A stretch of 64,000 nt of DNA from Desulfobacula sp. (lineage in GTDB: Bacteria; Desulfobacterota; Desulfobacteria; Desulfobacterales; Desulfobacteraceae). Where the stretch lies: contig JAIFMF010000116.1 in NCBI GenBank assembly GCA_020048635.1, positions 1,825-65,824 of the forward strand. The letters are read 5' to 3'. How positions within the stretch are numbered: position 1 is the first letter of the stretch; each line of letters opens with the position of its first letter. A model generated the notes under the pieces. The model was not told the origin of the DNA and ran no database searches. It was given only the letters and a program-made list of their open reading frames with translations. Position numbers and translations under genes: made by a program. Below, one piece after another: positions 1 to 64,000 of the stretch.

Positions 1-4
1 CCTG

Positions 5-727
5 TTGATTCTTTTTCCGGCCATGGCAGCGATGGCCGAAGGTCCCATGGATCTTGAAAAAGCCACGGCCCTGCTGAAAGAATCCGATCTATCCCGTGGA
101 AACAGTTCCGGTCTTGAATGGGACATTGATATTGAGAGCCAATCCGAAGGAGAGAAAGAGGCAAACAGCCTGACCGTACTCGTAAAAGAAACCAATTGTC
201 TGGCCGTGTATCAATCTCCTTCTAATATAAAAGGAAGAAAGATTCTTATGAAAGACCGGAATATGTGGTTCATCAAACCCGGTCTTTCCAAACCGGTTCC
301 GATTTCTCCCCGGCAGAAACTTCTGGGCGGTGCATCCAACGGGGATATTGCCTCCACCAATTATGCCGGGGACTATACCATTGAAAATTTTTCAGAAGAC
401 GTCTTGAACAATGAGCCCTGCGTTCTGTATGATTTAAAGGCAAACACTAAAAACGTGACCTATGACCAGATCCGGTACTGGGTATCCAAAAAGACAAAAA
501 CAGGGCTCAAGGCTGAGTTTTTCACCCTGTCCGGGAAAATGTTCAAAACCGCCTTGTTTGAATATGACCACAAGATTTCTCTGAATGGTCAGGAGCGGCC
601 CTTTGTGTCCAAAATGACCATTGCCGGTGCAGTGTTAGAAACCGAAAAAACCATCATGGTCTACAGCAATATCAGGATCAAAGACATCAGTGCCTCAGCC
701 TTTAACCTGGAACTTCTGGTGAAATAA
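5..727 (+). CDS. Outer-membrane lipoprotein-sorting protein (LolA-like fold); true start may lie upstream of the window
   Basis: Family pattern KGRKILMKDRNMWFIKPGLSKPVPISPRQKLLGGASNGDIAS, later YDQIRYWVSK and AEFFTLSGKMFK. Confidence 0.75.
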   Translation: MILFPAMAAMAEGPMDLEKATALLKESDLSRGNSSGLEWDIDIESQSEGEKEANSLTVLVKETNCLAVYQSPSNIKGRKILMKDRNMWFIKPGLSKPVPISPRQKLLGGASNGDIASTNYAGDYTIENFSEDVLNNEPCVLYDLKANTKNVTYDQIRYWVSKKTKTGLKAEFFTLSGKMFKTALFEYDHKISLNGQERPFVSKMTIAGAVLETEKTIMVYSNIRIKDISASAFNLELLVK

Positions 728-733
728 AAGGGG

Positions 734-1957
734 ATGGACATCATGATATCCAACATAAGAATTCCGGCTCTTGTCTTTGTTATGCTGGCCCTCTTTTTTC
801 TCATGGCGCTTCCTCCGGCATTCGGCATGGAGGGACTGACCCTTGATGTCAAGGCTACGGCTCTTGTTGGGATCAACGGTCTCGCAGGCGACTCGGATCA
901 GAACCCTGGTAACAGGCTGGCCCTAATTTCCGATAAGGAATCCGTTCTGACTTTAAAACCGGATTTGTCGCTGGTCTATGAGGATTGGCACTTTTCTGCA
1001 AAGCCACGACTCGAGCTGTCCCTGAAAAATTATGATATCAACGGCGTGTCCGACGATGTTTATGATAGAAATGCCGATATCCCGGAATTTATGATACGTC
1101 GAAAATTGACGGAAAGCCTGTTTGTCTCCTATGGCTGGGAAAATCTGCAATGGGGACCCAGTTTTTTGTATTCCCCTTCCAATCCTTTTTTTAATGATAA
1201 CGGCAAAAAGAGTCTGGTCCAGGATCTCGACGGAAAAGGCATGTTAAAACTGGTGATGGTTCATGATTTTGCCTGGTCCACATCGCTGATTTATAACACG
1301 GACAAGGGCGCTTTTAATGAATCGGATTTCGAAAAAATCCTGGCCCTGAAGATCGACTATTCAGGAGATAACGGGTATGCCGCCTTGATCCTGTCCACTA
1401 CAGACCATGGGAAACCAAAGCTGGGGGCTTTTGCCGGCACCACCCTCACGGACGCCCTCATCATCTACGGGGAAGGGAGTCTTCAAAAAGGAACAAAGGC
1501 CTTGTATTCGTCTGCCGTCCCAGGGCCCCTGGCCTGGGATAGGACACCCCTGAAAAATAATGACGACCTTTCTGCCACCTTCCTTCTCGGGGCAACCTAT
1601 ACCCTGGAATCCGGAGACAGCCTCTGTCTTGAATACCTTTATTACGGGCAGGGATATGATTCTGACGAGAGTTCGGATTTCAATAGCCTTAACCATATGG
1701 CAAAGGATTTTCTTCGGCAGCATTATCTCATGCTGCAATACCTGAATGACGACATTATCAGCGGCATCGATCTTATATCAAGGGTTACGCTTTGCCTTGA
1801 TGACGGGTCCTCCCGGCTTTATTCGTCTTTGTCCCATGAGCTTACCGACCATATGGAAATCAAACTGGCAGGCATGCTCAACACCGGCGGGGCCGATGCC
1901 TCCTTTGGAACCTATCTCGATTACCAGGTCCAGATGGCCCTTGAATATACATATTGA
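734..1957 (+). CDS. Predicted exported outer-membrane beta-barrel protein of unknown function
   Basis: N-terminal signal peptide (LVFVMLALFFLMALPPAFG), WGPSFLYSPSNPF motif, alternating beta strands, aromatic C-terminus LEYTY; starts 6 bp after the LolA-like gene. Confidence 0.6.
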   Translation: MDIMISNIRIPALVFVMLALFFLMALPPAFGMEGLTLDVKATALVGINGLAGDSDQNPGNRLALISDKESVLTLKPDLSLVYEDWHFSAKPRLELSLKNYDINGVSDDVYDRNADIPEFMIRRKLTESLFVSYGWENLQWGPSFLYSPSNPFFNDNGKKSLVQDLDGKGMLKLVMVHDFAWSTSLIYNTDKGAFNESDFEKILALKIDYSGDNGYAALILSTTDHGKPKLGAFAGTTLTDALIIYGEGSLQKGTKALYSSAVPGPLAWDRTPLKNNDDLSATFLLGATYTLESGDSLCLEYLYYGQGYDSDESSDFNSLNHMAKDFLRQHYLMLQYLNDDIISGIDLISRVTLCLDDGSSRLYSSLSHELTDHMEIKLAGMLNTGGADASFGTYLDYQVQMALEYTY

Positions 1958-2025
1958 TTGAAAGATAATCCAAACCATGACAGGATATAGTCGATAAGAA
2001 AAAATTAAGATTTACGGAACAGTCA

Positions 2026-3099
2026 ATGAGCATCTATGAATACAGAAAATTTACGGTCTGGTATGTTTTAAAGGACGTCCTCTTTATTTCCCTTTGCAGC
2101 ACTATTATTGCTGTCGTTTTCATGCTGGTGACCTCTGCCGATATATCGCTGAAATCCTATTTTGAATATTTTCTCATTGCCCAGTGTATGGGACTTTCCA
2201 TTGGTCTTCCCTGCACTTTTGCCTTTCATTTTTTCAAGCCTGCCAAACCCTCTTCTCAGCTTATTCTGGTAACCCTGTGCGTTATTTTCGGCTCTCTTCT
2301 CGGTAGTTTTCTCGCAAGTCGGCTGGTACACCATAAGTTTGCAGGCTTTGAAGGTCAGATTCATCCGCAGATGATCTTTGTGGCCATCATCCTCGGCTTC
2401 ATCATCTCCTTTGGATTTGTCGTTTATGAAAAATACATTACTTTCAAGCTGTCAGCCAATGAAGAAAAGCTTAAACGCATATCCCTTGAAAAAGAAAAAC
2501 TCAATGCCGACTTAAAACTTCTTCAGGCACAGGTGGAACCCCATTTCCTCTTTAATACCCTTTCCAATATTTTGAGCCTTCTTGACCATGATGCCATGAC
2601 AGGCAAAAACATGCTGGAGAATCTCACCCAATACCTTCGCACCTCCCTGATCCAGTCGAGAAAACCTGCCAACCGCCTGGCCGATGAAATCGATATGATC
2701 CGGGCATATCTGGATATATATAAAATCCGGATGGGAAAGCGGCTTGCCTATGAAATCAATATCCCGGAAAATGTCCTGAACATTGAAATCCCCCCCATGA
2801 TCCTTCAGCCTTTGGTGGAAAACGCCATCAAACACGGGCTTGAGCCGAAAATCGAAGGCGGAAAAATTTCCATCAAGGCCTGCCGGAAAGAAGATATACT
2901 GATCCTGGAAATTGCCGATACCGGCATGGGAATAAAGGAAAAATCGGGCACCGGAGTCGGCACGGGAAATATCCAGAAGCGCCTTGCCTCCCTTTTCGGG
3001 GACAGGGCAAGCCTGAATTTTGAAGACATGACCCCGGCAGGTCTTAAAGCCATTGTGGAGATCCCCTGTGAAAGAGATCACAGCCATCATCGCGGATGA
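2026..3099 (+). CDS. LytS/YehU-family sensor histidine kinase
   Basis: About 4 N-terminal TM segments; His_kinase motif LKLLQAQVEPHFLFNTL; LQPLVENAIKHG; DTGMG; GVGTGNI. Confidence 0.92.
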   Translation: MSIYEYRKFTVWYVLKDVLFISLCSTIIAVVFMLVTSADISLKSYFEYFLIAQCMGLSIGLPCTFAFHFFKPAKPSSQLILVTLCVIFGSLLGSFLASRLVHHKFAGFEGQIHPQMIFVAIILGFIISFGFVVYEKYITFKLSANEEKLKRISLEKEKLNADLKLLQAQVEPHFLFNTLSNILSLLDHDAMTGKNMLENLTQYLRTSLIQSRKPANRLADEIDMIRAYLDIYKIRMGKRLAYEINIPENVLNIEIPPMILQPLVENAIKHGLEPKIEGGKISIKACRKEDILILEIADTGMGIKEKSGTGVGTGNIQKRLASLFGDRASLNFEDMTPAGLKAIVEIPCERDHSHHRG

Positions 3100-3835
3100 T
3101 GAAGCAGAACTCAGAAGACATCTGATTCGGTTGTTAAACCGGCTTTGGCCGGAGCTCATGATTGCCGGGGAATCTGAAAACGGCCCTGAAACCCTCGCGC
3201 TTTTTGATTCCCTGTCCCCGGATATTGTGTTTCTGGATATCAATATGCCGGGGCTTTCCGGCCTTGAGGTGGCAAAACAGATCTCCGGCCGCTGCACCCT
3301 TGTATTTATCACAGCCTATGATCAATATGCTGTTGAAGCCTTTGAAAGCGAAGCCCTGGATTATATTCTGAAACCCGTCCGGGAAGACAGGCTTGCCGCA
3401 AGTCTTGAACGGTGCAAAAGAAAATTTACAGAACCGATACCGGAAGCTCAGGATTTAGGCCCTTTGCTGAAGCTTCTTGAAAAAAAATTCGTCAAAGAAA
3501 GAACTTCGCCTTTTCTCCAGTGGATTCGCGCCCAGCACGGGGATAGCATCCGCCTGATTCCGGTGGAAGATGTTCTTGTCTTCAAAGCCGAAGACAAATA
3601 TACCCTTGTAATCACGGCGAAAAATGAATCTTTGATCCGAAAAACCATCAAGGAACTGGAAGATGAGCTGGACCCGGATAAATTCTGGAAAATTCACCGG
3701 GGCACCATTGTCAATGTCTCATCGATCTTAAACATCAGCAGATCCATGACCGGCCGCTATGTCATCCGCCTTGACGGCTATGAAGAACCCCTTCTCGTTT
3801 CCAGATCCTTTTCCCACCTGTTTAAACAAATGTGA
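3068..3835 (+). CDS. LytTR-family response regulator
   Basis: REC domain (IIADDE, VFLDINMPGLSG, DYILKP) plus LytTR domain (FWKIHRGTIVN); GTG start at 3068 overlaps the kinase 3' end. Confidence 0.93.
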   Translation: MKEITAIIADDEAELRRHLIRLLNRLWPELMIAGESENGPETLALFDSLSPDIVFLDINMPGLSGLEVAKQISGRCTLVFITAYDQYAVEAFESEALDYILKPVREDRLAASLERCKRKFTEPIPEAQDLGPLLKLLEKKFVKERTSPFLQWIRAQHGDSIRLIPVEDVLVFKAEDKYTLVITAKNESLIRKTIKELEDELDPDKFWKIHRGTIVNVSSILNISRSMTGRYVIRLDGYEEPLLVSRSFSHLFKQM

Positions 3836-3854
3836 TTTTTCAGTTCAAAAAGAT

Positions 3855-5828
3855 TCAAGGCATTGCAGATAATTTTTCCATGAGGACGGTGACGCCTTTG
3901 TTGAGCTTTCTTTTTTGTTCTTCCATATGTTCCGGCTTTCCAAAGCGCCACTGGTTGTGCTGTTTCAAAACAAGAAAAAGAGAGTCGGTCATCGCTTTAT
4001 CGTCCAGATGGTGGAAAATCCTTTTCAGCCATGAGGCATAGGTCTCATGCGGATAGCGCGGGAAACCTTTTTCGATCAGGATTTCTTCGATGCGGTAAAA
4101 GCCGGTTGGTTTTTCTTTTCTATTTTTCCCTTTTGCAGGTCGGTCCTGATCTCCTATCCTTTTGATCTGACCCGCCTTTTTAAGCCTTAAAACCAATATG
4201 AGGCCCAGAGGAAGGGTAAGCCAGAGCCCGTATGTCTCCATGAGTTTTGCCCCGGTTTCATGGCGGAGCTGGGACAGTTTAAACCCGAAAAAAGAAAGAA
4301 TATCTTCCAGGAGCGAGGTTGGAATTTTTTCCGAATCAAGATTCAGGGATGAAGACGGCGTGGTATCAAAATTACGCCATTGCCCATTCACAAATACCTT
4401 GGTCCAGGCATGGGCATCCCTCAGCCGGACAACCAGCCGACCCTCCAGAGGTGAATATTCATGGGCGATAAATCCTGTGGCATACCGGGCCGGTATCCCG
4501 GCCTGCCGGAGAAGAAGCACGGTTGCCGTGGCAAAAAATTCGCAATGCCCGGCCTTTGTGTTAACCAAAAAATTCTCTAAAGGCGTCTGGCTTTTGCCCT
4601 TGCCCTTGAGATCCAGGGAATAGGTAAATTCAGATGAAAAAAAAGTATGGATGGTTTTTAAAATTTCTTCTTCAGATTTGTTTTCAAGCCCGAGTTTTTG
4701 GGCTGTGGCCTCAAGGAAGGATCTTTCTTTTATCGGAATAAAAATGTCTTCCGGCTCGGGAAGGGCGTCATAAAAGGATGATCCGGTATGGGAGACAACT
4801 GCCTTGATGAGCGAAGGACCGTCTTCGATCCGGATGACCTGCAAGGCATTTTTCTCGCATCCGCCTGCTTTCATTTCAGAAATATCGATGACACCGGGCG
4901 GAAGGCTCAACACTGCCTTTCCTTTTTGAAGTCGAAAATACAGGGTCATTTTTTGGGAATTGTTCTTCGGAGGATTCACCTGCCAGAACGTGCCGTTCTG
5001 TTTTCCTTCGATCCTTTCAAATCCGTATTTTGCAAACCAGTTTGAAGATGCAAACCGGTTATACGTTGCGTTGTGAAGCAGATAGGGTTTCCCCGGCACA
5101 TAATCGTCAAAGGATACCCGAAGCACAATTTCATCTGAAAATTTCAGATCCCCGATTTCGCCAAGGGCTGTGTATGTTTTAAAGGGATCGATCATGTGGT
5201 AACGGCCATAATAGGACATGATCCGGTTGCTGATGCTCCTGCCGATTTTGCGGACAGTCGCCTGTCCTTCATACCCCAGGAGGATCACGATGAGCATGCA
5301 TAAACTCCACCCCACCAGAGGTACCCGTCTTGAACGAATCTGCCAGAGTCCCCAGACAAAAAATACCGCAACACTGAAAAAATACACATATCCCTTTGTG
5401 TTTGCAAAGGCCGACGACAGGATGCAGAAAAATGCGTAAATATAGGACACATCAATTTCTTTGGTTTCATAGAACCGCATCTCCACCTTTTTTCTGGCGA
5501 CAAGAAAAAAGGATTTGATATCCATTCTGCCTTTTACCGAGAATTCCTGGGCCGCAATAATGGGGAAAAAAATCAGGGGCAGCCATTTTAAAAGGATGAG
5601 ATTGGCTTTTTCCTTCTCCATGGTCAGGGCCACGACTATGGTTCCGGCCAGAAGCACCGTACTGATGTCCACAAATTTGTTAAAATCGGAGGGTTGCAGC
5701 TCAAACCGGGTTTTTACCCTGCGGGCCGATTCAAGGATAAGGGCAAGAACGAGGGCAATCCATAAAAGTTCGACCTGCCAGCCCCAGAAAAGGAGAACCA
5801 TGCCTAAGAAAAACCGTGGTGTTTTCAT
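3855..5828 (-). CDS. Membrane transglutaminase-like protein (DUF3488/TgpA type)
   Basis: Multiple N-terminal TMs; catalytic triad motifs GHCEFFATA, AHAW, FDTTP. Confidence 0.88.
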   Translation of the reverse strand: MKTPRFFLGMVLLFWGWQVELLWIALVLALILESARRVKTRFELQPSDFNKFVDISTVLLAGTIVVALTMEKEKANLILLKWLPLIFFPIIAAQEFSVKGRMDIKSFFLVARKKVEMRFYETKEIDVSYIYAFFCILSSAFANTKGYVYFFSVAVFFVWGLWQIRSRRVPLVGWSLCMLIVILLGYEGQATVRKIGRSISNRIMSYYGRYHMIDPFKTYTALGEIGDLKFSDEIVLRVSFDDYVPGKPYLLHNATYNRFASSNWFAKYGFERIEGKQNGTFWQVNPPKNNSQKMTLYFRLQKGKAVLSLPPGVIDISEMKAGGCEKNALQVIRIEDGPSLIKAVVSHTGSSFYDALPEPEDIFIPIKERSFLEATAQKLGLENKSEEEILKTIHTFFSSEFTYSLDLKGKGKSQTPLENFLVNTKAGHCEFFATATVLLLRQAGIPARYATGFIAHEYSPLEGRLVVRLRDAHAWTKVFVNGQWRNFDTTPSSSLNLDSEKIPTSLLEDILSFFGFKLSQLRHETGAKLMETYGLWLTLPLGLILVLRLKKAGQIKRIGDQDRPAKGKNRKEKPTGFYRIEEILIEKGFPRYPHETYASWLKRIFHHLDDKAMTDSLFLVLKQHNQWRFGKPEHMEEQKRKLNKGVTVLMEKLSAMP

Positions 5829-7183
5829 GCGGTTGAAATCTCCTCCAGGATTTTTCCGATCTGAACCACCCGAATCTTTTGATCAGAGTTCCGGGTTTTC
5901 GCGACTATATTTTCCTTGTTTGATGCATCTGCTGCAAGGACAATGATAAAGGCCGGCACAAGGGCCTCTTTGATCATCCGGGAGATTTCTTCATGCTCTT
6001 TTTCCCAGCCGGAAAAGATGCAGATGGCGCCGGATATTTTCTTAAGACCGGATTCAAGAGCGGCCTTCAGTTCCAGGATGGTTTTATCCTGACAGGGTTC
6101 CACACATGAAAGGATTTCGAGCATTTTTTCAGAACCGCCCAGTCCTCTGCCTGATGAAAAAGAATAAATTTTATGACCGGCAAACATCAGATCCAGGATG
6201 GCGTCACGGGGCTCTATGGCGGCAACATAGGATGCGGCAATACTCACGGCTTCTTCAAAGACGGCTTCTTTTTCCGGGGAACCAAAGGTGTCCAGGATCA
6301 AGGCATATCGAACAAAAAATTCATCCTCAAATTCCTTTATCACGAGTTCGCCGGTTCTGGCAAAGGTTCGCCAGTGAATATTGCGCATGGGATCACCGGG
6401 ACGATAATAGCGCAGGCTCATGAATTCATCTGAATTTCCAATGGAGGACGCAAGATTGACCCCACCCGGTTGGTATTGGCGTTTTGACTGTAAATCCGGC
6501 GGTTCAAGAGTATATCGCTTTGGCAGCACCAGAAGTTTTTCTGTCTTTTTGATATGAAAAAGTCGCATGAAAAGCCCCAGGGTATCGGGCCGGGCAAAGG
6601 TTACTCCTGTAAAATGGAGATATCCCCGGTAATTGGGAATAAAATCCGATGTCACCCGGATGGTTTCCCCAGGCAACAGATCCGGCAGTTTGATGGGCTT
6701 AAGGCTTGCTTTCCCGGCTTTCAGAATCAGCCAGGCCCACCTATAATACAGGATTTTCCTGTCCCAGGCATTTCTGATGTGCTCATAGGGTTCTTTTCTT
6801 GTCAAAAGGGTTTTTAAATCCGGTCTTGGATCAGCCATGTCCTCATAAAGGAGGATCCCTTTCTGGGGTTTCAGGGTAAGATTGGTGATTTCAACGGAAT
6901 ATGAAACCTTCTCCCCCACGGTTGCATATTCAGGAAGGAAATGCTTCACCCTCACCTTAAGCCGAAAGGGGTTGAGGCTTAGACCCGCAGAAACACAGAG
7001 GACGGAAAAACTGATGGTCATCATCTGGTACAGGGTGGTTTTAAACATATTCAGCCCGAAGATAAACGTCAGGGTAAAAATGACCATCATCAGGACTCCA
7101 GCCGGTGTAATATGCCGTTTCAGTTGAAACGAAACGGAATGGAAAAAAAAATAAGACCGGTGTAAAAACCTTGCCTTTGTCAT
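5825..7183 (-). CDS. DUF58 domain protein (MoxR partner, VWA-like)
   Basis: EFMSLRYYRPGDPMRNIHWRTFARTGELVIKEF, LILDTF, FEEAVSIAAS. Confidence 0.9.
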   Translation of the reverse strand: MTKARFLHRSYFFFHSVSFQLKRHITPAGVLMMVIFTLTFIFGLNMFKTTLYQMMTISFSVLCVSAGLSLNPFRLKVRVKHFLPEYATVGEKVSYSVEITNLTLKPQKGILLYEDMADPRPDLKTLLTRKEPYEHIRNAWDRKILYYRWAWLILKAGKASLKPIKLPDLLPGETIRVTSDFIPNYRGYLHFTGVTFARPDTLGLFMRLFHIKKTEKLLVLPKRYTLEPPDLQSKRQYQPGGVNLASSIGNSDEFMSLRYYRPGDPMRNIHWRTFARTGELVIKEFEDEFFVRYALILDTFGSPEKEAVFEEAVSIAASYVAAIEPRDAILDLMFAGHKIYSFSSGRGLGGSEKMLEILSCVEPCQDKTILELKAALESGLKKISGAICIFSGWEKEHEEISRMIKEALVPAFIIVLAADASNKENIVAKTRNSDQKIRVVQIGKILEEISTA

Positions 7184-7199
7184 GATTCACAACCCATTA

Positions 7200-8150
7200 T
7201 TATACAGGAACAGGGATGGATTTTAAAATTTCTTCCACAAGCGTCCGGGATGACACGCCGGAAAATTTCAGCCTTGGGTCTAAAATAAGCCTGTGGGCAA
7301 TGACATGGACCGCAATCTGTTGGATATGATCCGGGCCGACAAACTCCATTTTATCAAAAAGCGCCAGGGCCTGCGCCGTCTTCATCAGAGCAATGGAAGC
7401 CCTGGGGCTTGCGCCGAGAAGGACTCCCGGTTTTTCCCGTGTTGCCGTCACAAGGGCGACGATATAGTCTTTTAATTCCTTTGAGATAAAAACTTCCCCG
7501 GCCAATCGGCGAAGTTTCAGGCCTTCCTCCAGGGTCATGCAAGGCAGAACCGAGTGAATGGGATGGGTTTGGCTCTGTTCGGAAAGAACCAGGGCCTCGG
7601 TTTCCTTTGTTATATAACCGAGTTCAAGCTGCATGGCAAACCGGTCCATCTGGGATTCGGGCAGAGGATAGGTCCCCCTTGATTCAATGGGGTTTTGGGT
7701 GGCGATGACAAAAAAGAGGTCTTCGAGGTTCATCAGGTTGCCGTCAATACTCACCTGTCCCTCTGCCATGGCTTCCAGAAGAGCAGACTGGGTTCTGGGC
7801 GAGGCCCGGTTGATCTCATCGGCAAGAAGGATATGGGTAAACACCGGGCCTTTATGGAGCTTGAATTCTTTTTTTGCCGGATCAAAAATGGAAACCCCGA
7901 GGATATCGGAAGGCAACAGGTCCGGGGTAAACTGGATGCGTTTGAACTTTGCATCCATGCTTTTGGCAAGGGCTTTTGCAAGGGTGGTTTTTCCTGTCCC
8001 CGGATTGTCTTCCAGAAGGATATGCCCGCCACCGGCAAACCCGGCCAGGATATAGCGGATATTTTCCGTCTGACCTTTGATCACGGTTTCGATATTGTCG
8101 GATAATCTCATGAGCAGGTCATGGGCGAAAAGGATGTCTGATGTTTCCAT
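7200..8150 (-). CDS. MoxR-family AAA+ ATPase
   Basis: LLEDNPGTGKT, RIQFTPDLLPSD, LADEINRASPRTQSALLEAM, ATQNP, GASPRA. Confidence 0.95.
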   Translation of the reverse strand: METSDILFAHDLLMRLSDNIETVIKGQTENIRYILAGFAGGGHILLEDNPGTGKTTLAKALAKSMDAKFKRIQFTPDLLPSDILGVSIFDPAKKEFKLHKGPVFTHILLADEINRASPRTQSALLEAMAEGQVSIDGNLMNLEDLFFVIATQNPIESRGTYPLPESQMDRFAMQLELGYITKETEALVLSEQSQTHPIHSVLPCMTLEEGLKLRRLAGEVFISKELKDYIVALVTATREKPGVLLGASPRASIALMKTAQALALFDKMEFVGPDHIQQIAVHVIAHRLILDPRLKFSGVSSRTLVEEILKSIPVPV

Positions 8151-8475
8151 GTCGTTTCCTTTGAATTAGGGCAGTAGCGTGCAGTCATTTTTTGAGTACC
8201 ATATTTCAAAAACAATCGCAACCGTGGTGACATCAGGATTGCATTCACTATATCAAAGGGATACACTGAGTGTAACGTTTTGCTTCAGTTGCGTAAGTAT
8301 CTGTTATCGCATTGCAATCAATTAATTTTTGCAAATAAATTCCCATGCTCTGTGATATATTGTTACACTGTTCCGAGTTCCGATATTTGATTAAATTCTC
8401 TATTCAATCCAAAACAATAAAATATATACTGTATTTACGGATAGATATCATAGATATGGCTCCTTTCTCTTCTTC

Positions 8476-8491
8476 AGGCACAGCCATTGCA
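8476..8491 (+). promoter_or_regulatory. Putative sigma54 (-24/-12) promoter for the GcvH-like gene
   Basis: AGGCAC-AGCCA-TTGCA matches TGGCAC-N5-TTGCW (GG-N10-GC), about 64 bp upstream of ATG 8555. Confidence 0.65.
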
Positions 8492-8554
8492 AATAGGCTT
8501 ATTAAACAGAAAGTAAATCAGTTCTTAAACGATCGATAAAAAGGAGGGCTTAAA

Positions 8555-9463
8555 ATGAAAACCATGATTGAAAAGAAAGGAATACAGGGGTTTCAGATCA
8601 TTGAGGATGAATGTATCTGGATGAAGGCAGGGATTGTCAATCTTCACACCTGCAACAATGCGTACGATTGCTTTGACTGTAAGTTCGACAAGGCTATGAC
8701 CAAGGCCATGGGAAAAAAAGCGACGATAGAGTCGGCTTCAAACTGGTCCGCCTATTTTAAGAAAAAATATGATGGCGCATCAAGACCCTGCCGTCATGTA
8801 TTGACCGGACGAATCCGGCAACCCAAAATTTGTACCCACAACTATGAATGCCTGGACTGTGCGTTTGATCAGATGCTGGATGATATCGAAATGTCACAAA
8901 CCCAGTCAATGCCTGAATATGTCAATGTATCCGGATTTGATCTTGCCAAAGATTATTATTATCACGACGGGCATACCTGGGTCCGGATTGAAAATGGGGG
9001 AATGGCACGTGTCGGTTTTGATGCATTTATCATGAAGCTTTTTGGAAAGGCCTTTTTTCTTCCTGAATCCATGAACATCGGAAGTCATATGGAAAAAGGA
9101 GAGCCCGGCTGGGCGATTGCTCAGGATAAGCACAGCGCAAAGGTTTTATCACCTATTTCAGGAACGGTTCTTTCCGTCAACCAGAGAGTAAAAGACAATC
9201 CCGGCCTCATGCATGATGATCCTTATCAGGAGGGATGGCTGTTTATTGTTGAACCGGAAGCACCCCTAAAAAGTTTAAAAAAACTCAGATACGGTGATGC
9301 CGGTATCCGGTGGATGGAAAAAGAGAATTTAAAGCTCATGAATATGATGGGACCGGAATATGCAAATCTTGCCGCTACCGGTGGAGAACCTGTAAATGAC
9401 TTCTATGGATGCAACCCTGAAATAGGGTGGGATAAACTGGTTCATACCTTTCTTAGAACATAA
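8555..9463 (+). CDS. GcvH-like (lipoyl-carrier fold) protein with two N-terminal Cys-rich repeats
   Basis: C-terminal H-protein fold (YYHDGHTWVR, RVGFD, SPISGTVLSVN, DPYQEGWL); N-terminal CIWMKAG..C...YDCxxCxFD and CRH..C...YECxxCxFD. Confidence 0.85.
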   Translation: MKTMIEKKGIQGFQIIEDECIWMKAGIVNLHTCNNAYDCFDCKFDKAMTKAMGKKATIESASNWSAYFKKKYDGASRPCRHVLTGRIRQPKICTHNYECLDCAFDQMLDDIEMSQTQSMPEYVNVSGFDLAKDYYYHDGHTWVRIENGGMARVGFDAFIMKLFGKAFFLPESMNIGSHMEKGEPGWAIAQDKHSAKVLSPISGTVLSVNQRVKDNPGLMHDDPYQEGWLFIVEPEAPLKSLKKLRYGDAGIRWMEKENLKLMNMMGPEYANLAATGGEPVNDFYGCNPEIGWDKLVHTFLRT

Positions 9464-9525
9464 CCCGATATAATTTTCACACTCCATAAACGGAGGGGCC
9501 GTAATTCAATCTACAAAATATTGAT

Positions 9526-9816
9526 TTATGGCCTCACTGTTTTTTTCCTGATGCTGTATTTTATCTGATCCAGGCAGTATTTGCAGAACATTGCGGAAAT
9601 TGAGTCCAATTGTACAATATTTTTAAAGATCGGAATTCCCATTTTTTTAGCCTTTATCATACCCTCGGCTTCAAGGTTTATATCGCAGACACCCAGAATT
9701 TTCAAATCAAGATATGGAAAAAAAGTTGTTTCAAGAAGATCAAGAAAATATACACAAGCCCTGCCGCCTCCCACAATCCCAATATTCAATGGTTTTTTTT
9801 TATTTTTAGTCGCCAT
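9526..9816 (-). pseudogene. Short Rossmann-like ORF; probable truncated N-terminus of a larger deltaproteobacterial sensor/regulator
   Basis: IGIVGGG...ILGVCDIN.EAEG...AKKMGI is followed by a non-conserved-looking tail and a stop at 96 aa. Confidence 0.45.
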
Positions 9817-9900
9817 GATAATAATTCCTTTTTTTTGAATTCATAAAGGCAGTCGTACCATCTTTCGCCAGGAGGCGGTCTGAGTGTCATTTTTCTGAAA

Positions 9901-11607
9901 TCAGAGTTTGAACTGGGCTACCATCTGGTTCAACCTCTCGGCCAGTTTTGCCAGTTCCACGGCACTTTCGTTCACCTGACGACTCCCGGCACTGGTTTCA
10001 TCTGCTGCCTGACTGACTTCCGTAATGTTTTTGGTAACCTCTCCGGTTACGGCAGATATCTGGTTCATATTGTCATTGACTTCCTGTATTCCGGATACGG
10101 CCTGTGCGACATTATTTGAAATTTCTTTGGTTGTAGCAGACTGCTCTTCAATGGCCGTGGCAACCGAGGTGACGATTTCATCAATCTCATTGATGATGCC
10201 GACGATGGCCTCAATGGCACCGGCTGCTTCCCTCGAAGTTTCCTGTACTCCGGATATCTTCTCATTGATTTCGCTGGTGGCTTGGGCTGTCTGCTGGGCC
10301 AGGGCTTTTATCTCGCTTGCAACCACTGCGAACCCCTTACCCGCTTCACCAGCCCTTGCTGCTTCAATGGTGGCATTCAATGCCAGAAGATTGGTTTGTC
10401 CGGAGATGTCCGCAATGGTTTCCGTCACTTTGGTGATTTCTATGGCTGCTCTGCCGAGTCTTTCGACCTTTCCCGATGCCTCCTGGGCATTATGAACCGC
10501 ATTCTGAGTGATCTGACTGCCCTTGGATGTATTCTTTGAAATTTCCTGGATGGTGGCCGTCATCTCTTCGGCAGCAGATACGATCATCTGGAAATTAACT
10601 GTGGCCTGTTCGGTTGCAGCCGCCACACTGTTCATGTTGGAACTCATTTCTTCAGAGGCTGCTGCCACGGTATTGGCCTTTTCCAGAGTTATTTCCGAAT
10701 TTGAGGTAATTTGACCGGAAACCGCAGACAATTCCGTGGATGAAGATGCCAGTGTTCCCACTCCCTCTGTGACATCCTTAAACATCTTTTGTAATTTTTC
10801 CGACATCATGTTTAAAGATTTGACGAGCGTCCCGATTTCATCCTTCTGATCCATATCAATTCTGTGGGTAAGATCTCCTGCCGCAACCCGGCTTGCAAAT
10901 TCATTTGCCAGGGCTACCGGTTTTGTGATCAAACGGGTGATGAAAAGTCCGAGTAGAACAGATAAGACTATCCCCACAATACTGATAACCATCATCAGCC
11001 TGATTTGAAATCGGGTTGTATCCGAAGTTTTTTTCTGGGCAGCCCGAATCTCAGTCCTGGCCATATCCTCTATGACTCCGAGCTGATCCATTATTTTCCC
11101 CCCAAAATCATCGGCATCCTCATCCAGCTTGCTCATATATCCAGGGTCAATGTCTGCGCCTGCAATTATCCTGACCTGGAGGTCATAAATTTTTTTTATC
11201 CTGGGCTGGAATTCTGCACTATAGAACTGGGCCGCACCTTTGGCTGTTTCCCTGAGTTTTTCATCAGTGGAGGGATAAATCATCCCTTCTTCCGTCTCTG
11301 CCCCTTCCAGAATAGCAGTTGCAAAAGTTTGAAAATATTTGACAAATGCTTCATGCTCTTTCCAGGTTTTATCCAGGGTTTCCTTTGATTTGGAATCAAG
11401 AAGCTCCATCATCATCTGCATATCCTTTGCAACAGCAAACTTCATTTCCATGGCCGCATCAATGAGCGGTGCAGATTCTACCACGCTGCGAAAATGGGTT
11501 TCGACCGTCTTGAATCCAGAAATCCCGGCCAGTGCAATAATGATCGTTATGGCGCTTACCAGAAGAAATCCGCCCATCTGCTTTGTCCATAAACTTAAAT
11601 TTTTCAT
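9901..11607 (-). CDS. Methyl-accepting chemotaxis protein
   Basis: Two TMs, helical periplasmic domain, HAMP (DEIGTL), signalling hairpin [31 protein letters not shown]; ATG 11607 has a GAGGG RBS. Confidence 0.95.
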
Positions 11608-11869
11608 CTTTTTTTCACCCTCCAATGAATTTTTAAATCGACTGATGAATAAGAAAATCCGTGAAATTTTTGTAACTATATACCACATCGCCACTGTTTG
11701 AAAATATTTTTTAATGGTCGCACCTTTAAAAAAGGTTAAGAAAAGGATTGACTTTTTACCGGTACTCCTATCCTAATATTCAAAGGGTCAAGCAGTTTAA
11801 TAAAATAAACGCCGGTTGAACAGCCGTTTAAATGTATTTCAGGCGGGTCAACCCGGTAAATGATGGGGG

Positions 11870-13108
11870 ATGATGATGAATAAGGGCAGCCTTTCACTAT
11901 TTCTGATGATCCTCCTCTGTCTTAGTGGATTTTTCGGATGCCAGGATGAGAAAATTCTGGTTCCCGTCCCTCCGGCAGTGCTGAATGTGGATGACCGGGA
12001 GGTGGTCTTTGGGTCTTCTCTGGCGTTGCAGGGCCATGCCGGATATCTGGGACAGGAAACCCTCAAGGGTGCCATGTGTTATCTGAACCATGTGAATGAA
12101 AAAGGCGGTGTGCAGGGTCGGACCATCCGCCTCATCACCCGCGACGACAGTTATGACCCCCCAAGGTGTCTTGCCAATACCCAGCGGTTTATTATTGAAG
12201 ATAAAGTTTTTGGCCTTTTTTGTTATGTGGGGACGCCGACAACGGTAAAAATTCTCTCCCTGGTCGAAGAGGCAAAAATTCCCCTGCTGGGAATGTTCAC
12301 CGGTGCCAATGCCCTTCGTGATCCTTTTCTCCCGTATGTGATCAATGTCAGAGCATCCTATTATCAGGAGACGGGAACCGCAGTTAATCATATGGTGAAG
12401 GATCTTGGCCTTACCCGGATTGCAGTTTTTTATCAGTATGATGCCTTTGGATTTGACGGCCTTACCGGAACCGAGCTGGCACTTAAAAAATATAATCACG
12501 AGCCTGTGGCCAGGGGAAGTTATGTCAGAGGGACCCACGATATAAAGGAAGGACTTGAAAAAATCATAGAATCCGGGGCCGAGGCAGTGGTCATGATCGG
12601 TACATCAGACCCGTGCGCCAATTTTATTCGAAAAGCCCTTCAAAATGATTTCTCTCCTATCTTTTATATGGTTTCCTTTGTCGGAGCCAGGGAACTGTCC
12701 AGGAATCTGATGAATACGGACACCAATGGGGTGAATATTCTCATGTCCCAGGTTGTTCCCCCGCCAAGGACTCCCAATGGCGGGATATCGCCCAGTGCTG
12801 TTGAATTTGCGAGCCTCCTGGCCAAGTATTATCCCGGAGAAGAACCGAATTTTGTGGGCTTTGAGGGATATATCAATGCCAAGGTTCTGGTAGAAGGGCT
12901 GGATCGGGCAGGAAGGGAACTGACACGGGAATCTTTTCTGGATGCCATCAATTCCATGAACGATTTCTCCCTGGGTCCGGATGTGCGGCTTTCTTTTGGG
13001 TCAAAGGACCATCAGGGCATGGACACCATTTATTTCACAAGGTTACAGAAGGATCGGTTTACCCTTTTAGCGGACTGGACGGAACTTGGCAGGGGTAATA
13101 AGAAATGA
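11870..13108 (+). CDS. Periplasmic (lipo)protein of the type I Leu/Ile/Val-binding family, probably a sensor-associated SBP
   Basis: Signal/lipobox (GFFGC); YLNHVNEKGGVQGRTIRL..RDDSYDP, VGTPT, FTGA, NVRASY, FEGYINA; overlaps the kinase start (ATGA). Confidence 0.88.
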   Translation: MMMNKGSLSLFLMILLCLSGFFGCQDEKILVPVPPAVLNVDDREVVFGSSLALQGHAGYLGQETLKGAMCYLNHVNEKGGVQGRTIRLITRDDSYDPPRCLANTQRFIIEDKVFGLFCYVGTPTTVKILSLVEEAKIPLLGMFTGANALRDPFLPYVINVRASYYQETGTAVNHMVKDLGLTRIAVFYQYDAFGFDGLTGTELALKKYNHEPVARGSYVRGTHDIKEGLEKIIESGAEAVVMIGTSDPCANFIRKALQNDFSPIFYMVSFVGARELSRNLMNTDTNGVNILMSQVVPPPRTPNGGISPSAVEFASLLAKYYPGEEPNFVGFEGYINAKVLVEGLDRAGRELTRESFLDAINSMNDFSLGPDVRLSFGSKDHQGMDTIYFTRLQKDRFTLLADWTELGRGNKK

Positions 13109-15003
13109 TGCGGTATTACGAGCAGGTCTCGTTAAAAAACCAGATTTTTGTCACCATCCTTGCTGTCATTATGATCATCAGCGCCACCATTGCCCTGCTG
13201 GCCCGATGGATCCTTATCTCCGGACTGACCAAGGAGCTTGAACTGCGAGGAATCGCCGTGGCCCATTCCATAGCTGAACGCGGCGCCGGGTTCGTGCTTG
13301 AAAAAAATAACCCTGAGCTGCTCACCCTTATCTTTGATGAGGCCCGGCTCAGAGAGCGTCAGCACATGATCAATTATATCTTTGTGCTGGACCGGAGCGA
13401 TCAGGTCATCTCCCACACCTTTACCATTCCCTTTCCTCTGGAATTCAGCAAAGCCAATCCCATGCCGGAAAATGCCCTGCACAGCGTCCGGCTGGTGGAG
13501 CACGGCAGAGATACTTCTTATGATATCGCCGTCCCCATGAACGAGGGGTTGTATCGAATCGGAACAGTTCATGTGGGATTGAGTAAGGAGCATATTGACA
13601 AGCTGGTTTCTAAGCTCAGGTTTATGTTCCTGGGGTTTATTTCTGCCGTGATCATCATTATTTTTTATGTGAGCCACAGGATATCCCGGCACATTACCAT
13701 GCCCATCACACGGCTGACCCGGATCTCGGATGAGCTCAGCCGTGGAAATTTTGATTTCAACCTTCATTCCGACGAAAACACGATTGATCTTGAAGATAGC
13801 CTTTTTTACAGGAAGAACCAGGGACGCGATGAAGTCTCTCAGCTGGCTGATTCTTTTTTGAATATGATCCGATCCATCCGCCTTTACAGAAAGCGCCTTC
13901 AGGAGTCGGAGTTGAAATACCGGTCTTTGTTTGACTCGGCACCCAATCCGATTTTTGTTGTGGATGCTTCCACCGAGACCATCCTGGACGCTAACCCACG
14001 CGCAGAAGAACTCTATGAATATCCCCTTGAAGCGCTTTTCGGCATGCCGTTTCAAAAACTCGGCCAGGATCATATCAAAGATTCCCTGGTTGCGATCCAA
14101 CCCTATGGGAACAATGAAAATTCAGGAGTTGCAAGAGATTATGTGTATTACCCGAGAATTCTGCATCTGAAAAACGGGGGCCATCCCTTTTATGTCAACA
14201 TGCACGCCTGCCCCATCAGCTATGGTGGCCGTCAGGCCATTGTTGTGGCCATCACCGATATCACGGAAATGATTGAAAAAGACGCCCAACTGGTTCAGGC
14301 TGCCAAAATGAAAACCCTTGGAGAGATGAGCGCGGGCATTGCCCATGAAATCAATCAGCCTTTAAATACCATCAAAATGGGCAGCGAGTATCTGAACCTT
14401 TTGCTGGATCAGAAAAAAATAATCACCGAGGCACAGATCAGGGATATGGTCACAGAAATCAGTGGGCAGGTGGATCGAGCTACGGAGATCATCAATAATC
14501 TGAGGGCATTCGGCAGAAAATCGGATCTGACCATGGAGCTGGTGAGCATGAAAGAACCGATCCAGGGGGTTCTCTCCATTATCGGCCGACAGTTTTCCAT
14601 CCAGAAAATCACCATCCGTCTTGATCTTGCCGACAATCTGCCCCTGGTTAAAGCACATAACAACCATTTGCAGCAGGTGTTTTTTAATCTGCTCAATAAT
14701 GCCAGGGACGCCATCCAGGAAAAGATGGAAACTGAACCGGACCTTTACGGGGATATTCTTGTGCGGACCTATGCAGAGAAGGGCAAGGTCGTGGTTGCCG
14801 TTACCGACAACGGTTCCGGAATTCCGGAACCTGTCCGGGATAAAATTTTTGAACCATTTTTTACCACCAAACAGACCGGAAAGGGGATGGGACTGGGCCT
14901 GGCCATTACCTATGGGATTGTCCGGGATTATGGGGGAACAATTGAGATCGACAGCACACCCGGACAGGGAACAACCTTTTACCTTATATTTTCAGCAGTG
15001 TAA
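13105..15003 (+). CDS. PAS/HAMP sensor histidine kinase (NtrB-like core)
   Basis: Two TMs, HAMP, PAS ([22 protein letters not shown]), H-box [12 protein letters not shown]-box [32 protein letters not shown]. Confidence 0.95.
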
Positions 15004-15050
15004 ACCATCCGGCAGGATAACGAATCACCCAAAATAAAGACAGGACTGAG

Positions 15051-15788
15051 ATGATAGATAAAGAAGAGATGGGACAGGAAAAAATTCTGGTCATTGATGA
15101 TGAAAAAACAACCCTGAAAATGTTCAGACTGTTTCTCGATCTTTACGGGTTTGAGATTCATACCGCAGAGTCTGGTGAAGAAGGGCTTGAGGTATTTGAC
15201 CGGGAGAAGCCGGGAATTGTCCTGACCGATATCAAGATGCCCGGCATGGACGGCATTGAAGTTTTAAAAGAGATCAAACGGCGGGCCCCGGAAACAGAGG
15301 TCATCGTCATTACCGGCCATGGAGATATGGACCTTGCCATCCAGGCACTGAATCTTGATGCGGCTGATTTTATCAACAAACCCATTCAGCGGCAGAGTCT
15401 CGAAAATGGGCTGGCCAGGGCCCGGGAGCGTCTGAAAATAGCCCGCAGCCTTCAGAATCAGGTGAACAGCAGGATGGTTGACAATGCCCTGGTCATCAAG
15501 CTTCAGGGTAATATCAGCGCAAAGAGTGAACAATATCTTAAAGATGCATATATAGAGGCCCTTCAAAAAGGTGTGAAACGGGTAGTCTTCCATTTTGATG
15601 ACAGCACATCCGTGAACGGTGCCGGTATTGCCATTTTAACCCAGCTCATTTTAGAGAGTGAAAAAGAAGGCATTGAGATCGTTATGGCATGTGTCTCGGA
15701 TAATTTTAAGCGGGTGTTCGATATTGTCGGGTTGAGCCGCAGGGTCAGACTCTATGCCACAGTTGAAGAAGCCTGTAAAAATAAATAG
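15051..15788 (+). CDS. Response regulator with a C-terminal STAS (anti-sigma-antagonist-like) domain
   Basis: REC: ILVIDDE, LTDIKMPGMDG, FINKP; STAS: VIKLQG..., VFHF..., NGAGIAIL, FKRVFDIVGL. Confidence 0.88.
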   Translation: MIDKEEMGQEKILVIDDEKTTLKMFRLFLDLYGFEIHTAESGEEGLEVFDREKPGIVLTDIKMPGMDGIEVLKEIKRRAPETEVIVITGHGDMDLAIQALNLDAADFINKPIQRQSLENGLARARERLKIARSLQNQVNSRMVDNALVIKLQGNISAKSEQYLKDAYIEALQKGVKRVVFHFDDSTSVNGAGIAILTQLILESEKEGIEIVMACVSDNFKRVFDIVGLSRRVRLYATVEEACKNK

Positions 15789-15798
15789 TGGGGGGTGT

Positions 15799-16359
15799 AT
15801 GAAATCTTTTTCCGTATCAATACTGACGACGATGATATTAATTTTCTTTTTTTCCGTATCCTCAGAAGCGGAAAATTCACAGCCTGAACCCGGCAAAAAA
15901 CTTGTCCCTTTGACGCTGCCGGCGCCTCTGGACCCAGCCGGCAAAAAGGGGCTGGGACTGAATGACAGAGGGGTTGACTTCAAAATCGCCGATCTCAAAA
16001 CCAGCCTTGTGTTGATGGAAGTGATCGGGGTCTATTGTCCACAGTGCTTTAAACAGGCGCCGGACTTTAATAAACTCTATGAACGCCTGAACAAAGGGAA
16101 AATGAAAGGTCGAGTGGCTATGTTTGCTTTGGCCGCCGGAGGTACGGACCCTGAAATTGAAGATCTCATCAAAAGCGGGCAATACCTTTTTCCCGTGGTC
16201 AGTGATGGGAAATTTGAATCACACAAACTCCTGGGGGAACCCAAAACGCCTTTTACCATCATCTGCCGCCCGGACGGCACCATCCTCTATACCCATCTTG
16301 GGATTATTACGGATATCGACGCCTTCTATGAAGAAATTAAAGGGTTTCTGATCAAGTGA
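15799..16359 (+). CDS. Exported TlpA/redoxin-family thioredoxin-like protein
   Basis: Signal peptide, YCPQC CxxC motif, cis-Pro loop EPKTPFT; ATG 15799 has a GGGGG RBS. Confidence 0.85.
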   Translation: MKSFSVSILTTMILIFFFSVSSEAENSQPEPGKKLVPLTLPAPLDPAGKKGLGLNDRGVDFKIADLKTSLVLMEVIGVYCPQCFKQAPDFNKLYERLNKGKMKGRVAMFALAAGGTDPEIEDLIKSGQYLFPVVSDGKFESHKLLGEPKTPFTIICRPDGTILYTHLGIITDIDAFYEEIKGFLIK

Positions 16360-17999
16360 TGAATGGGACTCCCCTCATACCCAGTGATGTTGACCGCCAA
16401 CACTATCATCTTGCCATCATCCGGGAAACCGCTGCCGAACTTGGCGGCATGCGTCATCCAAAGGATATTCTCGAATCATTTCTCATGTCGGCCCAGGGAG
16501 GGATAGGCGCTCTGGGCGGATTCGCCGTGCTGACAGATAAAATGTCGGAATTGACCCATCTCACTGTCAGGGGGGAGAACACCATTTCCCATGGACAGAT
16601 CAAGGCATTAATCAAAACGGCTTCGGATTATATTCTTTTAAATGCGGAACGATTTCCGTTTTTTATCGAACCGGATACATTTTTGCCGTTGTCTTACGGT
16701 TTTTCGCTAATCCTTGCCTGTCCCATTGAGGGTGACAGACTGGCTTTTCTGGGGCTCGCCCCGGCTATGCATCGCCGGGACTATGACCCTGAAGACCGGC
16801 AGCTCCTGATGAGTCTTTCCTCTCTTTTTCAGATCAGCCTCAACTCAACCCTTTTTTCGACCCGCGTGGAACTTTTGAATGCCGAACTTGAGAAACGGAA
16901 CACGGAACTCGACCGTCAGGTGTTCCATCTCAACGGACTCAGGGAATTGTCCATGGAAGCCGGAGAATCCGTTGATGTGGAGAAATTTCTATCTGCATTC
17001 CTGCCCACACTTCTGGGGAGATTTTCCAGGTCTCAGGGTCTGGTTGTGCTTCACGACCGGGCTGCTGGCGTCACCTGGTTAAAGAGCATGGGCATCGAAC
17101 CTATACCGGCCATGGCGTCTCTGCCGATTGACAGGCTCTTGTTTTTATGTCTTGCAGGGGTTCAGTACAAACGGATACAGCCGCTTCAGGCAGAGCCTGT
17201 CCTCCAGATAGAGCCTCTTTTTTCTCTTATTCCGGGCTTTGTACCGGAAAGTGCCTTTCTCTTCCTTGTAAAGGATCAGATGTATGGGGCTGTCCTTCTT
17301 GGCAACCCTCTGGAAGAACAAAAAATCTCGGAACAGGAAAAAGAACTGCTGTCTGCCTTTGTGGCCCAGTCGGTTCTCCATCTTAAAAATGCAGATTCCT
17401 TTGCTGCCATTGTTGCTTTAAATAAGAATCTGGAAGATCAGAATCAGGCGTTACGGGAAACCATTGATGAATTGACCCGGGCCGAACATCGCATCAGCGT
17501 TCTTGAACTTGCGGCCAGGCGGATTGCACAGATGGTGAACCGAAATGCTGAGAGAATCATGCAGATGCGTCTCCTTGATTTTGTCCTTATTATTGGAATC
17601 AGTATTGTTCTGGGCGCCCTCTTTAACCTGCAAAACCCCAAGGGAATCTCCTTTTTTCCCCAGGCCAGACCGGATGGTATCAAATCCATTACCACGTCAG
17701 ATGCGGATAAGCTTTTAACAGAAGAGAACGCTCTCCTGATTGATGCAAGACCCCGTGAATTTTATGAACTGGGTCATGTGAAAGGGGCGCTGAATGTCCC
17801 ATTATCGCTTTTCGATGCTGTCTACAAAACGCGTTTTTCTAATGAAGATCCGGAACGTCCCCTCATTATTTATGGCCGAAACTTCAGCCGTCTCTTTGAT
17901 GAAGCGGTGGCCCGCAAATTTTTAAATCAGGATCATGAACGGGTTTATCTATTTCTCGGGGATATGAATAATCTCCTGGTTCCAGGGGGTCATAAATAA
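16356..17999 (+). CDS. Fusion protein: two GAF-like domains, coiled coil, TM, rhodanese-like domain lacking the catalytic Cys
   Basis: Two GAF-like segments ending ..EDRQLLMSL and ..QEKELLSAF; coiled coil; TM FVLIIGISIVLGALFN; LLIDARPREFYELGHVKGALNVP; active loop IIYGRN. Confidence 0.7.
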   Translation: MMNGTPLIPSDVDRQHYHLAIIRETAAELGGMRHPKDILESFLMSAQGGIGALGGFAVLTDKMSELTHLTVRGENTISHGQIKALIKTASDYILLNAERFPFFIEPDTFLPLSYGFSLILACPIEGDRLAFLGLAPAMHRRDYDPEDRQLLMSLSSLFQISLNSTLFSTRVELLNAELEKRNTELDRQVFHLNGLRELSMEAGESVDVEKFLSAFLPTLLGRFSRSQGLVVLHDRAAGVTWLKSMGIEPIPAMASLPIDRLLFLCLAGVQYKRIQPLQAEPVLQIEPLFSLIPGFVPESAFLFLVKDQMYGAVLLGNPLEEQKISEQEKELLSAFVAQSVLHLKNADSFAAIVALNKNLEDQNQALRETIDELTRAEHRISVLELAARRIAQMVNRNAERIMQMRLLDFVLIIGISIVLGALFNLQNPKGISFFPQARPDGIKSITTSDADKLLTEENALLIDARPREFYELGHVKGALNVPLSLFDAVYKTRFSNEDPERPLIIYGRNFSRLFDEAVARKFLNQDHERVYLFLGDMNNLLVPGGHK

Positions 18000-18481
18000 T
18001 GCCGGGCCTTCTTTTAACCTGGATCAGACATCCACTTACAGCCCTCATGATCCGGTTTTATATCGGGGGACTTTTTATCTATGCCAGCCTGAACAAGATC
18101 AATTTTCCTGCTGAGTTTTCCGACAATATTGCAGCCTACATATTGGTGCCCCACTTCCTTGTCAATCCCATGGCTGTTTTTCTGCCGTGGATTGAGCTTG
18201 TGAGCGGTGTCTGCCTTGTGGCCGGAATTCGTGTCAGGGCCTGTGCTGCAGTGATCTGCACCCTTCTGGGACTATTTACAACCGCCCTGATTGTTGTGCT
18301 TTTGAAAAAAACGCCGATTGATTGCGGCTGTTTTCAGAATGTGGGAGATCCGGTTTCCCGGGTTACTTTATTTCGGGACTTGGTCTGGCTTGCGATGGGG
18401 ATCTACGTTTTCCGATACGACAGCCTGATTCATCTGGATCGCCTTTTCATGATCAGACCTGAGGATCTGGACGGTCTTTAG
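17999..18481 (+). CDS. MauE/DoxX-family redox-associated membrane protein
   Basis: GGLFIYASLNKI, LPWIELVSG, PIDCGCF; TAATG overlap with the upstream gene. Confidence 0.9.
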   Translation: MPGLLLTWIRHPLTALMIRFYIGGLFIYASLNKINFPAEFSDNIAAYILVPHFLVNPMAVFLPWIELVSGVCLVAGIRVRACAAVICTLLGLFTTALIVVLLKKTPIDCGCFQNVGDPVSRVTLFRDLVWLAMGIYVFRYDSLIHLDRLFMIRPEDLDGL

Positions 18482-18483
18482 TC

Positions 18484-19116
18484 TTAGTCATGATCGTGGG
18501 CGTTTTTTTGATGGATCCACCTGCGGATTTTGATCACAACATAGATGATGAGAAGGATACCTATCAGGATCAGCACGGTCTGGACTTGCTTGGCTATTTC
18601 TAAAACCTGATCAATATATTCTCCGCCGAAATAGGAGCCCAGAACCAGCGCCGGAACACTGATCAAGGCAGCCAGGGAATCATAGAGAAAAAATTTTAAG
18701 AATTTTGTCTTGAGAGCGCCGCCTGTATAGAAGATAGCAGACCGGAATCCGGGGAAAAACCGGGCAAGAAAAAAAATCCTGTCATGGTATTTTTCAATAA
18801 CGGCTTTTGCTTTCCTGATATGGAAAGGTTTGATGAATTTAGATAAAAACCGATGATTTAAAATAGAGTCCCCGGTTTTTTTCCCGATCATGAACACGGA
18901 ACTGTCCCCCACAAGGACACCTGCCAAGGCCAGGGGAAGGAAAATCGTGATATCCATGTAACCGGAGTATGCAAGATATCCGCCCGTAATTAACACCACA
19001 TCTTCCGGCAGGGGAAGGCCGAACCCGCACAACAGCAGAATTCCGGTGAGCAGAAAATACAAGGCCACCGGATGTGCCATGGAAGAAACCGTATTCATTG
19101 TAAATTCAAAAAACAT
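18484..19116 (-). CDS. DedA family membrane protein
   Basis: GFGLPLPEDVVLITGG, GDS..F.IG, FLARFFPGFRS. Confidence 0.92.
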   Translation of the reverse strand: MFFEFTMNTVSSMAHPVALYFLLTGILLLCGFGLPLPEDVVLITGGYLAYSGYMDITIFLPLALAGVLVGDSSVFMIGKKTGDSILNHRFLSKFIKPFHIRKAKAVIEKYHDRIFFLARFFPGFRSAIFYTGGALKTKFLKFFLYDSLAALISVPALVLGSYFGGEYIDQVLEIAKQVQTVLILIGILLIIYVVIKIRRWIHQKNAHDHD

Positions 19117-19357
19117 AATATATCCTAAATCGGACCTTAATTAACCCGCAGCAGACTGCCCATAACGGGAAAACATTTATACATGGATTCAGGTTTTTTA
19201 CAAGATGGAAAATCATTAAATCCTGGATAAAGGGGATATACAAGGACGAGTCTCACGATAATATTTCTTCTATTGGTGTATCAAGATGAATATGCTATAC
19301 CAAAACAGAATACCCAAACATCAACATTATCCTAAGTATACGAGGAGGCAATTATTT

Positions 19358-20554
19358 ATGATCTACATCATTATCGGAAATGGAGTCGCCGGAACAACCG
19401 CGGCAGAAACCATCAGAAAACGTGACTCACAGGGAACCATTAAAATTTTTTCAGATGAGGCGCACCCTTTCTATAGCCGCATCCGCCTTATGGAATATCT
19501 GGCCGGAGAAGTGGATCTTCCAAAACTGAAGATTCACTCCAGCGACTGGTATGACCAGCACAATATCCAACTCTTTTTAAACAGCAGAATAGTAGATATT
19601 GATGCTGTAAAAAAAGAAATTGTAATCGCATCAGGAGAAAAACAAAAGTATGACAAACTATTGCTGGCCGAGGGCAGCTACTCTTTCGTCCCGCCCATCA
19701 AAGGAGCAGAGAAAAAAGGGGTTTTCACCCTGCGCAACATCAGGGATGCCGAGGAAATCAAGCGCTTTATTGACGGCAAAACAAAAGCCCTTCTGATCGG
19801 TGGCGGAATACTGGGCCTGGAAGTGGGAAACAGCCTTGCAAAAACAGGGTTAAAGATCTCGGTGGCTGAATTTTTCCCCCGCCTTCTTCCCCGCCAGACC
19901 GATCCTGTGAGCAGTGCCTTGCTTCAGACCCGCCTGGAACAGATGGGTCTGGATTTTTATCTGGGCGTGGCTTCCAAAGAAATCATTGGAGAAAATCAGG
20001 TTAAAGGGCTTGTCCTGGAGGATGGTCGAAAAATAGATACGGATCTGATTATTATCTCTGCCGGAGTCAGGCCCAACCTGGGACTGGCTCAAAAATTAAA
20101 TCTGAAAATCGGAAAAGGAATTCCGGTCTCAGACTACATGGAAACTGAGATTTCGGATATTTATGCTGCCGGTGACAGTATCGAACATAGGGGGATGGTC
20201 TATGGTATCTGGCCGGCCTCGGAAAAACAGGGGGAAATGGCTGGCATGAACATGGCGGGAAATAAGGCTGCCTATGCTGGAACCACTTTCTCCAATCTGC
20301 TCAAAGTGGCCGGTATTGATCTCCTGGCTGCCGGCGATATCGATCCTGACGGGAAACTGGAATCATTTGTTGATCAGGATAGGAAAAATGGCACCTATCG
20401 AAAGCTGGTTATCAAGGAAAATATGATTGTTGGCTGTCTGCTGTTCGGGACCCTGAAGGGAAGAAAAGATATTATAAAGGCTATGCAGGAAAAGAAAGAT
20501 ATTTCCGCAGTCAAAGACCGGTTGGCCCGATTTGATCTGGAAGCCCTGGCTTAA
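19358..20554 (+). CDS. NAD(P)H/FAD-dependent oxidoreductase (NADH:rubredoxin oxidoreductase / NirB N-terminal-like)
   Basis: GNGVAG, GGGILGLE, IYAAGD motifs; GAGGAGG RBS before ATG 19358; no C-terminal BFD or siroheme domains. Confidence 0.85.
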   Translation: MIYIIIGNGVAGTTAAETIRKRDSQGTIKIFSDEAHPFYSRIRLMEYLAGEVDLPKLKIHSSDWYDQHNIQLFLNSRIVDIDAVKKEIVIASGEKQKYDKLLLAEGSYSFVPPIKGAEKKGVFTLRNIRDAEEIKRFIDGKTKALLIGGGILGLEVGNSLAKTGLKISVAEFFPRLLPRQTDPVSSALLQTRLEQMGLDFYLGVASKEIIGENQVKGLVLEDGRKIDTDLIIISAGVRPNLGLAQKLNLKIGKGIPVSDYMETEISDIYAAGDSIEHRGMVYGIWPASEKQGEMAGMNMAGNKAAYAGTTFSNLLKVAGIDLLAAGDIDPDGKLESFVDQDRKNGTYRKLVIKENMIVGCLLFGTLKGRKDIIKAMQEKKDISAVKDRLARFDLEALA

Positions 20555-20557
20555 AGG

Positions 20558-21769
20558 CTATTCATGACGCAGCGCTTCAATGGGATCAAGATGCGCTGCT
20601 TTTCTGGCTGGGAAATAACCAAAGACAACGCCTACTCCGGCGGAAAATACAAATGAAATCGCGACAATGCCGATGTTCAGGACAAACGGCACCTTGAGAG
20701 CGCCTGCGCCGGCCACAGAAGCTGCGATCCCGAGTATGATGCCGATAATGCCACCAAAGCAGGAAAGAACCACTGCCTCGATCAGAAACTGCATGAGGAC
20801 CTGCTTCTCCATGGCACCAATGGCAAGCCGGATGCCGATTTCACGGGTTCGTTCCGTAACCGAAACCAGCATGATGTTCATGATGCCGATGCCCCCGACA
20901 AGGAGGCTGACGGCGGCCACGGCACCCAGCAGAGTTGTCAGTAATTTTGTTGTGCCGGTCAGTGTTTTGACAATTTCCTGCATGTCCCTGACATTAAAAT
21001 CATCATCCTCGTTTTTTCCGGTTTGGCGTCGTTCCCGCATCAGCCGCTCAATATCCGTTTTTACCTTATCCGTTGAAACTCCATCCATGGCCGATACCGA
21101 TATCGAGCCGATATCCGTACTGCCTGCAATTCGCCGCTGGACAGTACGCAGCGGCATCAGCAAAAAATCATCCTGATCTGTTCCAAACCCGGATTGACCC
21201 TTGGGTTTCAATACCCCTATCACCTGGCAGGAAATTTTTACAACCCGGATGGTTCGCCCGATCGGGTCCTGGCCTTCAAAAAATTGTTTCCGGATGGTGT
21301 CGCCGATGATGCAGACTGCTGCTCCGGCTTTTAATTCCACATCATTAAATATTCTCCCGCCGGAGAGGACCCAGTTTCTGACATCAAGGTAATTATTGGT
21401 GCTCCCTGTAATCTGTGTAACATAGTTGTCATTTCCGTATATCACCTGAGCTGTCCGGCCGACGATGGGAGCAACACCGGCCAGCCCAAAGATTTCTCTT
21501 TCAATGGCATCTGCATCGGCAATTTTAAACATCGGGGCTCCTGAACGTGTTCCGCCCGGCCCCCGGAAACTCTGCCCCGGCCTTACATCCAGCAGATTGC
21601 TGCCAAGGCTCGATATCTCATTGGCCACCTGTTTTGTTGCGCCGTCTCCTACCGTCACCATGGTAATAACGGCAGCCACCCCGATGACAATACCCAGAAT
21701 GGTGAGAGATGAACGCATGACATTCCGCCTTATTTCACGCATGGCAATCAGGATGGTTTCAAAAAACAT
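20558..21769 (-). CDS. MacB-family ABC transporter permease
   Basis: RSSLTILGIVIGVAAVI, GGIGIMNIMLVSVTERTREIGIRLAIGA, PARKAAHLDPIEALRHE. Confidence 0.95.
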   Translation of the reverse strand: MFFETILIAMREIRRNVMRSSLTILGIVIGVAAVITMVTVGDGATKQVANEISSLGSNLLDVRPGQSFRGPGGTRSGAPMFKIADADAIEREIFGLAGVAPIVGRTAQVIYGNDNYVTQITGSTNNYLDVRNWVLSGGRIFNDVELKAGAAVCIIGDTIRKQFFEGQDPIGRTIRVVKISCQVIGVLKPKGQSGFGTDQDDFLLMPLRTVQRRIAGSTDIGSISVSAMDGVSTDKVKTDIERLMRERRQTGKNEDDDFNVRDMQEIVKTLTGTTKLLTTLLGAVAAVSLLVGGIGIMNIMLVSVTERTREIGIRLAIGAMEKQVLMQFLIEAVVLSCFGGIIGIILGIAASVAGAGALKVPFVLNIGIVAISFVFSAGVGVVFGYFPARKAAHLDPIEALRHE

Positions 21770-22488
21770 TATCGGCCCCCGTTTGATTCTTCGTTTTCAA
21801 TGAATCCGTCCCTGAAGCGGATAATTCTTTTTGCATAGGATGCCATCATCGCATCATGGGTCACCATCACCACTGTAAGTCCGCGGTCACGGTTGAAGGA
21901 CGTCAAGAGTTCCATGATTTCACGGCTGCGGGCTGAATCAAGATTTCCTGTGGGTTCATCGGCAAATAGAACTGAAGGATCAGTGACAATGGCGCGGGCA
22001 ATGGCAACCCGCTGTTGCTGACCGCCTGAAAGTTCCGCCGGGGTATGGGTTTCCCAGCCTGTAAGCCCCACGGATGCAAGGGCTTTTTTCGCCTTTTGAC
22101 TGCGCTCTTTTGCATGGGTTCCCCGATAAATCAGGGGAAGTTCAACATTCTCCAATGCAGAGGTTCGGTTTAAAAGATTGAATCCCTGGAACACAAATCC
22201 AAGATAGTGACGACGCAAAAGGGCGCGCTGGTCCCGTGAAAGCTGTCCAACATCAATGCCCATAAACCGGTATGAGCCGGAAGAAGGTGTATCCAGACAG
22301 CCCAGAATATTCATGCAGGTGGATTTGCCTGACCCGCTCGGGCCCATAACGGCAACAAAATCTCCATGTTCAATGGTCACATCGATGCCTTGGAGCGCAC
22401 TGACCTCTGCAGTCCCGGTTCCATAACGCCTGGTCACGCTATTCAGCTCGATCACCGGTCCGCTGTTTTCGGACGAGGCATGGGTCAT
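21769..22488 (-). CDS. MacB/LolD-family ABC ATP-binding protein
   Basis: GPSGSGKST, LSGGQQQRVAIARA, ADEPTGNLD, VTHD. Confidence 0.95.
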   Translation of the reverse strand: MTHASSENSGPVIELNSVTRRYGTGTAEVSALQGIDVTIEHGDFVAVMGPSGSGKSTCMNILGCLDTPSSGSYRFMGIDVGQLSRDQRALLRRHYLGFVFQGFNLLNRTSALENVELPLIYRGTHAKERSQKAKKALASVGLTGWETHTPAELSGGQQQRVAIARAIVTDPSVLFADEPTGNLDSARSREIMELLTSFNRDRGLTVVMVTHDAMMASYAKRIIRFRDGFIENEESNGGR

Positions 22489-23786
22489 CGCCCGTTCCTT
22501 ACAGTGTCTATAATCAGCACCATTCCCGGAGTGACCTCCTGGCTGGTAATGACAGTCATGATGCCGTCACTCTCTCCGGTTGTGACAGGAACTTCAACCG
22601 GCTGCCCTTCTTTCAGAGTCCAGAGTCTTGATTTTTTTTTGTCTGCTTTTGCAGATTCTTTCGGCTGGCTCGGAGGTCTTGACGGTCTCGGGAAAAGCTT
22701 CCCTATGATGCTGCTGTTTTTGGCTGACACTTCTTTTTCTTTCACCGGTGGAGTGTAGCGTAAAGCTGCATTGGGGACTAAAACAGCATTTTCAATTTTA
22801 TTCACCGTAATTTTTACGGTTGCGGTCATCCCGGGTCTGAGTAATAAATCCGGGTTGGAAACACTCAGGATGGCTTCGTAGGTAACCACGCCGCTGACTA
22901 TTTTTGACCCATATCGGACCTGGGTGATTTCTGCTGGAAAGGTGATCTCCGGATAGCCATCAACAGTAAAAGCAGCATGCTGTCCATTTTTCACACGGCT
23001 TACATCTGCTTCGTCTATGTCCACCGAGAGTTGCATCCGGGTCAGATCTTCCGCCAGTGTAAACAAAACCGGCGACTGAAGGGAAGCTGCAACGGTCTGG
23101 CCCGGTTCAATGGATCGCTTCAGCACGATCCCGTTGATGGGGGAATAGATAATGGTTCTTGATAAATCCGTTTCAAATGTCTTCAGCATTGCCTTTGCCT
23201 GTGACACCGACGCTTTTGCAGAAGTTTCGTCGGCCAGAGCGCGTGCGTTGGCTGCCTCTGCAGCATCAAGGTCGTGTTTGGACGGCACCTTGTTGCCGCT
23301 CAATTGCCTGGATTCCCTGATTCGCCCCAATTCATTGCCCGTCTCCCGGACCGTGGCCTGTATCTGTATGACTTTGGCCATGGCCGATTCAATGGATGCT
23401 TTGTATTGTTGGACCTGCGTCTCAAGCTTTACCGTATCAAGTCGTGCCAGGACCTGCCCGGTTTTAACCATATCGTTGAAGTCGGCTTCAACCGTTCTGA
23501 TGATCCCTGAAAGCTCGCTTCCGACATCCACCTGATTTGTGGGTTGCAGAGTTCCTGTGGCAGCTACGGTGACCACAAGGTTTCCTTTTTGCGCTGTTTC
23601 GGTTTTATATTCCAACTTGTCATTGTTTTTGTCCGTTCCCCATCGGACGGCAATCAATACTATGGCAACTGCCGGAATGAGCCAGACTGCCATGCGCAGG
23701 AATCGCCTGCTGCGGCCGGGACCCGCTCCTTTTGCTAAAATTTGCGCAATATCGACGTTTTTTTCGATCTTTAAGCTATTCATCAT
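22485..23786 (-). CDS. MacA-like periplasmic adaptor (efflux membrane fusion protein)
   Basis: ATGTLQPTNQVDVGSELSG, IYSPINGIVL, DIDEADV, LRPGMTA. Confidence 0.93.
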   Translation of the reverse strand: MMNSLKIEKNVDIAQILAKGAGPGRSRRFLRMAVWLIPAVAIVLIAVRWGTDKNNDKLEYKTETAQKGNLVVTVAATGTLQPTNQVDVGSELSGIIRTVEADFNDMVKTGQVLARLDTVKLETQVQQYKASIESAMAKVIQIQATVRETGNELGRIRESRQLSGNKVPSKHDLDAAEAANARALADETSAKASVSQAKAMLKTFETDLSRTIIYSPINGIVLKRSIEPGQTVAASLQSPVLFTLAEDLTRMQLSVDIDEADVSRVKNGQHAAFTVDGYPEITFPAEITQVRYGSKIVSGVVTYEAILSVSNPDLLLRPGMTATVKITVNKIENAVLVPNAALRYTPPVKEKEVSAKNSSIIGKLFPRPSRPPSQPKESAKADKKKSRLWTLKEGQPVEVPVTTGESDGIMTVITSQEVTPGMVLIIDTVRNGR

Positions 23787-23810
23787 GGTTTTATTCCTGT
23801 TCTTTAAGGC

Positions 23811-25268
23811 TTAAGTCCCGGTATGGCCAGCAGCCAATGAGGTCCAGCCTCCACCGAGCGCTTTATACAGTCGCACGAGACTGGATATAATATTCCCTTC
23901 GCACTGAATCAGATTGTCTTCAAAGGATAAAAGTGATCTCTGGGCATCCAGCACCCCTGTAAAATCAATCATCCCGGCCTGATACTGGTTCTGAGCCAGA
24001 TCAACGGCCCGCATGGCAGCTTGTTTCGCCTCGTTCAAGCTCTGCTTGCGGTTTTGTTCCTCCATATACACTGTCAGTTGATTTTCAACTTCACTCAGGG
24101 CATTAAGAACAGCCAATTCATATTTACCGAGCAATTCTTCCTCAAGAGCAGACTGAACTTCAATATTATTTCGTATGGAACCTGCTCTGAAAATCGGCCA
24201 TGTGATTCGAGGCCCGAAACCATAGCTCCTGCTATGCGCTAAAAATAATTTATCCGGATCAAGCGCTTCAAACCCGATGGAACCGGTAAAGCTCAGCTTT
24301 GGATAGAGATCTGCAACGGCTGCCCCGATTCTTGCGGTCTGTGCGGCAAGTTTTTTTTCCGCACGTCGTATATCAGGCCTTTGCCGCAGCACATCTGCCG
24401 GCACGCCCACTGCAATCTCCAGAGGACATACCGGAACAGGACCAGTCTCCTTTAGCGCACCATGAACTGAACCGGGATTTTCCCCCAGAAGCACTGAGAT
24501 ACGATTTTTTGCTTCCTCAAGAGATATTTTTAGCCCAGGGATCTGTGAACGGGTATTTTCAAGGTTATATTTTGCCTGCTGTATCGCAATTCCATTGGAT
24601 AAGCCTGAAGTGTAAAGTGATTGAGCCATTTGATACGTCTGATCCTGAATGGCAAGATTTTTTTCAACCATTTCCATCCTGGCCTGAAAGGTCCGGACTT
24701 CCGTATAGTTTAATGCAATTTCGGCAAGAAGGGAGACAAGAATATCCCGCAAATCTTCCTCACTTGCCTGAAGCTCTGCAGATGCAGCCTCAACAGATCG
24801 CCGGGTGCCTCCGAAAAGATCCAGTTCCCAGCTTGCATCAAAATCAGCCGAATATAAATCAGTCTCTTTTCCACTTCCTGTTTCTTTACTGCTTCCACTT
24901 TTTCTAAAGGAACCGGATGCATCAAGAGTCGGGAATAGTCCGGCCTTGCTGATGTTCCATCGAGCCCGCTCTTCGCGAATCCTGGCCCTTGCCTGACCGA
25001 TATCCTTATTATTGACAATTGCCTTTTCCATAAGATCCGACAGTATTGGATCATTCAGGGTCGACCACCATTTTGCAAGAATCTCCGGAGCAGGCGCCTG
25101 CTTTGAAACCCCACCCATTGGGTTGCCATGCCATGACCCAGGAACTTTTTTTTCAGGGGGAACATAATCAGGCCCGACAGTGGTGCAACTAAAGAAAGCG
25201 AGGGTTGCCAGCATAGGGATTATCCATGGAATCATCTTCCATATATCTGTTTTGTTAAAACAATTCAT
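23811..25268 (-). CDS. NodT/TolC-family outer-membrane efflux lipoprotein
   Basis: FSCTTVGPDY, WWSTLNDPILSDL, WELDLFG, RRPDI-like QRPDIRRAE, LYKALGGGW. Confidence 0.95.
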   Translation of the reverse strand: MNCFNKTDIWKMIPWIIPMLATLAFFSCTTVGPDYVPPEKKVPGSWHGNPMGGVSKQAPAPEILAKWWSTLNDPILSDLMEKAIVNNKDIGQARARIREERARWNISKAGLFPTLDASGSFRKSGSSKETGSGKETDLYSADFDASWELDLFGGTRRSVEAASAELQASEEDLRDILVSLLAEIALNYTEVRTFQARMEMVEKNLAIQDQTYQMAQSLYTSGLSNGIAIQQAKYNLENTRSQIPGLKISLEEAKNRISVLLGENPGSVHGALKETGPVPVCPLEIAVGVPADVLRQRPDIRRAEKKLAAQTARIGAAVADLYPKLSFTGSIGFEALDPDKLFLAHSRSYGFGPRITWPIFRAGSIRNNIEVQSALEEELLGKYELAVLNALSEVENQLTVYMEEQNRKQSLNEAKQAAMRAVDLAQNQYQAGMIDFTGVLDAQRSLLSFEDNLIQCEGNIISSLVRLYKALGGGWTSLAAGHTGT

Positions 25269-25471
25269 TCAAGTCATCAGAAACCGGTTATTTTTTTTAT
25301 ATCCACGTTGTATATTAGGATTGGTTAATGATTCTTGTCAATGAAATCATAAATGAAAAAAAGGGCGTTACGATAAGAATCCTCTTTCAACATCATGTGG
25401 TTTATTATAAATTACTGTCGGATAAAAATGAAAGAACGCCATCGATATCAGGCTAAAAAGGAATAAAAAAA

Positions 25472-25993
25472 ATGAAAAAGAACAGAGCAGCACTATTGGC
25501 AATTATCGGAATCATCTTGGTTTCAATGCTTTTTTTTGCCTGTGGAAGAACAGCCTCACGGCTGGGAGGCAAAGACCATCGACAAGTGTTGAAGGTTGAA
25601 AATTTTAAAGAATTTGTCAGCCTCAGCTTTGACAAACGAGGCAGTTCGACGGTTAAGGATGTTACGTTCCTCGCCACAGACGGGTTTGTGTATACCCAGG
25701 AATTTATGGATGTCAGTCCGTTTGAGGGTGTTATCCGCTGGGTTCCGAACGGTAAGGGGGATGATTTCATTCAATCGCGTGCTATTTCCCGATGGACCGG
25801 GAATGCGGTTAATTTAGAGCTTCCTGAAGATTGTGCCCGGATACTGGGTGTTGATATTGGCTATACGTCGAAAGATGAACGGATCAAAAACTTAACCTAT
25901 CTTTCCACTAACGGGGCTATTTATTCCAAAGAATATCGTGAGGGTTTGATTGATCGTTCATTTGAAGGCTGGCTTGAGGTCAAGGCAAAATAA
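25472..25993 (+). CDS. Lipoprotein of unknown function with an internal tandem domain duplication
   Basis: Lipobox FFAC; repeats VKDVTFLATDGFVYTQEF..SPFEG and IKNLTYLSTNGAIYSKEY..RSFEG. Confidence 0.7.
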   Translation: MKKNRAALLAIIGIILVSMLFFACGRTASRLGGKDHRQVLKVENFKEFVSLSFDKRGSSTVKDVTFLATDGFVYTQEFMDVSPFEGVIRWVPNGKGDDFIQSRAISRWTGNAVNLELPEDCARILGVDIGYTSKDERIKNLTYLSTNGAIYSKEYREGLIDRSFEGWLEVKAK

Positions 25994-26001
25994 TTTAATT
26001 T

Positions 26002-26703
26002 TCAGTTTTCCTGTTCCTTAGCGCCGTTTTTGAACAGCCACCATCCTGACAGCCCGCTGACTGAAATCAGGATGAGAAAAAGAAAGGCGGGAATGGCAAA
26101 TTCAACCGACAGCAGATCACTGAGCGATTCCATCTGAACGATGGATTCCGCAGCATAACAGGTTATGGCCACTCCTGGTATAATGCCGAGCAGGGACCCT
26201 GCAAAATATCTGGGAAAGGTGACGCGTGTTACGGCAATGGCCCAGTTGAGTGGAGGGGCCATGAAAAGTGCTATCCGAAGTATCAGTACTGTCTGGAACC
26301 CCTTTTCAGTGAGAAATCCGTCCATGTTCCGAAAATATGAAAATCGATGTGCTACGGAATTTTGAAAAACATCCTGGAGAAAATAGCGAACAAAGAGAAA
26401 CGTACATGTTGACCCTATGAGCGCGCCGGCCCAGCCGTAGAAAAAACCTTCAATACCGCCGAACAGCAGGGCGCCGATTGCGATCATGATTATTTCGGGA
26501 AGATGCAGGATAACCGCTATGATGCAGACAAAAATGAAGGCAAGGGGGCCAAGAGGGCCAAACATGCCGACCCATAAGCGGATTTCTTCCATACCCATAA
26601 GCCGCCTGAAATCAAACTGCCGGTAGAGAAATGCTGTAATGGCGATGATGAATAGTCCTACCATTAAACGGCCGTATTTTTTAAAAATTGATTTAAATGC
26701 CAT
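26002..26703 (-). CDS. TVP38/TMEM64 (VTT/DedA superfamily) membrane protein
   Basis: GALLFG...YGWAGALIGS...RYF, LILRI..FMAPP.NWA..VTRV.F..YF.GS.LGIIPG. Confidence 0.9.
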   Translation of the reverse strand: MAFKSIFKKYGRLMVGLFIIAITAFLYRQFDFRRLMGMEEIRLWVGMFGPLGPLAFIFVCIIAVILHLPEIIMIAIGALLFGGIEGFFYGWAGALIGSTCTFLFVRYFLQDVFQNSVAHRFSYFRNMDGFLTEKGFQTVLILRIALFMAPPLNWAIAVTRVTFPRYFAGSLLGIIPGVAITCYAAESIVQMESLSDLLSVEFAIPAFLFLILISVSGLSGWWLFKNGAKEQEN

Positions 26704-26858
26704 ACCGCACCATAAATGCTATTGAGAAAAAATTCAAGCGTCAGCAATTAAGGAATCAATTTTTGGTTTTAAATCTCCATGTCTTGCATTCATGTTATCC
26801 GTACGCATACTTGAGTAAACTGTGAACACTTGAACAACCTATAACAGGAGGGAAGAAC

Positions 26859-27953
26859 ATGAAGATTAATAATTTGTTTGAATCTGTTTTAATGGGAGAT
26901 CTGAAACTTAAAAACAGGATCGCCATGGCGCCAATGACCCGGGGCCGTGCCGGTGATACAAGAGTGCCCAACGACCTGATGGCAGAGTATTATTTTCAAA
27001 GAGCTTCTGCCGGATTATTGATTACAGAAGCAACCGTCATATCTGAACAGGGAATCGGCTGGATCGGGTCCCCCGGGATTTATACGGATAAGATGGTTGA
27101 AGGATGGAAAAAAGTAACGGAAAAGGTTAAACCCACAGAATCATTCCTGTTTCTCCAGCTCTGGCATTGCGGCAGGGCGTCTCATAGCGATTTTCATAAG
27201 GGTGAGCTACCGGTTTCCGCTTCAGCCTTAAAGATCAATGACGATGGCGGTATCTACACGCCCATGGGCAAAAAAGAATTTGAAGTGCCAAGAGCTCTGA
27301 CGGTTGATGAAATCAAGGATATTGTCAAGGATTTTAGAAAAGCTGCTGAAAATGCAAAAAAAGCAGGGTTTACAGGTGTGGAAGTCCATGCAGCCAACGG
27401 TTATCTGATCAACCAGTTCCTGGATTCAAAAACCAATCTGAGAAAAGACGACTATGGTGGTAGTCTTGAGAACAAGTTCAGGCTTTTAAAAGAAGTGCTG
27501 AATGCTGTTCTGGAAGTTTACCCATCGAACAGGGTAGCGGTCCGCCTTTCGCCCAACGGCGTATTCCATGATATGGGGAGCCCTGATTTCAGGGAAACCT
27601 ATCTGTATGTGGTTAAAGAATTGGATAAGCTGAATCTGGCATACCTGCACATCATGGACGGCCTTGCCTTCGGTTTTCATGGAAATGGCGAGCCCATGAC
27701 CCTGTCTGAGTTCAGAACGGTGTATAAGGGCTTCATCATGGGCAATTGCGGGTATACAAAAGAATCGGCTGAGGATAGAATTGTAAAAGGAGAGGCGGAT
27801 CTTGCCGCATTCGGCCGCCCGTTTATTTCCAATCCAGACCTGCCATTGCGGTTTGAGAACAATTGGCCGTTGACGCCTTTTGATGATATGACATACTGGT
27901 ACACCCATGGGGAAGAGGGATACGCGGATTACAAGCCGTTTGATCCGTCATGA
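26859..27953 (+). CDS. nemA: Old-yellow-enzyme alkene reductase (NemA-like)
   Basis: MAPMTRGRA, LQLWHCGRASH, EVHAANGYLINQF, RLSP, FGRPFISNPDL. Confidence 0.9.
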   Translation: MKINNLFESVLMGDLKLKNRIAMAPMTRGRAGDTRVPNDLMAEYYFQRASAGLLITEATVISEQGIGWIGSPGIYTDKMVEGWKKVTEKVKPTESFLFLQLWHCGRASHSDFHKGELPVSASALKINDDGGIYTPMGKKEFEVPRALTVDEIKDIVKDFRKAAENAKKAGFTGVEVHAANGYLINQFLDSKTNLRKDDYGGSLENKFRLLKEVLNAVLEVYPSNRVAVRLSPNGVFHDMGSPDFRETYLYVVKELDKLNLAYLHIMDGLAFGFHGNGEPMTLSEFRTVYKGFIMGNCGYTKESAEDRIVKGEADLAAFGRPFISNPDLPLRFENNWPLTPFDDMTYWYTHGEEGYADYKPFDPS

Positions 27954-28018
27954 CCCGGAATAGGTTTTTTCCCGCTGAAAAAATCGCTTGACAAAGCCCG
28001 GGAAATATTCAATACGGC

Positions 28019-28028
28019 TTGTATACAA
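28019..28028. promoter_or_regulatory. Probable GntR/FadR-type operator, perfect palindrome TTGTATACAA
   Basis: Palindrome 43 bp upstream of the gntR start and downstream of a TTGACA hexamer (27988-27993); fits the TNGT-N-ACNA pattern of FadR-type sites. Confidence 0.6.
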
Positions 28029-28071
28029 ATTGATTTTAATTTGATTTTTTTCTGATTTTCAGAGAGCGGGA

Positions 28072-28746
28072 ATGGAAAAAAAACCTTTAAAGGAAAAAGT
28101 CTACAAAGCCCTCCGGCAAGATATCCTGACCGGAAAAATTCCGGGGGGCACCCATACAACGGCATCCAGTCTCGCAAGGCACCTGAATATCAGCCGGACA
28201 CCCGTAAAAGAAGCCTTGCAGCGACTGACCCAGGAAAGGCTCATCACATCCCTGCCCAGGGCCGGATATATCATTGAAACCCTGTCGGATGAAGATATCC
28301 AGGACCTTTTTACAGCCCGCTTTGAAATCGAGGCCCTTGCCATAAGAAAAGCTGCCCGGTTTGTCACTGTGGATGAACTCAAGATGCTGGGGGATAATAT
28401 CGACAAAGCAAAGGCCTGCATCAAATCCGGAGAACTCCAGAAGATGACCGAGCTTGATCTTGAGTTTCATACGGTTCTCTATAAAGCATCCCGCAGCAAA
28501 ACATATTACAGGATCTGTAAAAATCTAGGCGACCTGACAATGAAATACCGTCACGGCTTAAACCTTGTCAGGGATCTCTGGAAAGAGGCCATTGAGAATC
28601 ATACCATCATTTATCAGGCCCTTCTTGCAAAGGATGAAGAAAAGGCTTTTCAGGCCATCACAGACCATGGACAGCAGGCCATTGCTCAATTGCTGGATAT
28701 CATGAAAAAAATCAGGTCTGATTCTTTTTTTAAGGAAGAAATATAA
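28072..28746 (+). CDS. GntR (FCD/FadR) family transcriptional regulator
   Basis: wHTH LARHLNISRTPVKEALQRL; FCD domain DLEFH...EAIENHT.I..AL. Confidence 0.92.
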   Translation: MEKKPLKEKVYKALRQDILTGKIPGGTHTTASSLARHLNISRTPVKEALQRLTQERLITSLPRAGYIIETLSDEDIQDLFTARFEIEALAIRKAARFVTVDELKMLGDNIDKAKACIKSGELQKMTELDLEFHTVLYKASRSKTYYRICKNLGDLTMKYRHGLNLVRDLWKEAIENHTIIYQALLAKDEEKAFQAITDHGQQAIAQLLDIMKKIRSDSFFKEEI

Positions 28747-28797
28747 AAATGAAAAAGGGGTGTTTCATTATTTTTTATTAACCAGGAGGGGGAAAAG

Positions 28798-29952
28798 ATG
28801 AAAAAATTATTTGTTCTGCTGTTTGTCGCGCTGTTGTTGTCCTTGGGTCAGACAGCGATGGCCAATGATGTGTCAAAGGGAATCAAGGTGGGAAATGCAG
28901 GGTCGTTTACAGGGGATGCGGCTGCACCCTGTATGGAGATTTATAATTCTGCTCAGATCGCCATTGATGAATGGAATGCAAAGGGTGGCATCAAGGGGCA
29001 GAAGATCGAGCAGGTCATGGGGGATGATGCCCTTGACCCGGCCCAGGGGATCACTGTGGCAAGAAAATTTACGTCCGACGATCTGATTTACGGCGTTGTG
29101 GGACCACCGGTCAGCCATATTGCCCAGGCTTCTTTGAACATTTACGGTGAAGCTGGTCTTGCCTGCATTACAACGGCTGCATCCAAGCCTGAATTGACGG
29201 AATCTCCATTCAAACATTTTTTCAGGGTCAATGCGAGAAACGATGCCCATGGCTTGAATTGTGCACTTTTTATTAAAAACAATTTAAAGGCCAAAAAAGT
29301 GGCAGTGCTCAATGAAAAGGTGGCCTATTGTGAAAATTTGGCCCAGAAGACCATTGAGGAATTAAAGAAGCTCGGCATCAAAGATATTATGAATGATACC
29401 ATTGTGGCCGGTTCCAAGGATTATTCCGCTGTTCTGACAAAGGTGAAAGCCTATAAACCCGATGTGCTTTTCTTTGTGGCCACAGCTGCTCCGGATCAGG
29501 CCATTGGGGTTCGCCAGGCAAAAGAACTCGGCATTAAAGCTGTTTTCTTTGGAACTGAAGGGGCCAGGGATAAAAAAGATTTTATTGAAGCCTCGGAAGG
29601 TGCGGCTGAGGGTGCCTATGTCTATCATTTCAGCCCGGATATCTATGCCATTAAGGAAGCTGCTCCCTATGTAAAGGCCTATGAAACCAAATACGGTTCT
29701 TTGAGCGGGTTCGGACCACCAGCCTATGAGGCCATGAATATTCTTTTAACCGCCATTGACCAGGCTGCAAAAGACGGCGATATTTCACGCAAGGAAGTAA
29801 TGACAAATCTTTCCGCCGTCAAGAATTACAAGGGCATATTGGGATTCCCGGTCAGTTTTGATGCAAAAGGGGATCTGCTTGGCGGGGCCACCTATATTTT
29901 TAAAGTCAAAGGAAAAGAGTTTGAACAGGTTGCCATCTTGACGGGAAAATAA
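28798..29952 (+). CDS. Branched-chain amino-acid-type ABC substrate-binding protein
   Basis: Signal peptide; AIDEWNAKGGIKG, DDALDP, FFRVNARND, YEAMNIL. Confidence 0.9.
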   Translation: MKKLFVLLFVALLLSLGQTAMANDVSKGIKVGNAGSFTGDAAAPCMEIYNSAQIAIDEWNAKGGIKGQKIEQVMGDDALDPAQGITVARKFTSDDLIYGVVGPPVSHIAQASLNIYGEAGLACITTAASKPELTESPFKHFFRVNARNDAHGLNCALFIKNNLKAKKVAVLNEKVAYCENLAQKTIEELKKLGIKDIMNDTIVAGSKDYSAVLTKVKAYKPDVLFFVATAAPDQAIGVRQAKELGIKAVFFGTEGARDKKDFIEASEGAAEGAYVYHFSPDIYAIKEAAPYVKAYETKYGSLSGFGPPAYEAMNILLTAIDQAAKDGDISRKEVMTNLSAVKNYKGILGFPVSFDAKGDLLGGATYIFKVKGKEFEQVAILTGK

Positions 29953-29986
29953 GATAGCGAAAATTTCAATATTTTAAAAAGGGTCA

Positions 29987-30019
29987 AAACCGGGACAGGG
30001 GAAAAACCTGCCCCGGTTT
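29987..30019 (+). other. Intergenic stem-loop after the SBP gene (mRNA stabiliser or attenuator)
   Basis: AAACCGGGACAGG-GGAAAAA-CCTGCCCCGGTTT: 13-bp stem with one mismatch and no long U tract. Confidence 0.5.
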
Positions 30020-30028
30020 GAAAAACAA

Positions 30029-30961
30029 ATGGAAGATATTTTCGGTCAGCTTTCCCAGCAGGCCATCAACGGCATTACCATCGGCGGTGTGTATGCCCTG
30101 ATCGCCATTGGATACACCATGGTTTACGGTGTGCTTTCCATGCTCAATTTCGCCCATGGTGAACTCTATATGATGGGCGGGTTTACCGGGTGGTGGGTGC
30201 TGCAATTTTTTTCAAGTAAGCATCAACCGGTTATGAATGCCGCCATCCTCATTTCTTTGATGATTCTTGCGGCAATGGCAGTGTCTGCCATTCTTGGGCT
30301 TGTCATTGAAAGAGTAGCCTACAGGCCTCTGCGAAAAGCCCCCCGGATGAATCTTCTGCTCAGTTCGCTCGGGGTGTCTATTTTTATCCAGAATTTTATC
30401 CTCTATACCCAGGGCGCCAAGGTAAAGGTATTCCAGGTTTCCAACCTGATCCCGGAAGGCCTTCGGACCTTCCATGTGGGTGACACGGTGATTTCCTTTA
30501 TGCGGATTTTCGTCATCGGAGTCTGTTTTGTCCTGATGCTGCTTCTCACCTTTGTCATTAAAAAAACCAATATCGGTAAATCCATCCGGGCCACGGCCCA
30601 GGATATTGAAGCTGCCGCCTTCATGGGCATTGATACGGACAGGATCATCGTCATTGTCTTTCTGATCGGGTCAGCCCTTGGAGGAGCGGCCGGTATTCTT
30701 GTCAGCCTTTTGTTTACCCAGGTGGATTATTATGTGGGATTCCAGGCAGGCCTCAAAGGGTTTACGGCAGCTGTGTTGGGGGGGATCGGCAGCATTCCGG
30801 GAGCCATGGCCGGCGGCCTTTTGCTCGGGCTGTGTGAAGCCATGGCAGTGACGTTTTTTCCGTCTGCGTATAAAGATGTGGTGGCCTTTATCATTCTGAT
30901 TGCCGTCCTTATATTCAGGCCCCAGGGGCTCATGGGAGAAAAAATCCGTGAAAAGGTCTGA
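30029..30961 (+). CDS. livH: LivH-type ABC permease
   Basis: NGITIGGVYALIAIGYTMVYG..NFAHGE, GKSIRATAQD, GLKGFTAAVLGGIGS. Confidence 0.92.
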   Translation: MEDIFGQLSQQAINGITIGGVYALIAIGYTMVYGVLSMLNFAHGELYMMGGFTGWWVLQFFSSKHQPVMNAAILISLMILAAMAVSAILGLVIERVAYRPLRKAPRMNLLLSSLGVSIFIQNFILYTQGAKVKVFQVSNLIPEGLRTFHVGDTVISFMRIFVIGVCFVLMLLLTFVIKKTNIGKSIRATAQDIEAAAFMGIDTDRIIVIVFLIGSALGGAAGILVSLLFTQVDYYVGFQAGLKGFTAAVLGGIGSIPGAMAGGLLLGLCEAMAVTFFPSAYKDVVAFIILIAVLIFRPQGLMGEKIREKV

Positions 30962-32780
30962 TCTTGCCATGACGGCATTCTTTGTGTTTTGTCTCGTCCT
31001 TATCCCGCGGATTCTTCCCAACGCCTACTGGCAGAGCATTTTTTCCATTACCGGGGTTTATGTGATGCTGTCCCTGGGCCTCAATATTGTGGCCGGGTTT
31101 ACCGGTCTTCTGGATCTGGCCTATATTGCCTTTTTCGGCATTGGCGGATATACCTTTGCCTTTCTTTGCTCTAATCATTTTGGTATTCATTTGCCCTTTC
31201 TTCTGGCATTGCCGGTTTGCGCCCTGGTTGCCATGATATCGGGATTTCTTCTCGGCCTCACCAGCATCCGTTTGAAAGGGGATTATCTGGCCATTGTCAC
31301 CCTGGCCTTTGCCCAGATTTTCAAACTTTTGCTCCTGAATCTGGATGCTCCGGTGAATATTACCGGCGGTGTGAATGGGATTTATGCCTTTGATACGGCA
31401 AAAATATTTTCTTTTAAAATTTCAAGTCCTGAAAATTATTCCACATGGATCTGGGCCTGTGCGCTTTTCGTTTTTGTTATTTCTTTCAGACTGAAGGATT
31501 CCAGGATCGGCAGAGGGTGGAATGCCATCCGGGAAGATGAGCTGGCCGCCAATGCCATTGGCATCAACGTCACCCGGATGAAGCTTTTTTCCTTTGCAAC
31601 CGGTGCCATGATTGCCGGGTTTGCCGGTGGGGTCTTTGCCTCTTTCCAGGGCTCTGTTTTCCCCAATAATTTTGATTTCCAGCAATTGGTCATTGTCTAC
31701 TGCATGGTTATCATCGGCGGGCTCGGTAATATTTATGGGGTCGTGGCCGGTGCCATAGTGCTCAGCGTGCTCCCTGAAGCGCTGCGGGAATATGGGGGGT
31801 TGCGGATGATGATTTACGGGGCTGCCTTAGTCGCCATCATGGCCTTAAGACCTCAGGGCCTTTTTTCCGGAATTCCCGGTTTTTCAAAACTTATGCGGCG
31901 GCCGGATAAGGATGAAACCGGAGAGCTTCGGGCATCAACGGATCTTTATTATTCGCTGGAAACGGATGACGGCAACCGCAAAACATTTACCAGGGAAGAT
32001 TTGCCTATTTTAAACATCCAAAATCTTTCTCTGAATTTCGGGGGTGTGAAAGCCATAGACGATCTGGACCTCACCCTCCATAAAAACGAAATTCTGAGTA
32101 TTATCGGTCCTAATGGTGCCGGAAAAAGTACGCTTTTTAACGTCATTTCAGGAATTTATAAAGGCGATAAAGGGAGCGTGACCTACAGGGATCACGATAT
32201 TTCATATTTCAAACCCCATGAGGTGGTAAGGTTGGGTATTGCCCGGACCTTTCAGAATCTGAGACTCTTTAACGAACTTTCCGTTCTTGAAAATGTAAAA
32301 ATCAGCCGGTTCTGCCGGACAAAGGCGTTTTTCTTTTCAATACTTCTGAATTTGAAGCTTAACAGAAAAGAAGAAGCTGAAACCGATAAAACCGTAAAAC
32401 AAATTCTCAATATGTTCGGCAAACGACTCACCGGATACCGGTTTGATCAGAAGGTGAAAGAACTTTCCTATGCTAACCGGCGGCGGGTTGAAATTGCAAG
32501 GGCCATGGCCACAGACCCTGAAATTTTACTCCTGGATGAGCCGTCCGCAGGCATGAATCCTCAGGAAACCATTGAAATGACGGATTTTATAAAAGAATTA
32601 CGAGATAAATTCGGATATACCATCCTGGTGATCGAGCATAAATTAAACCTGGTCAAGGCGGTTTCTGATCACGTTCTGGTCATGGACTTTGGAAAAAAAA
32701 TCTGTGAAGGCTCCTATGAGACGGTTTCAAAAAATCCGGACGTCATCGCTGCCTATCTCGGGAAAAAGGGTAAAAAGTGA
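30948..32780 (+). CDS. Fused LivM permease and LivG ATP-binding protein
   Basis: LGLNIVAGFTGLLDL, LKGDYLAIVTLAF, SRIGRGWNAIREDE, then GPNGAGKST, LSYANRRRVEIARA, LDEP, IEH; GTG start at 30948. Confidence 0.9.
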   Translation: MKRSDLAMTAFFVFCLVLIPRILPNAYWQSIFSITGVYVMLSLGLNIVAGFTGLLDLAYIAFFGIGGYTFAFLCSNHFGIHLPFLLALPVCALVAMISGFLLGLTSIRLKGDYLAIVTLAFAQIFKLLLLNLDAPVNITGGVNGIYAFDTAKIFSFKISSPENYSTWIWACALFVFVISFRLKDSRIGRGWNAIREDELAANAIGINVTRMKLFSFATGAMIAGFAGGVFASFQGSVFPNNFDFQQLVIVYCMVIIGGLGNIYGVVAGAIVLSVLPEALREYGGLRMMIYGAALVAIMALRPQGLFSGIPGFSKLMRRPDKDETGELRASTDLYYSLETDDGNRKTFTREDLPILNIQNLSLNFGGVKAIDDLDLTLHKNEILSIIGPNGAGKSTLFNVISGIYKGDKGSVTYRDHDISYFKPHEVVRLGIARTFQNLRLFNELSVLENVKISRFCRTKAFFFSILLNLKLNRKEEAETDKTVKQILNMFGKRLTGYRFDQKVKELSYANRRRVEIARAMATDPEILLLDEPSAGMNPQETIEMTDFIKELRDKFGYTILVIEHKLNLVKAVSDHVLVMDFGKKICEGSYETVSKNPDVIAAYLGKKGKK

Positions 32781-33502
32781 ACGCAGAAACCGTACTTGAA
32801 CTTAAAAATGTAAATGCCTGCTATGGGAAAATCCAGGTGCTTTACAATATCAACATGACCATCAAAAAAGGGGAACTCATCTGTCTTCTGGGCGGCAATG
32901 CGTCCGGCAAATCCACTACCCTGAAAACCATTCTCGGCATTGTCAAACCCAGCGAAGGTGCGGTTTTCCTGAATGGTGAAAACATCAATAAACGACCCAC
33001 CGATTATATCATCCGGAACGGTGTGTCCATTGTTCCTGAAAACCGGAGGATCTTTCCCCGGATGACGGTGCTTGAAAATCTTGAAATCGGGGCCATGCAC
33101 AGAAAGGACAGGGGGCAGGTGAAACAGGATATTGAATCCATGTTTGAACTTTTTCCAATACTTGAAAAGAGAATCAACCGGCAGGGCATGGTCCTGTCCG
33201 GCGGAGAGCAGCAGATGCTGGCCATGGCGCGGGCGCTCTTGTCAAACCCGGCTGTTCTTCTCATGGATGAACCATCCATGGGGCTTTCTCCTGCCCTGGT
33301 GGATCAGCAGTTCGAACTCATCGAAAACATCAATAAAAAAGGAACCACCATCCTCATGGTGGAACAGAACGCCACCATGGCCCTGTCCATTGCAGACCGG
33401 GGCTATGTGCTTCAGACTGGGGAAATTGTTCTCTCAGATGATGCAAAAGCGCTTTTAGACCATCCCGGTATGCAGAAAGCCTATCTTGGCGGCGAATTAT
33501 AA
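32777..33502 (+). CDS. livF: LivF-type ABC ATP-binding protein
   Basis: GGNASGKST, VPENRRIFPRMTVLENL, LSGGEQQMLAMARAL, VEQNA. Confidence 0.92.
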   Translation: MNAETVLELKNVNACYGKIQVLYNINMTIKKGELICLLGGNASGKSTTLKTILGIVKPSEGAVFLNGENINKRPTDYIIRNGVSIVPENRRIFPRMTVLENLEIGAMHRKDRGQVKQDIESMFELFPILEKRINRQGMVLSGGEQQMLAMARALLSNPAVLLMDEPSMGLSPALVDQQFELIENINKKGTTILMVEQNATMALSIADRGYVLQTGEIVLSDDAKALLDHPGMQKAYLGGEL

Positions 33503-33511
33503 GGGGTTTGT

Positions 33512-33790
33512 ATGTACAGATTAAAAATCACTGTTGAACGGATCGAAGGGTATTGTAACCAGCCCATGCTGGTGGGGGATCATTTTTTTATCGACGGTGG
33601 AAAAATCAGAATCCCGGACGGAAAACATATCTGCATGTGGGCGCTCCAGAGCATGATGCCGGTGCTGCCGCTCATGCAGCGCGAAAGCGGGATCAAGGGC
33701 GACTGGACCGCAAGAGAATCCGGTCAGGTCTTTGTCTGCCCGGATCCCAAGGGAAGGGTTCATTATAAGATTGAAAGGATAAAAGACTGA
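33512..33790 (+). CDS. Small Cys-containing protein, TIGR04076 family
   Basis: ITVERIEGYC...VGD.F, ICMWAL.S..P, CPDP. Confidence 0.8.
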   Translation: MYRLKITVERIEGYCNQPMLVGDHFFIDGGKIRIPDGKHICMWALQSMMPVLPLMQRESGIKGDWTARESGQVFVCPDPKGRVHYKIERIKD

Positions 33791-34317
33791 TGCTCATCAT
33801 TGATTCATATAAATGTTCCGGGTGCAGACGCTGTGAAACCCATTGCTCTTTTTTTCATTCAGGAAAGACCGGGCATCTCGGGGCCCGGATAAAGGTTGAG
33901 AAAATTGAAATTCTGGGGGTGGATGTCCCGGTGGTCTGTCACCAGTGCCGGGAACATTATTGCACCAGATGTCCCCAGAACGCCATATCCATAACTGATC
34001 GGGGCAGTATTGAAGTGTCCCCGACCCTGTGCGATCTCTGCGGGGCCTGTGAAGCCCTCTGCCCCATCGGTGCCATAGAGATTTACAATGGCATTCCCTA
34101 TGTCTGTGATCTTTGCGGCGGGAACCCAAGATGCATCGATGCCTGCGAAATGGGGGCCATATCTTTGGATTTGAGCATCAAACAGACAGTCTCCCTTGAG
34201 GATATGAAAAAGAAAACAAAAAAAATGAGTCCTTCCCAGAAAAGATGTGCTTATGCCGAAAAGATCGGTCAGAAAATGCGGGAAACATGGCTCAAGGACA
34301 GGAGGGAATCATGTTGA
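33790..34317 (+). CDS. 4Fe-4S dicluster electron-transfer subunit (AOR small subunit-like)
   Basis: CSGCRRCETHC, CHQCREHYC..CP, CDLCGACEALCP, CDLCGGNPRC..AC. Confidence 0.9.
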   Translation: MLIIDSYKCSGCRRCETHCSFFHSGKTGHLGARIKVEKIEILGVDVPVVCHQCREHYCTRCPQNAISITDRGSIEVSPTLCDLCGACEALCPIGAIEIYNGIPYVCDLCGGNPRCIDACEMGAISLDLSIKQTVSLEDMKKKTKKMSPSQKRCAYAEKIGQKMRETWLKDRRESC

Positions 34318-36122
34318 ACGGTTACGGCGGACACATCTTAAGGGTGGATCTTTCCTCAGGCAGGATTAACCGTGAAAAAACCGATCCAAAATATATGCTG
34401 GACGTCATCGGTGGCCGGGGGATGAATTCCCGCAGGCTCTTTGATGAACTGAAACGGGATATTGACCCGCTTTTGGAAGAAAACATGCTCCTCATCGGTG
34501 TGGGTCCCGTTACAGGCTCCTTGTTCTCGACCTCTGCCTATATGACCATATCTGGCAAATCCCCCATGACCGGGATTCTCGGGGATTCAGCAGCGGGAGG
34601 GTTTTTTGGCCCTGAAATCAAATATGCCGGATATGATCAGCTCATTTTTACCGGCAAAGCTCAAACGCTATGCTATGTCTATATCTGTGACGATCATGTG
34701 GAGATCCGGGATGCCGGGCATCTGAAGGGATGGGATATTTTTGAGACCACGGCCGCCATTAGAAAGGAACTCAGTGACAACAGTCTTCAGGTCGCAGCCA
34801 TCGGTCCTGCCGGGGAAAATCTTGTCCGGTTTGCCACCGTGGCCTGCAATAACTCCCGGATGTGCGGAAGGACGGGCATGGGATGCCTCTTCGGCTCAAA
34901 AAATCTGAAAGCCGTCGTGGTCAAGGGAACCGGCATGGTCACCGCAGCAGATCCTCTGAAATTCATGGAACTCTGCAAAATTATTGATCAGCGCATTATG
35001 TCACACCCGGAATTTCAGGACCGCCATGATATGGGGTCCACGCTTTTGATGAAGGCCCTGAACGGCCTTGGCATCCTGCCGGTGAACCATTTCCAGAAAG
35101 GAATGGCTGATTATGTGGACAAGATCAGCGGTCAGACCCTGGCAAAACAGTACAAGGTCAAGAACAAGGGCTGTTTTAACTGCAATATCAATTGTTCCCG
35201 GTATTATATCACTCCGGAGGTGGAGAGCGAGGGTCCGGAATATGAAACCCTGTGCAGTTTTTCTTCACGGATCGGCAGCGACAACCTTGAATTTGCCCTG
35301 AAAATGAACCAGTATCTGAACCGCATGGGGTTGGATTCCCTTTCCACCGGAGAAACCATTGGCTGGGCCATGGAATGTGTTGAAAAGGGGATATTTGATA
35401 AAACCGATTTTGATGGCCTTGACTTTACCTGGGGCAACATCAAAACCATTCAAAAAATAGTGGATCTCATCATCAAACAGGAAGGGATCGGTGCTGAATT
35501 TGCAAAAGGCACCCGGCACCTGGCAGCCCTCATGGGAAAAGGATCTGAAAAATATGCCCTGCATGTTAAAGGGCTGGATGTCATCTGTGGTGATCCCCGT
35601 GGCATCAAGGCCTTCGGTCTTACCTATGCCATTGCCTCCCGGGGTGCCGATCACTTAAGGGCTGAACCCTTTTTCGAGCTGACCAACCGGTTTGACGAAG
35701 CTGAAAAACGATTCGGCATGCGGGATGTGGCAGACCGACTGTCCAACAACGGGAAAGCCGTGCTGGTGGAATTTACCGAACGTCAGGCCCTTTTAACCGA
35801 TTGTCTGACCATGTGCAAGAATGTGGGTCTGAGTATGGATGTACTGGATTTTGAACTGGCTGCAGACCTCCTGAAGGCTGGGACAGGTCTGAAATTTACA
35901 GAAGATACGGTGAATAAATCCCTGCGAACCACCATCAACAACGACCGTTGGATGAATATCGACTTTGGCATCACGCCGGAACAAGATACCTTGCCGTACC
36001 GGTTTACCCATGAACCCTTATTGGAAGGAGAGTCCAAGGGGCAGGTGGTGCCGGTTCACGACATGGTGAAAGACTATTATAAAATCAAAGGCTGGGATGA
36101 AAACGGAGTGCCGCAAGAATGA
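34311..36122 (+). CDS. aor: Aldehyde:ferredoxin oxidoreductase family (W-pterin) enzyme
   Basis: GRTGMGCLFGSKNLKAV, CFNCNINC, EGPEYETL, GLDSLSTG, SRGADHL, YYKIKGWDENGVP; ATG 34311 has a GGAGGG RBS. Confidence 0.9.
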   Translation: MLNGYGGHILRVDLSSGRINREKTDPKYMLDVIGGRGMNSRRLFDELKRDIDPLLEENMLLIGVGPVTGSLFSTSAYMTISGKSPMTGILGDSAAGGFFGPEIKYAGYDQLIFTGKAQTLCYVYICDDHVEIRDAGHLKGWDIFETTAAIRKELSDNSLQVAAIGPAGENLVRFATVACNNSRMCGRTGMGCLFGSKNLKAVVVKGTGMVTAADPLKFMELCKIIDQRIMSHPEFQDRHDMGSTLLMKALNGLGILPVNHFQKGMADYVDKISGQTLAKQYKVKNKGCFNCNINCSRYYITPEVESEGPEYETLCSFSSRIGSDNLEFALKMNQYLNRMGLDSLSTGETIGWAMECVEKGIFDKTDFDGLDFTWGNIKTIQKIVDLIIKQEGIGAEFAKGTRHLAALMGKGSEKYALHVKGLDVICGDPRGIKAFGLTYAIASRGADHLRAEPFFELTNRFDEAEKRFGMRDVADRLSNNGKAVLVEFTERQALLTDCLTMCKNVGLSMDVLDFELAADLLKAGTGLKFTEDTVNKSLRTTINNDRWMNIDFGITPEQDTLPYRFTHEPLLEGESKGQVVPVHDMVKDYYKIKGWDENGVPQE

Positions 36123-36847
36123 TGACAGAGAAAATATCCGGCGGGCGAACCACCTATGGCCATATTGTGGGAATCCTCATGACCGATTCCCAGAGTCCGA
36201 GAATCCCCGGTGATCCGGGCCATGCTGAAACCTTTTCTTTTCCTGTGATTTATGAGGTGTTGAAAGGTTTTCCTTTTGATGATCTTATCACCATTAAAAA
36301 AGGCCACATGGACATCCTTCTGAATCGGGCCAAGGCGCTTGAGGACAAAGGGGTGAGCCTCATCGTTGCAGATTGCGGGCTTTTCGGTCCCTTTCAGGAG
36401 GATATGAAGAAACATCTTCACGTCCCGTTTATCGGTTCCGCTCTGGATATGGTTCCCTTTTTGAATCGGTTTCTACCGCCGGATCGAAAAGTGGGCATTA
36501 TAACAGGGGATACGAGACTTTTGAAGCCAGCTCATTTTGAGGCTTCTGGTATTGACTTGGAAACAATTTGTATAGCAGGCATGGACAACAGCTCAGAGTT
36601 TAAAAAGGTTGTCATTGATCGATCACCGGAGCTGAATATTGAAAAGATGCGACAGGGGGTGGTGGATGCCGCTTTAACTTTGTCCTCCAATCACCTTGGC
36701 GCCGTAGTTTTGGAATGCACCAATCTCATCTCTTTCCGGGCAGAGGTCCAGAAAGCCTTAAAAGTTCCGGTTTTTGATCTGGTATCACTGATTGAATTTT
36801 ATGTTTCAGGTTTAAGACTTGCGCCTTTCCATACCACCTTTATATAA
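36119..36847 (+). CDS. Asp/Glu/hydantoin racemase superfamily protein
   Basis: GILM..RIPGD.GH..TF.FPV; both catalytic-type Cys present (ADCG, LECTNL). Confidence 0.8.
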   Translation: MMTEKISGGRTTYGHIVGILMTDSQSPRIPGDPGHAETFSFPVIYEVLKGFPFDDLITIKKGHMDILLNRAKALEDKGVSLIVADCGLFGPFQEDMKKHLHVPFIGSALDMVPFLNRFLPPDRKVGIITGDTRLLKPAHFEASGIDLETICIAGMDNSSEFKKVVIDRSPELNIEKMRQGVVDAALTLSSNHLGAVVLECTNLISFRAEVQKALKVPVFDLVSLIEFYVSGLRLAPFHTTFI

Positions 36848-36863
36848 AAGAATCGGGTGATGG

Positions 36864-37643
36864 TTATTTCTCCTGCCAGACCGGAATTCGTTTTTCAAAA
36901 AATGCCTTGACGCCTTCCTTTGCATCATCCGTGGTGCAAAGGCGGGCAAAGGCTTCATTCATAAAGGCAAACCGGTCTCCATAACTCATGTCCTCCGATT
37001 GATAAAAAGCTGATTTGGCAATCTGTAAGGCAACAGGGCTTTTTAGCGCCAGTTCTTTTGCCCATTCCATGGCCTTTGCATCCAGTTCATTTTTGGGTAC
37101 GATCTTATTGATCAGGCCAAGGGATAGGGCTTCTTCAGCCTTGATGAGATTGCCGCAGAGCAGAAGTTCCAGCGCTTTTTTTCGTCCCACACATCTTGCC
37201 ACGGCAACAACAGGTCCGACGCAGTTAAGCCCCACATTGATGGCAGTCAACCCCATCTTGGCATTGTCTGCGGCAATGACGAGATCGGCAGCGGCAATGA
37301 GCCCCATGCCGTTGGCTGCGGCAACCCCTTGAAGCTGTGCAATGACCGGGGTCTTGATTTTGGAAATGGTGACCAGAGGGGCTTCCATATGCTCGATCCA
37401 TTTCTGGTATTCAACAGGGGTTTTCCCCTCCAGTTCATTCACATCAATCCCGGCGCAAAAGGCTTTACCCGCTCCTTTTAAAAGTATGACCCGAACCGAC
37501 GGATCGGCATCCAGTTCGCACAACGCCTGTTTAAGTTCTGAGGCCATTTGACTGCTGAAGGTGTTCATGCTGTCCGGACGGTTCAAGGTCAGGGTGGCGA
37601 TATATCTTTCCTTTGTTTCAATGATCACCTGTTCAAATTTCAT
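36864..37643 (-). CDS. Enoyl-CoA hydratase/isomerase (crotonase) family protein
   Basis: TLNRPDSMN, GKAFCAGID, AEEALSLGLINKIV, DAKEGVKAFFEKR; lacks the two canonical catalytic Glu (AAANG, TAINVG). Confidence 0.9.
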   Translation of the reverse strand: MKFEQVIIETKERYIATLTLNRPDSMNTFSSQMASELKQALCELDADPSVRVILLKGAGKAFCAGIDVNELEGKTPVEYQKWIEHMEAPLVTISKIKTPVIAQLQGVAAANGMGLIAAADLVIAADNAKMGLTAINVGLNCVGPVVAVARCVGRKKALELLLCGNLIKAEEALSLGLINKIVPKNELDAKAMEWAKELALKSPVALQIAKSAFYQSEDMSYGDRFAFMNEAFARLCTTDDAKEGVKAFFEKRIPVWQEK

Positions 37644-37726
37644 GATGGAGGGTCTCCTTTCGCAAAATTGTTTTTTTTACGCTGATTATTTCAGATAATG
37701 AAGGGAAAGAAAACAGGTTTTTATTC

Positions 37727-38026
37727 TTATCTCTTTTTCCAGACCGGGCAGAGTATTTCCCTATCCAGTCGGATATGCATTTTTTTTAGGGTTTCAGGGA
37801 TGGCCAGAACCGATGTCCCGGAAAAGCCCATGGCATGATACCGGTTTCTGAGATATGAAAAATCGGCATTTTGAAGAAAATAGGTTAAGGCCTCTATCTG
37901 TTGTTCCATGAGGATTTTATTTTTTTCAGAGGAATCGGTTTTAAAATACTGTTGAATCAGACGTTCATATTCTTTTTTGGAAGCTGTTTCAATGCATTGC
38001 CGGCTTGTGTTCAGGGTGATTTCCAT
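37727..38026 (-). CDS. Hypothetical protein
   Basis: 99-aa ORF codirectional with its neighbours, 14 bp from the upstream gene; no recognised motif. Confidence 0.6.
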   Translation of the reverse strand: MEITLNTSRQCIETASKKEYERLIQQYFKTDSSEKNKILMEQQIEALTYFLQNADFSYLRNRYHAMGFSGTSVLAIPETLKKMHIRLDREILCPVWKKR

Positions 38027-38040
38027 AAGAAAGGCCGGGG

Positions 38041-38562
38041 TTACAGTTTTTCAAATTTACCGGGATATTCCCGGGCAAGGTCCACATAAAGCTGTTTTCC
38101 ATAGGTCCAGAAATCCTTGTGCCGCTTTTCAACATCACCTATAATTCCAAAGGGCACACCGCCTGCAATTTTTTCGTCCGGAACAATGGATTTCTGGGGG
38201 ATGACACAGCCTTCCGCCACAATGGCCCAGGAGCCGATGATCACATCAAAGCCGATGACGGAGCCGATTCCGATAACGGCATGGGATTTGATGGTCCTGC
38301 CGTGGATAATGGCCCCGTGACCGACAGTGACAAGGTCCTCGATTTCAAGAATACCATCGGGCCTGATGTGGAGAATGGCATTCTCTTCTATAGCGGTTCC
38401 GTCTCCAATGATGATCTTGCCATAATCCCCCCTGACAATTGCCCCATGACCAATGTAACAGTTGTCACTTATGGTTACATCACCAATGACCCTTGCAGAA
38501 TCGCTGATATATGAGTTATTTCCGATTTTTGGAATTTTTTCCCCATAACGGTATACGGCCAT
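38041..38562 (-). CDS. Gamma-carbonic-anhydrase-like hexapeptide repeat protein
   Basis: ARVIGDV.I, VRGDYG.I.IG, TVGHGAIIHG, hexapeptide repeats. Confidence 0.9.
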   Translation of the reverse strand: MAVYRYGEKIPKIGNNSYISDSARVIGDVTISDNCYIGHGAIVRGDYGKIIIGDGTAIEENAILHIRPDGILEIEDLVTVGHGAIIHGRTIKSHAVIGIGSVIGFDVIIGSWAIVAEGCVIPQKSIVPDEKIAGGVPFGIIGDVEKRHKDFWTYGKQLYVDLAREYPGKFEKL

Positions 38563-38582
38563 GTTTATCCTATTTGATTCCC

Positions 38583-39098
38583 TTAATCGGCAAGGTTTTT
38601 ATAATTGCTTAATATAATTTTCAATTGGCTTTTAATATAGTCACAGGCGGATTCGGCTGTTTGAAGGGTCATGGTTGGAATGTCGGAAGAAAGCGTTTCT
38701 ATTTTCCGATCTTCCAGGCCGGTTATTTTGTTGATGGCAAACACGTCCACCTCACCCTCATCCGGAAGAAGGCCGCATCCGCCGATGACACCCAGAAATT
38801 CATCATTATAAAAAATGGGCACCACCAGCTTGAGAAGACCGGCGTCACATTCTTCAATCACCGGTTTTTTACTTTGTCTGGCCTGGTTTGACAAATTTAT
38901 ATGGGCCACGGCACAGATAAAACTCTGTCCCTTATCAATAGATTTAATCACCGGGCATAATGAATTTGACCAGTTTTTGCTGCTGGTGATCCGTATGCCG
39001 TCTTTGTTAAAGACGGAACTTTGAAGTTGATAGGTGTTAACCAGGTCTGATTCAAGGTCGATCCATTTTTCAATGGGAAGAAGGTCGGTTAATTGCAT
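38583..39098 (-). CDS. Stand-alone PocR ligand-binding domain protein
   Basis: NW.NSLCPVIK, FICA, EECDAGL.K.VVPIF...FLG..GGCG. Confidence 0.8.
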   Translation of the reverse strand: MQLTDLLPIEKWIDLESDLVNTYQLQSSVFNKDGIRITSSKNWSNSLCPVIKSIDKGQSFICAVAHINLSNQARQSKKPVIEECDAGLLKLVVPIFYNDEFLGVIGGCGLLPDEGEVDVFAINKITGLEDRKIETLSSDIPTMTLQTAESACDYIKSQLKIILSNYKNLAD

Positions 39099-39107
39099 TT
39101 TTTTAAT

Positions 39108-39551
39108 TCATTCCTTAGTTTTTCTTGCAAGTCCTGACATATAATTTGTTAATGCTTGCTGCACAGTCCGTGCAGCAAGAGTTGCACAATGGAGATCTTC
39201 TTCCGGCAGCCGGCCGATGGCGGCCAAAACGGTTTCTGCCGTGATATCGGACAGCTCATCCGGGTCCCGGCCCAGGGTCAGTTCGGCTGCAAAAGAGCCG
39301 CTGACCATGCTGGAAGCACATCCATCAGTAAAATAGGAGGCTTTTGAAACCCGGTTGTTTTCAAATTTTAAATATATTTCCATCATATCACCGCATTCGC
39401 CGACAACTTTGGCAAAACCGTCCGGATTGTCCATTCGTTCATTCCATTTTGGATTGCGCCACCGGTCAAAGCCTTTTTCGCCAAGGGCCTGTTTTGCATC
39501 TTCAAAGATCTGGCTTTGAAGATTATCGATAAATTCATCCAACCGGTCCAT
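39108..39551 (-). CDS. IscU/NifU-N-like Fe-S scaffold protein
   Basis: GECGD, TDGC, DLHCA: three conserved Cys; ATG at 39551. Confidence 0.85.
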   Translation of the reverse strand: MDRLDEFIDNLQSQIFEDAKQALGEKGFDRWRNPKWNERMDNPDGFAKVVGECGDMMEIYLKFENNRVSKASYFTDGCASSMVSGSFAAELTLGRDPDELSDITAETVLAAIGRLPEEDLHCATLAARTVQQALTNYMSGLARKTKE

Positions 39552-39553
39552 GG

Positions 39554-39808
39554 TTAGAACTGCTTTCCGCAGCAACTGCCGGGTCCTGCGCAGCCTTCGG
39601 CTTTTCCGGGGGATGACCCGCAACAGGCCGTATCTTTAAACCCCGGCATGGTGTTTTTAACCGGTCCCGACATAGAGGAGGGGGCCGACATCTGTTTGGT
39701 CATATTGGTACTACCGCAGGATTGGCAGCAAGGCTGATCCTTTGTCCCGAAAATGAGGATTTCCGCTACCCTGCCGCAGTCCTCACATTTAAATTCATAT
39801 AGAGGCAT
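39554..39808 (-). CDS. FmdB-family zinc-ribbon protein
   Basis: MPLYEFKCEDCG...CQSCGS; Cys-rich tail CCG...CAGPGSCCG. Confidence 0.88.
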   Translation of the reverse strand: MPLYEFKCEDCGRVAEILIFGTKDQPCCQSCGSTNMTKQMSAPSSMSGPVKNTMPGFKDTACCGSSPGKAEGCAGPGSCCGKQF

Positions 39809-39826
39809 GCCTCTCTCCTTTACTTT

Positions 39827-40186
39827 TTACCAGTGACCGTCCTTGTTGGCGCCCTCAGCATAAACAGCCCCGCCCTGTTTAAATTTCTGGATCACATCAA
39901 TGACCCTTCCGCTTTGATCGCTCACAACCTTAACACCAGCCGCATCCAGAGTTTGAAATGCATTGGGGCCGCAGAAACCGGTCAAAAGGACCTCGGCGTT
40001 TTTATCACTGACCATGGCCGCTGCCTGGATACCCGCACCCTTGAAAGCGTTTTTATTATTACCATTGTCAAAGGCTTCAAACTCAAGGGTTTCCGTATCT
40101 ACAACGAGGATGTAGGCAGCTCGTCCAAATCTTGGATCGAGCGATGAATCCAGAGTTTTCCCCTGGGCACTAACTGCTATTTTCAT
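39827..40186 (-). CDS. NifB/NifX (MTH1175-like) protein; orange protein homologue
   Basis: MKIAVSA.G..LDS.LDPRFGRAAY, GAGIQAA, LLTGFCGPNAFQTL.AAGVKV, C-terminal GANK, resembling Desulfovibrio ORP. Confidence 0.85.
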   Translation of the reverse strand: MKIAVSAQGKTLDSSLDPRFGRAAYILVVDTETLEFEAFDNGNNKNAFKGAGIQAAAMVSDKNAEVLLTGFCGPNAFQTLDAAGVKVVSDQSGRVIDVIQKFKQGGAVYAEGANKDGHW

Positions 40187-40211
40187 TTTGTTTCTCCTCT
40201 TTTAAACCGAA

Positions 40212-40598
40212 TTAGACCTGTCCGCCGCCACCGCCACAGACCTGGTCATTTTTGATTTCACTCAGTTTGCCGGCAATGAGGTCCTTTACCACAGGTTCAA
40301 TGTCAGTGCGCTGATCATCGTGATACACATCAATCCCGACCTGTCTGAAGCCCATGAGCGGCCGCATGCCGATACCGCCGACCACAAGAGCGCTGACCCG
40401 GTTTTCAGAAAGAAGATTGACCGGGACCATACAGCCGCCCTGGACATGTTCCTGGTTTTGAAGGATGGATACGTTTTTAATTTCACCATTTTCTACGTCT
40501 ACCAGGGTGAATACGTCACAATGTCCGAAATGTCCGGCCCTTGTTCCATTAAGTCCGCCCTGGCCGTTTGAAGGGATTGCAATTCTTCCGCTTTTCAT
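40212..40598 (-). CDS. NifB/NifX-family Fe-Mo cofactor-binding-domain protein
   Basis: GHFGHCD.FT, HVQGGC, VGGIGMRP, C-terminal QVCGGGG. Confidence 0.85.
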   Translation of the reverse strand: MKSGRIAIPSNGQGGLNGTRAGHFGHCDVFTLVDVENGEIKNVSILQNQEHVQGGCMVPVNLLSENRVSALVVGGIGMRPLMGFRQVGIDVYHDDQRTDIEPVVKDLIAGKLSEIKNDQVCGGGGGQV

Positions 40599-40611
40599 AA
40601 TTTTATTACTC

Positions 40612-41511
40612 CTATAAATGTTTAAGTATTGGGTTCACAGGGGCATTGAATGACGGCAGGGACAGGATATTGTCCCAGATTTGCCGCACCTCCATACTCG
40701 CCTGTGACTGATGATTGTATTCAAAAATGGTTTGCGCCTGTATCATGGCCTCGGTAAAGGTCTGATCAAAGGAAATTCTACCCACAACCGGCATGCTGGC
40801 CTTTTGGGCAATGGCCATGATTTTTTCTGTTTGTTTCGGGTTCAGGTCGTATTTATTGATACAGACCATGGCCGGAATATTAAAATGCTTTGAAAGTTGC
40901 CCCACTCTTTCCATGTCATGGATACCGGAAACCGTAGGTTCTGAAACGATCAGAATCGCGGTTGCCTGGCCGATGGAGGCAATGACCGGGCATCCGATGC
41001 CGGGAGGGCCATCGGTCAGGATGAGATCCAGATTGTTTTTGATGGCCAGCTTTTTTGCTTCTCCCCGGATAAGGGCGACCAGCTTCCCGGAATTTTCCTG
41101 AGCAATGCCGAGCCTGGCATGGACCATGGGACCGAACCGCGTGTTGGAAATATACCACTGGCCGCAGATGGTTTCTGGAAAATCAATGGCTTTTTCAGGA
41201 CACAGATCCACACAGACCCCGCAGCCTTCGCAGTCAATGGGGTCAATTTCAAACGAATCTTTAACCGCCCCGAACCGGCAGACTTCGATACACCGGCCGC
41301 ATTGGGTGCAGAGTTCTTTGTTGATGACGGCCTCATGACCGCCTTTGAATTCAATGGTCTTTTTAAAATCAGGTTTCAGGATCAGATGAAGGTCTGCTGC
41401 ATCCACATCTGCATCACACAGGACCATGTTCTGGGCCAAAGAGGCAAAAGCCGCTGTGATGCTAGTTTTCCCGGTGCCACCTTTTCCGCTTAAAATCACC
41501 AGTTCTCTCAT
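40612..41511 (-). CDS. MinD-superfamily P-loop ATPase with inserted ferredoxin (COG1149, Orp3/Orp4-like)
   Basis: SGKGGTGKT, DADVDAADL, CTQCGRC...C, CEGCGVC..LCP, SGKLV, DGPPGIGCPV. Confidence 0.9.
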   Translation of the reverse strand: MRELVILSGKGGTGKTSITAAFASLAQNMVLCDADVDAADLHLILKPDFKKTIEFKGGHEAVINKELCTQCGRCIEVCRFGAVKDSFEIDPIDCEGCGVCVDLCPEKAIDFPETICGQWYISNTRFGPMVHARLGIAQENSGKLVALIRGEAKKLAIKNNLDLILTDGPPGIGCPVIASIGQATAILIVSEPTVSGIHDMERVGQLSKHFNIPAMVCINKYDLNPKQTEKIMAIAQKASMPVVGRISFDQTFTEAMIQAQTIFEYNHQSQASMEVRQIWDNILSLPSFNAPVNPILKHL

Positions 41512-42362
41512 TTGCCGCCTTCCTTTTTGCCAACGATCTGCGCGATCTTTTTGAACAGGTTCTGAAATTTTGTTTTGTATTCAGGCATTTTTTCTATGAT
41601 CATCTCTCCTCTGGAATAGATTTGTGCTATTTTTTTATCAAAGGGGATTTCCATGAGTACAGGAATGTTTTCTTTTTCAGCATATCGGTTCACTTCATCA
41701 TTTCCAATGCCGACCCGGTTGATGACAAGTCCGCAGGGGATGCCGAGAATTTTCACTGTTTCAACGGCCAGTTTCAGGTCATGAAGGCCGAAGGGGGTGG
41801 GTTCTGTGACCAGAAGAATAAAGTCTGCCTTATTCATGGCCGCAATAACCGGGCAGGAGGTTCCGGGCGGGGCATCGATAATGGTGATCAGATTCGGGTC
41901 TGTATAAGACCGGATCTTTTTGATGATGGGCGGCACCATGACCTGGCCGATGGAAAGCCTCCCCTGAATAAAAGCAATGCCTTTGACCGATCCATGCTCA
42001 ATGTCCCCCAGGGATCGGTCTTTTTCCATAACAGCATTCTCAGGGCAGATTTCAAAGCAGCCGCCACAGGAATGACACAGATTTTCAAAGACCAGAACGT
42101 CTTTTTTAAGTACGGCAAGAGCACCGTATCGGCAGATGTTCATGCATTTTTTGCAGAAGGTGCATTTTTCAAGATCAATTCTGGGTACCGGTGCGATAAC
42201 CGGTTCTTTTTTATGGATCACCGGGTTAAGGAAAAGATGGACATTGGGCTCTTCCACATCACAATCAAAAAGCTGGACGCAGCTTTCGATAGAAAGGGCA
42301 AGATTGGTTGCAACCGTGGTTTTCCCGGTCCCTCCTTTACCGCTGGCAATACTGATAATCAT
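41508..42362 (-). CDS. MinD-superfamily P-loop ATPase with inserted ferredoxin (second paralogue)
   Basis: SGKGGTGKTT, DCDVEEPN, CTFCKKC..IC, CHSCGGC...CP, DAPPGTSCPV, TEPTPFGLHDL. Confidence 0.9.
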   Translation of the reverse strand: MIISIASGKGGTGKTTVATNLALSIESCVQLFDCDVEEPNVHLFLNPVIHKKEPVIAPVPRIDLEKCTFCKKCMNICRYGALAVLKKDVLVFENLCHSCGGCFEICPENAVMEKDRSLGDIEHGSVKGIAFIQGRLSIGQVMVPPIIKKIRSYTDPNLITIIDAPPGTSCPVIAAMNKADFILLVTEPTPFGLHDLKLAVETVKILGIPCGLVINRVGIGNDEVNRYAEKENIPVLMEIPFDKKIAQIYSRGEMIIEKMPEYKTKFQNLFKKIAQIVGKKEGGK

Positions 42363-43189
42363 TGTTTTATGTCCCCTTTTAACGGTTTCACCTGATCCGA
42401 TATCCGGCGGATACGGGCAAGATGATCTATAAGCCTTTGGGCCTCAGCTTTTCCCGGCATTAGAGAAAATTGCATCAGAACTCCCAATCCTTCATATGCC
42501 TCATGAAATTCTTCTTTAGACAGGGTGCTTAATACCACACAGTTGAGCATGGCATTTTGGGTGATGATTTTTTCGACCAGTTTTCTGCCGGTCATATCCG
42601 GCAATTGTTCATGAAGCAGGATGAGATCAAATTTCCCCTGGGAAAGAATTGAAAGCGCTTTTTCTGCCGTATCGGTCCATTCAGTTGCGATCCCGTTTTC
42701 TGAAAATGAAACTCCAAGGGTTTTAAACACATTTTTTTCCGGGCTCACGAGAAGTATCTGGGTCATATCTGTGGTGTTCTCCTTTGGTCTTTTTTTTGTT
42801 GTATTGCCGTTTATATCCGTCAAAGCGAGATATAACGCACCCACTGCGAGTTCAGCACAATGGAAATGGTCTCCCGGAAGCGTTTCCAGAAATCGGTTCA
42901 CCTTTTCGGGTGAAATCTCCCATGCCGCTTCAATTGTTTTTCCCATGGCTAACTTTGCAACCGTATTGCAGCAGGCGGTTGTGTTCATGCAACCGTGAAC
43001 ATCAAAAGAGACCGATTGCAGAATATTGTCTTTGCAGATTAGAAAAAATTCAGCCGTATCCCCGCACTCTCCGGTCCTTTTGCCGTACCCGTCCGGATCG
43101 GCAAGCCTTTCAATTCTGTCGGTGCTGAGGGCCATCTCAATATAGTGTAGTGAATGGGTGTTGAAAAAATCAGTCTGATCCTGGTGCAT
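42359..43189 (-). CDS. IscU/NifU-N-like scaffold fused to a degenerate receiver domain
   Basis: GECGD, HGCMNTTAC, HFHCAELA; C-terminal REC fold FDLILLHEQLPDMTG with His in place of the phospho-Asp. Confidence 0.75.
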   Translation of the reverse strand: MHQDQTDFFNTHSLHYIEMALSTDRIERLADPDGYGKRTGECGDTAEFFLICKDNILQSVSFDVHGCMNTTACCNTVAKLAMGKTIEAAWEISPEKVNRFLETLPGDHFHCAELAVGALYLALTDINGNTTKKRPKENTTDMTQILLVSPEKNVFKTLGVSFSENGIATEWTDTAEKALSILSQGKFDLILLHEQLPDMTGRKLVEKIITQNAMLNCVVLSTLSKEEFHEAYEGLGVLMQFSLMPGKAEAQRLIDHLARIRRISDQVKPLKGDIKQ

Positions 43190-43230
43190 ATGTATTCCTT
43201 TTTAAAAAAACATGAACATCAATGGCATAT

Positions 43231-43246
43231 AGCAAAGGCCATGCCA
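43231..43246 (-). promoter_or_regulatory. Sigma54 (-24/-12) promoter of the orp-like operon
   Basis: Minus strand reads TGGCAT-GGCCT-TTGCT, a near-perfect TGGCAC-N5-TTGCW, 41 bp upstream of ATG 43189. Confidence 0.8.
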
Positions 43247-43342
43247 TGGATTCAGGTTTATTTTGTATTTATAAAGTAATCAATTATTTTAATATGTTAG
43301 AGTAAAAAAAGAAAATAAAATGGTTTATGGGGAATAAGTGTG

Positions 43343-43358
43343 GTCGCAGAAATGCGAC
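43343..43358. promoter_or_regulatory. Palindrome GTCGCA-GAAA-TGCGAC; candidate upstream activator site for a sigma54 enhancer-binding protein
   Basis: Perfect 6-bp inverted repeat about 100 bp upstream of the sigma54 promoter, separated from it by an AT-rich tract with an IHF-like AATCAA-TTAT-TTT (43278-43290). Confidence 0.45.
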
Positions 43359-43462
43359 AGGTGGGGAGCGGACTAGTCGAGGATCATATCCCCATCGCTT
43401 TCCATTCTGGTTGTGGATTATGTCTTGACATCTTTATTGCTATAGGATTTAAACTATCCATC

Positions 43463-43543
43463 ATGTATGGCAGAAAAACAGAGATTTCAGTGGGAATTTT
43501 TATGATTGCGGGCATTGCCTGCATCATTCTTCGGGGGAAATGA
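43463..43543 (+). pseudogene. Remnant of mlaD (N-terminal TM segment only)
   Basis: MYGRKTEISVGIFMIAGIAC resembles the MlaD N-terminus (E..VG.F...G); stop after 26 codons overlaps the mlaC start. Confidence 0.55.
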
Positions 43544-44139
43544 TGAAACGGTTTCAAATGGCCTTTCTTATTTTTTTTACGGTATCGGTTTTCTTACCGG
43601 CCGACAATTGTTTTGCATCGGCTGTTCAGGATCAATTGAAGGGCACTATTAATAAAATTATCGGAATTCTAAAGGACCCCTCTTTAAAAGGGGATGCATC
43701 CATTAAACAAAGAAGAGAAAATCTTCGTAAAGCGGTTTCTGAAAGATTCAGTTTTGAAAAAATGTCCCAGTTGTGCCTTGGTAAGCACTGGAAGGACAGG
43801 ACGGATGATGAAAAAAAAGTGTTTATCGAATTGTTTGGAAGACTTCTCGAGGAAACCTATATTTCCAAGATCGAGGGGTATACCAATGAAAAAGTCGAAT
43901 ATTTAAAAGAATCCATTACGGATAAAAAAGCTCAGGTCAATACCCGGATTATCACTGAGAAAATTGAAATTCCCATTGATTATCGGTTATACCAGGAAAA
44001 GGACGGGTCATGGATGGTCTATGATCTGATCATCGAAGGCGTCAGTCTTGTGGGAAATTACCGTTCCCAGTTTGATGAGATTCTTCAAAGGGATAATTAT
44101 AAAAAGCTCATTGATGAGCTGAAAAAGAAAATCGAATAG
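43540..44139 (+). CDS. mlaC: MlaC/Ttg2D phospholipid-binding periplasmic protein
   Basis: RFSFEKMSQLCLGKHW, F..LLEETY, IPIDYRL, W.VYDLIIEGVSLVGNYRSQF. Confidence 0.9.
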   Translation: MMKRFQMAFLIFFTVSVFLPADNCFASAVQDQLKGTINKIIGILKDPSLKGDASIKQRRENLRKAVSERFSFEKMSQLCLGKHWKDRTDDEKKVFIELFGRLLEETYISKIEGYTNEKVEYLKESITDKKAQVNTRIITEKIEIPIDYRLYQEKDGSWMVYDLIIEGVSLVGNYRSQFDEILQRDNYKKLIDELKKKIE

Positions 44140-44162
44140 GACCATCATCAATGGCGGAGACG

Positions 44163-44897
44163 TTACAGCCCTGTTATTTGTGCCAGCACAACAGATATAT
44201 TATCTTTTCCTCCACCGGCATTAGCCTCATTTATAAGATTCTCAGTCTTTGTTCGAATGTCTGAACTTGACTTCTCCAGGTGCTTTTTAATCAAGTCATC
44301 CGCTACCATATCGGTAAGACCGTCTGAGCAAAGCAGAAAAAGATCGCCAGGGAAGATAGTTCCTTTTAATATATCCAGGGCTGGATTTTTTTTAATTCCC
44401 ACTGCTCTTAAAATAACATTCTTAAATGAATGTCTGACAGCTTCTTCCTGAGTTATCAACCCTTGGGTCAACTGCTCCTGTACAAGGGAATGATCCGTGG
44501 TCAACTGCTTTAAAGTCCCCTTTCGGAGGCGGTATGTCCGGCTGTCACCCATGTGACCGAGGATAAAACAGTTGTCATGGAACGCCAGCAATTCTGCCGT
44601 GCATCCCATGCCTTCGCAGCCTGCAGTGCTTTCTGCATATTCTAAAATACGATCATTGGCAATCTGAAAAGTTTTTTGAACCCGATCAGATTCCCCATCC
44701 TCTGAATTTTGTATTATGGAAAAAATCTCCTGGGCGGTCTCGGCAAATATCCGGCTTGCAATATCGCCTGCTGCAGTCCCCCCAATACCATCGGCAACAA
44801 GGCAAAATTCCTTATCCTCATTGACCAGTATGGTGTCTTCATTTTTCTTTCTACAAAGCCCCTGGTCTGTTTTTCCAAACAAAAAGAATCTGTTCAT
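44163..44897 (-). CDS. PP2C-type Ser/Thr phosphatase (PppA/Stp1-like)
   Basis: TDQG..RKKNED, VADGIGG, GMGCT, HMGDSRTY, LTTDHS, LLCSDGL, GGKDNISV. Confidence 0.93.
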   Translation of the reverse strand: MNRFFLFGKTDQGLCRKKNEDTILVNEDKEFCLVADGIGGTAAGDIASRIFAETAQEIFSIIQNSEDGESDRVQKTFQIANDRILEYAESTAGCEGMGCTAELLAFHDNCFILGHMGDSRTYRLRKGTLKQLTTDHSLVQEQLTQGLITQEEAVRHSFKNVILRAVGIKKNPALDILKGTIFPGDLFLLCSDGLTDMVADDLIKKHLEKSSSDIRTKTENLINEANAGGGKDNISVVLAQITGL

Positions 44898-44898
44898 T

Positions 44899-46509
44899 TT
44901 ATTTGAATCTCTCCATCATGAATTCTACCAGATTGGATTCATCATATGCGATGTTCAAGCGTTTTCTGAGTTTTGTCAGATCATCATATATTTCTTTGCC
45001 GGACTTGTATCTCATGTCTTTATTTTTTTCGAGACATTTCATTACAATATCATTCAGCTCGTCCGGTATATCCGGTCTTAATTCAATAATAGGCGGGATG
45101 ATGAATTGGGGAATAGTGCTTAAGGCTTCTAATTCGTTGTTGAAATGATATAATTTTTTTCCGGAAAGTATTTCATAAAAGATGATACCCAGGGCATAAA
45201 AATCCGACTGGTGATCGGTCTCTTTCCCCAAAGCCTGCTCAGGTGAAAGATAGGATAATTTCCCCTTGATCACACCTGCCTGAGTAAAACTGGGTTCGGA
45301 CCGGGCCTTGGAAATTCCAAAATCGCTTATCTTAACCTCGCCCTTAAAGGATATCAGCATATTCTGAGGACTGATATCCCGATGAACAATATTCAACGGT
45401 TCCTGCGTGTCCTCACTTTTTTTTGTATGAGAGTAGTAAAGGCCTGCACTGATTTTCTGGATTAAAAATATTGAAAGGTCAACAGGCAGGCCTTGTTTTT
45501 CATGGGCCATGATCTCCGCAAGATTTTTTCCTTCAACATATTCCATTGCAATAAAACTTGCATTATTTATTTTGATCAAATCAAAGATTTGTACAATGTT
45601 TGGGTGTTGAAGCATTGCTGCAAGTCTAGCTTCTCGTACAAACATATCAACAAAACTCTGATTCTGGGATAGATGAGGAAGTATTTTTTTTATGGCAACG
45701 GTTCTTCTGAAACCATCTTGCCGAATGTGGTCCGCAAGGTACAATTCAGCCATTCCGCCCTGGGCAAGTTTTTTTGTCAACAGATAAGGGCCGACTTTAT
45801 TGGTTTTTTCGAATTCTTCAAGTGCTCTCGCTCTTTTTTTTCTGATCACCCTGTCGGTAACCACTAAAGCGCCCATAAAGATAATACAGTTTACTATCCA
45901 CAAACTCAAAAGCAGGGCATTGTATTTTTCAAGCGGCATATCCAGTTCCCGGGCATCCAGTCCAAAAATAAGCTTACCTATTTTTATCTGAGAAAAAACA
46001 ATGTCGCTTGTGAAGCTGATGATGATGCTTTTATGATACTCTCTTCGTTCTATTGAAAGAGTATCTGTTGTTTTTAATATTTCAACACTGTTGGAAGGCA
46101 TGTATTGATCACCAATAGCGTTCGGGTCACTATGGGCAATGATAACCCCATCATGATCCAGAATGGCAGTAAAAACCGGCTTGTTTTTTTTCCCCAGCTC
46201 TCCTATTGCAACATTTAAAGTGAGAATATCTTTTTCCAGTAAAGGGGCATTGATTTTTTCACCCATATTATTTGCAGCCTGAATTCCGTTGTTAAAAAAA
46301 TCATTCCGGTATTTTTCCTGGAAATTTCGAATAAACCCGTGGCCAGCCAAAGACAGCAGAAAAAAAGCCACCAGGTAAATCAATAGAGGGTTTTTATTTC
46401 TGCTGATGAATTCATTTTTCATCATTCTTCCTATAAAACCGGCAGGCAGTCCGGTCGCCACTTTTTTGGCCCATGTGATGGTTGTTGATACTTTTTCACC
46501 GACAGACAT
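44899..46509 (-). CDS. Membrane Ser/Thr protein kinase: TM, extracytoplasmic sensor, TM, C-terminal kinase
   Basis: LAQGGMAELY, VAIKKI, HRDISPQN, DFG, GKLSYLSPEQ, all intact. Confidence 0.92.
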   Translation of the reverse strand: MSVGEKVSTTITWAKKVATGLPAGFIGRMMKNEFISRNKNPLLIYLVAFFLLSLAGHGFIRNFQEKYRNDFFNNGIQAANNMGEKINAPLLEKDILTLNVAIGELGKKNKPVFTAILDHDGVIIAHSDPNAIGDQYMPSNSVEILKTTDTLSIERREYHKSIIISFTSDIVFSQIKIGKLIFGLDARELDMPLEKYNALLLSLWIVNCIIFMGALVVTDRVIRKKRARALEEFEKTNKVGPYLLTKKLAQGGMAELYLADHIRQDGFRRTVAIKKILPHLSQNQSFVDMFVREARLAAMLQHPNIVQIFDLIKINNASFIAMEYVEGKNLAEIMAHEKQGLPVDLSIFLIQKISAGLYYSHTKKSEDTQEPLNIVHRDISPQNMLISFKGEVKISDFGISKARSEPSFTQAGVIKGKLSYLSPEQALGKETDHQSDFYALGIIFYEILSGKKLYHFNNELEALSTIPQFIIPPIIELRPDIPDELNDIVMKCLEKNKDMRYKSGKEIYDDLTKLRKRLNIAYDESNLVEFMMERFK

Positions 46510-46542
46510 AATTGTTCTCCAATAAACAATACAATAATATTT

Positions 46543-47400
46543 TTAATCAGCCGCAATTTTATTTATTATTTTAGTGCACTGGGCGACCATAAGTCTTTTA
46601 AGCCAACTTAATTCTTCAACCTTTGATAGATCTGAGAGTAACACGGAAGGATTGACCCCGGGATACTGCTTAAGAACAGAAAATTTTTCAAGATCAGGTG
46701 TACGAAACCGGTTCTTAGAAAAATTTTCATGTTTGCCGCACAACGGGCAAAAAAATTCAGTATCCTCAGAATCAGGAGACACAGGGTTTTGGGGAGACTT
46801 GAAATTTGTCGCCAGGATTGGCCACCGGAGGCGAAAATCCTTGTAATTCGTAATTCCAAAGAAAAGAACAATGACCAGTAGACTCAGCCCTGCAAACAGG
46901 AAAAAATTGTGTTGTAATTGGCCGATATTTCCCGCAGAAAGTGATATCAAAACTTCTCCGACCTTGGTACTGGAAAAAGTTACTTCAGAAGAAAAAGTCA
47001 TTCCCCGCTGGTTATTCGGCTGGGTAACCCGCCAGTAGTGAACATCATCCAGAACGCCCGATTTCTTTCTATTGAGGGTGAAAAATTGCTCTTGATCAGT
47101 GTAGGCAATGATTTTATTTTTATGATCAATAATCGATGCAAAAACTACCTCAGGTTTTTCTGTAATCTTGTCTATGAGTCTGCTCAGACGATTTATATCT
47201 CTCTCCAAAAGAAGCAGCCCTGACTGGCTGGAAATATCTTTTGATATGGAAACCCCTGTCTTGATTAACGCCTGCCTGCGATTCCTCTCCCAGATATTGA
47301 TGAAGATATAAATAAGCAAACAGAGAACAAACCACGCAACCAGAATCAGTATGATTTTTTTTCCAGAAAGTTGAAAAGAACTTTTTTCGCTTGTCATCAT
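46543..47400 (-). CDS. Membrane protein with a Cache-like extracytoplasmic domain paralogous to the adjacent kinase, plus a cytoplasmic CxxC tail
   Basis: LLLERDINRL...VFASIIDHKNKIIAYTD...FSSEVTFSSTKVG aligns with the kinase LLEKDILTL...VFTAILDHDGVIIAHSD...FTSDIVFSQIKIG; FFCPLCG. Confidence 0.7.
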   Translation of the reverse strand: MMTSEKSSFQLSGKKIILILVAWFVLCLLIYIFINIWERNRRQALIKTGVSISKDISSQSGLLLLERDINRLSRLIDKITEKPEVVFASIIDHKNKIIAYTDQEQFFTLNRKKSGVLDDVHYWRVTQPNNQRGMTFSSEVTFSSTKVGEVLISLSAGNIGQLQHNFFLFAGLSLLVIVLFFGITNYKDFRLRWPILATNFKSPQNPVSPDSEDTEFFCPLCGKHENFSKNRFRTPDLEKFSVLKQYPGVNPSVLLSDLSKVEELSWLKRLMVAQCTKIINKIAAD

Positions 47401-47678
47401 AGAAAATTGTATCCTCCCGGAAGTGCCTGGATCATGACGCCTGAATGATAATGGCGTCGGTTTATAATCAAAATGGAAAAAATGATAAAAAATTGTCAAT
47501 GGATTTGACCTATATAAAAAAAGTCTTTATGTCAAGCTGCTTATCAAAATTTAGAATAATTTGACCAGAGAAAATAGAACAAGACTTTTTTAACAAAATA
47601 TCCTTGCATTAAAATGGGATATGATATTAAAAAAGGACATAAAACTTTTAATAAATTTTCTTTAAGGCTGTGGGAGAA

Positions 47679-48929
47679 ATGAAAATGAATAAAATACTCA
47701 CCGTAACAATTTTATTGACATTGTTGATTTCCGGATGTGTTGAAACTTCTGTAAAGCCGGAGCCCCCACCTCAAGAATTAAGTCTTACGCAGCAACACAT
47801 GATAAAAGGAGAAACTTTAGAGAGAGAAAACCGATTGCTCAACGCCCTGGAACAATATCGGCTGGCCCTTTCCCTTGATCCTGGAAATGAGCAGGCAATT
47901 CAACATGAAAAAAGGGTTTCGTCTTTGCTCTGGGAGCAAGCGCAGCCGTATTATATGAAAGGATTGGAATTAGAACGTAAAGGACAATATGAACCCGCTA
48001 AATCAGAGTATTTAAATGCCCTGCAGATCTGGCCGGAGCATGAAGAGGTAAAAAAAAGAGTAGCGCTTCTTGAGGAAAAGGGAAAAGAACCGGATTATAT
48101 AGTTCATATACTGACATCGGGTGAACTTCTTTCGAAACTTGGAAAGGTCTACTATGGAGATACGAAGAAGTATACACTTATTACAGAATTTAATTCTATT
48201 AAAGATGTTACAAGGGTCCGAGAAGGAGAAAAATTGAAAATACCGATTATCGCAGGTGTTTCTCTCCAGGATCTTAAAAAGAAACAAGAAGAGTATCTCA
48301 ATTTGAAAAAAAATGAGGCTTCGGCGGCCAAAATCAAAAAGGCCAATGATGAGATAACCGCAACGTCAGGCGAAACGGCTGCTGAGCCTGAAACGATGGT
48401 GCCATCCGCCGAAAAAGCCATAGTACCCAATAAAGATGCTGTAAAAGGGATCACTCAGGAGAATATTTTGCCATCTTCTAAGAGTGATCCCTATGTGCAG
48501 GGAATAGAGCTGTTTAACCAGAAAAAATTCTCAGCATCCATTCCCCTGTTTCTGTCGGCAGCAAAAGATAATCCAGGCAATGAAACTATCCGTGATTATC
48601 TTTTCAAGGCGCATTTTCAACAGGCATTGGTATTGTTTAATGCAGAGGACTACCTGTCGGCAAAAGACAATTTTGAATCAGCGCTCAAATATGACAAAAA
48701 ATGTGAAAAATGTTCGGATTATATTGAAAAATGTGAAACGACCTATAAGGAGAAGCACTATAATCTGGGCATCCATTATTTTGGGAAGGAGCAATTGAAA
48801 AAGGCAATTGAAGAATGGGAACTGGTGAAAAAGATTGACCCTGGTTATAAAGAGCTGGCCCCGAATATGCAAAAAGCGGAAATGCTGCTTAAAAGACTTG
48901 AAAGTATAAAAAAGAGTAAGTCTGAATGA
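47679..48929 (+). CDS. Lipoprotein with TPR repeats and a LysM domain
   Basis: Lipobox LISGC; TPRs (AL.LDPGNEQA; AI..WE.V..IDP.Y); LysM HILTSGELLSKLGKVYYGD...I.EFN.I......GEKLKIP. Confidence 0.82.
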   Translation: MKMNKILTVTILLTLLISGCVETSVKPEPPPQELSLTQQHMIKGETLERENRLLNALEQYRLALSLDPGNEQAIQHEKRVSSLLWEQAQPYYMKGLELERKGQYEPAKSEYLNALQIWPEHEEVKKRVALLEEKGKEPDYIVHILTSGELLSKLGKVYYGDTKKYTLITEFNSIKDVTRVREGEKLKIPIIAGVSLQDLKKKQEEYLNLKKNEASAAKIKKANDEITATSGETAAEPETMVPSAEKAIVPNKDAVKGITQENILPSSKSDPYVQGIELFNQKKFSASIPLFLSAAKDNPGNETIRDYLFKAHFQQALVLFNAEDYLSAKDNFESALKYDKKCEKCSDYIEKCETTYKEKHYNLGIHYFGKEQLKKAIEEWELVKKIDPGYKELAPNMQKAEMLLKRLESIKKSKSE

Positions 48930-49801
48930 AACAGCCTGCAAAAATAATTGTCCAGCTTGTACATATCCATGGCGCCCTGAAAGGAAAAATTCAGGGGTTT
49001 TCCGGTCATGAAATCACCATTGGCCGCAATTCATCCTGTGATCTTCAGTTTCCCCAGGATCTTGTTGTTATCTCACGAAAGCATGCCACCATTGTCAGGG
49101 AAGGAAACCGATTTAAAATAGTCGACCAGAGCACCAATGGAACTTTTGTCAATGGCGAAAGGATAACCGAGGCCTATTTAAAAAACGGTGATGTGATCTT
49201 TTTCACCCAGGACGGACCCAAGGTCAGTTTTCTGACCCAGGTTGATGAGACATCTGATATCCTGACGCCTTCATTTCCCCTGCCGGAGCTTGATACTGAT
49301 AAAACGCCCATTCAATCAGTGCTCCATCAGCCGGTGACTGAACCCCAGGCAGTACCTCCACAATCCGTGTATCACATCGAAACCACCAAAGTTCCCCTGA
49401 TAGTCCAATATGGGCCTGTTCTGAAAGCCTTTAATGAACTTCCCATTACCCTTGGGTCTGATAATACCTGCGATCTGGTATTGGATCACCCTTCATTGGC
49501 CGGTCAGCATGTTCAAATTTTTTTCAGCCAGGGGAGCTACAGGGTTAAGGATCTTACCGGTCGCAACCCGGTTCTGATAAACAGCCAGCCGATCATTTCT
49601 CCTTCCCCTTTAATGCCTGGCGATCAGCTTTTCCTTACATCCAATGGGCCTGCGTTTCATTTTCTGGAAGGCGGTCGTATGGCTGAAATAAACATGCCGC
49701 AAAAAGAGGCGGCCAGTGACAGTGGAAGCACAGCACCCCGAAAAAGCGAGGAGCCTTCGAAGAAGAAAAGTGGTTCCTTGTTTAAAAAGCTTTTTCGGTA
49801 A
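48926..49801 (+). CDS. Protein with two FHA domains
   Basis: FHA1: IGRNSSCD, ISRKHA, DQSTNGTFVNG; FHA2 degenerate: LGSD..CDL, GQHV, DL..RNPV.IN; Pro-rich linker. Confidence 0.88.
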   Translation: MKQPAKIIVQLVHIHGALKGKIQGFSGHEITIGRNSSCDLQFPQDLVVISRKHATIVREGNRFKIVDQSTNGTFVNGERITEAYLKNGDVIFFTQDGPKVSFLTQVDETSDILTPSFPLPELDTDKTPIQSVLHQPVTEPQAVPPQSVYHIETTKVPLIVQYGPVLKAFNELPITLGSDNTCDLVLDHPSLAGQHVQIFFSQGSYRVKDLTGRNPVLINSQPIISPSPLMPGDQLFLTSNGPAFHFLEGGRMAEINMPQKEAASDSGSTAPRKSEEPSKKKSGSLFKKLFR

Positions 49802-49831
49802 GTATTTTTTATGTTTTAAAATCCGGAGTCA

Positions 49832-50962
49832 ATGATGCGCATTATTCAGATGGACGAAATCATAAAGATCAGTAAAGAACGCGCAGATAGAGAAGTCGCC
49901 TTGAGTAAAAATATTTATAACATCCTGAATGGCCCCCGGTGGCTCCCGAAAATTACTGAATTTGTTGCTACCGCCACTTACCAGCTACTCTATCACGGAT
50001 TTGATGAGGCCAAATTGAATGCTGCCATGGCAGAGGAGCCTCGCCTTGAAGTCTGGGGTAAGGGAGTCGGCAACGATTATATAGAGAAGACAAGATACCT
50101 TTGCGAGCATCGAAAGCTCCTGAATGCAGGAGACTGCTCGGATCTTATACGGCTTTTTGGAAGTTTGGTTGAGGATAAAAAACACCTTCTATCCAATAGC
50201 CAACTGGGCTATGTTGATAGAAAGAGGTTGGAAAAGCGTGTTGGAGGCGAGGAGGCTCACTGGGGAGCCTCACGGGCCAGAGGCAAGGCAGGAGAAAAAG
50301 CAAGTGAACCCCGACATGTCATTGCCGGCAGAAATAAAATGCTGGAGCAAAGGCGGCTGAAAGCTTTCAGCGGGATAACACTCACAAGATTAAAAAGAGA
50401 AAGCACGGTGAGGAAAATAGATGTCGCATTTGGATTGCCGGCTGGGTGTGATATTTCCGGAACCACGGCAGACTCTATTTTTTTTGTGGAGCTGATGAGA
50501 GATTTCATCGCCGGCGATGTCCTGGCAAGCATGAACATTACGGACAAGGATATTAAAACCATCCAATTGCTCCCCCTTGCCACCATGGTTTCCCAGGCTC
50601 ATCACACTGTTCTGGAATGCGCCTTGACCCTGACGTTGAACAGATATATGAAATACCATGCTGGCTATTATGACACGTTGATTCCCATTGGCGGTTGCGA
50701 TAGTGAAATCGAAAATATCCTGAAAGATGCCGGTAGAAGAGCTGCTGAAAGCCGATTAAATATTTTGTGTTATTTGAGTCCCAAATTAAAGTTTGAAGCA
50801 TATCAAATGATGACATATGATGAAATTGAATTGTTTAAAAAGATTGCACAGATGACCCATGACACCCTGTTGACATGGAAGGCCAGCCGGTCTCCCCTTC
50901 TTCAGGAAGAAGCGATGGCCATCACCGGAAAGGCATATCTATACCATGTAATAAAACAATAG
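49832..50962 (+). CDS. Hypothetical cytoplasmic protein; candidate T6SS effector
   Basis: No signal peptide or TM; lies directly upstream of vgrG; motifs DISGTT and HHTVLE. Confidence 0.6.
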   Translation: MMRIIQMDEIIKISKERADREVALSKNIYNILNGPRWLPKITEFVATATYQLLYHGFDEAKLNAAMAEEPRLEVWGKGVGNDYIEKTRYLCEHRKLLNAGDCSDLIRLFGSLVEDKKHLLSNSQLGYVDRKRLEKRVGGEEAHWGASRARGKAGEKASEPRHVIAGRNKMLEQRRLKAFSGITLTRLKRESTVRKIDVAFGLPAGCDISGTTADSIFFVELMRDFIAGDVLASMNITDKDIKTIQLLPLATMVSQAHHTVLECALTLTLNRYMKYHAGYYDTLIPIGGCDSEIENILKDAGRRAAESRLNILCYLSPKLKFEAYQMMTYDEIELFKKIAQMTHDTLLTWKASRSPLLQEEAMAITGKAYLYHVIKQ

Positions 50963-51003
50963 CCCGACACTCTGATTTTTCTAACCCTTAACCGAGAGCC
51001 TTT

Positions 51004-52908
51004 ATGTTAACCCAGGAAAATAAACTTTTTTCAATCAAAACACCCCTTGGCAAAGATGTTCTGCTGCTCGCCCGGTTTGGCGGCCAGGAGGTCCTGTCGG
51101 AAATTTTTCAGTTTGATATGGATTTGTTTTCCGAACATCCCTCCATTCCGTTTGAAGATATCATCGGAAAAAATGTCACGGTTTCTATTCTCCTGGCAGA
51201 TGGCAGTAAACGGTTTTTTAATGGTCTGATATCGCGTTTCAGCCGGGAATGTGCCTGCAATGAGCCTGGAGGAAGCCCCTCTTTTTTTGATTATTCCGCC
51301 ACACTGGTGCCCTGGACCTGGCTTTTGACCCGGACCTCTGATTCCCGGATATTCCAGAACCTTTCGGTGCCGGATATTGTTGAAAAAATTTTTCATGAAA
51401 AAGAGTTTTCGGATTTCAAATTCAACCTGACTGCCGCTTATCAACCAAGAGAATATACCGTTCAATACCGGGAAACGGATTTTGACTTTATTTCAAGGCT
51501 GCTGGAAGAAGAAGGGATCTATTATTTTTTTATGCACGAGGAGGGTAAACATACCCTGGTGATGGCTGATCATTCCGGAGCGAATGAGCCCTGTCGGATG
51601 CAGGAATCCGCTAAATTCAAATTGAGTGGCGGCGAGTATTTCAACCGTGGGGATCAGATTGACAGCCTTAAGATGGCAAAAGAGATCCAGGCAGGTAAAT
51701 ATACGTTAAATGATTATAATTTTAACACCCCCAATACGGATCTGAAGGTCACCACAAATACCACAATTGTCCTTGGGCCGGGTGAACGGGAAAAATATGA
51801 CTATCCCGGAGGATATTCTAAAATAGACACCGGAGACACATTAACCAAGATTCGGATGGAGCAGGAAGAATGTCGTATCACCACTTTGAGCGGTACCAGT
51901 GATTGCCGGGCCTTTGCCAGCGGCTATCGTTACAAACTGGAAGACTGTCCACAGGACGCTTGGAATAACCAGGACTATCTTTTGACCCGTATCAGACATA
52001 GGGCTGACCAGTCAGCAACCTATTTATCCGGCGTATCCGCATCAGGAAAAGGGGACATCTATAAGAACGATTTTGATTGTATTGCCCATGGGATACCCTT
52101 CAGACCCCTGCGGCGCACACCGAAACCTGTCGTTAAAGGGGTTCAGACGGCATTTGTTGTGGGTCCTAAAGGGGACGAAATCTATACCGATCCGCATGGA
52201 CGGGTGAAGGTCCAATTCCACTGGGATCGAGAGGGCCAGCACGATGGAAACAGCTCCTGCTGGCTGCGGGTCAGTCAATCCATGGCAGGTAACGGCTGGG
52301 GGGCAATGGTTCTGCCCAGGGTTGGACATGAAGTCATTGTCGAGTTCATCGAAGGTAATCCGGATCGGCCCATCATCACAGGTCAGGTGTATCACGCCAT
52401 CAACCGGCCACCCTATCAATTATCCGATGAAAAAACCAAGAGCACGTTCAAATCAAACAGTTCTCCCGGCGGCGGCGGGTTCAACGAATTCCGCTTTGAG
52501 GACAAAAAGGGTCAAGAGCAGATTTTCATCCATGCCGAGAAAAATCAGGATATCCGGATAAAAAACGATCAATGCGAATGGGTTGGCAATGAACGTCATT
52601 TGACCGTGGTGGGCGATCAACTTGAGAAAACCGGTGGAGATAAGCATATCACGATCATAGGGGACCGCAACGAAAGAATAGGGATGAAATATGTTCTTGA
52701 TGCGGGAGAGGAAATCCATCTGAAAGGGGGGGTAAAGGTCATCGTCGAGTCAAGCATGCAGATATCTCTCAAGGTCGGCGGCAATTTCATTGATATCCTA
52801 CCCTCCGGTATCTCCATCCAGGGGGTTATGGTGAATATCAACAGTGGCGGCTCACCTGGATCAGGTTCAGGATCATCGCCAAAGATGCCAAAGGAGCCCT
52901 CCACATGA
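51004..52908 (+). CDS. vgrG: T6SS spike protein VgrG (TssI), without a C-terminal effector extension
   Basis: VQYRETDFDFISRLLEEEGIYYFF, GRVKVQFHWDR, WLRVSQ..AG..WG...LPRVGHEV.V.F.EGNPDRP, IHAEKN. Confidence 0.96.
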   Translation: MLTQENKLFSIKTPLGKDVLLLARFGGQEVLSEIFQFDMDLFSEHPSIPFEDIIGKNVTVSILLADGSKRFFNGLISRFSRECACNEPGGSPSFFDYSATLVPWTWLLTRTSDSRIFQNLSVPDIVEKIFHEKEFSDFKFNLTAAYQPREYTVQYRETDFDFISRLLEEEGIYYFFMHEEGKHTLVMADHSGANEPCRMQESAKFKLSGGEYFNRGDQIDSLKMAKEIQAGKYTLNDYNFNTPNTDLKVTTNTTIVLGPGEREKYDYPGGYSKIDTGDTLTKIRMEQEECRITTLSGTSDCRAFASGYRYKLEDCPQDAWNNQDYLLTRIRHRADQSATYLSGVSASGKGDIYKNDFDCIAHGIPFRPLRRTPKPVVKGVQTAFVVGPKGDEIYTDPHGRVKVQFHWDREGQHDGNSSCWLRVSQSMAGNGWGAMVLPRVGHEVIVEFIEGNPDRPIITGQVYHAINRPPYQLSDEKTKSTFKSNSSPGGGGFNEFRFEDKKGQEQIFIHAEKNQDIRIKNDQCEWVGNERHLTVVGDQLEKTGGDKHITIIGDRNERIGMKYVLDAGEEIHLKGGVKVIVESSMQISLKVGGNFIDILPSGISIQGVMVNINSGGSPGSGSGSSPKMPKEPST

Positions 52909-52940
52909 AGCAGAATCAGAGCAACAGGGAATAAAAGAAA

Positions 52941-53345
52941 ATGTCGATGCAGGTATGTATGGGGGCAATGCTGAAATGCAGTTTTGGCCTGGCACCAAGC
53001 GCATTTGTGGTGACACCGGAGAAGGGGGTGGTAACGACTACACCCGCTGCAAATATCATGGATCAAGTCCCCATGAAGAACATCATGCCCTTTGGCATGT
53101 GCACGACCCAGTCAAACCCGGCCGTGGCGGCGGCTACCTCGGCAGCCACCGCAGCAGCGAGTGGCGTTTATACCCCAGCGCCGGCTCCCTGCTTACCGGC
53201 AACAACGTCTCCCTGGGTTCCCGGATCACCAACAATGCGCATCGCCGGTCAGCCAGCATTAAACGACACATCAATCTTACAATGTGCCTATGGGGGTGTC
53301 ATTTCAGTGATAAGTCCGGGACAATTTCAGGTCCAGATTCCTTAG
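52941..53345 (+). CDS. DUF4280 PAAR-like spike-tip protein
   Basis: VCMGA.LKCSFG, NIMPFGMC, C.PAT..PW.PG, C.YGG.I; follows vgrG. Confidence 0.9.
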   Translation: MSMQVCMGAMLKCSFGLAPSAFVVTPEKGVVTTTPAANIMDQVPMKNIMPFGMCTTQSNPAVAAATSAATAAASGVYTPAPAPCLPATTSPWVPGSPTMRIAGQPALNDTSILQCAYGGVISVISPGQFQVQIP

Positions 53346-53362
53346 CAACAGCAGCCAATTTA

Positions 53363-56011
53363 TTAAATGAAAAGATATTTAAAACCTTCTCCATCCATAT
53401 CCACTTCAATCTTTTTGACAGGCTCTCCCTTGGCCATCATTGAGAGCATCTCACGACTCATTTCCGGAAGCAGGGTATTGGTCAGAATATGGTCCACATT
53501 CCTTGCCCCGCTATCCACTTCTGTGCAGCGCTGAGCAATGGCATCAATAACCGTCTCTTCATAAACAAATTCAACCTGCCGGTTTTCTTTCATCCTTTTT
53601 TTAATTTTGTCCAATTTAAGCTGAATGATGCGCTTCATATTGTCATCCGTAATAGGAAAATAGGGAACAATTTTCATACGGCCGAGAAAAGCTGGTTTAA
53701 AATGGGCTTGAAGGTCCGGGCGTAGCATCTCTGTAAGTGTTTCAGGGTCAGGAAGGCTTTGTTTATCTCTGCATAGTTTCATGATCAGATCGGTTCCCAG
53801 ATTTGAGGTGAGAATGATCAAGGTGTTTTTAAAATCAATGACACGTCCCTCTCCGTCTTCCATCATGCCCTTGTCAAAAACCTGGTAGAACATCTCTGTC
53901 ACGTCGGGATGCGCTTTTTCAACCTCATCCAGAAGGACAACACTGTAAGGTCTTCTCCTGACCGCTTCCGTAAGCACGCCGCCTTCGCCGTATCCCACAT
54001 ATCCCGGCGGAGAGCCTTTGAGACTCGAAACGGTATGAGCCTCCTGGTATTCAGACATGTTGATGGTGATCATGTTTTGTTCACCACCATAGAGAAGCTC
54101 TGAAAGGGCAAGAGCAGTTTCGGTTTTTCCAACCCCGCTGGGACCGACCAGCATGAATACACCCGTGGGTTTGGAAGGATCTTCAATTCCTGCATGGGCA
54201 ATCTGAATGACTTGTTCAATGGCTTTAAGCCCGTAATCCTGACCGATAATTCGCTGTTTAAGCTGATCGCTTAACGTCAGTACGGTATCAATCTCATCGG
54301 AGAGCATGCTGCCGGTGGGGATTCCAGTCCACCCGGAGATAACACTGGAAATGGTGTCTGAATCCACTTCAATATGAACCAGAGGATCATCTTTCTGTCG
54401 TTCGATGAGTTCTGATTCAAGTTTCATCAGCTCAGTCTGCAGTGCTTCAAGTCCATCACCGGGATTTTCTTCTTCGACATGAAGGTCTTGTATCTTTTTG
54501 TGAAGATCCCGGATTTTTCCAGCTATCTCCATCTCTTTTTCCCATTGATCGGTAAGCCGGGAAAGAGTTTTTTGGGCCATCTCTTTTTCTTTTAGAATGA
54601 CAGTCATTCTTTCCTCATGGTTTTTCCCAAGGGCAGTTTCCTTTTTCAAAATAGCCATCTCACGGTTCAATTGATCAATCTGTCTGGATGCATCTTCAAC
54701 AGAAGGGGGGTTGGTTGTCAGCCCGATTGCAATTCTGGCACAGGCCGTATCCAATACACTGACGGCCTTGTCAGGAAGCTGCCGACCTGAGATATATCTT
54801 GAAGATAGACGGACGGTTTCTTTTAATGCCTCATCAGTAATCATAACCTGATGGTGTTTTTCCAGAAACGGCGCAATGGCCCTCATCATTACCAGGGCCT
54901 TTTCTTCGTCAGGTTCTTCGATCTTTACTACCTGGAAGCGTCTGGCCATGGCCGCATCTTTTTCAAAATATTTTTTATACTCTGCCCAGGTGGTGGCGGC
55001 AATCGTCCGCAGTTCACCCCTGGCAAGCGCAGGTTTCAATAGATTTGCAGCATCCCCTGATCCGGCAGCCCCGCCTGCGCCGATCAGGGTATGGGCTTCG
55101 TCAATAAATAGGATAATCGGCACAGGAGAGGCCTTCACCTCATTGATGACGGATTTTAACCGCTCTTCAAATTCACCTTTAATCCCTGCTCCGGCCTGGA
55201 GAAGACCCAGATCCAGGGTATGAATGGCAACATTTCTCAAGGCGGGCGGGACATCCCCCTGTGCAATTCTCAAGGCAAATCCTTCCACAACGGCTGTTTT
55301 CCCAACTCCGGCTTCACCGGTAAGAATGGGGTTGTTCTGCCTGCGACGAATCAGAATATCCACCATCTGTCGGATCTCAAAATCCCGGCCCAAAACAGGA
55401 TCTATTTCTCCATTTTGCGCTTTTTCGGTCAGGTTGACTGTATACAAAGCAAGGGCCTGAGACTTTCCAGCACCTGGCGTCATGGTTTTTTCCGCTTTCA
55501 GAGATCGGCTGTCCCCGATGCGCGCTTCCTCTTGTTCAGCCGATCCGGAGGTCAGATCAAAAAAAGAGGCTTTCAGAGTTTCGAGAGAAATCTTTTTGAA
55601 AAGAGAGGATGTTGAATAAAGCGCCCTTGAGGATTCCTGGCCAGATAGCAGGGCAAGAAGAATATGACCGGACCGAACAGACGGGGCGGCAAATTCAATG
55701 GATGCAAAAAGCCAGGCTTCTTTGATCATATTGGGGATTCTGGGGGAAAGGGCAGGGGTTCGTGCATTTCCTGTTTTAAAGGTCTCCATGACATCTGTGA
55801 GATCCCTGATAAGGTGGGACTCATTGATTTCAAAATAGGTCAGTATTTTTTTAAAATCCGTATTCTGAATATCTAGGAGTTTTAAGAAAAAATGCTCCAG
55901 TTCAACATCATACTGGGTATGTGAAAGGCAGAGCCCGGCCGCTGATTCCAGGCTTTTTTTACAGATCGTATTCAGTTTTCCGATAAGAGATTTAAGGTTT
56001 GATACAGGCAT
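53363..56011 (-). CDS. tssH: T6SS AAA+ ATPase ClpV
   Basis: Clp-N domain, DPVLGRD.EIRQ..DIL.RRRQNNPIL.GEAGVGKT, second Walker A GPSGVGKT, SGARNV; ATG at 56011. Confidence 0.96.
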   Translation of the reverse strand: MPVSNLKSLIGKLNTICKKSLESAAGLCLSHTQYDVELEHFFLKLLDIQNTDFKKILTYFEINESHLIRDLTDVMETFKTGNARTPALSPRIPNMIKEAWLFASIEFAAPSVRSGHILLALLSGQESSRALYSTSSLFKKISLETLKASFFDLTSGSAEQEEARIGDSRSLKAEKTMTPGAGKSQALALYTVNLTEKAQNGEIDPVLGRDFEIRQMVDILIRRRQNNPILTGEAGVGKTAVVEGFALRIAQGDVPPALRNVAIHTLDLGLLQAGAGIKGEFEERLKSVINEVKASPVPIILFIDEAHTLIGAGGAAGSGDAANLLKPALARGELRTIAATTWAEYKKYFEKDAAMARRFQVVKIEEPDEEKALVMMRAIAPFLEKHHQVMITDEALKETVRLSSRYISGRQLPDKAVSVLDTACARIAIGLTTNPPSVEDASRQIDQLNREMAILKKETALGKNHEERMTVILKEKEMAQKTLSRLTDQWEKEMEIAGKIRDLHKKIQDLHVEEENPGDGLEALQTELMKLESELIERQKDDPLVHIEVDSDTISSVISGWTGIPTGSMLSDEIDTVLTLSDQLKQRIIGQDYGLKAIEQVIQIAHAGIEDPSKPTGVFMLVGPSGVGKTETALALSELLYGGEQNMITINMSEYQEAHTVSSLKGSPPGYVGYGEGGVLTEAVRRRPYSVVLLDEVEKAHPDVTEMFYQVFDKGMMEDGEGRVIDFKNTLIILTSNLGTDLIMKLCRDKQSLPDPETLTEMLRPDLQAHFKPAFLGRMKIVPYFPITDDNMKRIIQLKLDKIKKRMKENRQVEFVYEETVIDAIAQRCTEVDSGARNVDHILTNTLLPEMSREMLSMMAKGEPVKKIEVDMDGEGFKYLFI

Positions 56012-56027
56012 ATCCACTCCTTTGAGA

Positions 56028-57086
56028 TTAAACTGTTTTTCGGGTTGATCGCTGCACATCCTGAAGATCAACTTCCTGAAACGTAATATATGGATCTTCG
56101 ATAAATGTGTATCCCGGACTGGATGCGAATGTGGTCCATCCGAGAAAAGTTGCGTCAGGACTTTTTTGGCCAAGGATACAGTTTGGCACATCTTCCTTTT
56201 TCAGAGATATTCTGATTTCAAATTCAAATTCTATTCCCACCATGTATCGGATTAAAGAGAAAACCGGGAGAAGCAGATCTCCCGTCGGCATGAATCGTTT
56301 ATAGATCTGATAGTCGGCAGGACCCAGGTTTACCCTGAATTTGGTCTGGCACTCCGTCACCTGGCTTCCGCAGACCGCATCTCCACCAAGGGTTGAATTG
56401 GCGCTGCCAAGGCGGGTCAAATCAGCGTCCTCAAAGGGGATTTCCCGCTCCACAAACTGGTCCACCTGGGTTCTTGTTCCTGAAAAATATTCGATGACCG
56501 CTTCAATGCTTGCTGCAGATGCCACGGGCAATGCGAGCAGGCCCGTGTAAAAACTGAGGGATTCCCTTGGAAGTCCCAGCATTCCCACCATTCCAGAGGT
56601 TCCAAGCCCTGAGAGGCTGAGAAGATATCGAGACAGACGGTCCCCGGCTCCGGGTGAGTAGTTTTCAGGGAACCGATGTTTTTTCCAGGCCAGATAAAAA
56701 AGGGAAATCAGTCTATGATGAAAGATATTGAGAAAATCTACAAAGGAATGATCCTTCTTCTTTTCTCTTTCTACGGCAAGTTCGTTGTACCAGTTGGGAA
56801 GAAGGCCAGAGGGACCGATCAGCCCCATAAAGGCCACTTCCATCTCCGTCCGGTTTTGATCACTGTTTTTTCTCAGACCGGAAATATCGCTGGCTGGAAA
56901 GGCAAATCCCGGCTTGACTGAAAAACGGACAGGCTCCTGGCCTGGCTCCAGAGTTTGACCCAGTTTTTTTTTGTCTGGGGCAAATTTTTCAACTAGCTCA
57001 ACAGCCTTGAAAAAAGAAAACTCATGGCATTTTTGATAGAGATCTTTTTCTATGCCAGTATCTGATTGCCGCTTCTCGGTGGCCAT
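56028..57086 (-). CDS. tssG: T6SS baseplate TssG
   Basis: FSFFKAV.L, FMGL.GPSG.LP.WY, F...FHHRL.SLFY.AW.K. Confidence 0.93.
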   Translation of the reverse strand: MATEKRQSDTGIEKDLYQKCHEFSFFKAVELVEKFAPDKKKLGQTLEPGQEPVRFSVKPGFAFPASDISGLRKNSDQNRTEMEVAFMGLIGPSGLLPNWYNELAVEREKKKDHSFVDFLNIFHHRLISLFYLAWKKHRFPENYSPGAGDRLSRYLLSLSGLGTSGMVGMLGLPRESLSFYTGLLALPVASAASIEAVIEYFSGTRTQVDQFVEREIPFEDADLTRLGSANSTLGGDAVCGSQVTECQTKFRVNLGPADYQIYKRFMPTGDLLLPVFSLIRYMVGIEFEFEIRISLKKEDVPNCILGQKSPDATFLGWTTFASSPGYTFIEDPYITFQEVDLQDVQRSTRKTV

Positions 57087-58852
57087 CTTTTGATGTCCTC
57101 TTTATTTTGAATCGTTTTTAAAACAAGCTGAGAAAATGAATTGATTGAAATATACTGGGCAAAAAACCGTTCGAGGACCGAAGCAAATAAATAGAATCCC
57201 GAACCCACAAATTTATCTTCATCCAGGGTAAGCGTTATCTCTATTCCCCGACAGAAAGACGATTTGATCCGTTTTGTAACATGACGGGAGTGCACAGACA
57301 CAATACCGTTGATCTGCTGTTTTGTGGGGGTTGAATTTTCAAAATCATAAAGCTTTAGAATTTCCTTTAATGCGTCTTCCCCACCTTCCACGATGGAGAT
57401 GTAATTGAGAGACAGGTGGGAAATAAGTCGCCACTGCAGGGCTCCCCCGAGAAAGGGGCGTTTTGTGGCCGTGGGTTTGATCAAGCAGGATATTTTTTCA
57501 ACAGGAGCGGCAAATTCCATGGTAAAATCTCCTTCTGCATCACCAAAGGGAAGCCGGGCCGGTAAATCTCTGTTGGTACAGGTCAGATGAAGGGTCAGAA
57601 TATCTGTTCCGGGATCGGTCGGGGTCATATTCAAATCAGAAAAAGACAGGTAAAGTTCTGACCCCTTATCGTCCTTCTTGCCTGACAGTCTGCGCTGAAC
57701 ATGCCAGAATATAGTGGCATCCTTTGAACCACCCTCTGAGAGATGGTGACGTATAGAATAAAAAGGCCTGTACTCTTTCACGGTTTTTCCGGAAACAGGT
57801 GCTGGGCTGACCTGGTCAATGCTATATACTTCCATTGCATGGGACCGCCTTAAATCAGGAGTCACCCGGTATTCTGTTTTTCGCTGTTCAATCCTCATGG
57901 GTTCGGCAATTTTTTTAAAAAGGTTTACGGCTGGAGCTGTGTTCAACTGAAATGTGTCCTGGTTCACAAGAATATCTTTTTTTAGGGATTTGTTCAGATG
58001 TATCTTTACGGTAAGCGATGTACCGATTTTCCTTGAATTCAATTTCTCAAATCCGGTCAAATCAAAAAAGAGAAATTTTTCTGGAAAGGTGAAATACTCA
58101 AAAAGCAGAAGATACCCTGGAAAAGATCGTTTGGAATATGGAAGCATTTTTTCATGGGGGTCAAACCCCACAGTGCGGATACAGCCCGGGTCAAGTGTGA
58201 TGATCTCAGCTTTGCCCTCTGGGTTGGTAAAGGCCATTTCCACATGGCAGACAGTATTAAAAATGAGTTCATACAATTTAAAGATATGCTGATGGGGACC
58301 ATTGAGAAAGAATCGGAGGAATGGGCATGAAACATCCCCAAAATCAATTCCATTGCAGGTCTGAAGCTCGATAACAAGGGTTTGAACCGCTTCTTTGACA
58401 TTCAGTCCTGGAGTATCAAGAAATGCGGACCGGACTGCAATCGGCCGGATGAATACGGGCTGACAAAGGGTAAATCGACAGGGGACACTCTTTACCGGTT
58501 TAGAAAAGAGAAGGGTTCCCTCCTGGATTTCAATCCCTTTTTCAGTAATGCTTTGATTTATGGGATCAAACCGCACCATGGTCATTGAGGGAATGGGATT
58601 GTTGTAATGGGGGTATGTGATCTCCATAAGGGATTCTGTGATTTCAGGAAAATCGTCATCCATCTTTTTATGAATTCTGCCACTGATAAAGGCAAAAGCT
58701 TCAATAAGCCTTTCAGTATGAGGATCTTCACATTTGTCTGGTTCCAGGAGAAGGCGGCCAGCAATTTTTGGATAATTTGCAGCAAATTCTGCCCCCATCT
58801 TCCGGATAAAGGTCAGTTCTCGTTCATAATAATTTAATAATCTGTCGTCCAT
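57050..58852 (-). CDS. tssF: T6SS baseplate TssF
   Basis: LL.YYEREL..IR..GAEFA..YPKIA.RL, DPHTERL.EAFA, YF.FPEKFLF, WRLISHLSLN. Confidence 0.95.
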   Translation of the reverse strand: MDDRLLNYYERELTFIRKMGAEFAANYPKIAGRLLLEPDKCEDPHTERLIEAFAFISGRIHKKMDDDFPEITESLMEITYPHYNNPIPSMTMVRFDPINQSITEKGIEIQEGTLLFSKPVKSVPCRFTLCQPVFIRPIAVRSAFLDTPGLNVKEAVQTLVIELQTCNGIDFGDVSCPFLRFFLNGPHQHIFKLYELIFNTVCHVEMAFTNPEGKAEIITLDPGCIRTVGFDPHEKMLPYSKRSFPGYLLLFEYFTFPEKFLFFDLTGFEKLNSRKIGTSLTVKIHLNKSLKKDILVNQDTFQLNTAPAVNLFKKIAEPMRIEQRKTEYRVTPDLRRSHAMEVYSIDQVSPAPVSGKTVKEYRPFYSIRHHLSEGGSKDATIFWHVQRRLSGKKDDKGSELYLSFSDLNMTPTDPGTDILTLHLTCTNRDLPARLPFGDAEGDFTMEFAAPVEKISCLIKPTATKRPFLGGALQWRLISHLSLNYISIVEGGEDALKEILKLYDFENSTPTKQQINGIVSVHSRHVTKRIKSSFCRGIEITLTLDEDKFVGSGFYLFASVLERFFAQYISINSFSQLVLKTIQNKEDIKRWPPRSGNQILA

Positions 58853-58875
58853 GGTTATTGGGTTTACTTTCTGTT

Positions 58876-59349
58876 CTATTTTAAGATGACATACTGACCC
58901 CGGTTCAGATCAAAAACAGTATCAAAGGAAACCGGTTCAGCCAGAGGCTCCACCATCAGGATGCCGGCGATCCTGAAAAATAACTGCCGCTTTTGGCCGG
59001 CCTGACTTTCCACCCGGACAATGGTTTTTTTCAGGCGCGGTTCAAATATGGAAATGATTTTTTCAATCTCCCGACATAATTTCTGTCTGACAAAGGAAGA
59101 TTCCGGGTTTTCCACAGTAAAGTCCCGAAGCCCGTATAAAAGAAAGGATTCCCTTGCCGCACCAAAGGAATCCGGTATTTCAACCGGGCTGCAACGGGTA
59201 TTGAGAAGATTCTCGATGTCCCTTACCACACTGTCCAATATCTGCTGTTCAGATATCACCTGATACCGGGCAGACTCATTGTTCTGTCCGGGTTCCATAT
59301 CGATGAGCCTGTCCAGTATCGATGCGGTAAGGTTGAAAGGATCATTCAT
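58876..59349 (-). CDS. tssE: T6SS baseplate TssE (gp25-like)
   Basis: SILDRLID, RD.E.LLNTR, YGL.D, FEPRL. Confidence 0.92.
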   Translation of the reverse strand: MNDPFNLTASILDRLIDMEPGQNNESARYQVISEQQILDSVVRDIENLLNTRCSPVEIPDSFGAARESFLLYGLRDFTVENPESSFVRQKLCREIEKIISIFEPRLKKTIVRVESQAGQKRQLFFRIAGILMVEPLAEPVSFDTVFDLNRGQYVILK

Positions 59350-59365
59350 ACAGGGTTAGAAGGCC

Positions 59366-59854
59366 TTATACGGCTTTATTCGCTTCAAGATCCCAGCCCG
59401 CCGGAACATTTCCAGCACTAGTTCCATCTGCTCGTTTTTGTTTGGTATAGGTCTGCTCGATCTTACCATAATTGAGTGAAATTGATTCAGTAGGCTCTCC
59501 TCCGCCTCCGCCGCCGACTGATACGGAAGTGATCACCACATTGGTCAATTTATATTCCATGTATTGTTCTTTATTTCCTCCGTACCTGTTCAGCGAAAGC
59601 AATACCTCAGTTATAGGCTTCCCAGAGGCACAGTATTTAAACAGGAGAGGTGAAGCACTGTCCATGGTTTTTACAATGCTTAAATCCTGGAAATCCGCCC
59701 TTGCCGAGGTGCCTCCCCCTACGGTTGAGGCGCTGGCAGAGGCCATCTGGGATACCCCCCAGCTAAAGGACAGAATTTCCATCCAGTCCTTGTGTTTGTC
59801 ATCCGTGCTTTCACCCTTGATGCCGTCAATCTTTAAAAAATTATCTGCTGCCAT
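59366..59854 (-). CDS. hcp: T6SS tube protein Hcp (H1-type)
   Basis: FLKIDGIKGES.D.KHKDW.EILSFSWG, K..D.ASP.L, E.ISLNYGKIE..Y, GWDL..NK. Confidence 0.96.
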   Translation of the reverse strand: MAADNFLKIDGIKGESTDDKHKDWMEILSFSWGVSQMASASASTVGGGTSARADFQDLSIVKTMDSASPLLFKYCASGKPITEVLLSLNRYGGNKEQYMEYKLTNVVITSVSVGGGGGGEPTESISLNYGKIEQTYTKQKRADGTSAGNVPAGWDLEANKAV

Positions 59855-59922
59855 TTTTTTCTCCTCTGATTTATTTTGTTTTGGCGCATGTTGCGCCTGT
59901 CTGCCTGTCTTGGGTTTTCAAA

Positions 59923-61419
59923 TTATCCCTTTGCCGGTGGGGGAAGATCTGCCACCAGGCGCAAAGACACGGACAATTCATCCAGTTGAAAATGGGGTTT
60001 TAAAAAACTGACCGCCCTGTAAGCTCCCGGCTTTCCTTTTATTTCACTGACATCAATGCGGGCATCCCGCAAGGGAAATTTGGCCTTTGCGTCCTGGCTT
60101 GCATTGTCATCCAGGAGGACATAGTTGCTGATCCAGCGGTTAAGGAATTGTTCTGCATCCTGTCGTGTCATAAAGCTGCCGATTTTATCCCGCATCATGG
60201 ATTTCAGATAATGGGCAAACCTGGATATAGCCATGATATACTGAAGCTGGGAAGAGAGTCTTGCATTGGCGTTTGCCGCATCATTTTCATAAAGCTTGGG
60301 CTTGTTCCCGGTCTGGGTACTGAAAAATGCAGCAAAGTCGGTTCCCTTGCAATGCACCAGGGGGACAAACCCGAGATCGGCAAGCTCTTTTTCTCTTCTG
60401 TCGGTGATGGCAATTTCAGTGGGACATTTTAAGGCCACATCCCCCTCATCGGTTTTAAACGTATGAACGGGAAGACCCTGAACCAGGCCACCTCCTTCAA
60501 CCCCCCGAATAGCAGCACACCAGGAATGTTTGGCAAAGGATTCTGTCAAACGTGTTCCTAAAGCGTAGGCAGCATTGCCCCAGAGGTATTGATCGTGATC
60601 TTTACCATCTACTCGTTCCTCAAAATCAAAAGCTTCTACCGGCACATTGTCTTTGCCATACGGTAGGCGCATGAGAATGTGCGGCATGGCCAGGGCCACA
60701 TAGCGTGAATCTTCCGATTCTCTGAAAGATTTCCATTTGGCATATTCCACGCTCTGGAATATTTTAGCCATATCCCTGGGTTCTCCCAATTGAGTAAAAC
60801 TGTCAAAATTGAAGAGTTCAGGTGCTGCTGCTGAAAGAAAAGGCGCATGGGAAGCTGCAGCGACCTGGGATATTTTTTCCAGAAGACTGATATCCTGGGG
60901 ATGGTTGCTGAACTCATAATCTCCGATGATAGCACCATAGGATGCTCCCCCGAACATTCCGAATTCCTCTTCATAGATTTTTTTGAACAAAGCGGATTGA
61001 TCAAACTCAGAGGCTTTTTCCATGTCCTTTAAAAGATCTTTTTTGGACACATTCATGACCCTGAGTTTCAGCCTTTCCCCGGTTTCCGTCTTATCAACCA
61101 GATAAGCAAGTCCCCTCCAGGATGCTTCCAGTTTCTGAAACTCCTGGTGGTGCATCACTTCATTGAGTTGATCCGAGATCAATTTGTCAATGGCACTGAT
61201 CCGGGCATTGATCATGGCTTCAGTGTCTTTGGAAACCGTGATGGAGCCTTCCATGATCTGTGATACAAATTCACCGATCAAATCTTTGGCCCAGTTTTTC
61301 TGACTCTCATCCCTGGCAAGACGGCCATCTGCTATGATCTGGTCAAGAAGGCCCGCCTCCTCTATTGTTTCTGTTGCAGGTACAGCATGGGACTGGATCT
61401 TTTGTTCATTTTCAGCCAT
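59923..61419 (-). CDS. tssC: T6SS sheath large subunit TssC (VipB)
   Basis: FQ.LEASWRGL.YLV, AAASHAPF, LWGNAA, IRG..GGG.V..LP, PHFQL. Confidence 0.97.
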   Translation of the reverse strand: MAENEQKIQSHAVPATETIEEAGLLDQIIADGRLARDESQKNWAKDLIGEFVSQIMEGSITVSKDTEAMINARISAIDKLISDQLNEVMHHQEFQKLEASWRGLAYLVDKTETGERLKLRVMNVSKKDLLKDMEKASEFDQSALFKKIYEEEFGMFGGASYGAIIGDYEFSNHPQDISLLEKISQVAAASHAPFLSAAAPELFNFDSFTQLGEPRDMAKIFQSVEYAKWKSFRESEDSRYVALAMPHILMRLPYGKDNVPVEAFDFEERVDGKDHDQYLWGNAAYALGTRLTESFAKHSWCAAIRGVEGGGLVQGLPVHTFKTDEGDVALKCPTEIAITDRREKELADLGFVPLVHCKGTDFAAFFSTQTGNKPKLYENDAANANARLSSQLQYIMAISRFAHYLKSMMRDKIGSFMTRQDAEQFLNRWISNYVLLDDNASQDAKAKFPLRDARIDVSEIKGKPGAYRAVSFLKPHFQLDELSVSLRLVADLPPPAKG

Positions 61420-61453
61420 ATGGTCCCTCCTTTATATGATTGCGTGTTAACAG

Positions 61454-61960
61454 TTAATCTTTTTTTATTCCAGTTTCTCTGCCGAGTTTTTCAAGGGAAT
61501 CCGTACTGGAAATTATTTCCTGGAGCAGTTCGTCCAGCTTATCATTTCCATCCAGTTTATTCAGTAGGCCGGATAGTTTTTCCCTTGCTGCCATGAGCTT
61601 ACGGATGGGGTCAATCTGTTTTGCCACATTTTCAGGATGAAAATCTTCCAGGGCTTTAAACTTGAGTTCCACTGCCATGGCAGAATTTTCATCGGTCAGT
61701 TTGTTATCAACCCGAAAGGCAAGTCTAGGGTTCATTCCCTCGAGAACTTTGTTAAAATTATCCCGATCAATCTCAACCAGTTTTCTTTCTTTAAGCTTGG
61801 GTAAGGGTTTTTCCGGTTTCCCTGACAAATCCGCCAGAACCCCAACAACAAAAGGAATTTCCTTTTTTTCAATGCTGTCGCCGACTTCAACGTCATAGGT
61901 GATCTGAACCCTTGGGGATCTTACCCTGTCCAGGGTATGCTGCAGGCTTTCTTTTGCCAT
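61454..61960 (-). CDS. tssB: T6SS sheath small subunit TssB (VipA)
   Basis: RVR.PRVQITYDVE.G....K E.PFVVGVLADLSG, IDRDNF. Confidence 0.97.
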   Translation of the reverse strand: MAKESLQHTLDRVRSPRVQITYDVEVGDSIEKKEIPFVVGVLADLSGKPEKPLPKLKERKLVEIDRDNFNKVLEGMNPRLAFRVDNKLTDENSAMAVELKFKALEDFHPENVAKQIDPIRKLMAAREKLSGLLNKLDGNDKLDELLQEIISSTDSLEKLGRETGIKKD

Positions 61961-62003
61961 TTTTGCCTCCTTTGGTTATGTATGGTTGATTTTAATATTG
62001 TTA

Positions 62004-63374
62004 TCATTTATTGGCGCTGCTGGTCAAATATTCCATGGCCTTTGTCACGTCCAGAGTGCACAGTCGTGTCAGAATTTCTCTGGCCCTGAATTGGTCGTCA
62101 TCGGAAGTGCCGTCTGCCGTAAGGCACTGATATAAAGTAGACAATACATCGGCAATCCATATGGGAGATTCCCATCGGTCCAATTGCAGTTCAGTCACCA
62201 GAGTCGTGAGTGCTTCCATAATGGGCCTTGCCAGGTCTGCTCTCCCTGCTTTCAGGCAGAGCCTTGCCATGAGGAGTCGAAAATTGGTTTTTTCTCGAAT
62301 GGACTGGGCACTGCAGGATGCTCCCAGAAGTTGTTCAAGGGCCGGCTTAATTCCCTCGTTGGCGAGTTTTTTTAGCGTGTCCTGCCATACAGCTTCTTCA
62401 ATGCCGGCACTTCCCAGAATTCGGTTCACATGAAAGGTGCCGATGGGTGACGTATTCCCCAAAGATTCTGGTAATCGGGGATGATTAAAAGCAGGATCTA
62501 TCAGCCTATTCTGGCTTTCTGATGCAAAGGATTCTGTATCATCTGCTGCCGGTTTTTCCAGTTCTTCCGGTATTGGGCCCGGCTCTTCTTCTCGCTTAAT
62601 TTTGACAATCTTAGTGATGAGGTCCCGGCAGTCTTCCAGTGATGTTTTTAGTTCAGCAAGCCTGGGTGCATTCCTGCCGAATTTTTCATCCACGATATGA
62701 TCCAGAACGGTGAACCTGTCAGAACAATTTGTAATGTGTTTAAAAATGCTTTCATAATAGGCTCTGGAGGAAGATTTTACTGCAGCATCAAACTCCTCTG
62801 CGGTAATTTTTCCTTCGGCAATCTGATTATTTCGGGTCCGTTTTTTCCCATCATCCACATCCCCATAGGAGTTTAAAATATCTTTTTCAAAGCCAACCTG
62901 CCGAGACTCCTGCCATTTTATCCAGGAAAAACCAGGGGTATTGATCTGATCAGTCAAAGGGATCTCTTTGATGGGCAGCCAGAGTTTATCATTGATAAAT
63001 TCAAGCGGGCCTGCTCGAAAATCCAGGTCATCATCCTCAATTTCCGGGTACACGCTTTCCCAGAACTGGCTTAGCAGACCACTGACGATGGGAAGTCCCT
63101 CGCTTAAACCTTCAAACCCTTTAGTGTGGACTAAAGATTCCAGAAGCCAGGCAGCTATCTGCAAATCCTTTGTTTTTGTTGTCAGGGCATCTATGGTAAG
63201 GGTGAAAACCGAATTCCAGTCAGAGGTTTTAACTTCATGCTGCCAATCTCCCCGGTCCAGGGTATCATCTGCTCTTCTTGCTTCCTGAATATCATCATAA
63301 GCTGAAGTATATCTCAGGCTTTCACCCGATGGGGTGTCTCCCGGGATGGGAGATAGAATCGCATTAATATCCAT
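62004..63374 (-). CDS. tssA: T6SS TssA (ImpA N-terminal domain plus VasJ-like C-terminus)
   Basis: L.PI.G..PSG..LRY...YD.I.EARR, KDLQIAAWL, W...YP; C-terminal RLLMARLC..AGR.DLA, WE. Confidence 0.92.
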   Translation of the reverse strand: MDINAILSPIPGDTPSGESLRYTSAYDDIQEARRADDTLDRGDWQHEVKTSDWNSVFTLTIDALTTKTKDLQIAAWLLESLVHTKGFEGLSEGLPIVSGLLSQFWESVYPEIEDDDLDFRAGPLEFINDKLWLPIKEIPLTDQINTPGFSWIKWQESRQVGFEKDILNSYGDVDDGKKRTRNNQIAEGKITAEEFDAAVKSSSRAYYESIFKHITNCSDRFTVLDHIVDEKFGRNAPRLAELKTSLEDCRDLITKIVKIKREEEPGPIPEELEKPAADDTESFASESQNRLIDPAFNHPRLPESLGNTSPIGTFHVNRILGSAGIEEAVWQDTLKKLANEGIKPALEQLLGASCSAQSIREKTNFRLLMARLCLKAGRADLARPIMEALTTLVTELQLDRWESPIWIADVLSTLYQCLTADGTSDDDQFRAREILTRLCTLDVTKAMEYLTSSANK

Positions 63375-64000
63375 CTGCCGTGTCTCCTTTGTTTAATATA
63401 ACATCGCCCATGGTTTCATTCCCGTTGGATAAATTAAAAAGATCGAAAAAATCTTCGGTTTTTAAAGGCCGGGCATAAATGGTTAATATCGGATTGTCCG
63501 GTAGACCCCCCTGAAAAACAGCCCCTGGCCCCTGGGGAGTGGGCTTGAACAATCCATGCCAGGTTCTATCATGTTTACGAGGAAAAGATTCAAAATTGTT
63601 TAAAAGGGTCGCAATGGGAAGGGCAAGCGCTCCTTTGCCGCCATTTTTTTCAAACCAGGCGATCATTTTTTCCGGCAAAATAGATCCTTTTTCAATTTCC
63701 ACCCCAGGATGGTTTGTGCATAAAAGCTCAGGGATTCTAATTTGTGTCAGTTTTGTTTCAAATTCCCTGAAATTCTCATACCGAGCGGCGGTAAAATCCT
63801 CCAGAGACCTGAAAACAGTTTCAAATCGGTTAAAGATATAGTTCCAATTTTTTTCCCAGCCTTGAACAAATCCTTTAGCCAGTACAAGAAGGGGATACAA
63901 TCGTCCCATGCGGTCGCTGCTGTCTCTGATAATGCCTAGTACAAGATCTCCCTTTTTGATACCTCTCACCCAGAATCGAAAAGAACGAATTTGTCTTTTT
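63364..64000 (-). CDS. tagF: T6SS-associated regulator TagF (5' end beyond the window)
   Basis: Frame is open to the window edge (..RSFRFWVRG); RDSSDRMGRLYPL matches the TagF S.D..GR.YP motif; overlaps the tssA start. Confidence 0.8.
   Translation of the reverse strand, partial: KRQIRSFRFWVRGIKKGDLVLGIIRDSSDRMGRLYPLLVLAKGFVQGWEKNWNYIFNRFETVFRSLEDFTAARYENFREFETKLTQIRIPELLCTNHPGVEIEKGSILPEKMIAWFEKNGGKGALALPIATLLNNFESFPRKHDRTWHGLFKPTPQGPGAVFQGGLPDNPILTIYARPLKTEDFFDLFNLSNGNETMGDVILNKGDTADGY

Follow-up and report, generated by a model that had tools for sequence, protein, structure and literature searches.

Can a bacterium switch disulfide formation in its envelope in response to a signal? The usual view makes oxidative protein folding there a constitutive housekeeping task. 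A locus in Desulfobacula sp. raises the question: within a stretch of 64,000 nucleotides (the window), six codirectional genes on the plus strand join a signalling pathway to a set of thiol-redox proteins, which suggests that contacts between signalling proteins switch the disulfide chemistry of the periplasm. The genes encode a solute-binding protein (SBP), a histidine kinase (HK), the response regulator REC-STAS, a TlpA-like protein, a membrane protein with GAF and rhodanese domains (GGR) and MauE. The original prediction had drawn six codirectional ORFs, several of them overlapping, and they lie where it put them: SBP and HK share 4 nt (13105-13108, ATGA), TlpA and GGR share 16356-16359 (GTGA), and GGR and MauE meet at 17999 (TAATG). 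Elsewhere, 47 nt separate HK from REC-STAS, and 10 nt separate REC-STAS from TlpA. Pfam confirmed the predicted domains of every ORF, and AF2 the GAF-GAF pair. Because the genes overlap or nearly abut, and because metatranscriptome contigs (of low depth and possibly containing DNA) cross the HK/REC-STAS (14774-15104) and TlpA/GGR junctions, a single operon is the best explanation. A block 5' of the SBP gene (11732..11780, plus strand; AAGAAAAGGATTGACTTTTTACCGGTACTCCTATCCTAATATT) carries a TTGACT -35-like hexamer and is almost invariant in six Desulfobacula-clade loci amid variable intergenic DNA; it is a candidate promoter/operator.

No published description of the operon was found in the literature. 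The synteny survey across Desulfobacterota that had been proposed returned a conserved operon: about 31 complete loci show the order SBP-HK-REC-STAS-TlpA-GGR-MauE, which spans at least six genera or families (Desulfobacula, Desulfamplus, Desulfotignum, Desulfomicrobium, Desulfovibrionaceae and Syntrophobacteraceae) and persists down to 27% GGR identity. Most complete loci also contain a seventh, small lipoprotein gene. In a sample of 400 genomes from the phylum, the five that encode a full-length GAF-type GGR are also the five that encode a full-length REC-STAS orthologue, and the two genes are adjacent in each (Fisher 1e-11, kinship ignored). A suggested link to taxis through a divergently transcribed MCP lacks such support, since that gene is kept in two very close relatives only.

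The SBP (11870..13108) is a lipoprotein-type periplasmic protein of the Liv/HAAT family (Pfam Peripla_BP_6, 190 bits). Its best PDB relatives, 4kv7 (1e-54) and 3lop, are both structural-genomics SBPs with unnamed ligands. Conservation extends to the lipobox Cys24, and all of 34 orthologues have Cys100 and Cys249. As anticipated, this is an SBP without a permease: no ABC permease or ATPase gene adjoins it in the operon or in any syntenic locus. It is a candidate co-receptor of HK (13105..15003), which is built as TM - periplasmic sCache_3_2 - TM - HAMP - PAS - HisKA (40 bits) - HATPase_c (85 bits), with H, N, G1, F and G2 boxes, including GKGMGLGL, visible in the sequence. Its description as a PAS/HAMP kinase was right as to both domains but overlooked the periplasmic sCache_3_2 domain. 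HK is 45-94% identical to its syntenic orthologues, most of which carry in the HAMP connector a four-Cys insert of ~45 aa that HK lacks. LuxP-LuxQ and TorT-TorS are SBP-dependent sensor kinases. The operon resembles them in having an SBP without a transporter, encoded by an orphan gene translationally coupled to that of a kinase with a periplasmic sensor domain; it differs in SBP family and in sensor domain, and the interaction here is putative.

REC-STAS (15051..15788) matches Pfam Response_reg (111 bits) and STAS (62 bits), and its AF2 model (pLDDT 89, pTM 0.79) places a STAS beta-alpha fold at residues 138-242. The receiver pocket is intact, with D16, D17, D60, T88 and K110 invariant in the alignment of 36 orthologues; together with the H-box and ATP boxes of HK, these residues mark a two-component system. 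Phosphotransfer from kinase to REC-STAS is putative, the two genes being adjacent and co-conserved. The STAS domain was said to lack its Ser, and it does: where SpoIIAA and RsbV have a D-S-S/T-G loop, all 36 orthologues have N189-G190-A191-G192, with Gly190 at the phospho-Ser position. The predicted absence of an RsbW-type kinase holds for the operon and the window's contig, neither of which encodes a HATPase_c_2 (RsbW) or SpoIIE domain; RsbW-like (HATPase_c_2) and SpoIIE/PP2C genes are present on another contig (C3) of the same genome. The module is thus missing Ser, RsbW and PP2C, as its earlier label of a degenerate partner switch implied, but "rewired" fits better, the receiver Asp replacing RsbW and Ser. 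This would be a naturally occurring case in which Asp phosphorylation has taken over from Ser phosphorylation in partner switching by a STAS domain.

The known modules RsbV/RsbW/RsbU, SpoIIAA/AB/E and HptB-HsbR-HsbA-HsbD of Pseudomonas share with this one the likely principle that the state of the STAS protein decides its binding partner, and in HsbA-HsbD that protein regulates a nucleotide cyclase, not a sigma factor (PMC5085249). By contrast, the operon has a receiver-fused STAS with Gly at the phospho-site, no RsbW or PP2C, and a presumed partner that sits in the membrane and has its output domain in the periplasm.

The TlpA-like gene (15799..16359) most likely starts at ATG 15799, 3' of a GGGGGG Shine-Dalgarno, and not at 15754. 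The revised start gives the protein a signal peptide, in keeping with the exported CPQC protein that had been foreseen. Its Pfam matches fall just under the cut-offs of 26-27 bits (scores of 24.8, 22.8 and 20.5; families AhpC-TSA, Redoxin and Thioredoxin_8), the NCBIfam ResA model scores 37.6 against a cut-off of 170, and the best PDB relatives are ResA (top) and StoA, at about E 1e-5. An export signal, a thioredoxin fold and a CxxC, retained in nearly all syntenic loci and mostly as CPQC, place it in the TlpA/ResA/MauD type, where it is a divergent superfamily member and not an orthologue of a named enzyme.

The last gene (17999..18481) encodes a four-TM protein of the MauE/DoxX family (Pfam MauE, 87 bits against a cut-off of 27). 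The CGC noted originally is part of a conserved set: K33 in TM1, E66 in TM2 and C109-G-C111-F112 in the TM3-TM4 loop are each at least 97% conserved in 42 sequences. Only in 2026 was MauE recognised as a third DsbB-like route; it replaces DsbB by means of a CXC motif, and two other MauE proteins restored quinone-linked disulfide formation in a dsbB mutant (bioRxiv 10.64898/2026.03.05.709764, preprint). The features named there for active MauE (CXC-F, Lys, Glu) match those of the operon protein, a candidate DsbB-like thiol oxidase; this supports the view of the redox half as a thiol-disulfide module. Its suggested part in sulfur status, as distinct from forming disulfides, is conjecture. The same preprint makes no mention of rhodanese, operons or regulation. 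In the window genome DsbB and VKOR are both absent, and a single further MauE is encoded. To our knowledge, the literature contains no account of how MauE is regulated.

In its gene pair the operon resembles the methylamine-utilisation cluster, where MauE, a four-TM protein with conserved Lys and Glu and a CXC-F loop on the periplasmic side, is encoded beside MauD, an exported CxxC thioredoxin-fold protein. The operon lacks methylamine dehydrogenase genes, and MauE/TlpA pairs of its type are always accompanied by a TM-anchored, Cys-less rhodanese protein with cytoplasmic sensor domains, usually by a small lipoprotein and, in the operon, by a two-component system. A link between rhodanese and the DoxX/MauE superfamily in thiol homeostasis has parallels in E. 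coli PspE and in DoxX-SseA-SodA, a mycobacterial membrane-associated oxidoreductase complex. However, SseA (cytoplasmic) and PspE (soluble, periplasmic) have their catalytic Cys, whereas the GGR rhodanese has lost it and is tethered to cytoplasmic sensors.

GGR (16356..17999) is a previously undescribed membrane protein with cytoplasmic GAF sensors and a periplasmic cysteine-less rhodanese. It consists of GAF-A (residues 11-134), a helix, GAF-B (208-315), a signalling helix (326-398), a TM (406-426) and the rhodanese domain (442-538); the GAF-GAF-TM-rhodanese order originally proposed is upheld by AF2, Foldseek and Pfam. The AF2 model (pLDDT 84.9) contains two GAF folds, long joining helices and an alpha/beta rhodanese domain at 442-533, which Pfam Rhodanese recognises at residues 447-538 (17679..17969; 38.6 bits against a cut-off of 22.2). 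The top Foldseek matches are the tandem GAFs of PDE6C, PDE5A and PDE2A (E about 3e-9, probability 1.0), with a global TM-score that is low (0.2-0.3) because the domains are arranged differently; phytochrome GAF-PHY also matches. There is, in addition, a hit to a DevS GAF (E 0.003). In PDE2/5/6 and the cyanobacterial CyaB cyclases, as in GGR, a GAF-helix-GAF-helix is coupled by a long signalling helix to an effector at the C terminus, but in GGR a TM helix and a periplasmic pseudo-enzyme stand in for the cytoplasmic catalytic domain. Since K+R counts around the single TM are 5.1 on the N side and 1.8 on the C side, the rhodanese is predicted to be periplasmic.

The loss of the rhodanese Cys, likewise claimed before, proved complete: the loop Y-G507-R-N-F-S511-R-L-F-D515 follows a pattern, Y-G507-R-x-x-S511-R-x-x-D515, that is conserved in 50 sequences, all with Gly507 at the catalytic Cys position. 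Another TM-rhodanese of the same genome reads YCDGESC. The best solved-structure match is the inactive rhodanese domain of DUSP6 (1hzm, E 4.5e-5). In DUSP6/MKP-3 this Cys-less domain serves as a docking module; the protein is eukaryotic and cytoplasmic, and no evolutionary link is implied. The operon suggests a role for a pseudo-rhodanese domain. The pseudo-rhodanese gene is followed by MauE in essentially all loci, and elsewhere Cys-bearing TM-rhodanese genes also precede MauE. Motifs of the helix and juxtamembrane region are conserved (D408, N424, P428, FNxxNPxGI), and the helix-TM-pseudo-rhodanese unit is found with one GAF, with a cNMP_binding domain (FGE...PRSAS cassette intact) or with cNMP+GAF; the cNMP types have the same rhodanese loop. 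One metagenome contig encodes a cNMP-TM-pseudo-rhodanese-TM-MauE fusion (P0307), whose extra TM keeps the topology consistent. These relatives, together with GAF-regulated nucleotide cyclases, argue against GGR being a phosphatase that lost its PP2C domain, as had been implied; because of them, the GAFs are read as the input module and the periplasmic rhodanese as the output.

What connects REC-STAS to GGR? The nearest paralogues of the GAF+helix of GGR are in GAF-class III cyclases (E 6e-21). A STAS gene of the same subfamily adjoins the GAF-cyclase gene in all seven loci and is found next to none of 26 related cyclases without that GAF; the STAS subfamily thus goes with the GAF module and with neither the cyclase nor the rhodanese domain. 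This cyclase-linked, stand-alone STAS shares 45% identity (E 3e-31) with the STAS domain of REC-STAS from D. toluolica. It keeps its Ser (INSGG, against INGAG in the REC-fused form), and an RsbW-type kinase gene lies beside it in 4/4 loci with long enough flanks (L016-L018, L086), so that these relatives look like true partner switches. The proposed STAS/GAF link thus gains comparative support from a second, independent architecture, RsbW + STAS + GAF-cyclase. From these associations we infer that the partner of REC-STAS is the tandem-GAF/signalling-helix part of GGR.

A pathway can be assembled from these parts. A periplasmic ligand would bind the lipoprotein SBP, which would act on the sCache domain of the kinase; the kinase, whose motifs are intact, would phosphorylate Asp60 of REC-STAS. 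The STAS domain, presumably switched by its own receiver and not by an RsbW kinase because Gly replaces the phospho-Ser, would then bind the tandem-GAF/signalling-helix part of GGR. Architecture and domain swaps suggest that GGR relays the change through the signalling helix and single TM to the pseudo-rhodanese, and gene adjacency and the one fusion suggest that the latter contacts MauE and/or the CPQC thioredoxin-like protein, gating or redirecting disulfide formation. That the operon places a MauE-type disulfide-forming module under two-component control through this chain of protein-protein contacts has, in our judgement, about an even chance of being correct; the predicted protein-protein, not DNA-binding, output is supported. 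For anaerobic sulfate reducers without DsbB or VKOR, this operon and related loci suggest that one MauE copy is under signal control via a dedicated membrane regulator whose cytoplasmic input domain, cNMP-binding or GAF, is exchangeable. More tentatively, and somewhat less likely than not, the whole GGR family may be inside-out TM regulators in which a cytoplasmic cNMP-binding or STAS-controlled GAF sensor drives a dead periplasmic rhodanese to switch MauE and its thioredoxin partner. Disulfide formation would then be gated post-translationally by second messengers or a two-component system, and in the window's lineage a receiver would have taken the place of RsbW and Ser in an ancestral pathway of partner switching. 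For tests there are an E. coli dsbB-complementation assay, already published, and a carrier in culture, Desulfobacula toluolica Tol2.

We infer the direction of signalling through GGR, and STAS-GAF coupling is compatible with either direction. An outside-in GGR, with the pseudo-rhodanese as sensor of a sulfur anion or of MauE/TlpA redox state and with GAFs that capture or release REC-STAS, would tune the two-component pathway, e.g., as a phosphate sink or kinase modulator. The basic residues of the rhodanese anion cradle (G-R-x-x-S-R) are indeed kept and highly conserved, and the module works in sulfate reducers, in which thiosulfate, sulfite and sulfide are abundant. However, in the closest relatives GAF and cNMP-binding domains serve as inputs, proteins with cNMP-binding instead of GAFs would be left without a cytoplasmic output, and the pathway would end nowhere because REC-STAS has no further output domain; we regard this direction as unlikely. 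A transcriptional output appears similarly improbable. Here REC-STAS would act on an RsbW-type anti-sigma kinase, such as the genes on contig C3 might supply, or on an AAA16-TPR-SARP regulator encoded elsewhere, with TlpA-GGR-MauE as co-transcribed or regulated cargo and GGR answering a GAF-bound small molecule independently. A second REC-STAS of the window genome, a 44% identical paralogue, is encoded directly 5' of a 1096-aa AAA16-TPR-wHTH/BTAD (SARP-type) DNA-binding regulator (contig C164), so STAS proteins like these may act on transcription; in D. toluolica Tol2 and another Desulfobacula genome (G016), a trio with the paralogue and regulator lies directly 5' of the SBP gene. Against this, the BTAD regulator is missing from all five sampled genomes carrying GGR and REC-STAS, the STAS has lost the substrate residue of RsbW kinases, and its subfamily tracks the GAF module.

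The redox genes might instead serve the signalling genes, TlpA/MauE forming or isomerising a disulfide of the sensor SBP. Its two invariant Cys and the disulfide-forming nature of a MauE/thioredoxin-like pair fit this idea, which is nevertheless very unlikely: cNMP-type modules (TlpA, pseudo-rhodanese, MauE, lipoprotein) occur without SBP or kinase, the Desulfobaculum SBP has no adjoining redox module, and GGR and the STAS-GAF association are left unexplained. Signalling triad and redox trio are separable, and each can occur alone: Desulfobaculum bizertense has SBP-HK-REC-STAS without TlpA-GGR-MauE nearby, which would also suit a transcriptional output, and some Desulfamplus loci show the reverse. 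A chance juxtaposition of two functionally unlinked operons would allow for such genomes; it is hardly credible given the gene order kept across families, the 10-nt gap at the boundary and the 5/5 co-occurrence in the phylum sample. Under two-component control of the MauE module, the preferred reading, the triad need not serve GGR only; GGR is less well conserved than the signalling genes, and this difference could mean that they have further targets.

The six open reading frames at 11870-18481 on the + strand encode, in this order, a solute-binding protein (SBP; Pfam Peripla_BP_6), a kinase (HK; sCache_3_2, HAMP, PAS, HisKA and HATPase_c), a receiver-STAS protein (REC-STAS; Response_reg and STAS), a TlpA-like protein with weak matches to AhpC-TSA/Redoxin/Thioredoxin_8, a 547-aa GAF-GAF-helix-TM-rhodanese membrane protein (GGR) whose sole Pfam match is the C-terminal rhodanese, and a MauE/DoxX protein assigned by Pfam. 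The SBP and HK genes overlap at ATGA, TlpA and GGR at GTGA, and GGR and MauE at TAATG; HK is followed after 47 nt by REC-STAS, and REC-STAS after 10 nt by TlpA. Pfam identifies a divergent MCP gene on one side and a convergent VTT/DedA gene on the other, and the six genes in between almost certainly make up one operon. Three freshwater metatranscriptome runs supply low-depth contigs that cover the six-gene stretch in full and bridge the HK/REC-STAS and TlpA/GGR junctions; this support is weak because DNA carry-over is possible. The TlpA gene likely begins at ATG 15799, downstream of a GGGGGG ribosome-binding site, a start that yields a signal peptide. Promoter and terminator scans gave no signal exceeding shuffled expectation; upstream of the SBP gene, a block at 11732-11780, a candidate promoter or operator, is near-invariant among six Desulfobacula-clade loci, in contrast to the diverging DNA around it.

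The cluster is conserved across Desulfobacterota: the order SBP-HK-REC-STAS-TlpA-GGR-MauE is retained in about 31 complete loci, with the TlpA gene identified as the ORF between REC-STAS and GGR, and several further loci are truncated at contig ends. A literature search found no published description of the six-gene operon. It has a cultured carrier, record FO203503.1, which we take to be Desulfobacula toluolica Tol2. Identity to the window proteins is 54-90% for SBP, 45-94% for HK, 47-88% for REC-STAS, 27-79% for GGR and 42-89% for MauE. GGR homologues form 74 clusters, every one annotated hypothetical or rhodanese-like, from Desulfobacula, Desulfamplus, Desulfotignum, Desulfomicrobium, Desulfovibrionaceae, Desulfolutivibrio and Syntrophobacteraceae. 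In five of 400 genomes drawn evenly from the phylum, GGR is present at full length; full-length REC-STAS orthologues occur in the identical five, with the genes adjacent. The exceptions are Desulfobaculum bizertense, which has the SBP-HK-REC-STAS triad without TlpA-GGR-MauE nearby, and some Desulfamplus loci, which have TlpA-GGR-MauE without the triad nearby. Most syntenic loci include a seventh gene, always 3' of MauE, for a lipoprotein of ~105-120 aa (e.g., L013 7573-7926 on the minus strand; L019 11090-11410) that has no family match and carries the consensus GRYxA...DGxGxW...PFxW...HT+xGGV; the window's clade is without it, and there the convergent VTT/DedA gene abuts MauE. The motifs first noted in the window, a STAS without Ser, a rhodanese without Cys, CGC in MauE and CPQC in TlpA, proved valid family-wide in alignments of orthologues. 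A suggested link to the divergent MCP had to be abandoned: this neighbor is retained only in two relatives (L026 and L027).

An AF2 model of GGR, built from 50 sequences (pLDDT 84.9), places predicted GAF domains at residues 11-134 and 208-315, each followed by a predicted helix (145-204 and 326-398), and then a TM segment (406-426) and a rhodanese fold (442-533). The top Foldseek matches are the tandem GAFs of PDE6C, PDE5A and PDE2A and phytochrome GAF-PHY (E ~3e-9), with low global TM-scores because the domain arrangement differs; a profile search of PDB sequences adds the DevS GAF (E 0.003) and, for the rhodanese part, the DUSP6 rhodanese domain, which is catalytically inactive. The rhodanese loop reads Y-G507-R-x-x-S511-R-x-x-D515, its Gly invariant in 50 sequences. 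GGR has a single hydrophobic segment, flanked on average in the 50 sequences by 5.1 basic residues on the N side vs 1.8 on the C side, which places the rhodanese in the periplasm.

The Cys-less rhodanese (pseudo-rhodanese) belongs to a wider family. A phylum search recovered relatives of ~300-320 aa that share the helix, TM and Cys-less rhodanese with GGR (34-39% identity) and carry at the N-terminus a cNMP-binding domain whose phosphate-binding cassette is intact. Their genes are followed 3' by MauE and a small lipoprotein, often preceded 5' by a TlpA-like gene, and found without the two-component triad; loci of the cNMP-type family, in which one member is fused to MauE, are L074 7745-10136, L076 7758-9989, L077 7642-9431 and L113 3167-4980. 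Among 1.84 billion proteins, a helix-TM-rhodanese profile matches 127 cluster representatives at E ≤ 1e-30, whose length classes fit two GAFs, one GAF, a cNMP-binding domain, or cNMP plus GAF (P0278). In one protein from a single contig, P0307, a cNMP domain, TM and pseudo-rhodanese are fused through an extra TM, which preserves the correct MauE topology, to MauE itself, and the small-lipoprotein gene comes next. Cytoplasmic ligand-binding domains are thus exchanged on a constant TM-periplasmic unit, and these architectures argue for the periplasmic pseudo-rhodanese as the output and for MauE as its partner.

MauE orthologues retain K33, E66 and C109-G-C111-F112, and the TlpA-like protein of syntenic loci retains CxxC, usually CPQC. 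MauE proteins of Desulfatibacillum and Caldithrix substitute for DsbB in E. coli and need the CXC motif of the periplasmic TM3-TM4 loop; one Lys, one Glu and a Phe directly after CXC are conserved, and thioredoxin-family fusions make up 8% of MauE entries, while rhodanese and regulation go unmentioned (2026 preprint 10.64898/2026.03.05.709764). No DsbB or VKOR was found in the window genome, which has only two MauE genes. The second, with SCGCF, lies on contig C215 (L068 2858-5331), after genes for an ArsR-type regulator, a CcdA/DsbD-like membrane protein and a TM-rhodanese that has its catalytic Cys (YCDGESC); TM-rhodanese followed by MauE recurs in relatives (L008, L010, L011 and L012). Quite probably, the MauE/TlpA pair has a disulfide function.

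On the signaling side, the receiver of REC-STAS retains D16, D17, D60, T88 and K110 in the orthologue alignment, and N189-G190-A191-G192 of its STAS is invariant; the equivalent site in SpoIIAA and RsbV reads D-S-S/T-G. Two SBP cysteines, Cys100 (12167-12169) and Cys249 (12614-12616), are invariant in 34 orthologues; they may form a disulfide, and may serve the adjoining MauE/TlpA module as substrate or redox sensor. Most HK orthologues carry a four-Cys insert of ~45 aa in the HAMP connector (CPAYxDTxxPCWHFD...CxxC; reference loci L024 and L057, the latter with a weak NCBIfam two_CW_domain match). The insert is gone from the window HK (site 13780-13800, residues ~226-232) and the L026 HK, so these two may be missing a cytoplasmic metal or redox input.

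Among paralogues, the GAF-B plus helix part of GGR comes closest to GAF-class III nucleotide cyclases (E 6e-21), whose GAF-helix unit also matches GAF-A (E 9e-10). In three relatives (L016 6600-8884; L017 7440-10146; L018 8094-10284) genes for an RsbW-type kinase (HATPase_c_2) and for a stand-alone STAS lie alongside the GAF-cyclase gene, and 4/4 further cyclases with the GGR-type GAF in the phylum sample (L083-L086) have an adjacent STAS gene; at L086 an RsbW gene was also seen within the flank examined. STAS adjacency thus totals 7/7 with this GAF vs none of the 26 related cyclases without it (Fisher 2e-7, phylogeny ignored). The stand-alone STAS is 45% identical to the STAS of D. toluolica REC-STAS (E 3e-31) and 30% identical to that of the window, and it retains Ser (INSGG vs INGAG in the REC-fused form). 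From the shared adjacency and the likeness of the STAS domains it follows that one STAS subfamily accompanies one GAF subfamily in two architectures; the receiver is fused to STAS where the RsbW kinase and Ser are absent. The RsbW, Ser-STAS and GAF-cyclase cluster looks like a partner switch governing cyclic-nucleotide synthesis. HsbA-HsbD already offers a case of a STAS protein that acts on a nucleotide cyclase (PMC5085249). Coupling between STAS and GAF is probable. Genes for cNMP-binding and LuxR-type proteins also lie near the GAF-cyclase clusters.

In the best-supported model, each arrow of which we infer, a ligand would act through the SBP and the kinase, the kinase would phosphorylate REC-STAS, REC-STAS would act on the GAF module of GGR, and the signal would pass through the membrane to the pseudo-rhodanese and on to MauE and the CPQC protein. 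The chain as a whole has about an even chance of holding. The model has three less likely rivals: outside-in sensing by the GGR rhodanese, against which the exchangeable cytoplasmic domains speak; maturation of an SBP disulfide by the redox pair, which the invariant cysteines would allow; and action of REC-STAS on a transcriptional partner encoded elsewhere.

Contig C164 of the window genome has a gene for a second REC-STAS, a paralogue at 44% identity with loop SIDKSG, directly before one for a 1096-aa SARP-like STAND regulator, an AAA16-TPR protein with a C-terminal SARP-type winged helix and BTAD; a 234-aa membrane protein completes the trio (L078 4654-9474, minus strand). The trio lies immediately 5' of the SBP gene in D. 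toluolica Tol2 and in one more Desulfobacula genome (G016), so that 11 genes, two of them for REC-STAS proteins, stand in a row (trio loci in relatives: L013 14792-18879 and L080; L014 199-4270 and L081). This regulator was rejected as a general missing output: it adjoins the operon only in Desulfobacula, and its family was found in 0/5 sampled GGR genomes.

A general tie to formate dehydrogenase and molybdenum-cofactor genes was likewise dropped as lineage-specific, being absent in Desulfobacula, Desulfamplus and others. Within such a neighborhood (fdhA, fdhB, fdhD, fdhE, moaA, mobA, moeA and an HTH_17+PBP_like regulator) lie the operon of Desulfomicrobium (L019-L022) and the triad alone of Desulfobaculum bizertense (L070/L071). 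Beside fdhA in both genera, an IS1595-type Zn-ribbon/DDE gene of 267-289 aa is conserved, an unusual pattern for a mobile element.

Follow-up and report, generated by a model that had tools for sequence, protein, structure and literature searches.

A sensor kinase with a kinase-less paralogue, a PP2C phosphatase and a split Fha as a putative switch of the single type VI secretion system of a Desulfobacula species

How a type VI secretion system (T6SS) could be turned on and off where TagQRST is absent is the question raised by one locus of Desulfobacula sp. The precedents for control by threonine phosphorylation are PpkA, PppA and Fha together with TagF (PMC5995506). A first-pass annotation had proposed here a rewired version of that pathway, sensing through Cache-like receptors and a peptidoglycan-binding lipoprotein. 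We examined the window, that is, the whole 64,000-nucleotide stretch in which the locus lies, the rest of the genome (92% complete) and related genomes. The module reads best as a post-translational on/off switch of the single T6SS of the locus, a Thr-phosphorylation pathway that would be built from non-canonical parts, and we put the probability of this reading at about 0.6 from the genes and their neighbourhoods.

The features of the window that bear on the question are these, by position and strand.

44105..44120, minus strand: terminator-like hairpin 3′ of the PP2C gene, weak, the whole scan giving no more such sites than chance
44163..44897, minus strand: PP2C Ser/Thr phosphatase, PppA/TagG analogue, 244 aa (PP2C_2, E 2e-14)
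44899..46509, minus strand: sensor Ser/Thr kinase, 536 aa (Pkinase at residues 244-502, E 9e-40; weak sCache_3_2 match at 66-145)
46543..47400, minus strand (open reading frame to 47499 from TTG): kinase-less sCache receptor, ~285 aa (weak sCache_4 match; no kinase domain)
47670/47679-48929, plus strand: lipoprotein with TPR and a LysM-like segment (TPR_2, E 1e-16; lipobox LLISGC)
48926..49801, plus strand: two-FHA protein, 291 aa (FHA, E 1e-34, in two stretches)
51004..52908, plus strand: VgrG (Phage_GPD, E 6e-92; TIGR03361, 634 bits)
53363..63374, minus strand: T6SS core clpV, tssG, tssF, tssE, hcp, tssC, tssB and tssA (Pfam matches)
63364..64000 in the window and on to the window-equivalent 64161, minus strand: tagF (TagF_N, E 2e-10; TIGR03373, 44.7 bits against a cut-off of 41.2)

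All five genes of the proposed switch are in place, with the receptor, kinase and phosphatase genes on the minus strand and the lipoprotein and two-FHA genes on the plus strand. The two units are divergent as first annotated, but they do not flank the T6SS; both lie at one end of it, next to vgrG and clpV, and vgrG is transcribed in the same direction as the lipoprotein and two-FHA genes. The kinase gene is 14.5 kb from tssC. At the far end lies tagF as annotated (63364-64161), running off the window. It is followed outside the window by tssM, tssL, tssK, tssJ, a TagH C-domain protein without FHA and a 648-aa protein, P0002. Past the T6SS lie ABC genes, which belong to the ABC-2 type.

The T6SS is complete and single-copy, with one TssK match in the genome. 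Within the proposed switch, the phosphatase gene starts 1 nt from the kinase stop, pairing the two enzymes, and the lipoprotein and two-FHA genes overlap by ATGA. Pattern scans of the divergent region for sigma-70 promoters, terminators and sigma-54 sites found them no commoner than chance. The receptor gene probably starts at the ATG at 47400 because the orthologue alignment favours it.

The absence of tagQRST from the window, as annotated, extends to the whole genome, in which no tagQRST-like cluster was found at 92% completeness. A genome-wide search for TagR through its FGE-sulfatase domain returned two genes, both in unrelated neighbourhoods, one with a P-type ATPase, BrkB and MscS and the other with XerD and ParA. 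This absence does not amount to rewiring, being normal outside the Pseudomonas H1 system: TagQRST is essentially an H1 feature, and the tagE/G/H pathways elsewhere do without it (PMC13584744, PMC12607579).

Such TagQRST-less pathways vary by lineage in their inputs and kinase substrates, and an outer-membrane TssW or a periplasmic RtkS can replace TagQR, while Fha is the phospho-dependent assembly scaffold. Serratia marcescens uses RtkS, PpkA, PppA and Fha, and Acidovorax citrulli uses TssW, PpkA and Fha. In Agrobacterium tumefaciens, PpkA phosphorylates TssL, Fha binds the phosphothreonine, and TagF is fused with PppA. All three have a PpkA-type kinase and a single-polypeptide Fha/TagH but no Cache sensor, pseudo-receptor, two-FHA or P0002-like protein.

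The Desulfobacula locus shares with the P. aeruginosa H1-T6SS (TagQRST, PpkA, PppA and Fha1, with TagF) a Hanks kinase, a PP2C phosphatase, an FHA protein and TagF, whose genes all accompany the T6SS. The order of the core genes is also H1-like in the fha position, in tssJ-K-L-M-tagF and in tssA-B-C-hcp-E-F-G-clpV. It differs from H1 by lacking TagQRST, by the added kinase-less receptor paralogue, by the inverted topology of the kinase, and by an Fha that is divided between the two-FHA protein and an FHA-less TagH-C with the extra 648-aa partner. The sCache kinase with its kinase-less sCache paralogue and the split Fha are thus the new elements, and the absence of TagQRST is not.

The kinase begins with a short cytoplasmic N-tail and TM1, followed by a periplasmic sCache/PDC domain (~61-197), TM2 and a C-terminal Hanks kinase (244-502). 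This is not the PpkA order of an N-terminal kinase, one TM and a C-terminal periplasmic domain. PpkA-like orders do occur in the modules of other lineages, as kinase-TM-PEGA (L026) and as kinase-TPR (Methylomirabilis). Across 26 orthologues there is no change at K274, E293, HRD376-378, N383, DFG396-398 or the activation-loop T409. The family is confined to 40 clusters, 532-539 aa long except for one 353-aa partial, and its named sources are all Desulfobacteraceae or Desulfobacterales/Deltaproteobacteria MAGs.

The phosphatase has all its motifs intact (RKKNED, DGIGG, GDSR, SDGL and KDN) and scores 231.9 bits against the NCBIfam Stp1/IreP PP2C model (cut-off 230). A second T6SS kinase of the PEGA type, which is widespread, a deacetylase and a TssBC-like paralogue were searched for in the Desulfobacula sp. 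genome, and none was found.

The kinase-less receptor consists of a TM, an sCache domain, another TM and a cytoplasmic tail of ~90 aa with an invariant CPxCG and a third Cys (C218, P219, C221, G222 and C275 are all invariant). Its sensor region is paralogous to that of the kinase (BLASTP E 1e-13, 26% identity over 145 aa). The kinase sensor is modelled by AF2 at pLDDT 73-91 with a helix-helix-six-strand topology. The full kinase model as a fold-search query was uninformative on the sensor, as PknB and Aurora kinase matches swamped the result, and the receptor model was used instead.

The Cache-like nature of the receptors, first guessed from the sequence, is upheld by the folds. Foldseek with the receptor AF2 model gave as top matches the sCache/PDC domains of WalK (extracellular domain, TM 0.66-0.70) and CitA (TM 0.6-0.76), and matched DctB and Tlp3 as well (E down to 4e-6, TM 0.6-0.76 over the set). 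The Pfam sCache matches are weak in the Desulfobacula sp. proteins, and a Methylomirabilis homologue matches sCache_3_2 at E 1.4e-10. The likeness to WalK/YycG and CitA/DcuS, the best structural matches to the receptor periplasmic domain, extends to the placing of the sCache between two TM helices. The outputs differ: there a histidine kinase, here either a Hanks kinase or a small tail with Cys residues. No ligand can be transferred from WalK or CitA because the sequence identity is only 11-15%.

The kinase might instead be constitutive, its sCache and the kinase-less paralogue serving only membrane localisation or dimerisation, in which case there would be no trigger pathway. In species without TagQRST, PpkA is reported to activate the T6SS constitutively (PMC12607579), so that the kinase need not sense anything, and no ligand-binding residues are identifiable in the Desulfobacula sensor. 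Against this, the sensor is well conserved, many of its periplasmic residues being invariant in the 26 orthologues, and the paralogous receptor gene is kept directly upstream of the kinase gene in all 28 kinase-positive genomes of the family. Moreover, the Methylomirabilis module has a cyclase fused to an sCache of the same type, as is usual for ligand-sensing domains that recur with different outputs. We regard a constitutive kinase as improbable.

The link to the T6SS was examined in 151 genomes of the same family, in counts that ignore kinship. The kinase is present in 28 of them. A T6SS sheath gene accompanies it in 24/28, compared with 25/123 kinase-negative genomes, and P0002 occurs in 24/28 compared with 3/123. 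In at least 14 family genomes one contig carries both the kinase and the sheath gene, 6-50 kb apart. The module is therefore not found mostly away from T6SS loci, and the annotation of a T6SS-linked Thr-phosphorylation module is supported by the gene set and by this co-occurrence and proximity.

The same counts bear on the alternative of general Ser/Thr signalling for the envelope or cell wall, of the PknB/Stp1 or WalK kind, in which the module would be a mere neighbour of the T6SS with its main targets elsewhere. The best NCBIfam matches of the kinase and phosphatase are indeed PknB/Stk1 and Stp1, WalK extracellular domains are the structures closest to the sensor, and four kinase-positive genomes lack both the sheath gene and P0002. 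In Desulfobacter curvatus-type genomes the module is also far from any T6SS core. However, even this detached module takes along the T6SS accessory pair of P0002 and TagH-C, which lies beside it, and the kinase otherwise strongly co-occurs with and lies close to the P0002-type T6SS.

The neighbourhoods in other taxa also argue against general signalling. The 25 full-length two-FHA orthologues come from Desulfobacterales, Syntrophobacteraceae, Syntrophaceae, Syntrophorhabdaceae, Geobacter and Nitrospirota MAGs. At their loci a PP2C gene adjoins in ~20 (orthologues of 48-57% identity), a kinase is nearby in ~20 and T6SS genes flank 15, so that this gene pair has T6SS neighbours in different phyla; two long two-FHA loci have no T6SS gene within 10 kb. 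A Geobacter MAG has the two-FHA gene in one run with P0002, TagH-C, tssJKLM and tagF. We hold general signalling to be very improbable. Judged by gene content, the module tracks the P0002-type T6SS across Desulfobacterota, Nitrospirota and Methylomirabilota. We found no description of this gene set in the literature on Desulfobacter, Geobacter and Deltaproteobacteria.

The lipoprotein was first annotated as a LysM-TPR protein, and its TPR and lipobox are clear. The LysM part is weak here: the NCBIfam LysM model matches marginally (E 1.3e-4), and Pfam LysM matches neither the whole protein nor its isolated LysM-like segment. The order is TPR, the divergent LysM-like segment (~135-192), a low-complexity linker and more TPR. 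Among orthologues the E values of the LysM matches range from 0.03-0.2 up to 3e-11, the latter in a Desulfosarcina protein with two clear LysM domains.

Such a protein could equally be a wall anchor or a remodelling factor. The kinase, PP2C and FHA proteins would then regulate the T6SS, and the lipoprotein, like the LysM-deacetylase and PG_binding_1 proteins of relatives, would be a structural, wall-remodelling or positioning accessory rather than a signal input. It might anchor to or open the peptidoglycan like TagL/TagN/TagP, MltE or TagX, or position the machine like TssW, an outer-membrane positioning factor (PMC12607579). PG-binding and wall-remodelling accessory factors are listed in a T6SS review, and in several phyla the module is found together with proteins that bind or modify PG. 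One Methylomirabilis contig has a PP2C gene divergent from the two-FHA gene together with a LysM-deacetylase, a PG_binding_1 protein, a kinase and a P0002-type T6SS. The deacetylase is lost from the Desulfobacula sp. genome, with the rest of the module unchanged.

Two features of gene arrangement speak against an accessory role. The ATGA overlap couples the lipoprotein gene translationally to the two-FHA gene. The lipoprotein gene is also divergent from the receptor-kinase operon at every Desulfobacteraceae locus seen, even in D. curvatus, whose locus has no T6SS core close by. This divergon is conserved in Desulfospira and a JGI metagenome contig, and in D. curvatus it is present without the two-FHA gene. 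We consider a purely accessory lipoprotein unlikely, if the most serious of the alternatives, and keep the switch as the preferred reading.

The two-FHA protein, one of a family of 687 clusters, has a canonical FHA1, a Pro-rich linker, a degenerate FHA2 and a basic amphipathic C-terminal tail with a conserved KKxxSLFKKLF. FHA1 has an intact phosphothreonine pocket, with G33, R34, S50, R51, H53 and N71 invariant in 14 orthologues. FHA2 lacks the pocket Arg and Ser, and these positions are variable. The protein has no T6SS_FHA_C match, and its FHA domains are the only ones in the genome.

The T6SS_FHA_C domain lies instead in the 243-aa protein upstream of tssJ that has no FHA domain; five of six orthologues of this TagH-C protein match it, the best at E 1.8e-7. 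A single-chain TagH/Fha, with N-terminal FHA and C-terminal T6SS_FHA_C, is not found in the Desulfobacula sp. genome. As read from the genes, TagH/Fha is split, with the FHA-less TagH-C and its partner P0002 at the fha position and the FHA domains in a separate protein. The FHA-less pair is the real departure from the canonical pathway. A PDB profile search with TagH-C gave no meaningful match, nor did Pfam, NCBIfam and PDB sequence searches with P0002, which is also encoded upstream of tssJ.

The acidic tail of P0002 has four copies of DD-L-x-[EK]-T-[VI]-[IV]-[LI]-S-P, whose Thr is invariant across the family. Among 118 homologues the motif occurs at least once in 115 and in 2-6 copies in 111, it is ~50-fold commoner than in shuffled tails, and its 433 copies have Thr in 431 and Ser in none. 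P0002 is the only one among the ORFs of the genome with two or more copies. The tail appears to be the best candidate target of the kinase.

GarA/OdhI-type FHA regulators have an acidic Thr motif, hydrophobic at +3, adjoining an FHA domain. The present motif resembles theirs in lying next to an FHA domain or in partners, and in D. curvatus another T6SS FHA protein has it immediately after its FHA domain. It differs in that a separate protein has it in 2-6 copies and in that it persists in genomes without FHA. Three P0002-positive genomes, one of them 96% complete, keep three copies each without a detected FHA domain or sCache kinase. Hence the motif may act without phosphorylation, and its role as purely an FHA ligand is weakened.

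The switch could work as follows, with the signal sensing, the peptidoglycan input and the kinase substrate being steps that we infer. The sCache domains would read an envelope cue, which may come from the wall, as relatives encode LysM, polysaccharide-deacetylase and PG-binding proteins alongside the module. The receptor paralogue is probably a partner of the kinase, acting as co-receptor or damper. The kinase would autophosphorylate and then phosphorylate a T6SS-associated target. FHA1 would bind the phosphothreonine, with the basic amphipathic tail perhaps holding the two-FHA protein at the membrane, and would recruit or release the pair of TagH-C and P0002 so that assembly of the membrane complex and the baseplate starts. 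PP2C would reset the switch, and TagF would be an independent brake.

A bolder form of this scheme is that a T6SS lineage found in anaerobes of the Desulfobacterota, Nitrospirota and Methylomirabilota swapped the single-chain Fha for a three-part scaffold, made of P0002 as a multivalent Thr array in a disordered tail, the two-FHA protein as a membrane-tethered reader and TagH-C as the machine coupler. The sCache kinase, responding to a wall cue, would nucleate a multivalent and possibly condensate-like assembly site. Fha phosphorylation is reported to drive condensates (PMC12607579). We offer this form as speculation and think it doubtful.

The locus bears on how Fha/TagH turns phosphorylation into T6SS assembly and on how the kinase is activated outside Pseudomonas. 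As the FHA reader, the TagH C-domain and the candidate multi-Thr docking tail are separate proteins here, their functions would be testable one at a time. The practical value is limited, most carriers being without genetic systems. The T6SS of these little-studied, strictly anaerobic lineages appear to carry a conserved regulatory set of their own, with Cache-type sensors and wall-binding proteins.

The five genes at 44163-49801 form two divergent units, receptor-kinase-PP2C and lipoprotein-two-FHA, just as the first-pass annotation had read them. Only 1 nt separates the kinase stop from the PP2C start, and an ATGA overlap joins the lipoprotein and FHA genes. The source assembly is 3.69 Mb and 92% complete, and the window is C173 (the contig) 1825-65824. 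The features of the locus are as follows.

44163-44897, minus strand: PP2C
44899-46509, minus strand: Ser/Thr kinase, 536 aa
46470-46509, minus strand: short cytoplasmic N-tail of the kinase, with the conserved Thr-rich EKKSTTITWAK
46543-47499, minus strand: ORF of the two-TM receptor, without a kinase domain; likely start ATG 47400, giving 285 aa
46543-46810, minus strand: C-terminal cytoplasmic tail of the receptor, with CPxCG and a third Cys, all invariant
47679-48929, plus strand: TPR lipoprotein, lipobox LLISGC
48926-49801, plus strand: two-FHA protein, 291 aa, two FHA domains
49832-50962, plus strand: 376-aa protein, encoded between the two-FHA and vgrG genes
71016-72962 (window-equivalent, outside the window; 9841-11787 of L002, the T6SS continuation), minus strand: P0002, 648 aa, first gene of the tssJKLM operon

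On the plus strand the two-FHA gene is followed by the 376-aa gene and vgrG, on which clpV-tssG-F-E-hcp-tssC-B-A-tagF converge from the minus strand. Beyond the window end come tssM, tssL, tssK, tssJ, a 243-aa protein and P0002. The genome has one TssK, so this locus is its only T6SS. The 376-aa protein has no family match; it looks T6SS-associated because a 35%-identical fragment adjoins tagF in another genome of the family (L097:1286-1741), and a role as effector or adaptor is possible.

The kinase family is narrow: a search of 5.8 billion proteins with its sensor region gives just 40 clusters, of 532-539 aa with a single exception, a 353-aa partial. The named sources are all Desulfobacteraceae (Desulfobacula, Desulfospira, Desulfobacter) or Desulfobacterales/Deltaproteobacteria MAGs. 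Within the family 28 of 151 genomes have the kinase, and the receptor paralogue lies directly upstream of it in 26/26 genomes where detected. In raw counts that ignore kinship among the genomes, a sheath gene is present in 24/28 kinase-positive and 25/123 kinase-negative genomes, and P0002 in 24/28 and 3/123, respectively. The kinase lies 6-50 kb from tssC on shared contigs in at least 14 genomes. The placing of the module with the T6SS is thus borne out by the sheath gene counts and these distances, and the module is very probably dedicated to this system. The main rival is that the whole module serves a general envelope kinase pathway, against which the synteny speaks.

The split Fha is the unusual feature of the locus. 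Outside the 291-aa protein the genome has no FHA domain, and that protein lacks the TagH C-terminal domain. The canonical fha position directly upstream of tssJ is occupied by the all-helical 243-aa protein, here called TagH-C, which matches T6SS_FHA_C with 21.5 bits; five of its six orthologues match too (best E 1.8e-7). In front of its gene sits P0002, which has several CxxC pairs. No relatives of P0002 were found in Pfam, NCBIfam or PDB. It is conserved across phyla; in an even sample of 401 genomes of the phylum it occurs in 20, which span at least 12 families. The operon P0002/TagH-C/tssJKLM/tagF/(tagJ)/tssA/tssB is found again in Ca. Methylomirabilis and on a metagenome contig, and a Syntrophobacteraceae MAG has it as far as tagF, followed by other genes.

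In the acidic low-complexity C-terminal tail of P0002, DD-L-x-[EK]-T-[VI]-[IV]-[LI]-S-P occurs four times. At least one copy is present in 115 of 118 homologues and 2-6 copies in 111; the density, 2.27 per 100 aa of tail, falls to 0.046 when tails are shuffled and is 0.04 over the body of the protein. Thr holds the central position in 431/433 copies and Ser in none, and P0002 alone among the genome's ORFs of 80 aa or more has at least two copies. Being Thr-only, with a hydrophobic residue at +3, the motif would suit an FHA ligand as these are generally known; it also bears a loose likeness to a TonB box. In D. curvatus the same motif (EYDEEKTVIITP) comes straight after the FHA domain in a further T6SS FHA protein (L096:8140-9285, minus strand, 381 aa), which the second T6SS locus of that species encodes beside canonical TagH. 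The order in that protein is FHA domain, EEKTVIITP motif, Pro-rich linker, TM helix and TPR-like periplasmic end. We regard the P0002 tail only tentatively as a phospho-target. The motif may instead bind its partner without phosphorylation, the kinase adding control only where present, because three P0002-positive genomes with the FHA domain and sCache kinase undetected keep three copies each.

In the two-FHA protein, every orthologue retains the pThr-pocket residues of FHA1. The Arg and Ser are gone from FHA2, which is therefore unlikely to read pThr. Between the two domains runs a Pro-rich linker, and the conserved basic amphipathic C-terminal tail, KKxxSLFKKLF, resembles the MinD membrane-targeting helix, a lead only.

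The kinase has all catalytic residues invariant in 26 orthologues and runs from the cytoplasmic N-tail through TM, periplasmic domain and TM to the kinase domain, whereas PpkA has the reverse order. In the N-tail K6 is invariant and T12 kept at 90% or more, and its Thr-rich stretch may serve for autophosphorylation or FHA docking. In its sensor region the receptor is paralogous to the kinase (BLASTP E 1e-13), and AF2 models both sensor regions with pLDDT of about 75-90. The closest PDB structures to the receptor model are WalK/YycG extracellular domains (TM 0.66-0.70), with CitA, DctB and Tlp3 Cache/PDC domains also among the best. A homologous sensor in the Methylomirabilis module, matching sCache_3_2 at 1.4e-10, is joined in one protein to an adenylate/guanylate cyclase domain (L012:11700-12989, minus strand). 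The description of the receptors as Cache-like holds because of these structure matches and this homologue. A cyclase gene also lies at the edge of the D. curvatus module (L007:1-1167). The receptor tail has a conserved EEL-W helix of low AF2 confidence.

Of the proposed LysM-TPR lipoprotein, the lipoprotein and TPR parts stand. Its LysM segment is marginal in this protein and unambiguous in a Desulfosarcina orthologue, which has two LysM (3e-11). The earlier idea was of sensing through a peptidoglycan-binding lipoprotein. A signal derived from the cell wall we consider less likely than not; the main rival for the lipoprotein is a structural role, wall-anchoring or positioning.

No TagQRST is found in the window, as first read, and the genome's two FGE-sulfatase (TagR-type) genes both lie away from any ABC transporter, kinase or T6SS. 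This lack had been taken as a sign of rewiring, but it is ordinary. According to a 2026 review, studies of TagQRST are confined to Pseudomonas, diverse taxa carry tagE/G/H, and Serratia relies on RtkS in its place (PMC13584744). Species without TagQRST use PpkA constitutively, and Acidovorax has the outer-membrane factor TssW (PMC12607579).

Relatives vary the arrangement, and two features recur among them.

L006:7829-8812, L007:7738-8751, L008:7787-8782, L012:10634-11722: lipoprotein polysaccharide deacetylase heading the lipoprotein/FHA operon (with LysM in Methylomirabilis, L012)
L008:3706-5244, minus strand: fused TssB-TssC-like sheath paralogue, ~510-540 aa; TIGR03355 223 bits, below cut-off
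L014-L017, L022, L029, L034, L036: further stretches with this paralogue

In Desulfospira and a metagenome contig, receptor-kinase-PP2C diverges from LysM-deacetylase, TPR/LysM lipoprotein and two-FHA genes, the last followed by hcp, a TssBC-like gene or vgrG. In many relatives the sheath paralogue follows the two-FHA gene, additional to normal tssBC. The whole Desulfobacula genome lacks both deacetylase, evidently lost, and sheath paralogue. D. curvatus and a few others have P0002 and TagH-C next to the genes for lipoprotein, receptor, kinase and PP2C, and no two-FHA gene there, with the T6SS core elsewhere having its own canonical TagH. The kinase module, detached from the machine, thus keeps company with P0002/TagH-C.

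The two-FHA family is much wider than the kinase family (687 clusters). Its 25 full-length orthologues come from Desulfobacterales, Syntrophobacteraceae, Syntrophaceae, Syntrophorhabdaceae, Geobacter, Nitrospirota and other MAGs. PP2C (48-57% identity) adjoins the gene, usually divergently, in about 20/25 loci, a kinase is nearby in about 20/25, and T6SS genes flank 15/25, the remainder being mostly short contigs. A Geobacter MAG has the order two-FHA, P0002, TagH-C, tssJKLM, tagF. Other lineages have PpkA-like kinase order, kinase-TM-PEGA, or kinase-TPR in Methylomirabilis, with trypsin-like, LpoB/CsgG-like, PG_binding_1 or LysM-deacetylase envelope companions.

We propose, with a probability of roughly 0.6, that the sCache kinase and PP2C would set a pThr mark, FHA1 would read it, the reading would engage TagH-C/P0002 for assembly, and TagF would act as a separate brake. 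This kinase, phosphatase, FHA and TagF logic is already known. The architecture, an inverted Cache-type kinase with a pseudo-receptor, a split TagH, a degenerate second FHA and P0002 with Thr repeats, is not described in the literature searched. Because kinases and envelope proteins differ in other lineages, the core that is conserved comprises PP2C, a kinase, the two-FHA protein and P0002/TagH-C; Desulfobacteraceae and Desulfosarcina have the version with the sCache kinase and its pseudo-receptor.

Follow-up and report, generated by a model that had tools for sequence, protein, structure and literature searches.

A kinase-less relative of a receptor-type Hanks kinase sensor encoded beside a type VI secretion system in Desulfobacteraceae

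Two adjacent genes in the DNA analysed here (the window, 64,000 nucleotides from Desulfobacula sp.) encode a receptor-type Hanks Ser/Thr kinase, STK, and a kinase-less membrane protein, PARA, whose predicted periplasmic sensors resemble each other far above chance in sequence comparison. To our knowledge, the decisions of when and where a type VI secretion system (T6SS) fires are understood in only a few Proteobacteria; in these, the kinase-phosphatase-FHA core is conserved and the input proteins vary by lineage. We propose, and give about even weight to the idea, that the PARA-STK-PP2C operon together with the neighboring TPR-LysM and double-FHA proteins constitutes the post-translational switch of the adjacent T6SS, with PARA as the accessory sensor subunit of STK. 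The proposal is confined to a subset of Desulfobacteraceae, where PARA and STK probably represent a novel type of on/off switch controlling the T6SS.

The operon and its two membrane proteins

STK (44899..46509, minus strand) comprises 536 residues, in which a conserved N-terminal cytoplasmic peptide is followed by TM1, an sCache-like sensor, TM2, and the kinase. The hydrophobic helices lie at about residues 42-62 and 199-221 with a 125-residue domain between them, and the kinase domain covers residues 244-502 (45004..45780, minus strand; PF00069, E = 8.9e-40). The first-pass annotation had read this topology correctly as TM-sensor-TM-kinase, the reverse of PpkA. Basic residues border the helices at both of their cytoplasmic ends (SRNKN preceding TM1 and RKKRAR following TM2), which places the sensor outside the cell. 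The catalytic residues Lys274, Glu293, HRD (376-378), Asn383, and DFG (396-398) are invariant among 21 orthologues; judged by these motifs, STK is a catalytically intact Hanks kinase.

The gene just upstream, PARA (46543..47400, minus strand), is an open reading frame for 285 residues with a cytoplasmic N-terminus, TM1, a periplasmic sCache-like domain (residues 41-160; 46921..47280, minus strand), TM2, and a cytoplasmic CPxC tail (residues 196-285; 46546..46815, minus strand). The near-invariant motif SIIDHKNKIIAYTDQ lies within the periplasmic sensor. We assign the start to the ATG at 47400, since homologues are about 285 residues long and the 5' ends of RNA contigs fall at 47443-47460; the same observations rule out the TTG at 47499. 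The PARA family contains 87 proteins, each of them unnamed or hypothetical.

The CxxC motif noted earlier in the tail is a CPLC knuckle at residues 218-221 (46738-46749), accompanied by a distal Cys275 and a C-terminal amphipathic helix. Cys218, Pro219, and Cys221 are invariant and Cys275 nearly so in 19 homologues. AF2 confidence is low in this region, and the tail has no significant match in Pfam, NCBIfam, or PDB profile searches, the last returning weak zinc-knuckle noise (best E = 0.0065). A zinc ribbon or zinc finger was rejected, because no fourth conserved Cys or His accompanies Cys218, Cys221, and Cys275. A CD4/Lck-style zinc site common to both proteins was likewise discarded, as STK lacks a conserved cytoplasmic Cys pair; Cys492, inside the kinase fold, is the sole conserved Cys of its cytoplasmic part. 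Desulfotignum dispenses with the tail: in this one genus, PARA orthologues of about 206 residues are cut down to TM-sensor-TM. This reduced form suggests that the core function of PARA resides at the membrane or in the periplasm, where STK could be met.

The two genes are separated by 33 nt containing a GGAG ribosome-binding site, and the gene for a Stp1/PppA-like PP2C Ser/Thr phosphatase (44163..44897, minus strand; NF033484, 231.9 bits against a cut-off of 230) starts 1 nt past the STK stop. A metatranscriptome contig (44810-46728) crosses both the PARA/STK and the STK/PP2C junctions, and further RNA contigs cover 45857-46924 and 46462-47460. None of the four RNA runs covers the intergenic region between the divergent genes (47461-47673), an argument for a signal from RNA and against contaminating DNA. 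The three genes are thus co-transcribed as one operon. Scans for sigma-70 promoters and terminators gave counts no higher than chance.

Homology of the sensors and conservation of the pair

BLASTP aligns the TM1-sensor-TM2 portion of PARA with STK residues 42-186 at 26% identity over 145 residues (E = 1e-13), and hhalign relates the two sensor profiles with a probability of 99.1% (E = 5.5e-19); the homologous periplasmic sensor of STK spans residues 67-190 (45940..46311, minus strand). The AF2 models of both proteins predict a TM helix, a long helix, a short helix, a sheet of five to six strands, and a second TM helix, with pLDDT of 80-92 in the sensors. Both models therefore display the features of a PDC (single-Cache) fold, namely a long N-terminal helix, a short helix, and an antiparallel sheet with TM helices on either side. 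Foldseek matches the predicted fold to WalK/YycG, CdgS9 (a LapD orthologue), CitA, DctB, and KinD (probability 1.00, E = 2e-7 to 1e-3), the WalK sensor being the top structural match of PARA. When the sensor alignment was compared as a profile with PDB sequences, no significant match was obtained, and the relationship emerges by fold comparison only.

Neither sensor reaches the gathering score of PF17203 (sCache_3_2, 28.4), with STK at 18.2 bits (E = 0.0028) and PARA at 16.2 bits; PARA also falls below the Pfam cut-off for sCache_4 (20.2 against 22.1 bits). Eight of ten relatives retrieved with the joint profile exceed the PF17203 cut-off, another is just under it (27.8 bits), and one has no match. 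The profile neighbors are histidine kinases, adenylate cyclases, and kinase-N STKs with PF17203 and HAMP. The PARA and STK sensors belong to a divergent sCache_3_2 neighborhood. Pairwise alignment and the search for a Cache family thus agree with the first-pass annotation that the gene upstream of the kinase carries an alignable sensor. Its description of the two as the same sensor domain holds for family and fold but not for sequence, as they are just 21-26% identical. At this identity, and with STK about equally near the closest histidine-kinase/cyclase sensors (56 bits) and PARA (54 bits), the two sensors share a family but not necessarily a ligand. The residues common to both sensor families (PLLE, DH, F, and G) look structural.

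Beyond the PARA family itself, STK sensors are the nearest relatives of PARA (54 bits, vs 45 and 36). An unrooted tree has a single node at which PARA meets both the STK sensors and those of the histidine-kinase/cyclase/kinase-N group, and neither this tree nor the bit scores support an origin of PARA by duplication of the STK sensor.

The pairing proposed in the first-pass annotation is well conserved. With PARA as query, an STK sensor is encoded immediately downstream in all 23 related loci fetched, and of the 30 family genomes with at least one of the genes, 28 have them side by side. PP2C follows STK wherever the locus reaches that far, the exception being locus L036, where it lies about 4 kb further on. 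In distant metagenome loci the module is present and the PARA and STK genes overlap by 4 bp. An even sample of 401 genomes across the phylum yielded the pair in the window's own genome only. Each partner can also persist alone. G443, a complete genome with no TssC, has intact PARA, deacetylase, and TPR-LysM genes, and STK, PP2C, and FHA are gone from the locus; G546 keeps STK and PP2C without PARA. L036, from a distant lineage, has a sensor-STK with TPR and FHA genes and no PARA, which indicates that STK can work without it.

The dN/dS of the PARA sensor ranges from 0.04 to 0.21 and its reading frame is intact in 28 genomes, which excludes a decaying duplicate or pseudogene. The ratio is lower in PARA than in STK for seven of nine close pairs, and mean sensor identity is higher (54.7% vs 48.7%). 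The PARA sensor is therefore under stronger purifying selection than that of STK. Distance matrices of the two sensors correlate with r = 0.93, and when PP2C or the kinase domain is controlled for, the partial r is 0.59-0.73; confounded as they are by shared phylogeny, these values lend weak support to co-evolution of PARA and STK.

Association with the type VI secretion system

The T6SS genes vgrG, DUF4280/PAAR-like, clpV, tssG, tssF, tssE, hcp, tssC, tssB, tssA, and tagF occupy 51004..63969, and tssM, tssL, tssK, and tssJ come next on the same contig, past the end of the window, making the T6SS complete. The core genes lie 4.5-19 kb from STK, so that a kinase beside the T6SS and an adjacent PP2C, both expected of a T6SS threonine-phosphorylation pathway, are present, and the architecture of the kinase departs from that of PpkA by its reversed order. 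TagF is an antagonist of this pathway; TagR, TagS, and TagT were not seen in the T6SS cluster. TssL is a DotU-only short form of 224 residues without a peptidoglycan-binding domain.

Divergent from PARA is the gene for a TPR-LysM-TPR lipoprotein with the lipobox LISGC (47670..48929, plus strand), a candidate periplasmic or peptidoglycan-bound partner that adjoins PARA in nearly all loci, including the kinase-less G443. It is followed by a 291-residue double-FHA protein (48926..49801, plus strand; PF00498 in two stretches, E = 1.1e-34), probably a phosphothreonine reader. The latter is not of the TagH type, since it scores 75.4 bits against the 120.25 of TIGR03354 and lacks the TagH C-terminal domain. 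A separate 243-residue open reading frame beside tssJ has a match to T6SS_FHA_C below threshold (21.5 vs 23.7 bits).

Within the family, TssC is found in 24 of 30 genomes with the module and in 27 of 131 without it (odds ratio 15.4, p = 1.5e-9). Where module and T6SS share a contig, they are 5-48 kb apart in 13 of 14 cases, and the module is present in every one of the 14 genomes with the window's T6SS type (TssC score of 470 bits or more). TssC is missing from six of the 30 module genomes, three of which are at least 96% complete. In the distant loci L033-35 no T6SS gene occurs within 8 kb, and the module neighbors a trypsin-like protease, a Pkinase-PEGA kinase, and an AhpC/TSA-TPR protein. 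Of two cultured carriers, Desulfobacter curvatus DSM 3379 has neither an FHA nor a T6SS gene within 10 kb at the locus fetched, and Desulfospira joergensenii DSM 10085 has FHA, hcp, and vgrG close by. The link between module and T6SS is strong, not obligate.

These T6SS-free genomes and loci, along with LysM and deacetylase genes that point to peptidoglycan, would suit a module (FHA, TPR-LysM, deacetylase, PARA, STK, and PP2C) devoted to general envelope or peptidoglycan-stress signaling, with the T6SS adjacency secondary, but we regard this as decidedly improbable given the strong statistical and positional association in the family, its universality among genomes with the window's T6SS type, the presence of tagF in the same cluster, and the fact that kinase, PP2C, and FHA are the recognized minimal T6SS phosphorylation set (PMC13584744). 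The adjacent T6SS, a context that the first-pass annotation did not bring up, explains more about the module than anything else, and we read the module as a T6SS threonine-phosphorylation pathway that has been rewired.

Proposed role of PARA

PARA, with its homologous yet differentiated single-Cache domain and no catalytic domain, would be a dedicated accessory sensor subunit. In the inner membrane it would contact STK by way of the TM helices, the periplasmic domains, or both, and set whether STK dimerizes and autophosphorylates, a role comparable to that of TagQRST for PpkA in Pseudomonas or of RtkS in Serratia. Once active, STK would modify a threonine of its own, with the N-terminal STTITW peptide as a candidate site, or one in the linker of the FHA protein or in a membrane or baseplate component of the T6SS; the canonical first FHA domain would read the mark and license T6SS assembly, and PP2C would reset the switch. 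Physical contact between PARA and STK, the direction of its effect, the cue sensed, and the substrate are all points that we infer.

A more specific form of this proposal, which we hold only tentatively, is a receptor-kinase/co-receptor heteromer in which PARA, as the more constrained ectodomain, is the primary detector of a periplasmic cue and the balance of PARA:STK and STK:STK gates T6SS firing. The cue would most plausibly be cell-wall damage, with the TPR-LysM lipoprotein and, in relatives, the peptidoglycan deacetylase passing it on; its binding would shift the balance between the two assemblies and thereby gate threonine phosphorylation.

Inhibition is the opposite possibility. PARA would then be a decoy whose heterodimer keeps STK monomeric and inactive until a periplasmic cue frees it to homodimerize. 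PARA has the dimer-forming parts (TM1, the long N-terminal sensor helix, and TM2) without a catalytic domain, the Desulfotignum orthologues consist of exactly these parts, and an added brake would fit the presence of STK but not PARA in L036 and G546; moreover, dimerization activates Hanks kinases such as PpkA (PMC13584744). However, the two sensors have diverged widely, and the tighter constraint on the periplasmic domain of PARA fits specific binding rather than occupancy of an interface. We thus consider an inhibitory PARA unlikely, and the decoy suggested by the first-pass annotation does not survive well in its passive form.

It is also doubtful that PARA acts apart from STK, as a periplasmic or peptidoglycan-facing component working with the TPR-LysM lipoprotein and, in relatives, the polysaccharide deacetylase. 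Such a protein might hold the T6SS membrane complex in place or help to locate it, and it would share the kinase's operon only as another part of the same machine. The peptidoglycan-binding accessory proteins TagL and TagN compensate for short TssL forms like the one found here in other T6SSs (PMC13584744), the conserved CPxC...C motif suggests a separate cytoplasmic partner for the tail, and G443 retains PARA with its periplasmic neighbors after loss of STK, PP2C, FHA, and TssC. Yet only one genome, G443, shows this state, which may be left over from a recent deletion, the tail is not needed in Desulfotignum, the closest outside relatives of PARA are STK sensors, and same-strand adjacency to STK is nearly universal.

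An accessory sensor subunit has precedents among T6SS regulators, as the upstream activators of the TagE/G/H core vary by lineage, with TagQRST in Pseudomonas and RtkS in Serratia (review, PMC13584744). The PpkA-PppA-Fha1/TagQRST pathway of the Pseudomonas aeruginosa H1-T6SS similarly encodes a Hanks kinase, a PP2C, an FHA protein, and TagF with the T6SS. PpkA and STK are both membrane kinases with a periplasmic domain, and each system has a lipoprotein at its input, outer-membrane TagQ in Pseudomonas and the TPR-LysM lipoprotein here. However, PpkA has an N-terminal kinase, one TM helix, and a periplasmic VWA domain, whereas STK is built as TM-sCache-TM with a C-terminal kinase. The FHA protein differs from that of Pseudomonas in having two FHA domains and in lacking the TagH C-terminal domain, and PARA has no counterpart in that pathway. 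RtkS of Serratia marcescens is likewise a lineage-specific accessory on the periplasmic side of the kinase, replacing TagQR, but it is soluble and unrelated to PpkA, while PARA has two TM helices and is homologous to the kinase's own sensor.

Similar arrangements exist beyond secretion. In Firmicutes, the extracytoplasmic single-Cache kinase WalK is controlled through membrane-level contacts by the co-transcribed accessory proteins YycH and YycI, although WalK belongs to the histidine kinases, its sensor has no paralogue in YycH or YycI, and there is no secretion link. The logic also recalls plant RLK/RLP pairs and the TGF-beta receptor with BAMBI, where a receptor kinase meets a related kinase-less ectodomain protein as co-receptor or decoy; BAMBI, a kinase-less pseudoreceptor, blocks TGF-beta receptors. 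This is analogy only, as the eukaryotic ectodomains have no common ancestry with PARA and STK and belong to single-pass proteins with a signal peptide, in contrast to two-TM hairpins. In group A Streptococcus, RocA, a membrane protein related to a sensor kinase but catalytically dead, binds CovS and tunes its output (PMC6635533, PMC7028121). PARA may likewise be a partner without kinase activity, but RocA retains a degenerate kinase domain and serves a two-component system, whereas PARA has none and its presumed partner is a Hanks kinase.

Literature searches on T6SS kinases in Desulfobacteraceae and on kinase-less or pseudoreceptor partners of Hanks kinases returned no described equivalent. 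As we read it, the locus represents a third, unrelated T6SS input design, a reversed-topology Cache-sensor kinase with a conserved sensor-only relative, in strictly anaerobic sulfate reducers. If the heteromer exists, PARA would be the first co-receptor without a kinase to be described for any bacterial Hanks-type kinase, and the pair would add to TagQRST and RtkS a third independent answer to the T6SS input problem. Interaction of PARA with STK would provide a bacterial counterpart of receptor-kinase/co-receptor signaling for Hanks kinases, as well as a compact two-gene model for Cache control of a Ser/Thr kinase without HAMP, and the 87 hypothetical members of the PARA family would acquire a functional context. 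The hypothesis is testable, as the module is carried by two cultured strains.

Gene order, topology and transcription

The kinase-less membrane protein PARA (46543-47400, minus strand; 285 aa) is encoded by the first of three head-to-tail genes and is followed by the receptor-type Hanks kinase STK (44899-46509, minus strand; 536 aa) and a PP2C phosphatase (44163-44897, minus strand; 244 aa). The PARA-STK gap of 33 nt contains a GGAG, and 1 nt separates STK from PP2C. Near-identical contigs are present in four freshwater metatranscriptome runs; one (44810-46728) covers PP2C, the whole of STK and the 3' end of PARA, and further ones run from 45857 to 46924 and from 46462 to 47460. In none of the four runs does a contig cover the divergent intergenic region 47461-47673, which argues that the signal is RNA, not contaminating DNA, and places both transcription starts: contigs of the minus-strand operon end at 47443-47460 and those of the plus-strand operon begin at 47674-47698. 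For the divergent TPR-LysM gene, ATG 47679 or 47685 is therefore a more likely start than GTG 47670. The real PARA start is the ATG at 47400, because homologues are ~285 aa long and contig 5' ends lie at 47443-47460; the TTG at 47499 from the ORF list was rejected.

Both membrane proteins contain two hydrophobic helices whose cytoplasmic flanks are basic, placing the domain they have in common in the periplasm. The Pkinase domain of STK (E = 8.9e-40) follows the sensor, and its catalytic residues (Lys, Glu, HRD, Asn and DFG) show no variation across 21 aligned STK sequences. PARA ends in a 90-residue tail, in which CPxC (C218, P219, C221) is invariant and C275 almost so. Desulfotignum orthologues are naturally TM-sensor-TM only (~206 aa), so the tail is dispensable there. 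The 536-aa frame of STK is correct, and its N-terminal peptide MSVxEKxSTTITWAKQ is kept in most orthologues. We note that this cytoplasmic segment (residues 1-38; 46395-46509) is Thr-rich; it may serve for autophosphorylation and FHA docking, in place of the juxtamembrane sites of STKs with N-terminal kinase domains.

Sensor homology and fold

BLASTP aligns PARA residues 49-189 significantly with STK residues 42-186 (E = 1e-13, 26% identity), and hhalign of profiles from 19 PARA and 21 STK sequences gives a probability of 99.1% (E = 5.5e-19) across TM1 and the entire periplasmic domain. Together with the Pkinase match and the invariant CPxC, these alignments confirm what the first-pass annotation had described, a sensor-bearing kinase with a kinase-less upstream gene ending in a CxxC tail. 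In the AF2 models of both proteins, a long helix, a short helix and a 5-6-stranded sheet lie in that order between two TM helices; sensor pLDDT is 80-92. A Foldseek search with the PARA model hits extracellular single-Cache/PDC domains (those of WalK/YycG, CitA, DctB and KinD) as well as the periplasmic domain of the LapD orthologue CdgS9 (probability 1.00, E = 2e-7 to 1e-3). Pfam sCache_3_2, sCache_4 and CHASE8 match the sensors below threshold.

Searched against 1.84 billion representative proteins, a joint PARA+STK sensor profile retrieves 992 relatives: PARA-type proteins with CPxC (~285-295 aa), sensor-N/kinase-C STKs (~500-548 aa), STKs of opposite order (kinase-TM-sCache_3_2-TM-HAMP), and histidine kinases and adenylate cyclases with sCache_3_2 plus HAMP. 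By these sequence relatives, the PARA/STK sensor is a divergent branch of sCache_3_2. The same profile detects distantly related sCache_3_2-like domains (E = 3e-7 to 2e-3) in three further sensor proteins of the same genome, at 13105-15003 in the window and on contigs C31 and C29; one is the 632-aa kinase of the window's upstream signalling operon.

The expectation of a shared sensor holds at the family level, but the PARA and STK domains are only 21-26% identical and STK is as close to histidine-kinase sensors. Maximum-likelihood analysis groups the PARA sensors in a single clade (support 100/99) and 26 of 27 STK sensors in another (91/89); histidine-kinase, cyclase and kinase-N sensors join the tree at the node that links the two. 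By mean BLAST score, PARA-STK reaches 54 bits, STK-histidine kinase 56 and PARA-histidine kinase 45; the STK sensor is thus the nearest outside relative of PARA, and the converse is not clearly so. Neither the node nor the scores support direct duplication of the STK sensor as the origin of PARA. The two should be read as one family, long differentiated, rather than as the same sensor.

Conservation and linkage to the T6SS

An STK sensor lies directly downstream of PARA on the same strand in all 23 genome loci fetched by the PARA profile, and PP2C follows wherever the contig extends. The module occurs in 30 of 161 family genomes, 28 of which carry both genes ~1 kb apart. Apart from the window's own genome, none in an even phylum-wide sample of 401 genomes has the pair; it is therefore common in, and mostly restricted to, the Desulfobacteraceae and their close neighbours. 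The module is complete in one distant lineage (L033-35), where PARA and STK overlap by 4 bp. Co-conservation has three exceptions. The closed genome G443, which lacks TssC, retains intact PARA, a polysaccharide deacetylase and TPR-LysM, with STK, PP2C and FHA missing from the locus; G546 keeps STK-PP2C and TPR-LysM without PARA, and the more distant metagenome lineage L036 has a sensor-STK with TPR and FHA genes, also without PARA. Neither partner is thus strictly dependent on the other, and both a role of PARA independent of STK and a module serving broader envelope signalling are live alternatives.

Mean pairwise identity is 54.7% for the PARA sensor, 48.7% for the STK sensor, 74.7% for the kinase domain and 30.5% for the PARA tail. 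Over nine close pairs, dN/dS is 0.04-0.21 for the PARA sensor, below that of the STK sensor in seven, and 0.16-0.59 for the tail. These values indicate that PARA is a working protein, and that no other extracytoplasmic part of the module is as constrained as its periplasmic domain. Sensor distance matrices of PARA and STK correlate (r = 0.93; partial r = 0.59-0.73), weak evidence because the whole locus has a single shared phylogeny.

Divergent from PARA lie genes for a TPR-LysM-TPR lipoprotein (lipobox LISGC), a double-FHA protein without the TagH C-terminal domain, a 376-aa protein with no family match (49832-50962), VgrG and a DUF4280/PAAR-like protein. On the strand opposite to the vgrG/PAAR-like group are clpV, tssG, tssF, tssE, hcp, tssC, tssB, tssA and tagF; tssM, a short DotU-only tssL, tssK and tssJ follow on the same contig past the window end. 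Within the family, TssC is found in 24/30 module genomes versus 27/131 others (odds ratio 15.4, p = 1.5e-9), at 5-48 kb from the module in 13 of 14 same-contig cases. All 14 genomes with TssC of the window's type (at least 470 bits) carry the module.

A putative periplasmic input

A minimal T6SS phosphorylation set comprises the kinase TagE, the phosphatase TagG and the FHA protein TagH, and its inputs are lineage-specific, such as TagQRST in Pseudomonas and RtkS in Serratia (PMC13584744). That 2026 review names neither a PARA-like protein nor a sensor-N kinase. PARA is an undescribed protein family, and the module that contains it is a variant T6SS threonine-phosphorylation pathway. The data establish homology, fold, co-transcription, co-conservation, T6SS linkage and selection; the rest of the model is our inference. 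STK, PP2C and the double-FHA protein would form a phosphorylation switch for the adjacent T6SS, with TagF as the usual antagonist. In the simplest reading, PARA would be this lineage's accessory input subunit, contacting STK within the membrane by way of TM helices and the long helix of the sensor, which mediate dimerisation in PDC sensors, and biasing STK dimerisation and autophosphorylation. The co-receptor or decoy role first proposed is partly supported; strong constraint on the PARA ectodomain favours active sensing or partner binding over a passive decoy. The adjoining LysM lipoprotein, the deacetylase of relatives and the short TssL suggest a cue related to peptidoglycan or the envelope.

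The module would work like the PpkA-PppA-Fha1 pathway, but it falls outside it on two features: its kinase architecture is reversed and its FHA protein is not of the TagH type. The nearest functional counterparts of PARA include RtkS and TagR, periplasmic inputs whose folds are unrelated to it, and YycH/YycI, membrane proteins accessory to the Cache-sensor kinase WalK but not paralogous with that kinase. RocA, a dead relative tuning the kinase CovS (PMC6635533), is comparable but acts inside a two-component system; plant RLK/RLP pairs and TGF-beta receptor/BAMBI resemble PARA-STK by logic only.

Next to tssJ, ~6-7 kb past the window end, a 243-aa ORF (L029:7096-7827) lacks an FHA domain and scores just below threshold against T6SS_FHA_C (21.5 vs 23.7 bits), exactly the domain missing from the kinase-adjacent FHA protein. 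TagH may therefore be split in two proteins here, their halves possibly rejoined through phosphothreonine binding. A second TssB/TssC-like pair, divergent and scoring about 200-230 bits against VipB, is present in relatives (L002:4540-5541, L004:4766-5599, L020:2018-3475; also G480 and G552). It lies ~5 kb from the kinase, with the FHA gene on one side and vgrG on the other, where the window has the unrelated 376-aa ORF. Many relatives also encode a peptidoglycan-type polysaccharide deacetylase between PARA and TPR-LysM (L031:7539-8552, L032:6574-7665, L033:6513-7511), which is not in the window, where this intergenic region is 270 bp only. More distant versions of the module reach past PP2C (L020:13497-16780; L033:11234-15387), adding a trypsin-like protease (L033), another Hanks kinase, this one bearing a PEGA domain, and an AhpC/TSA-TPR protein.
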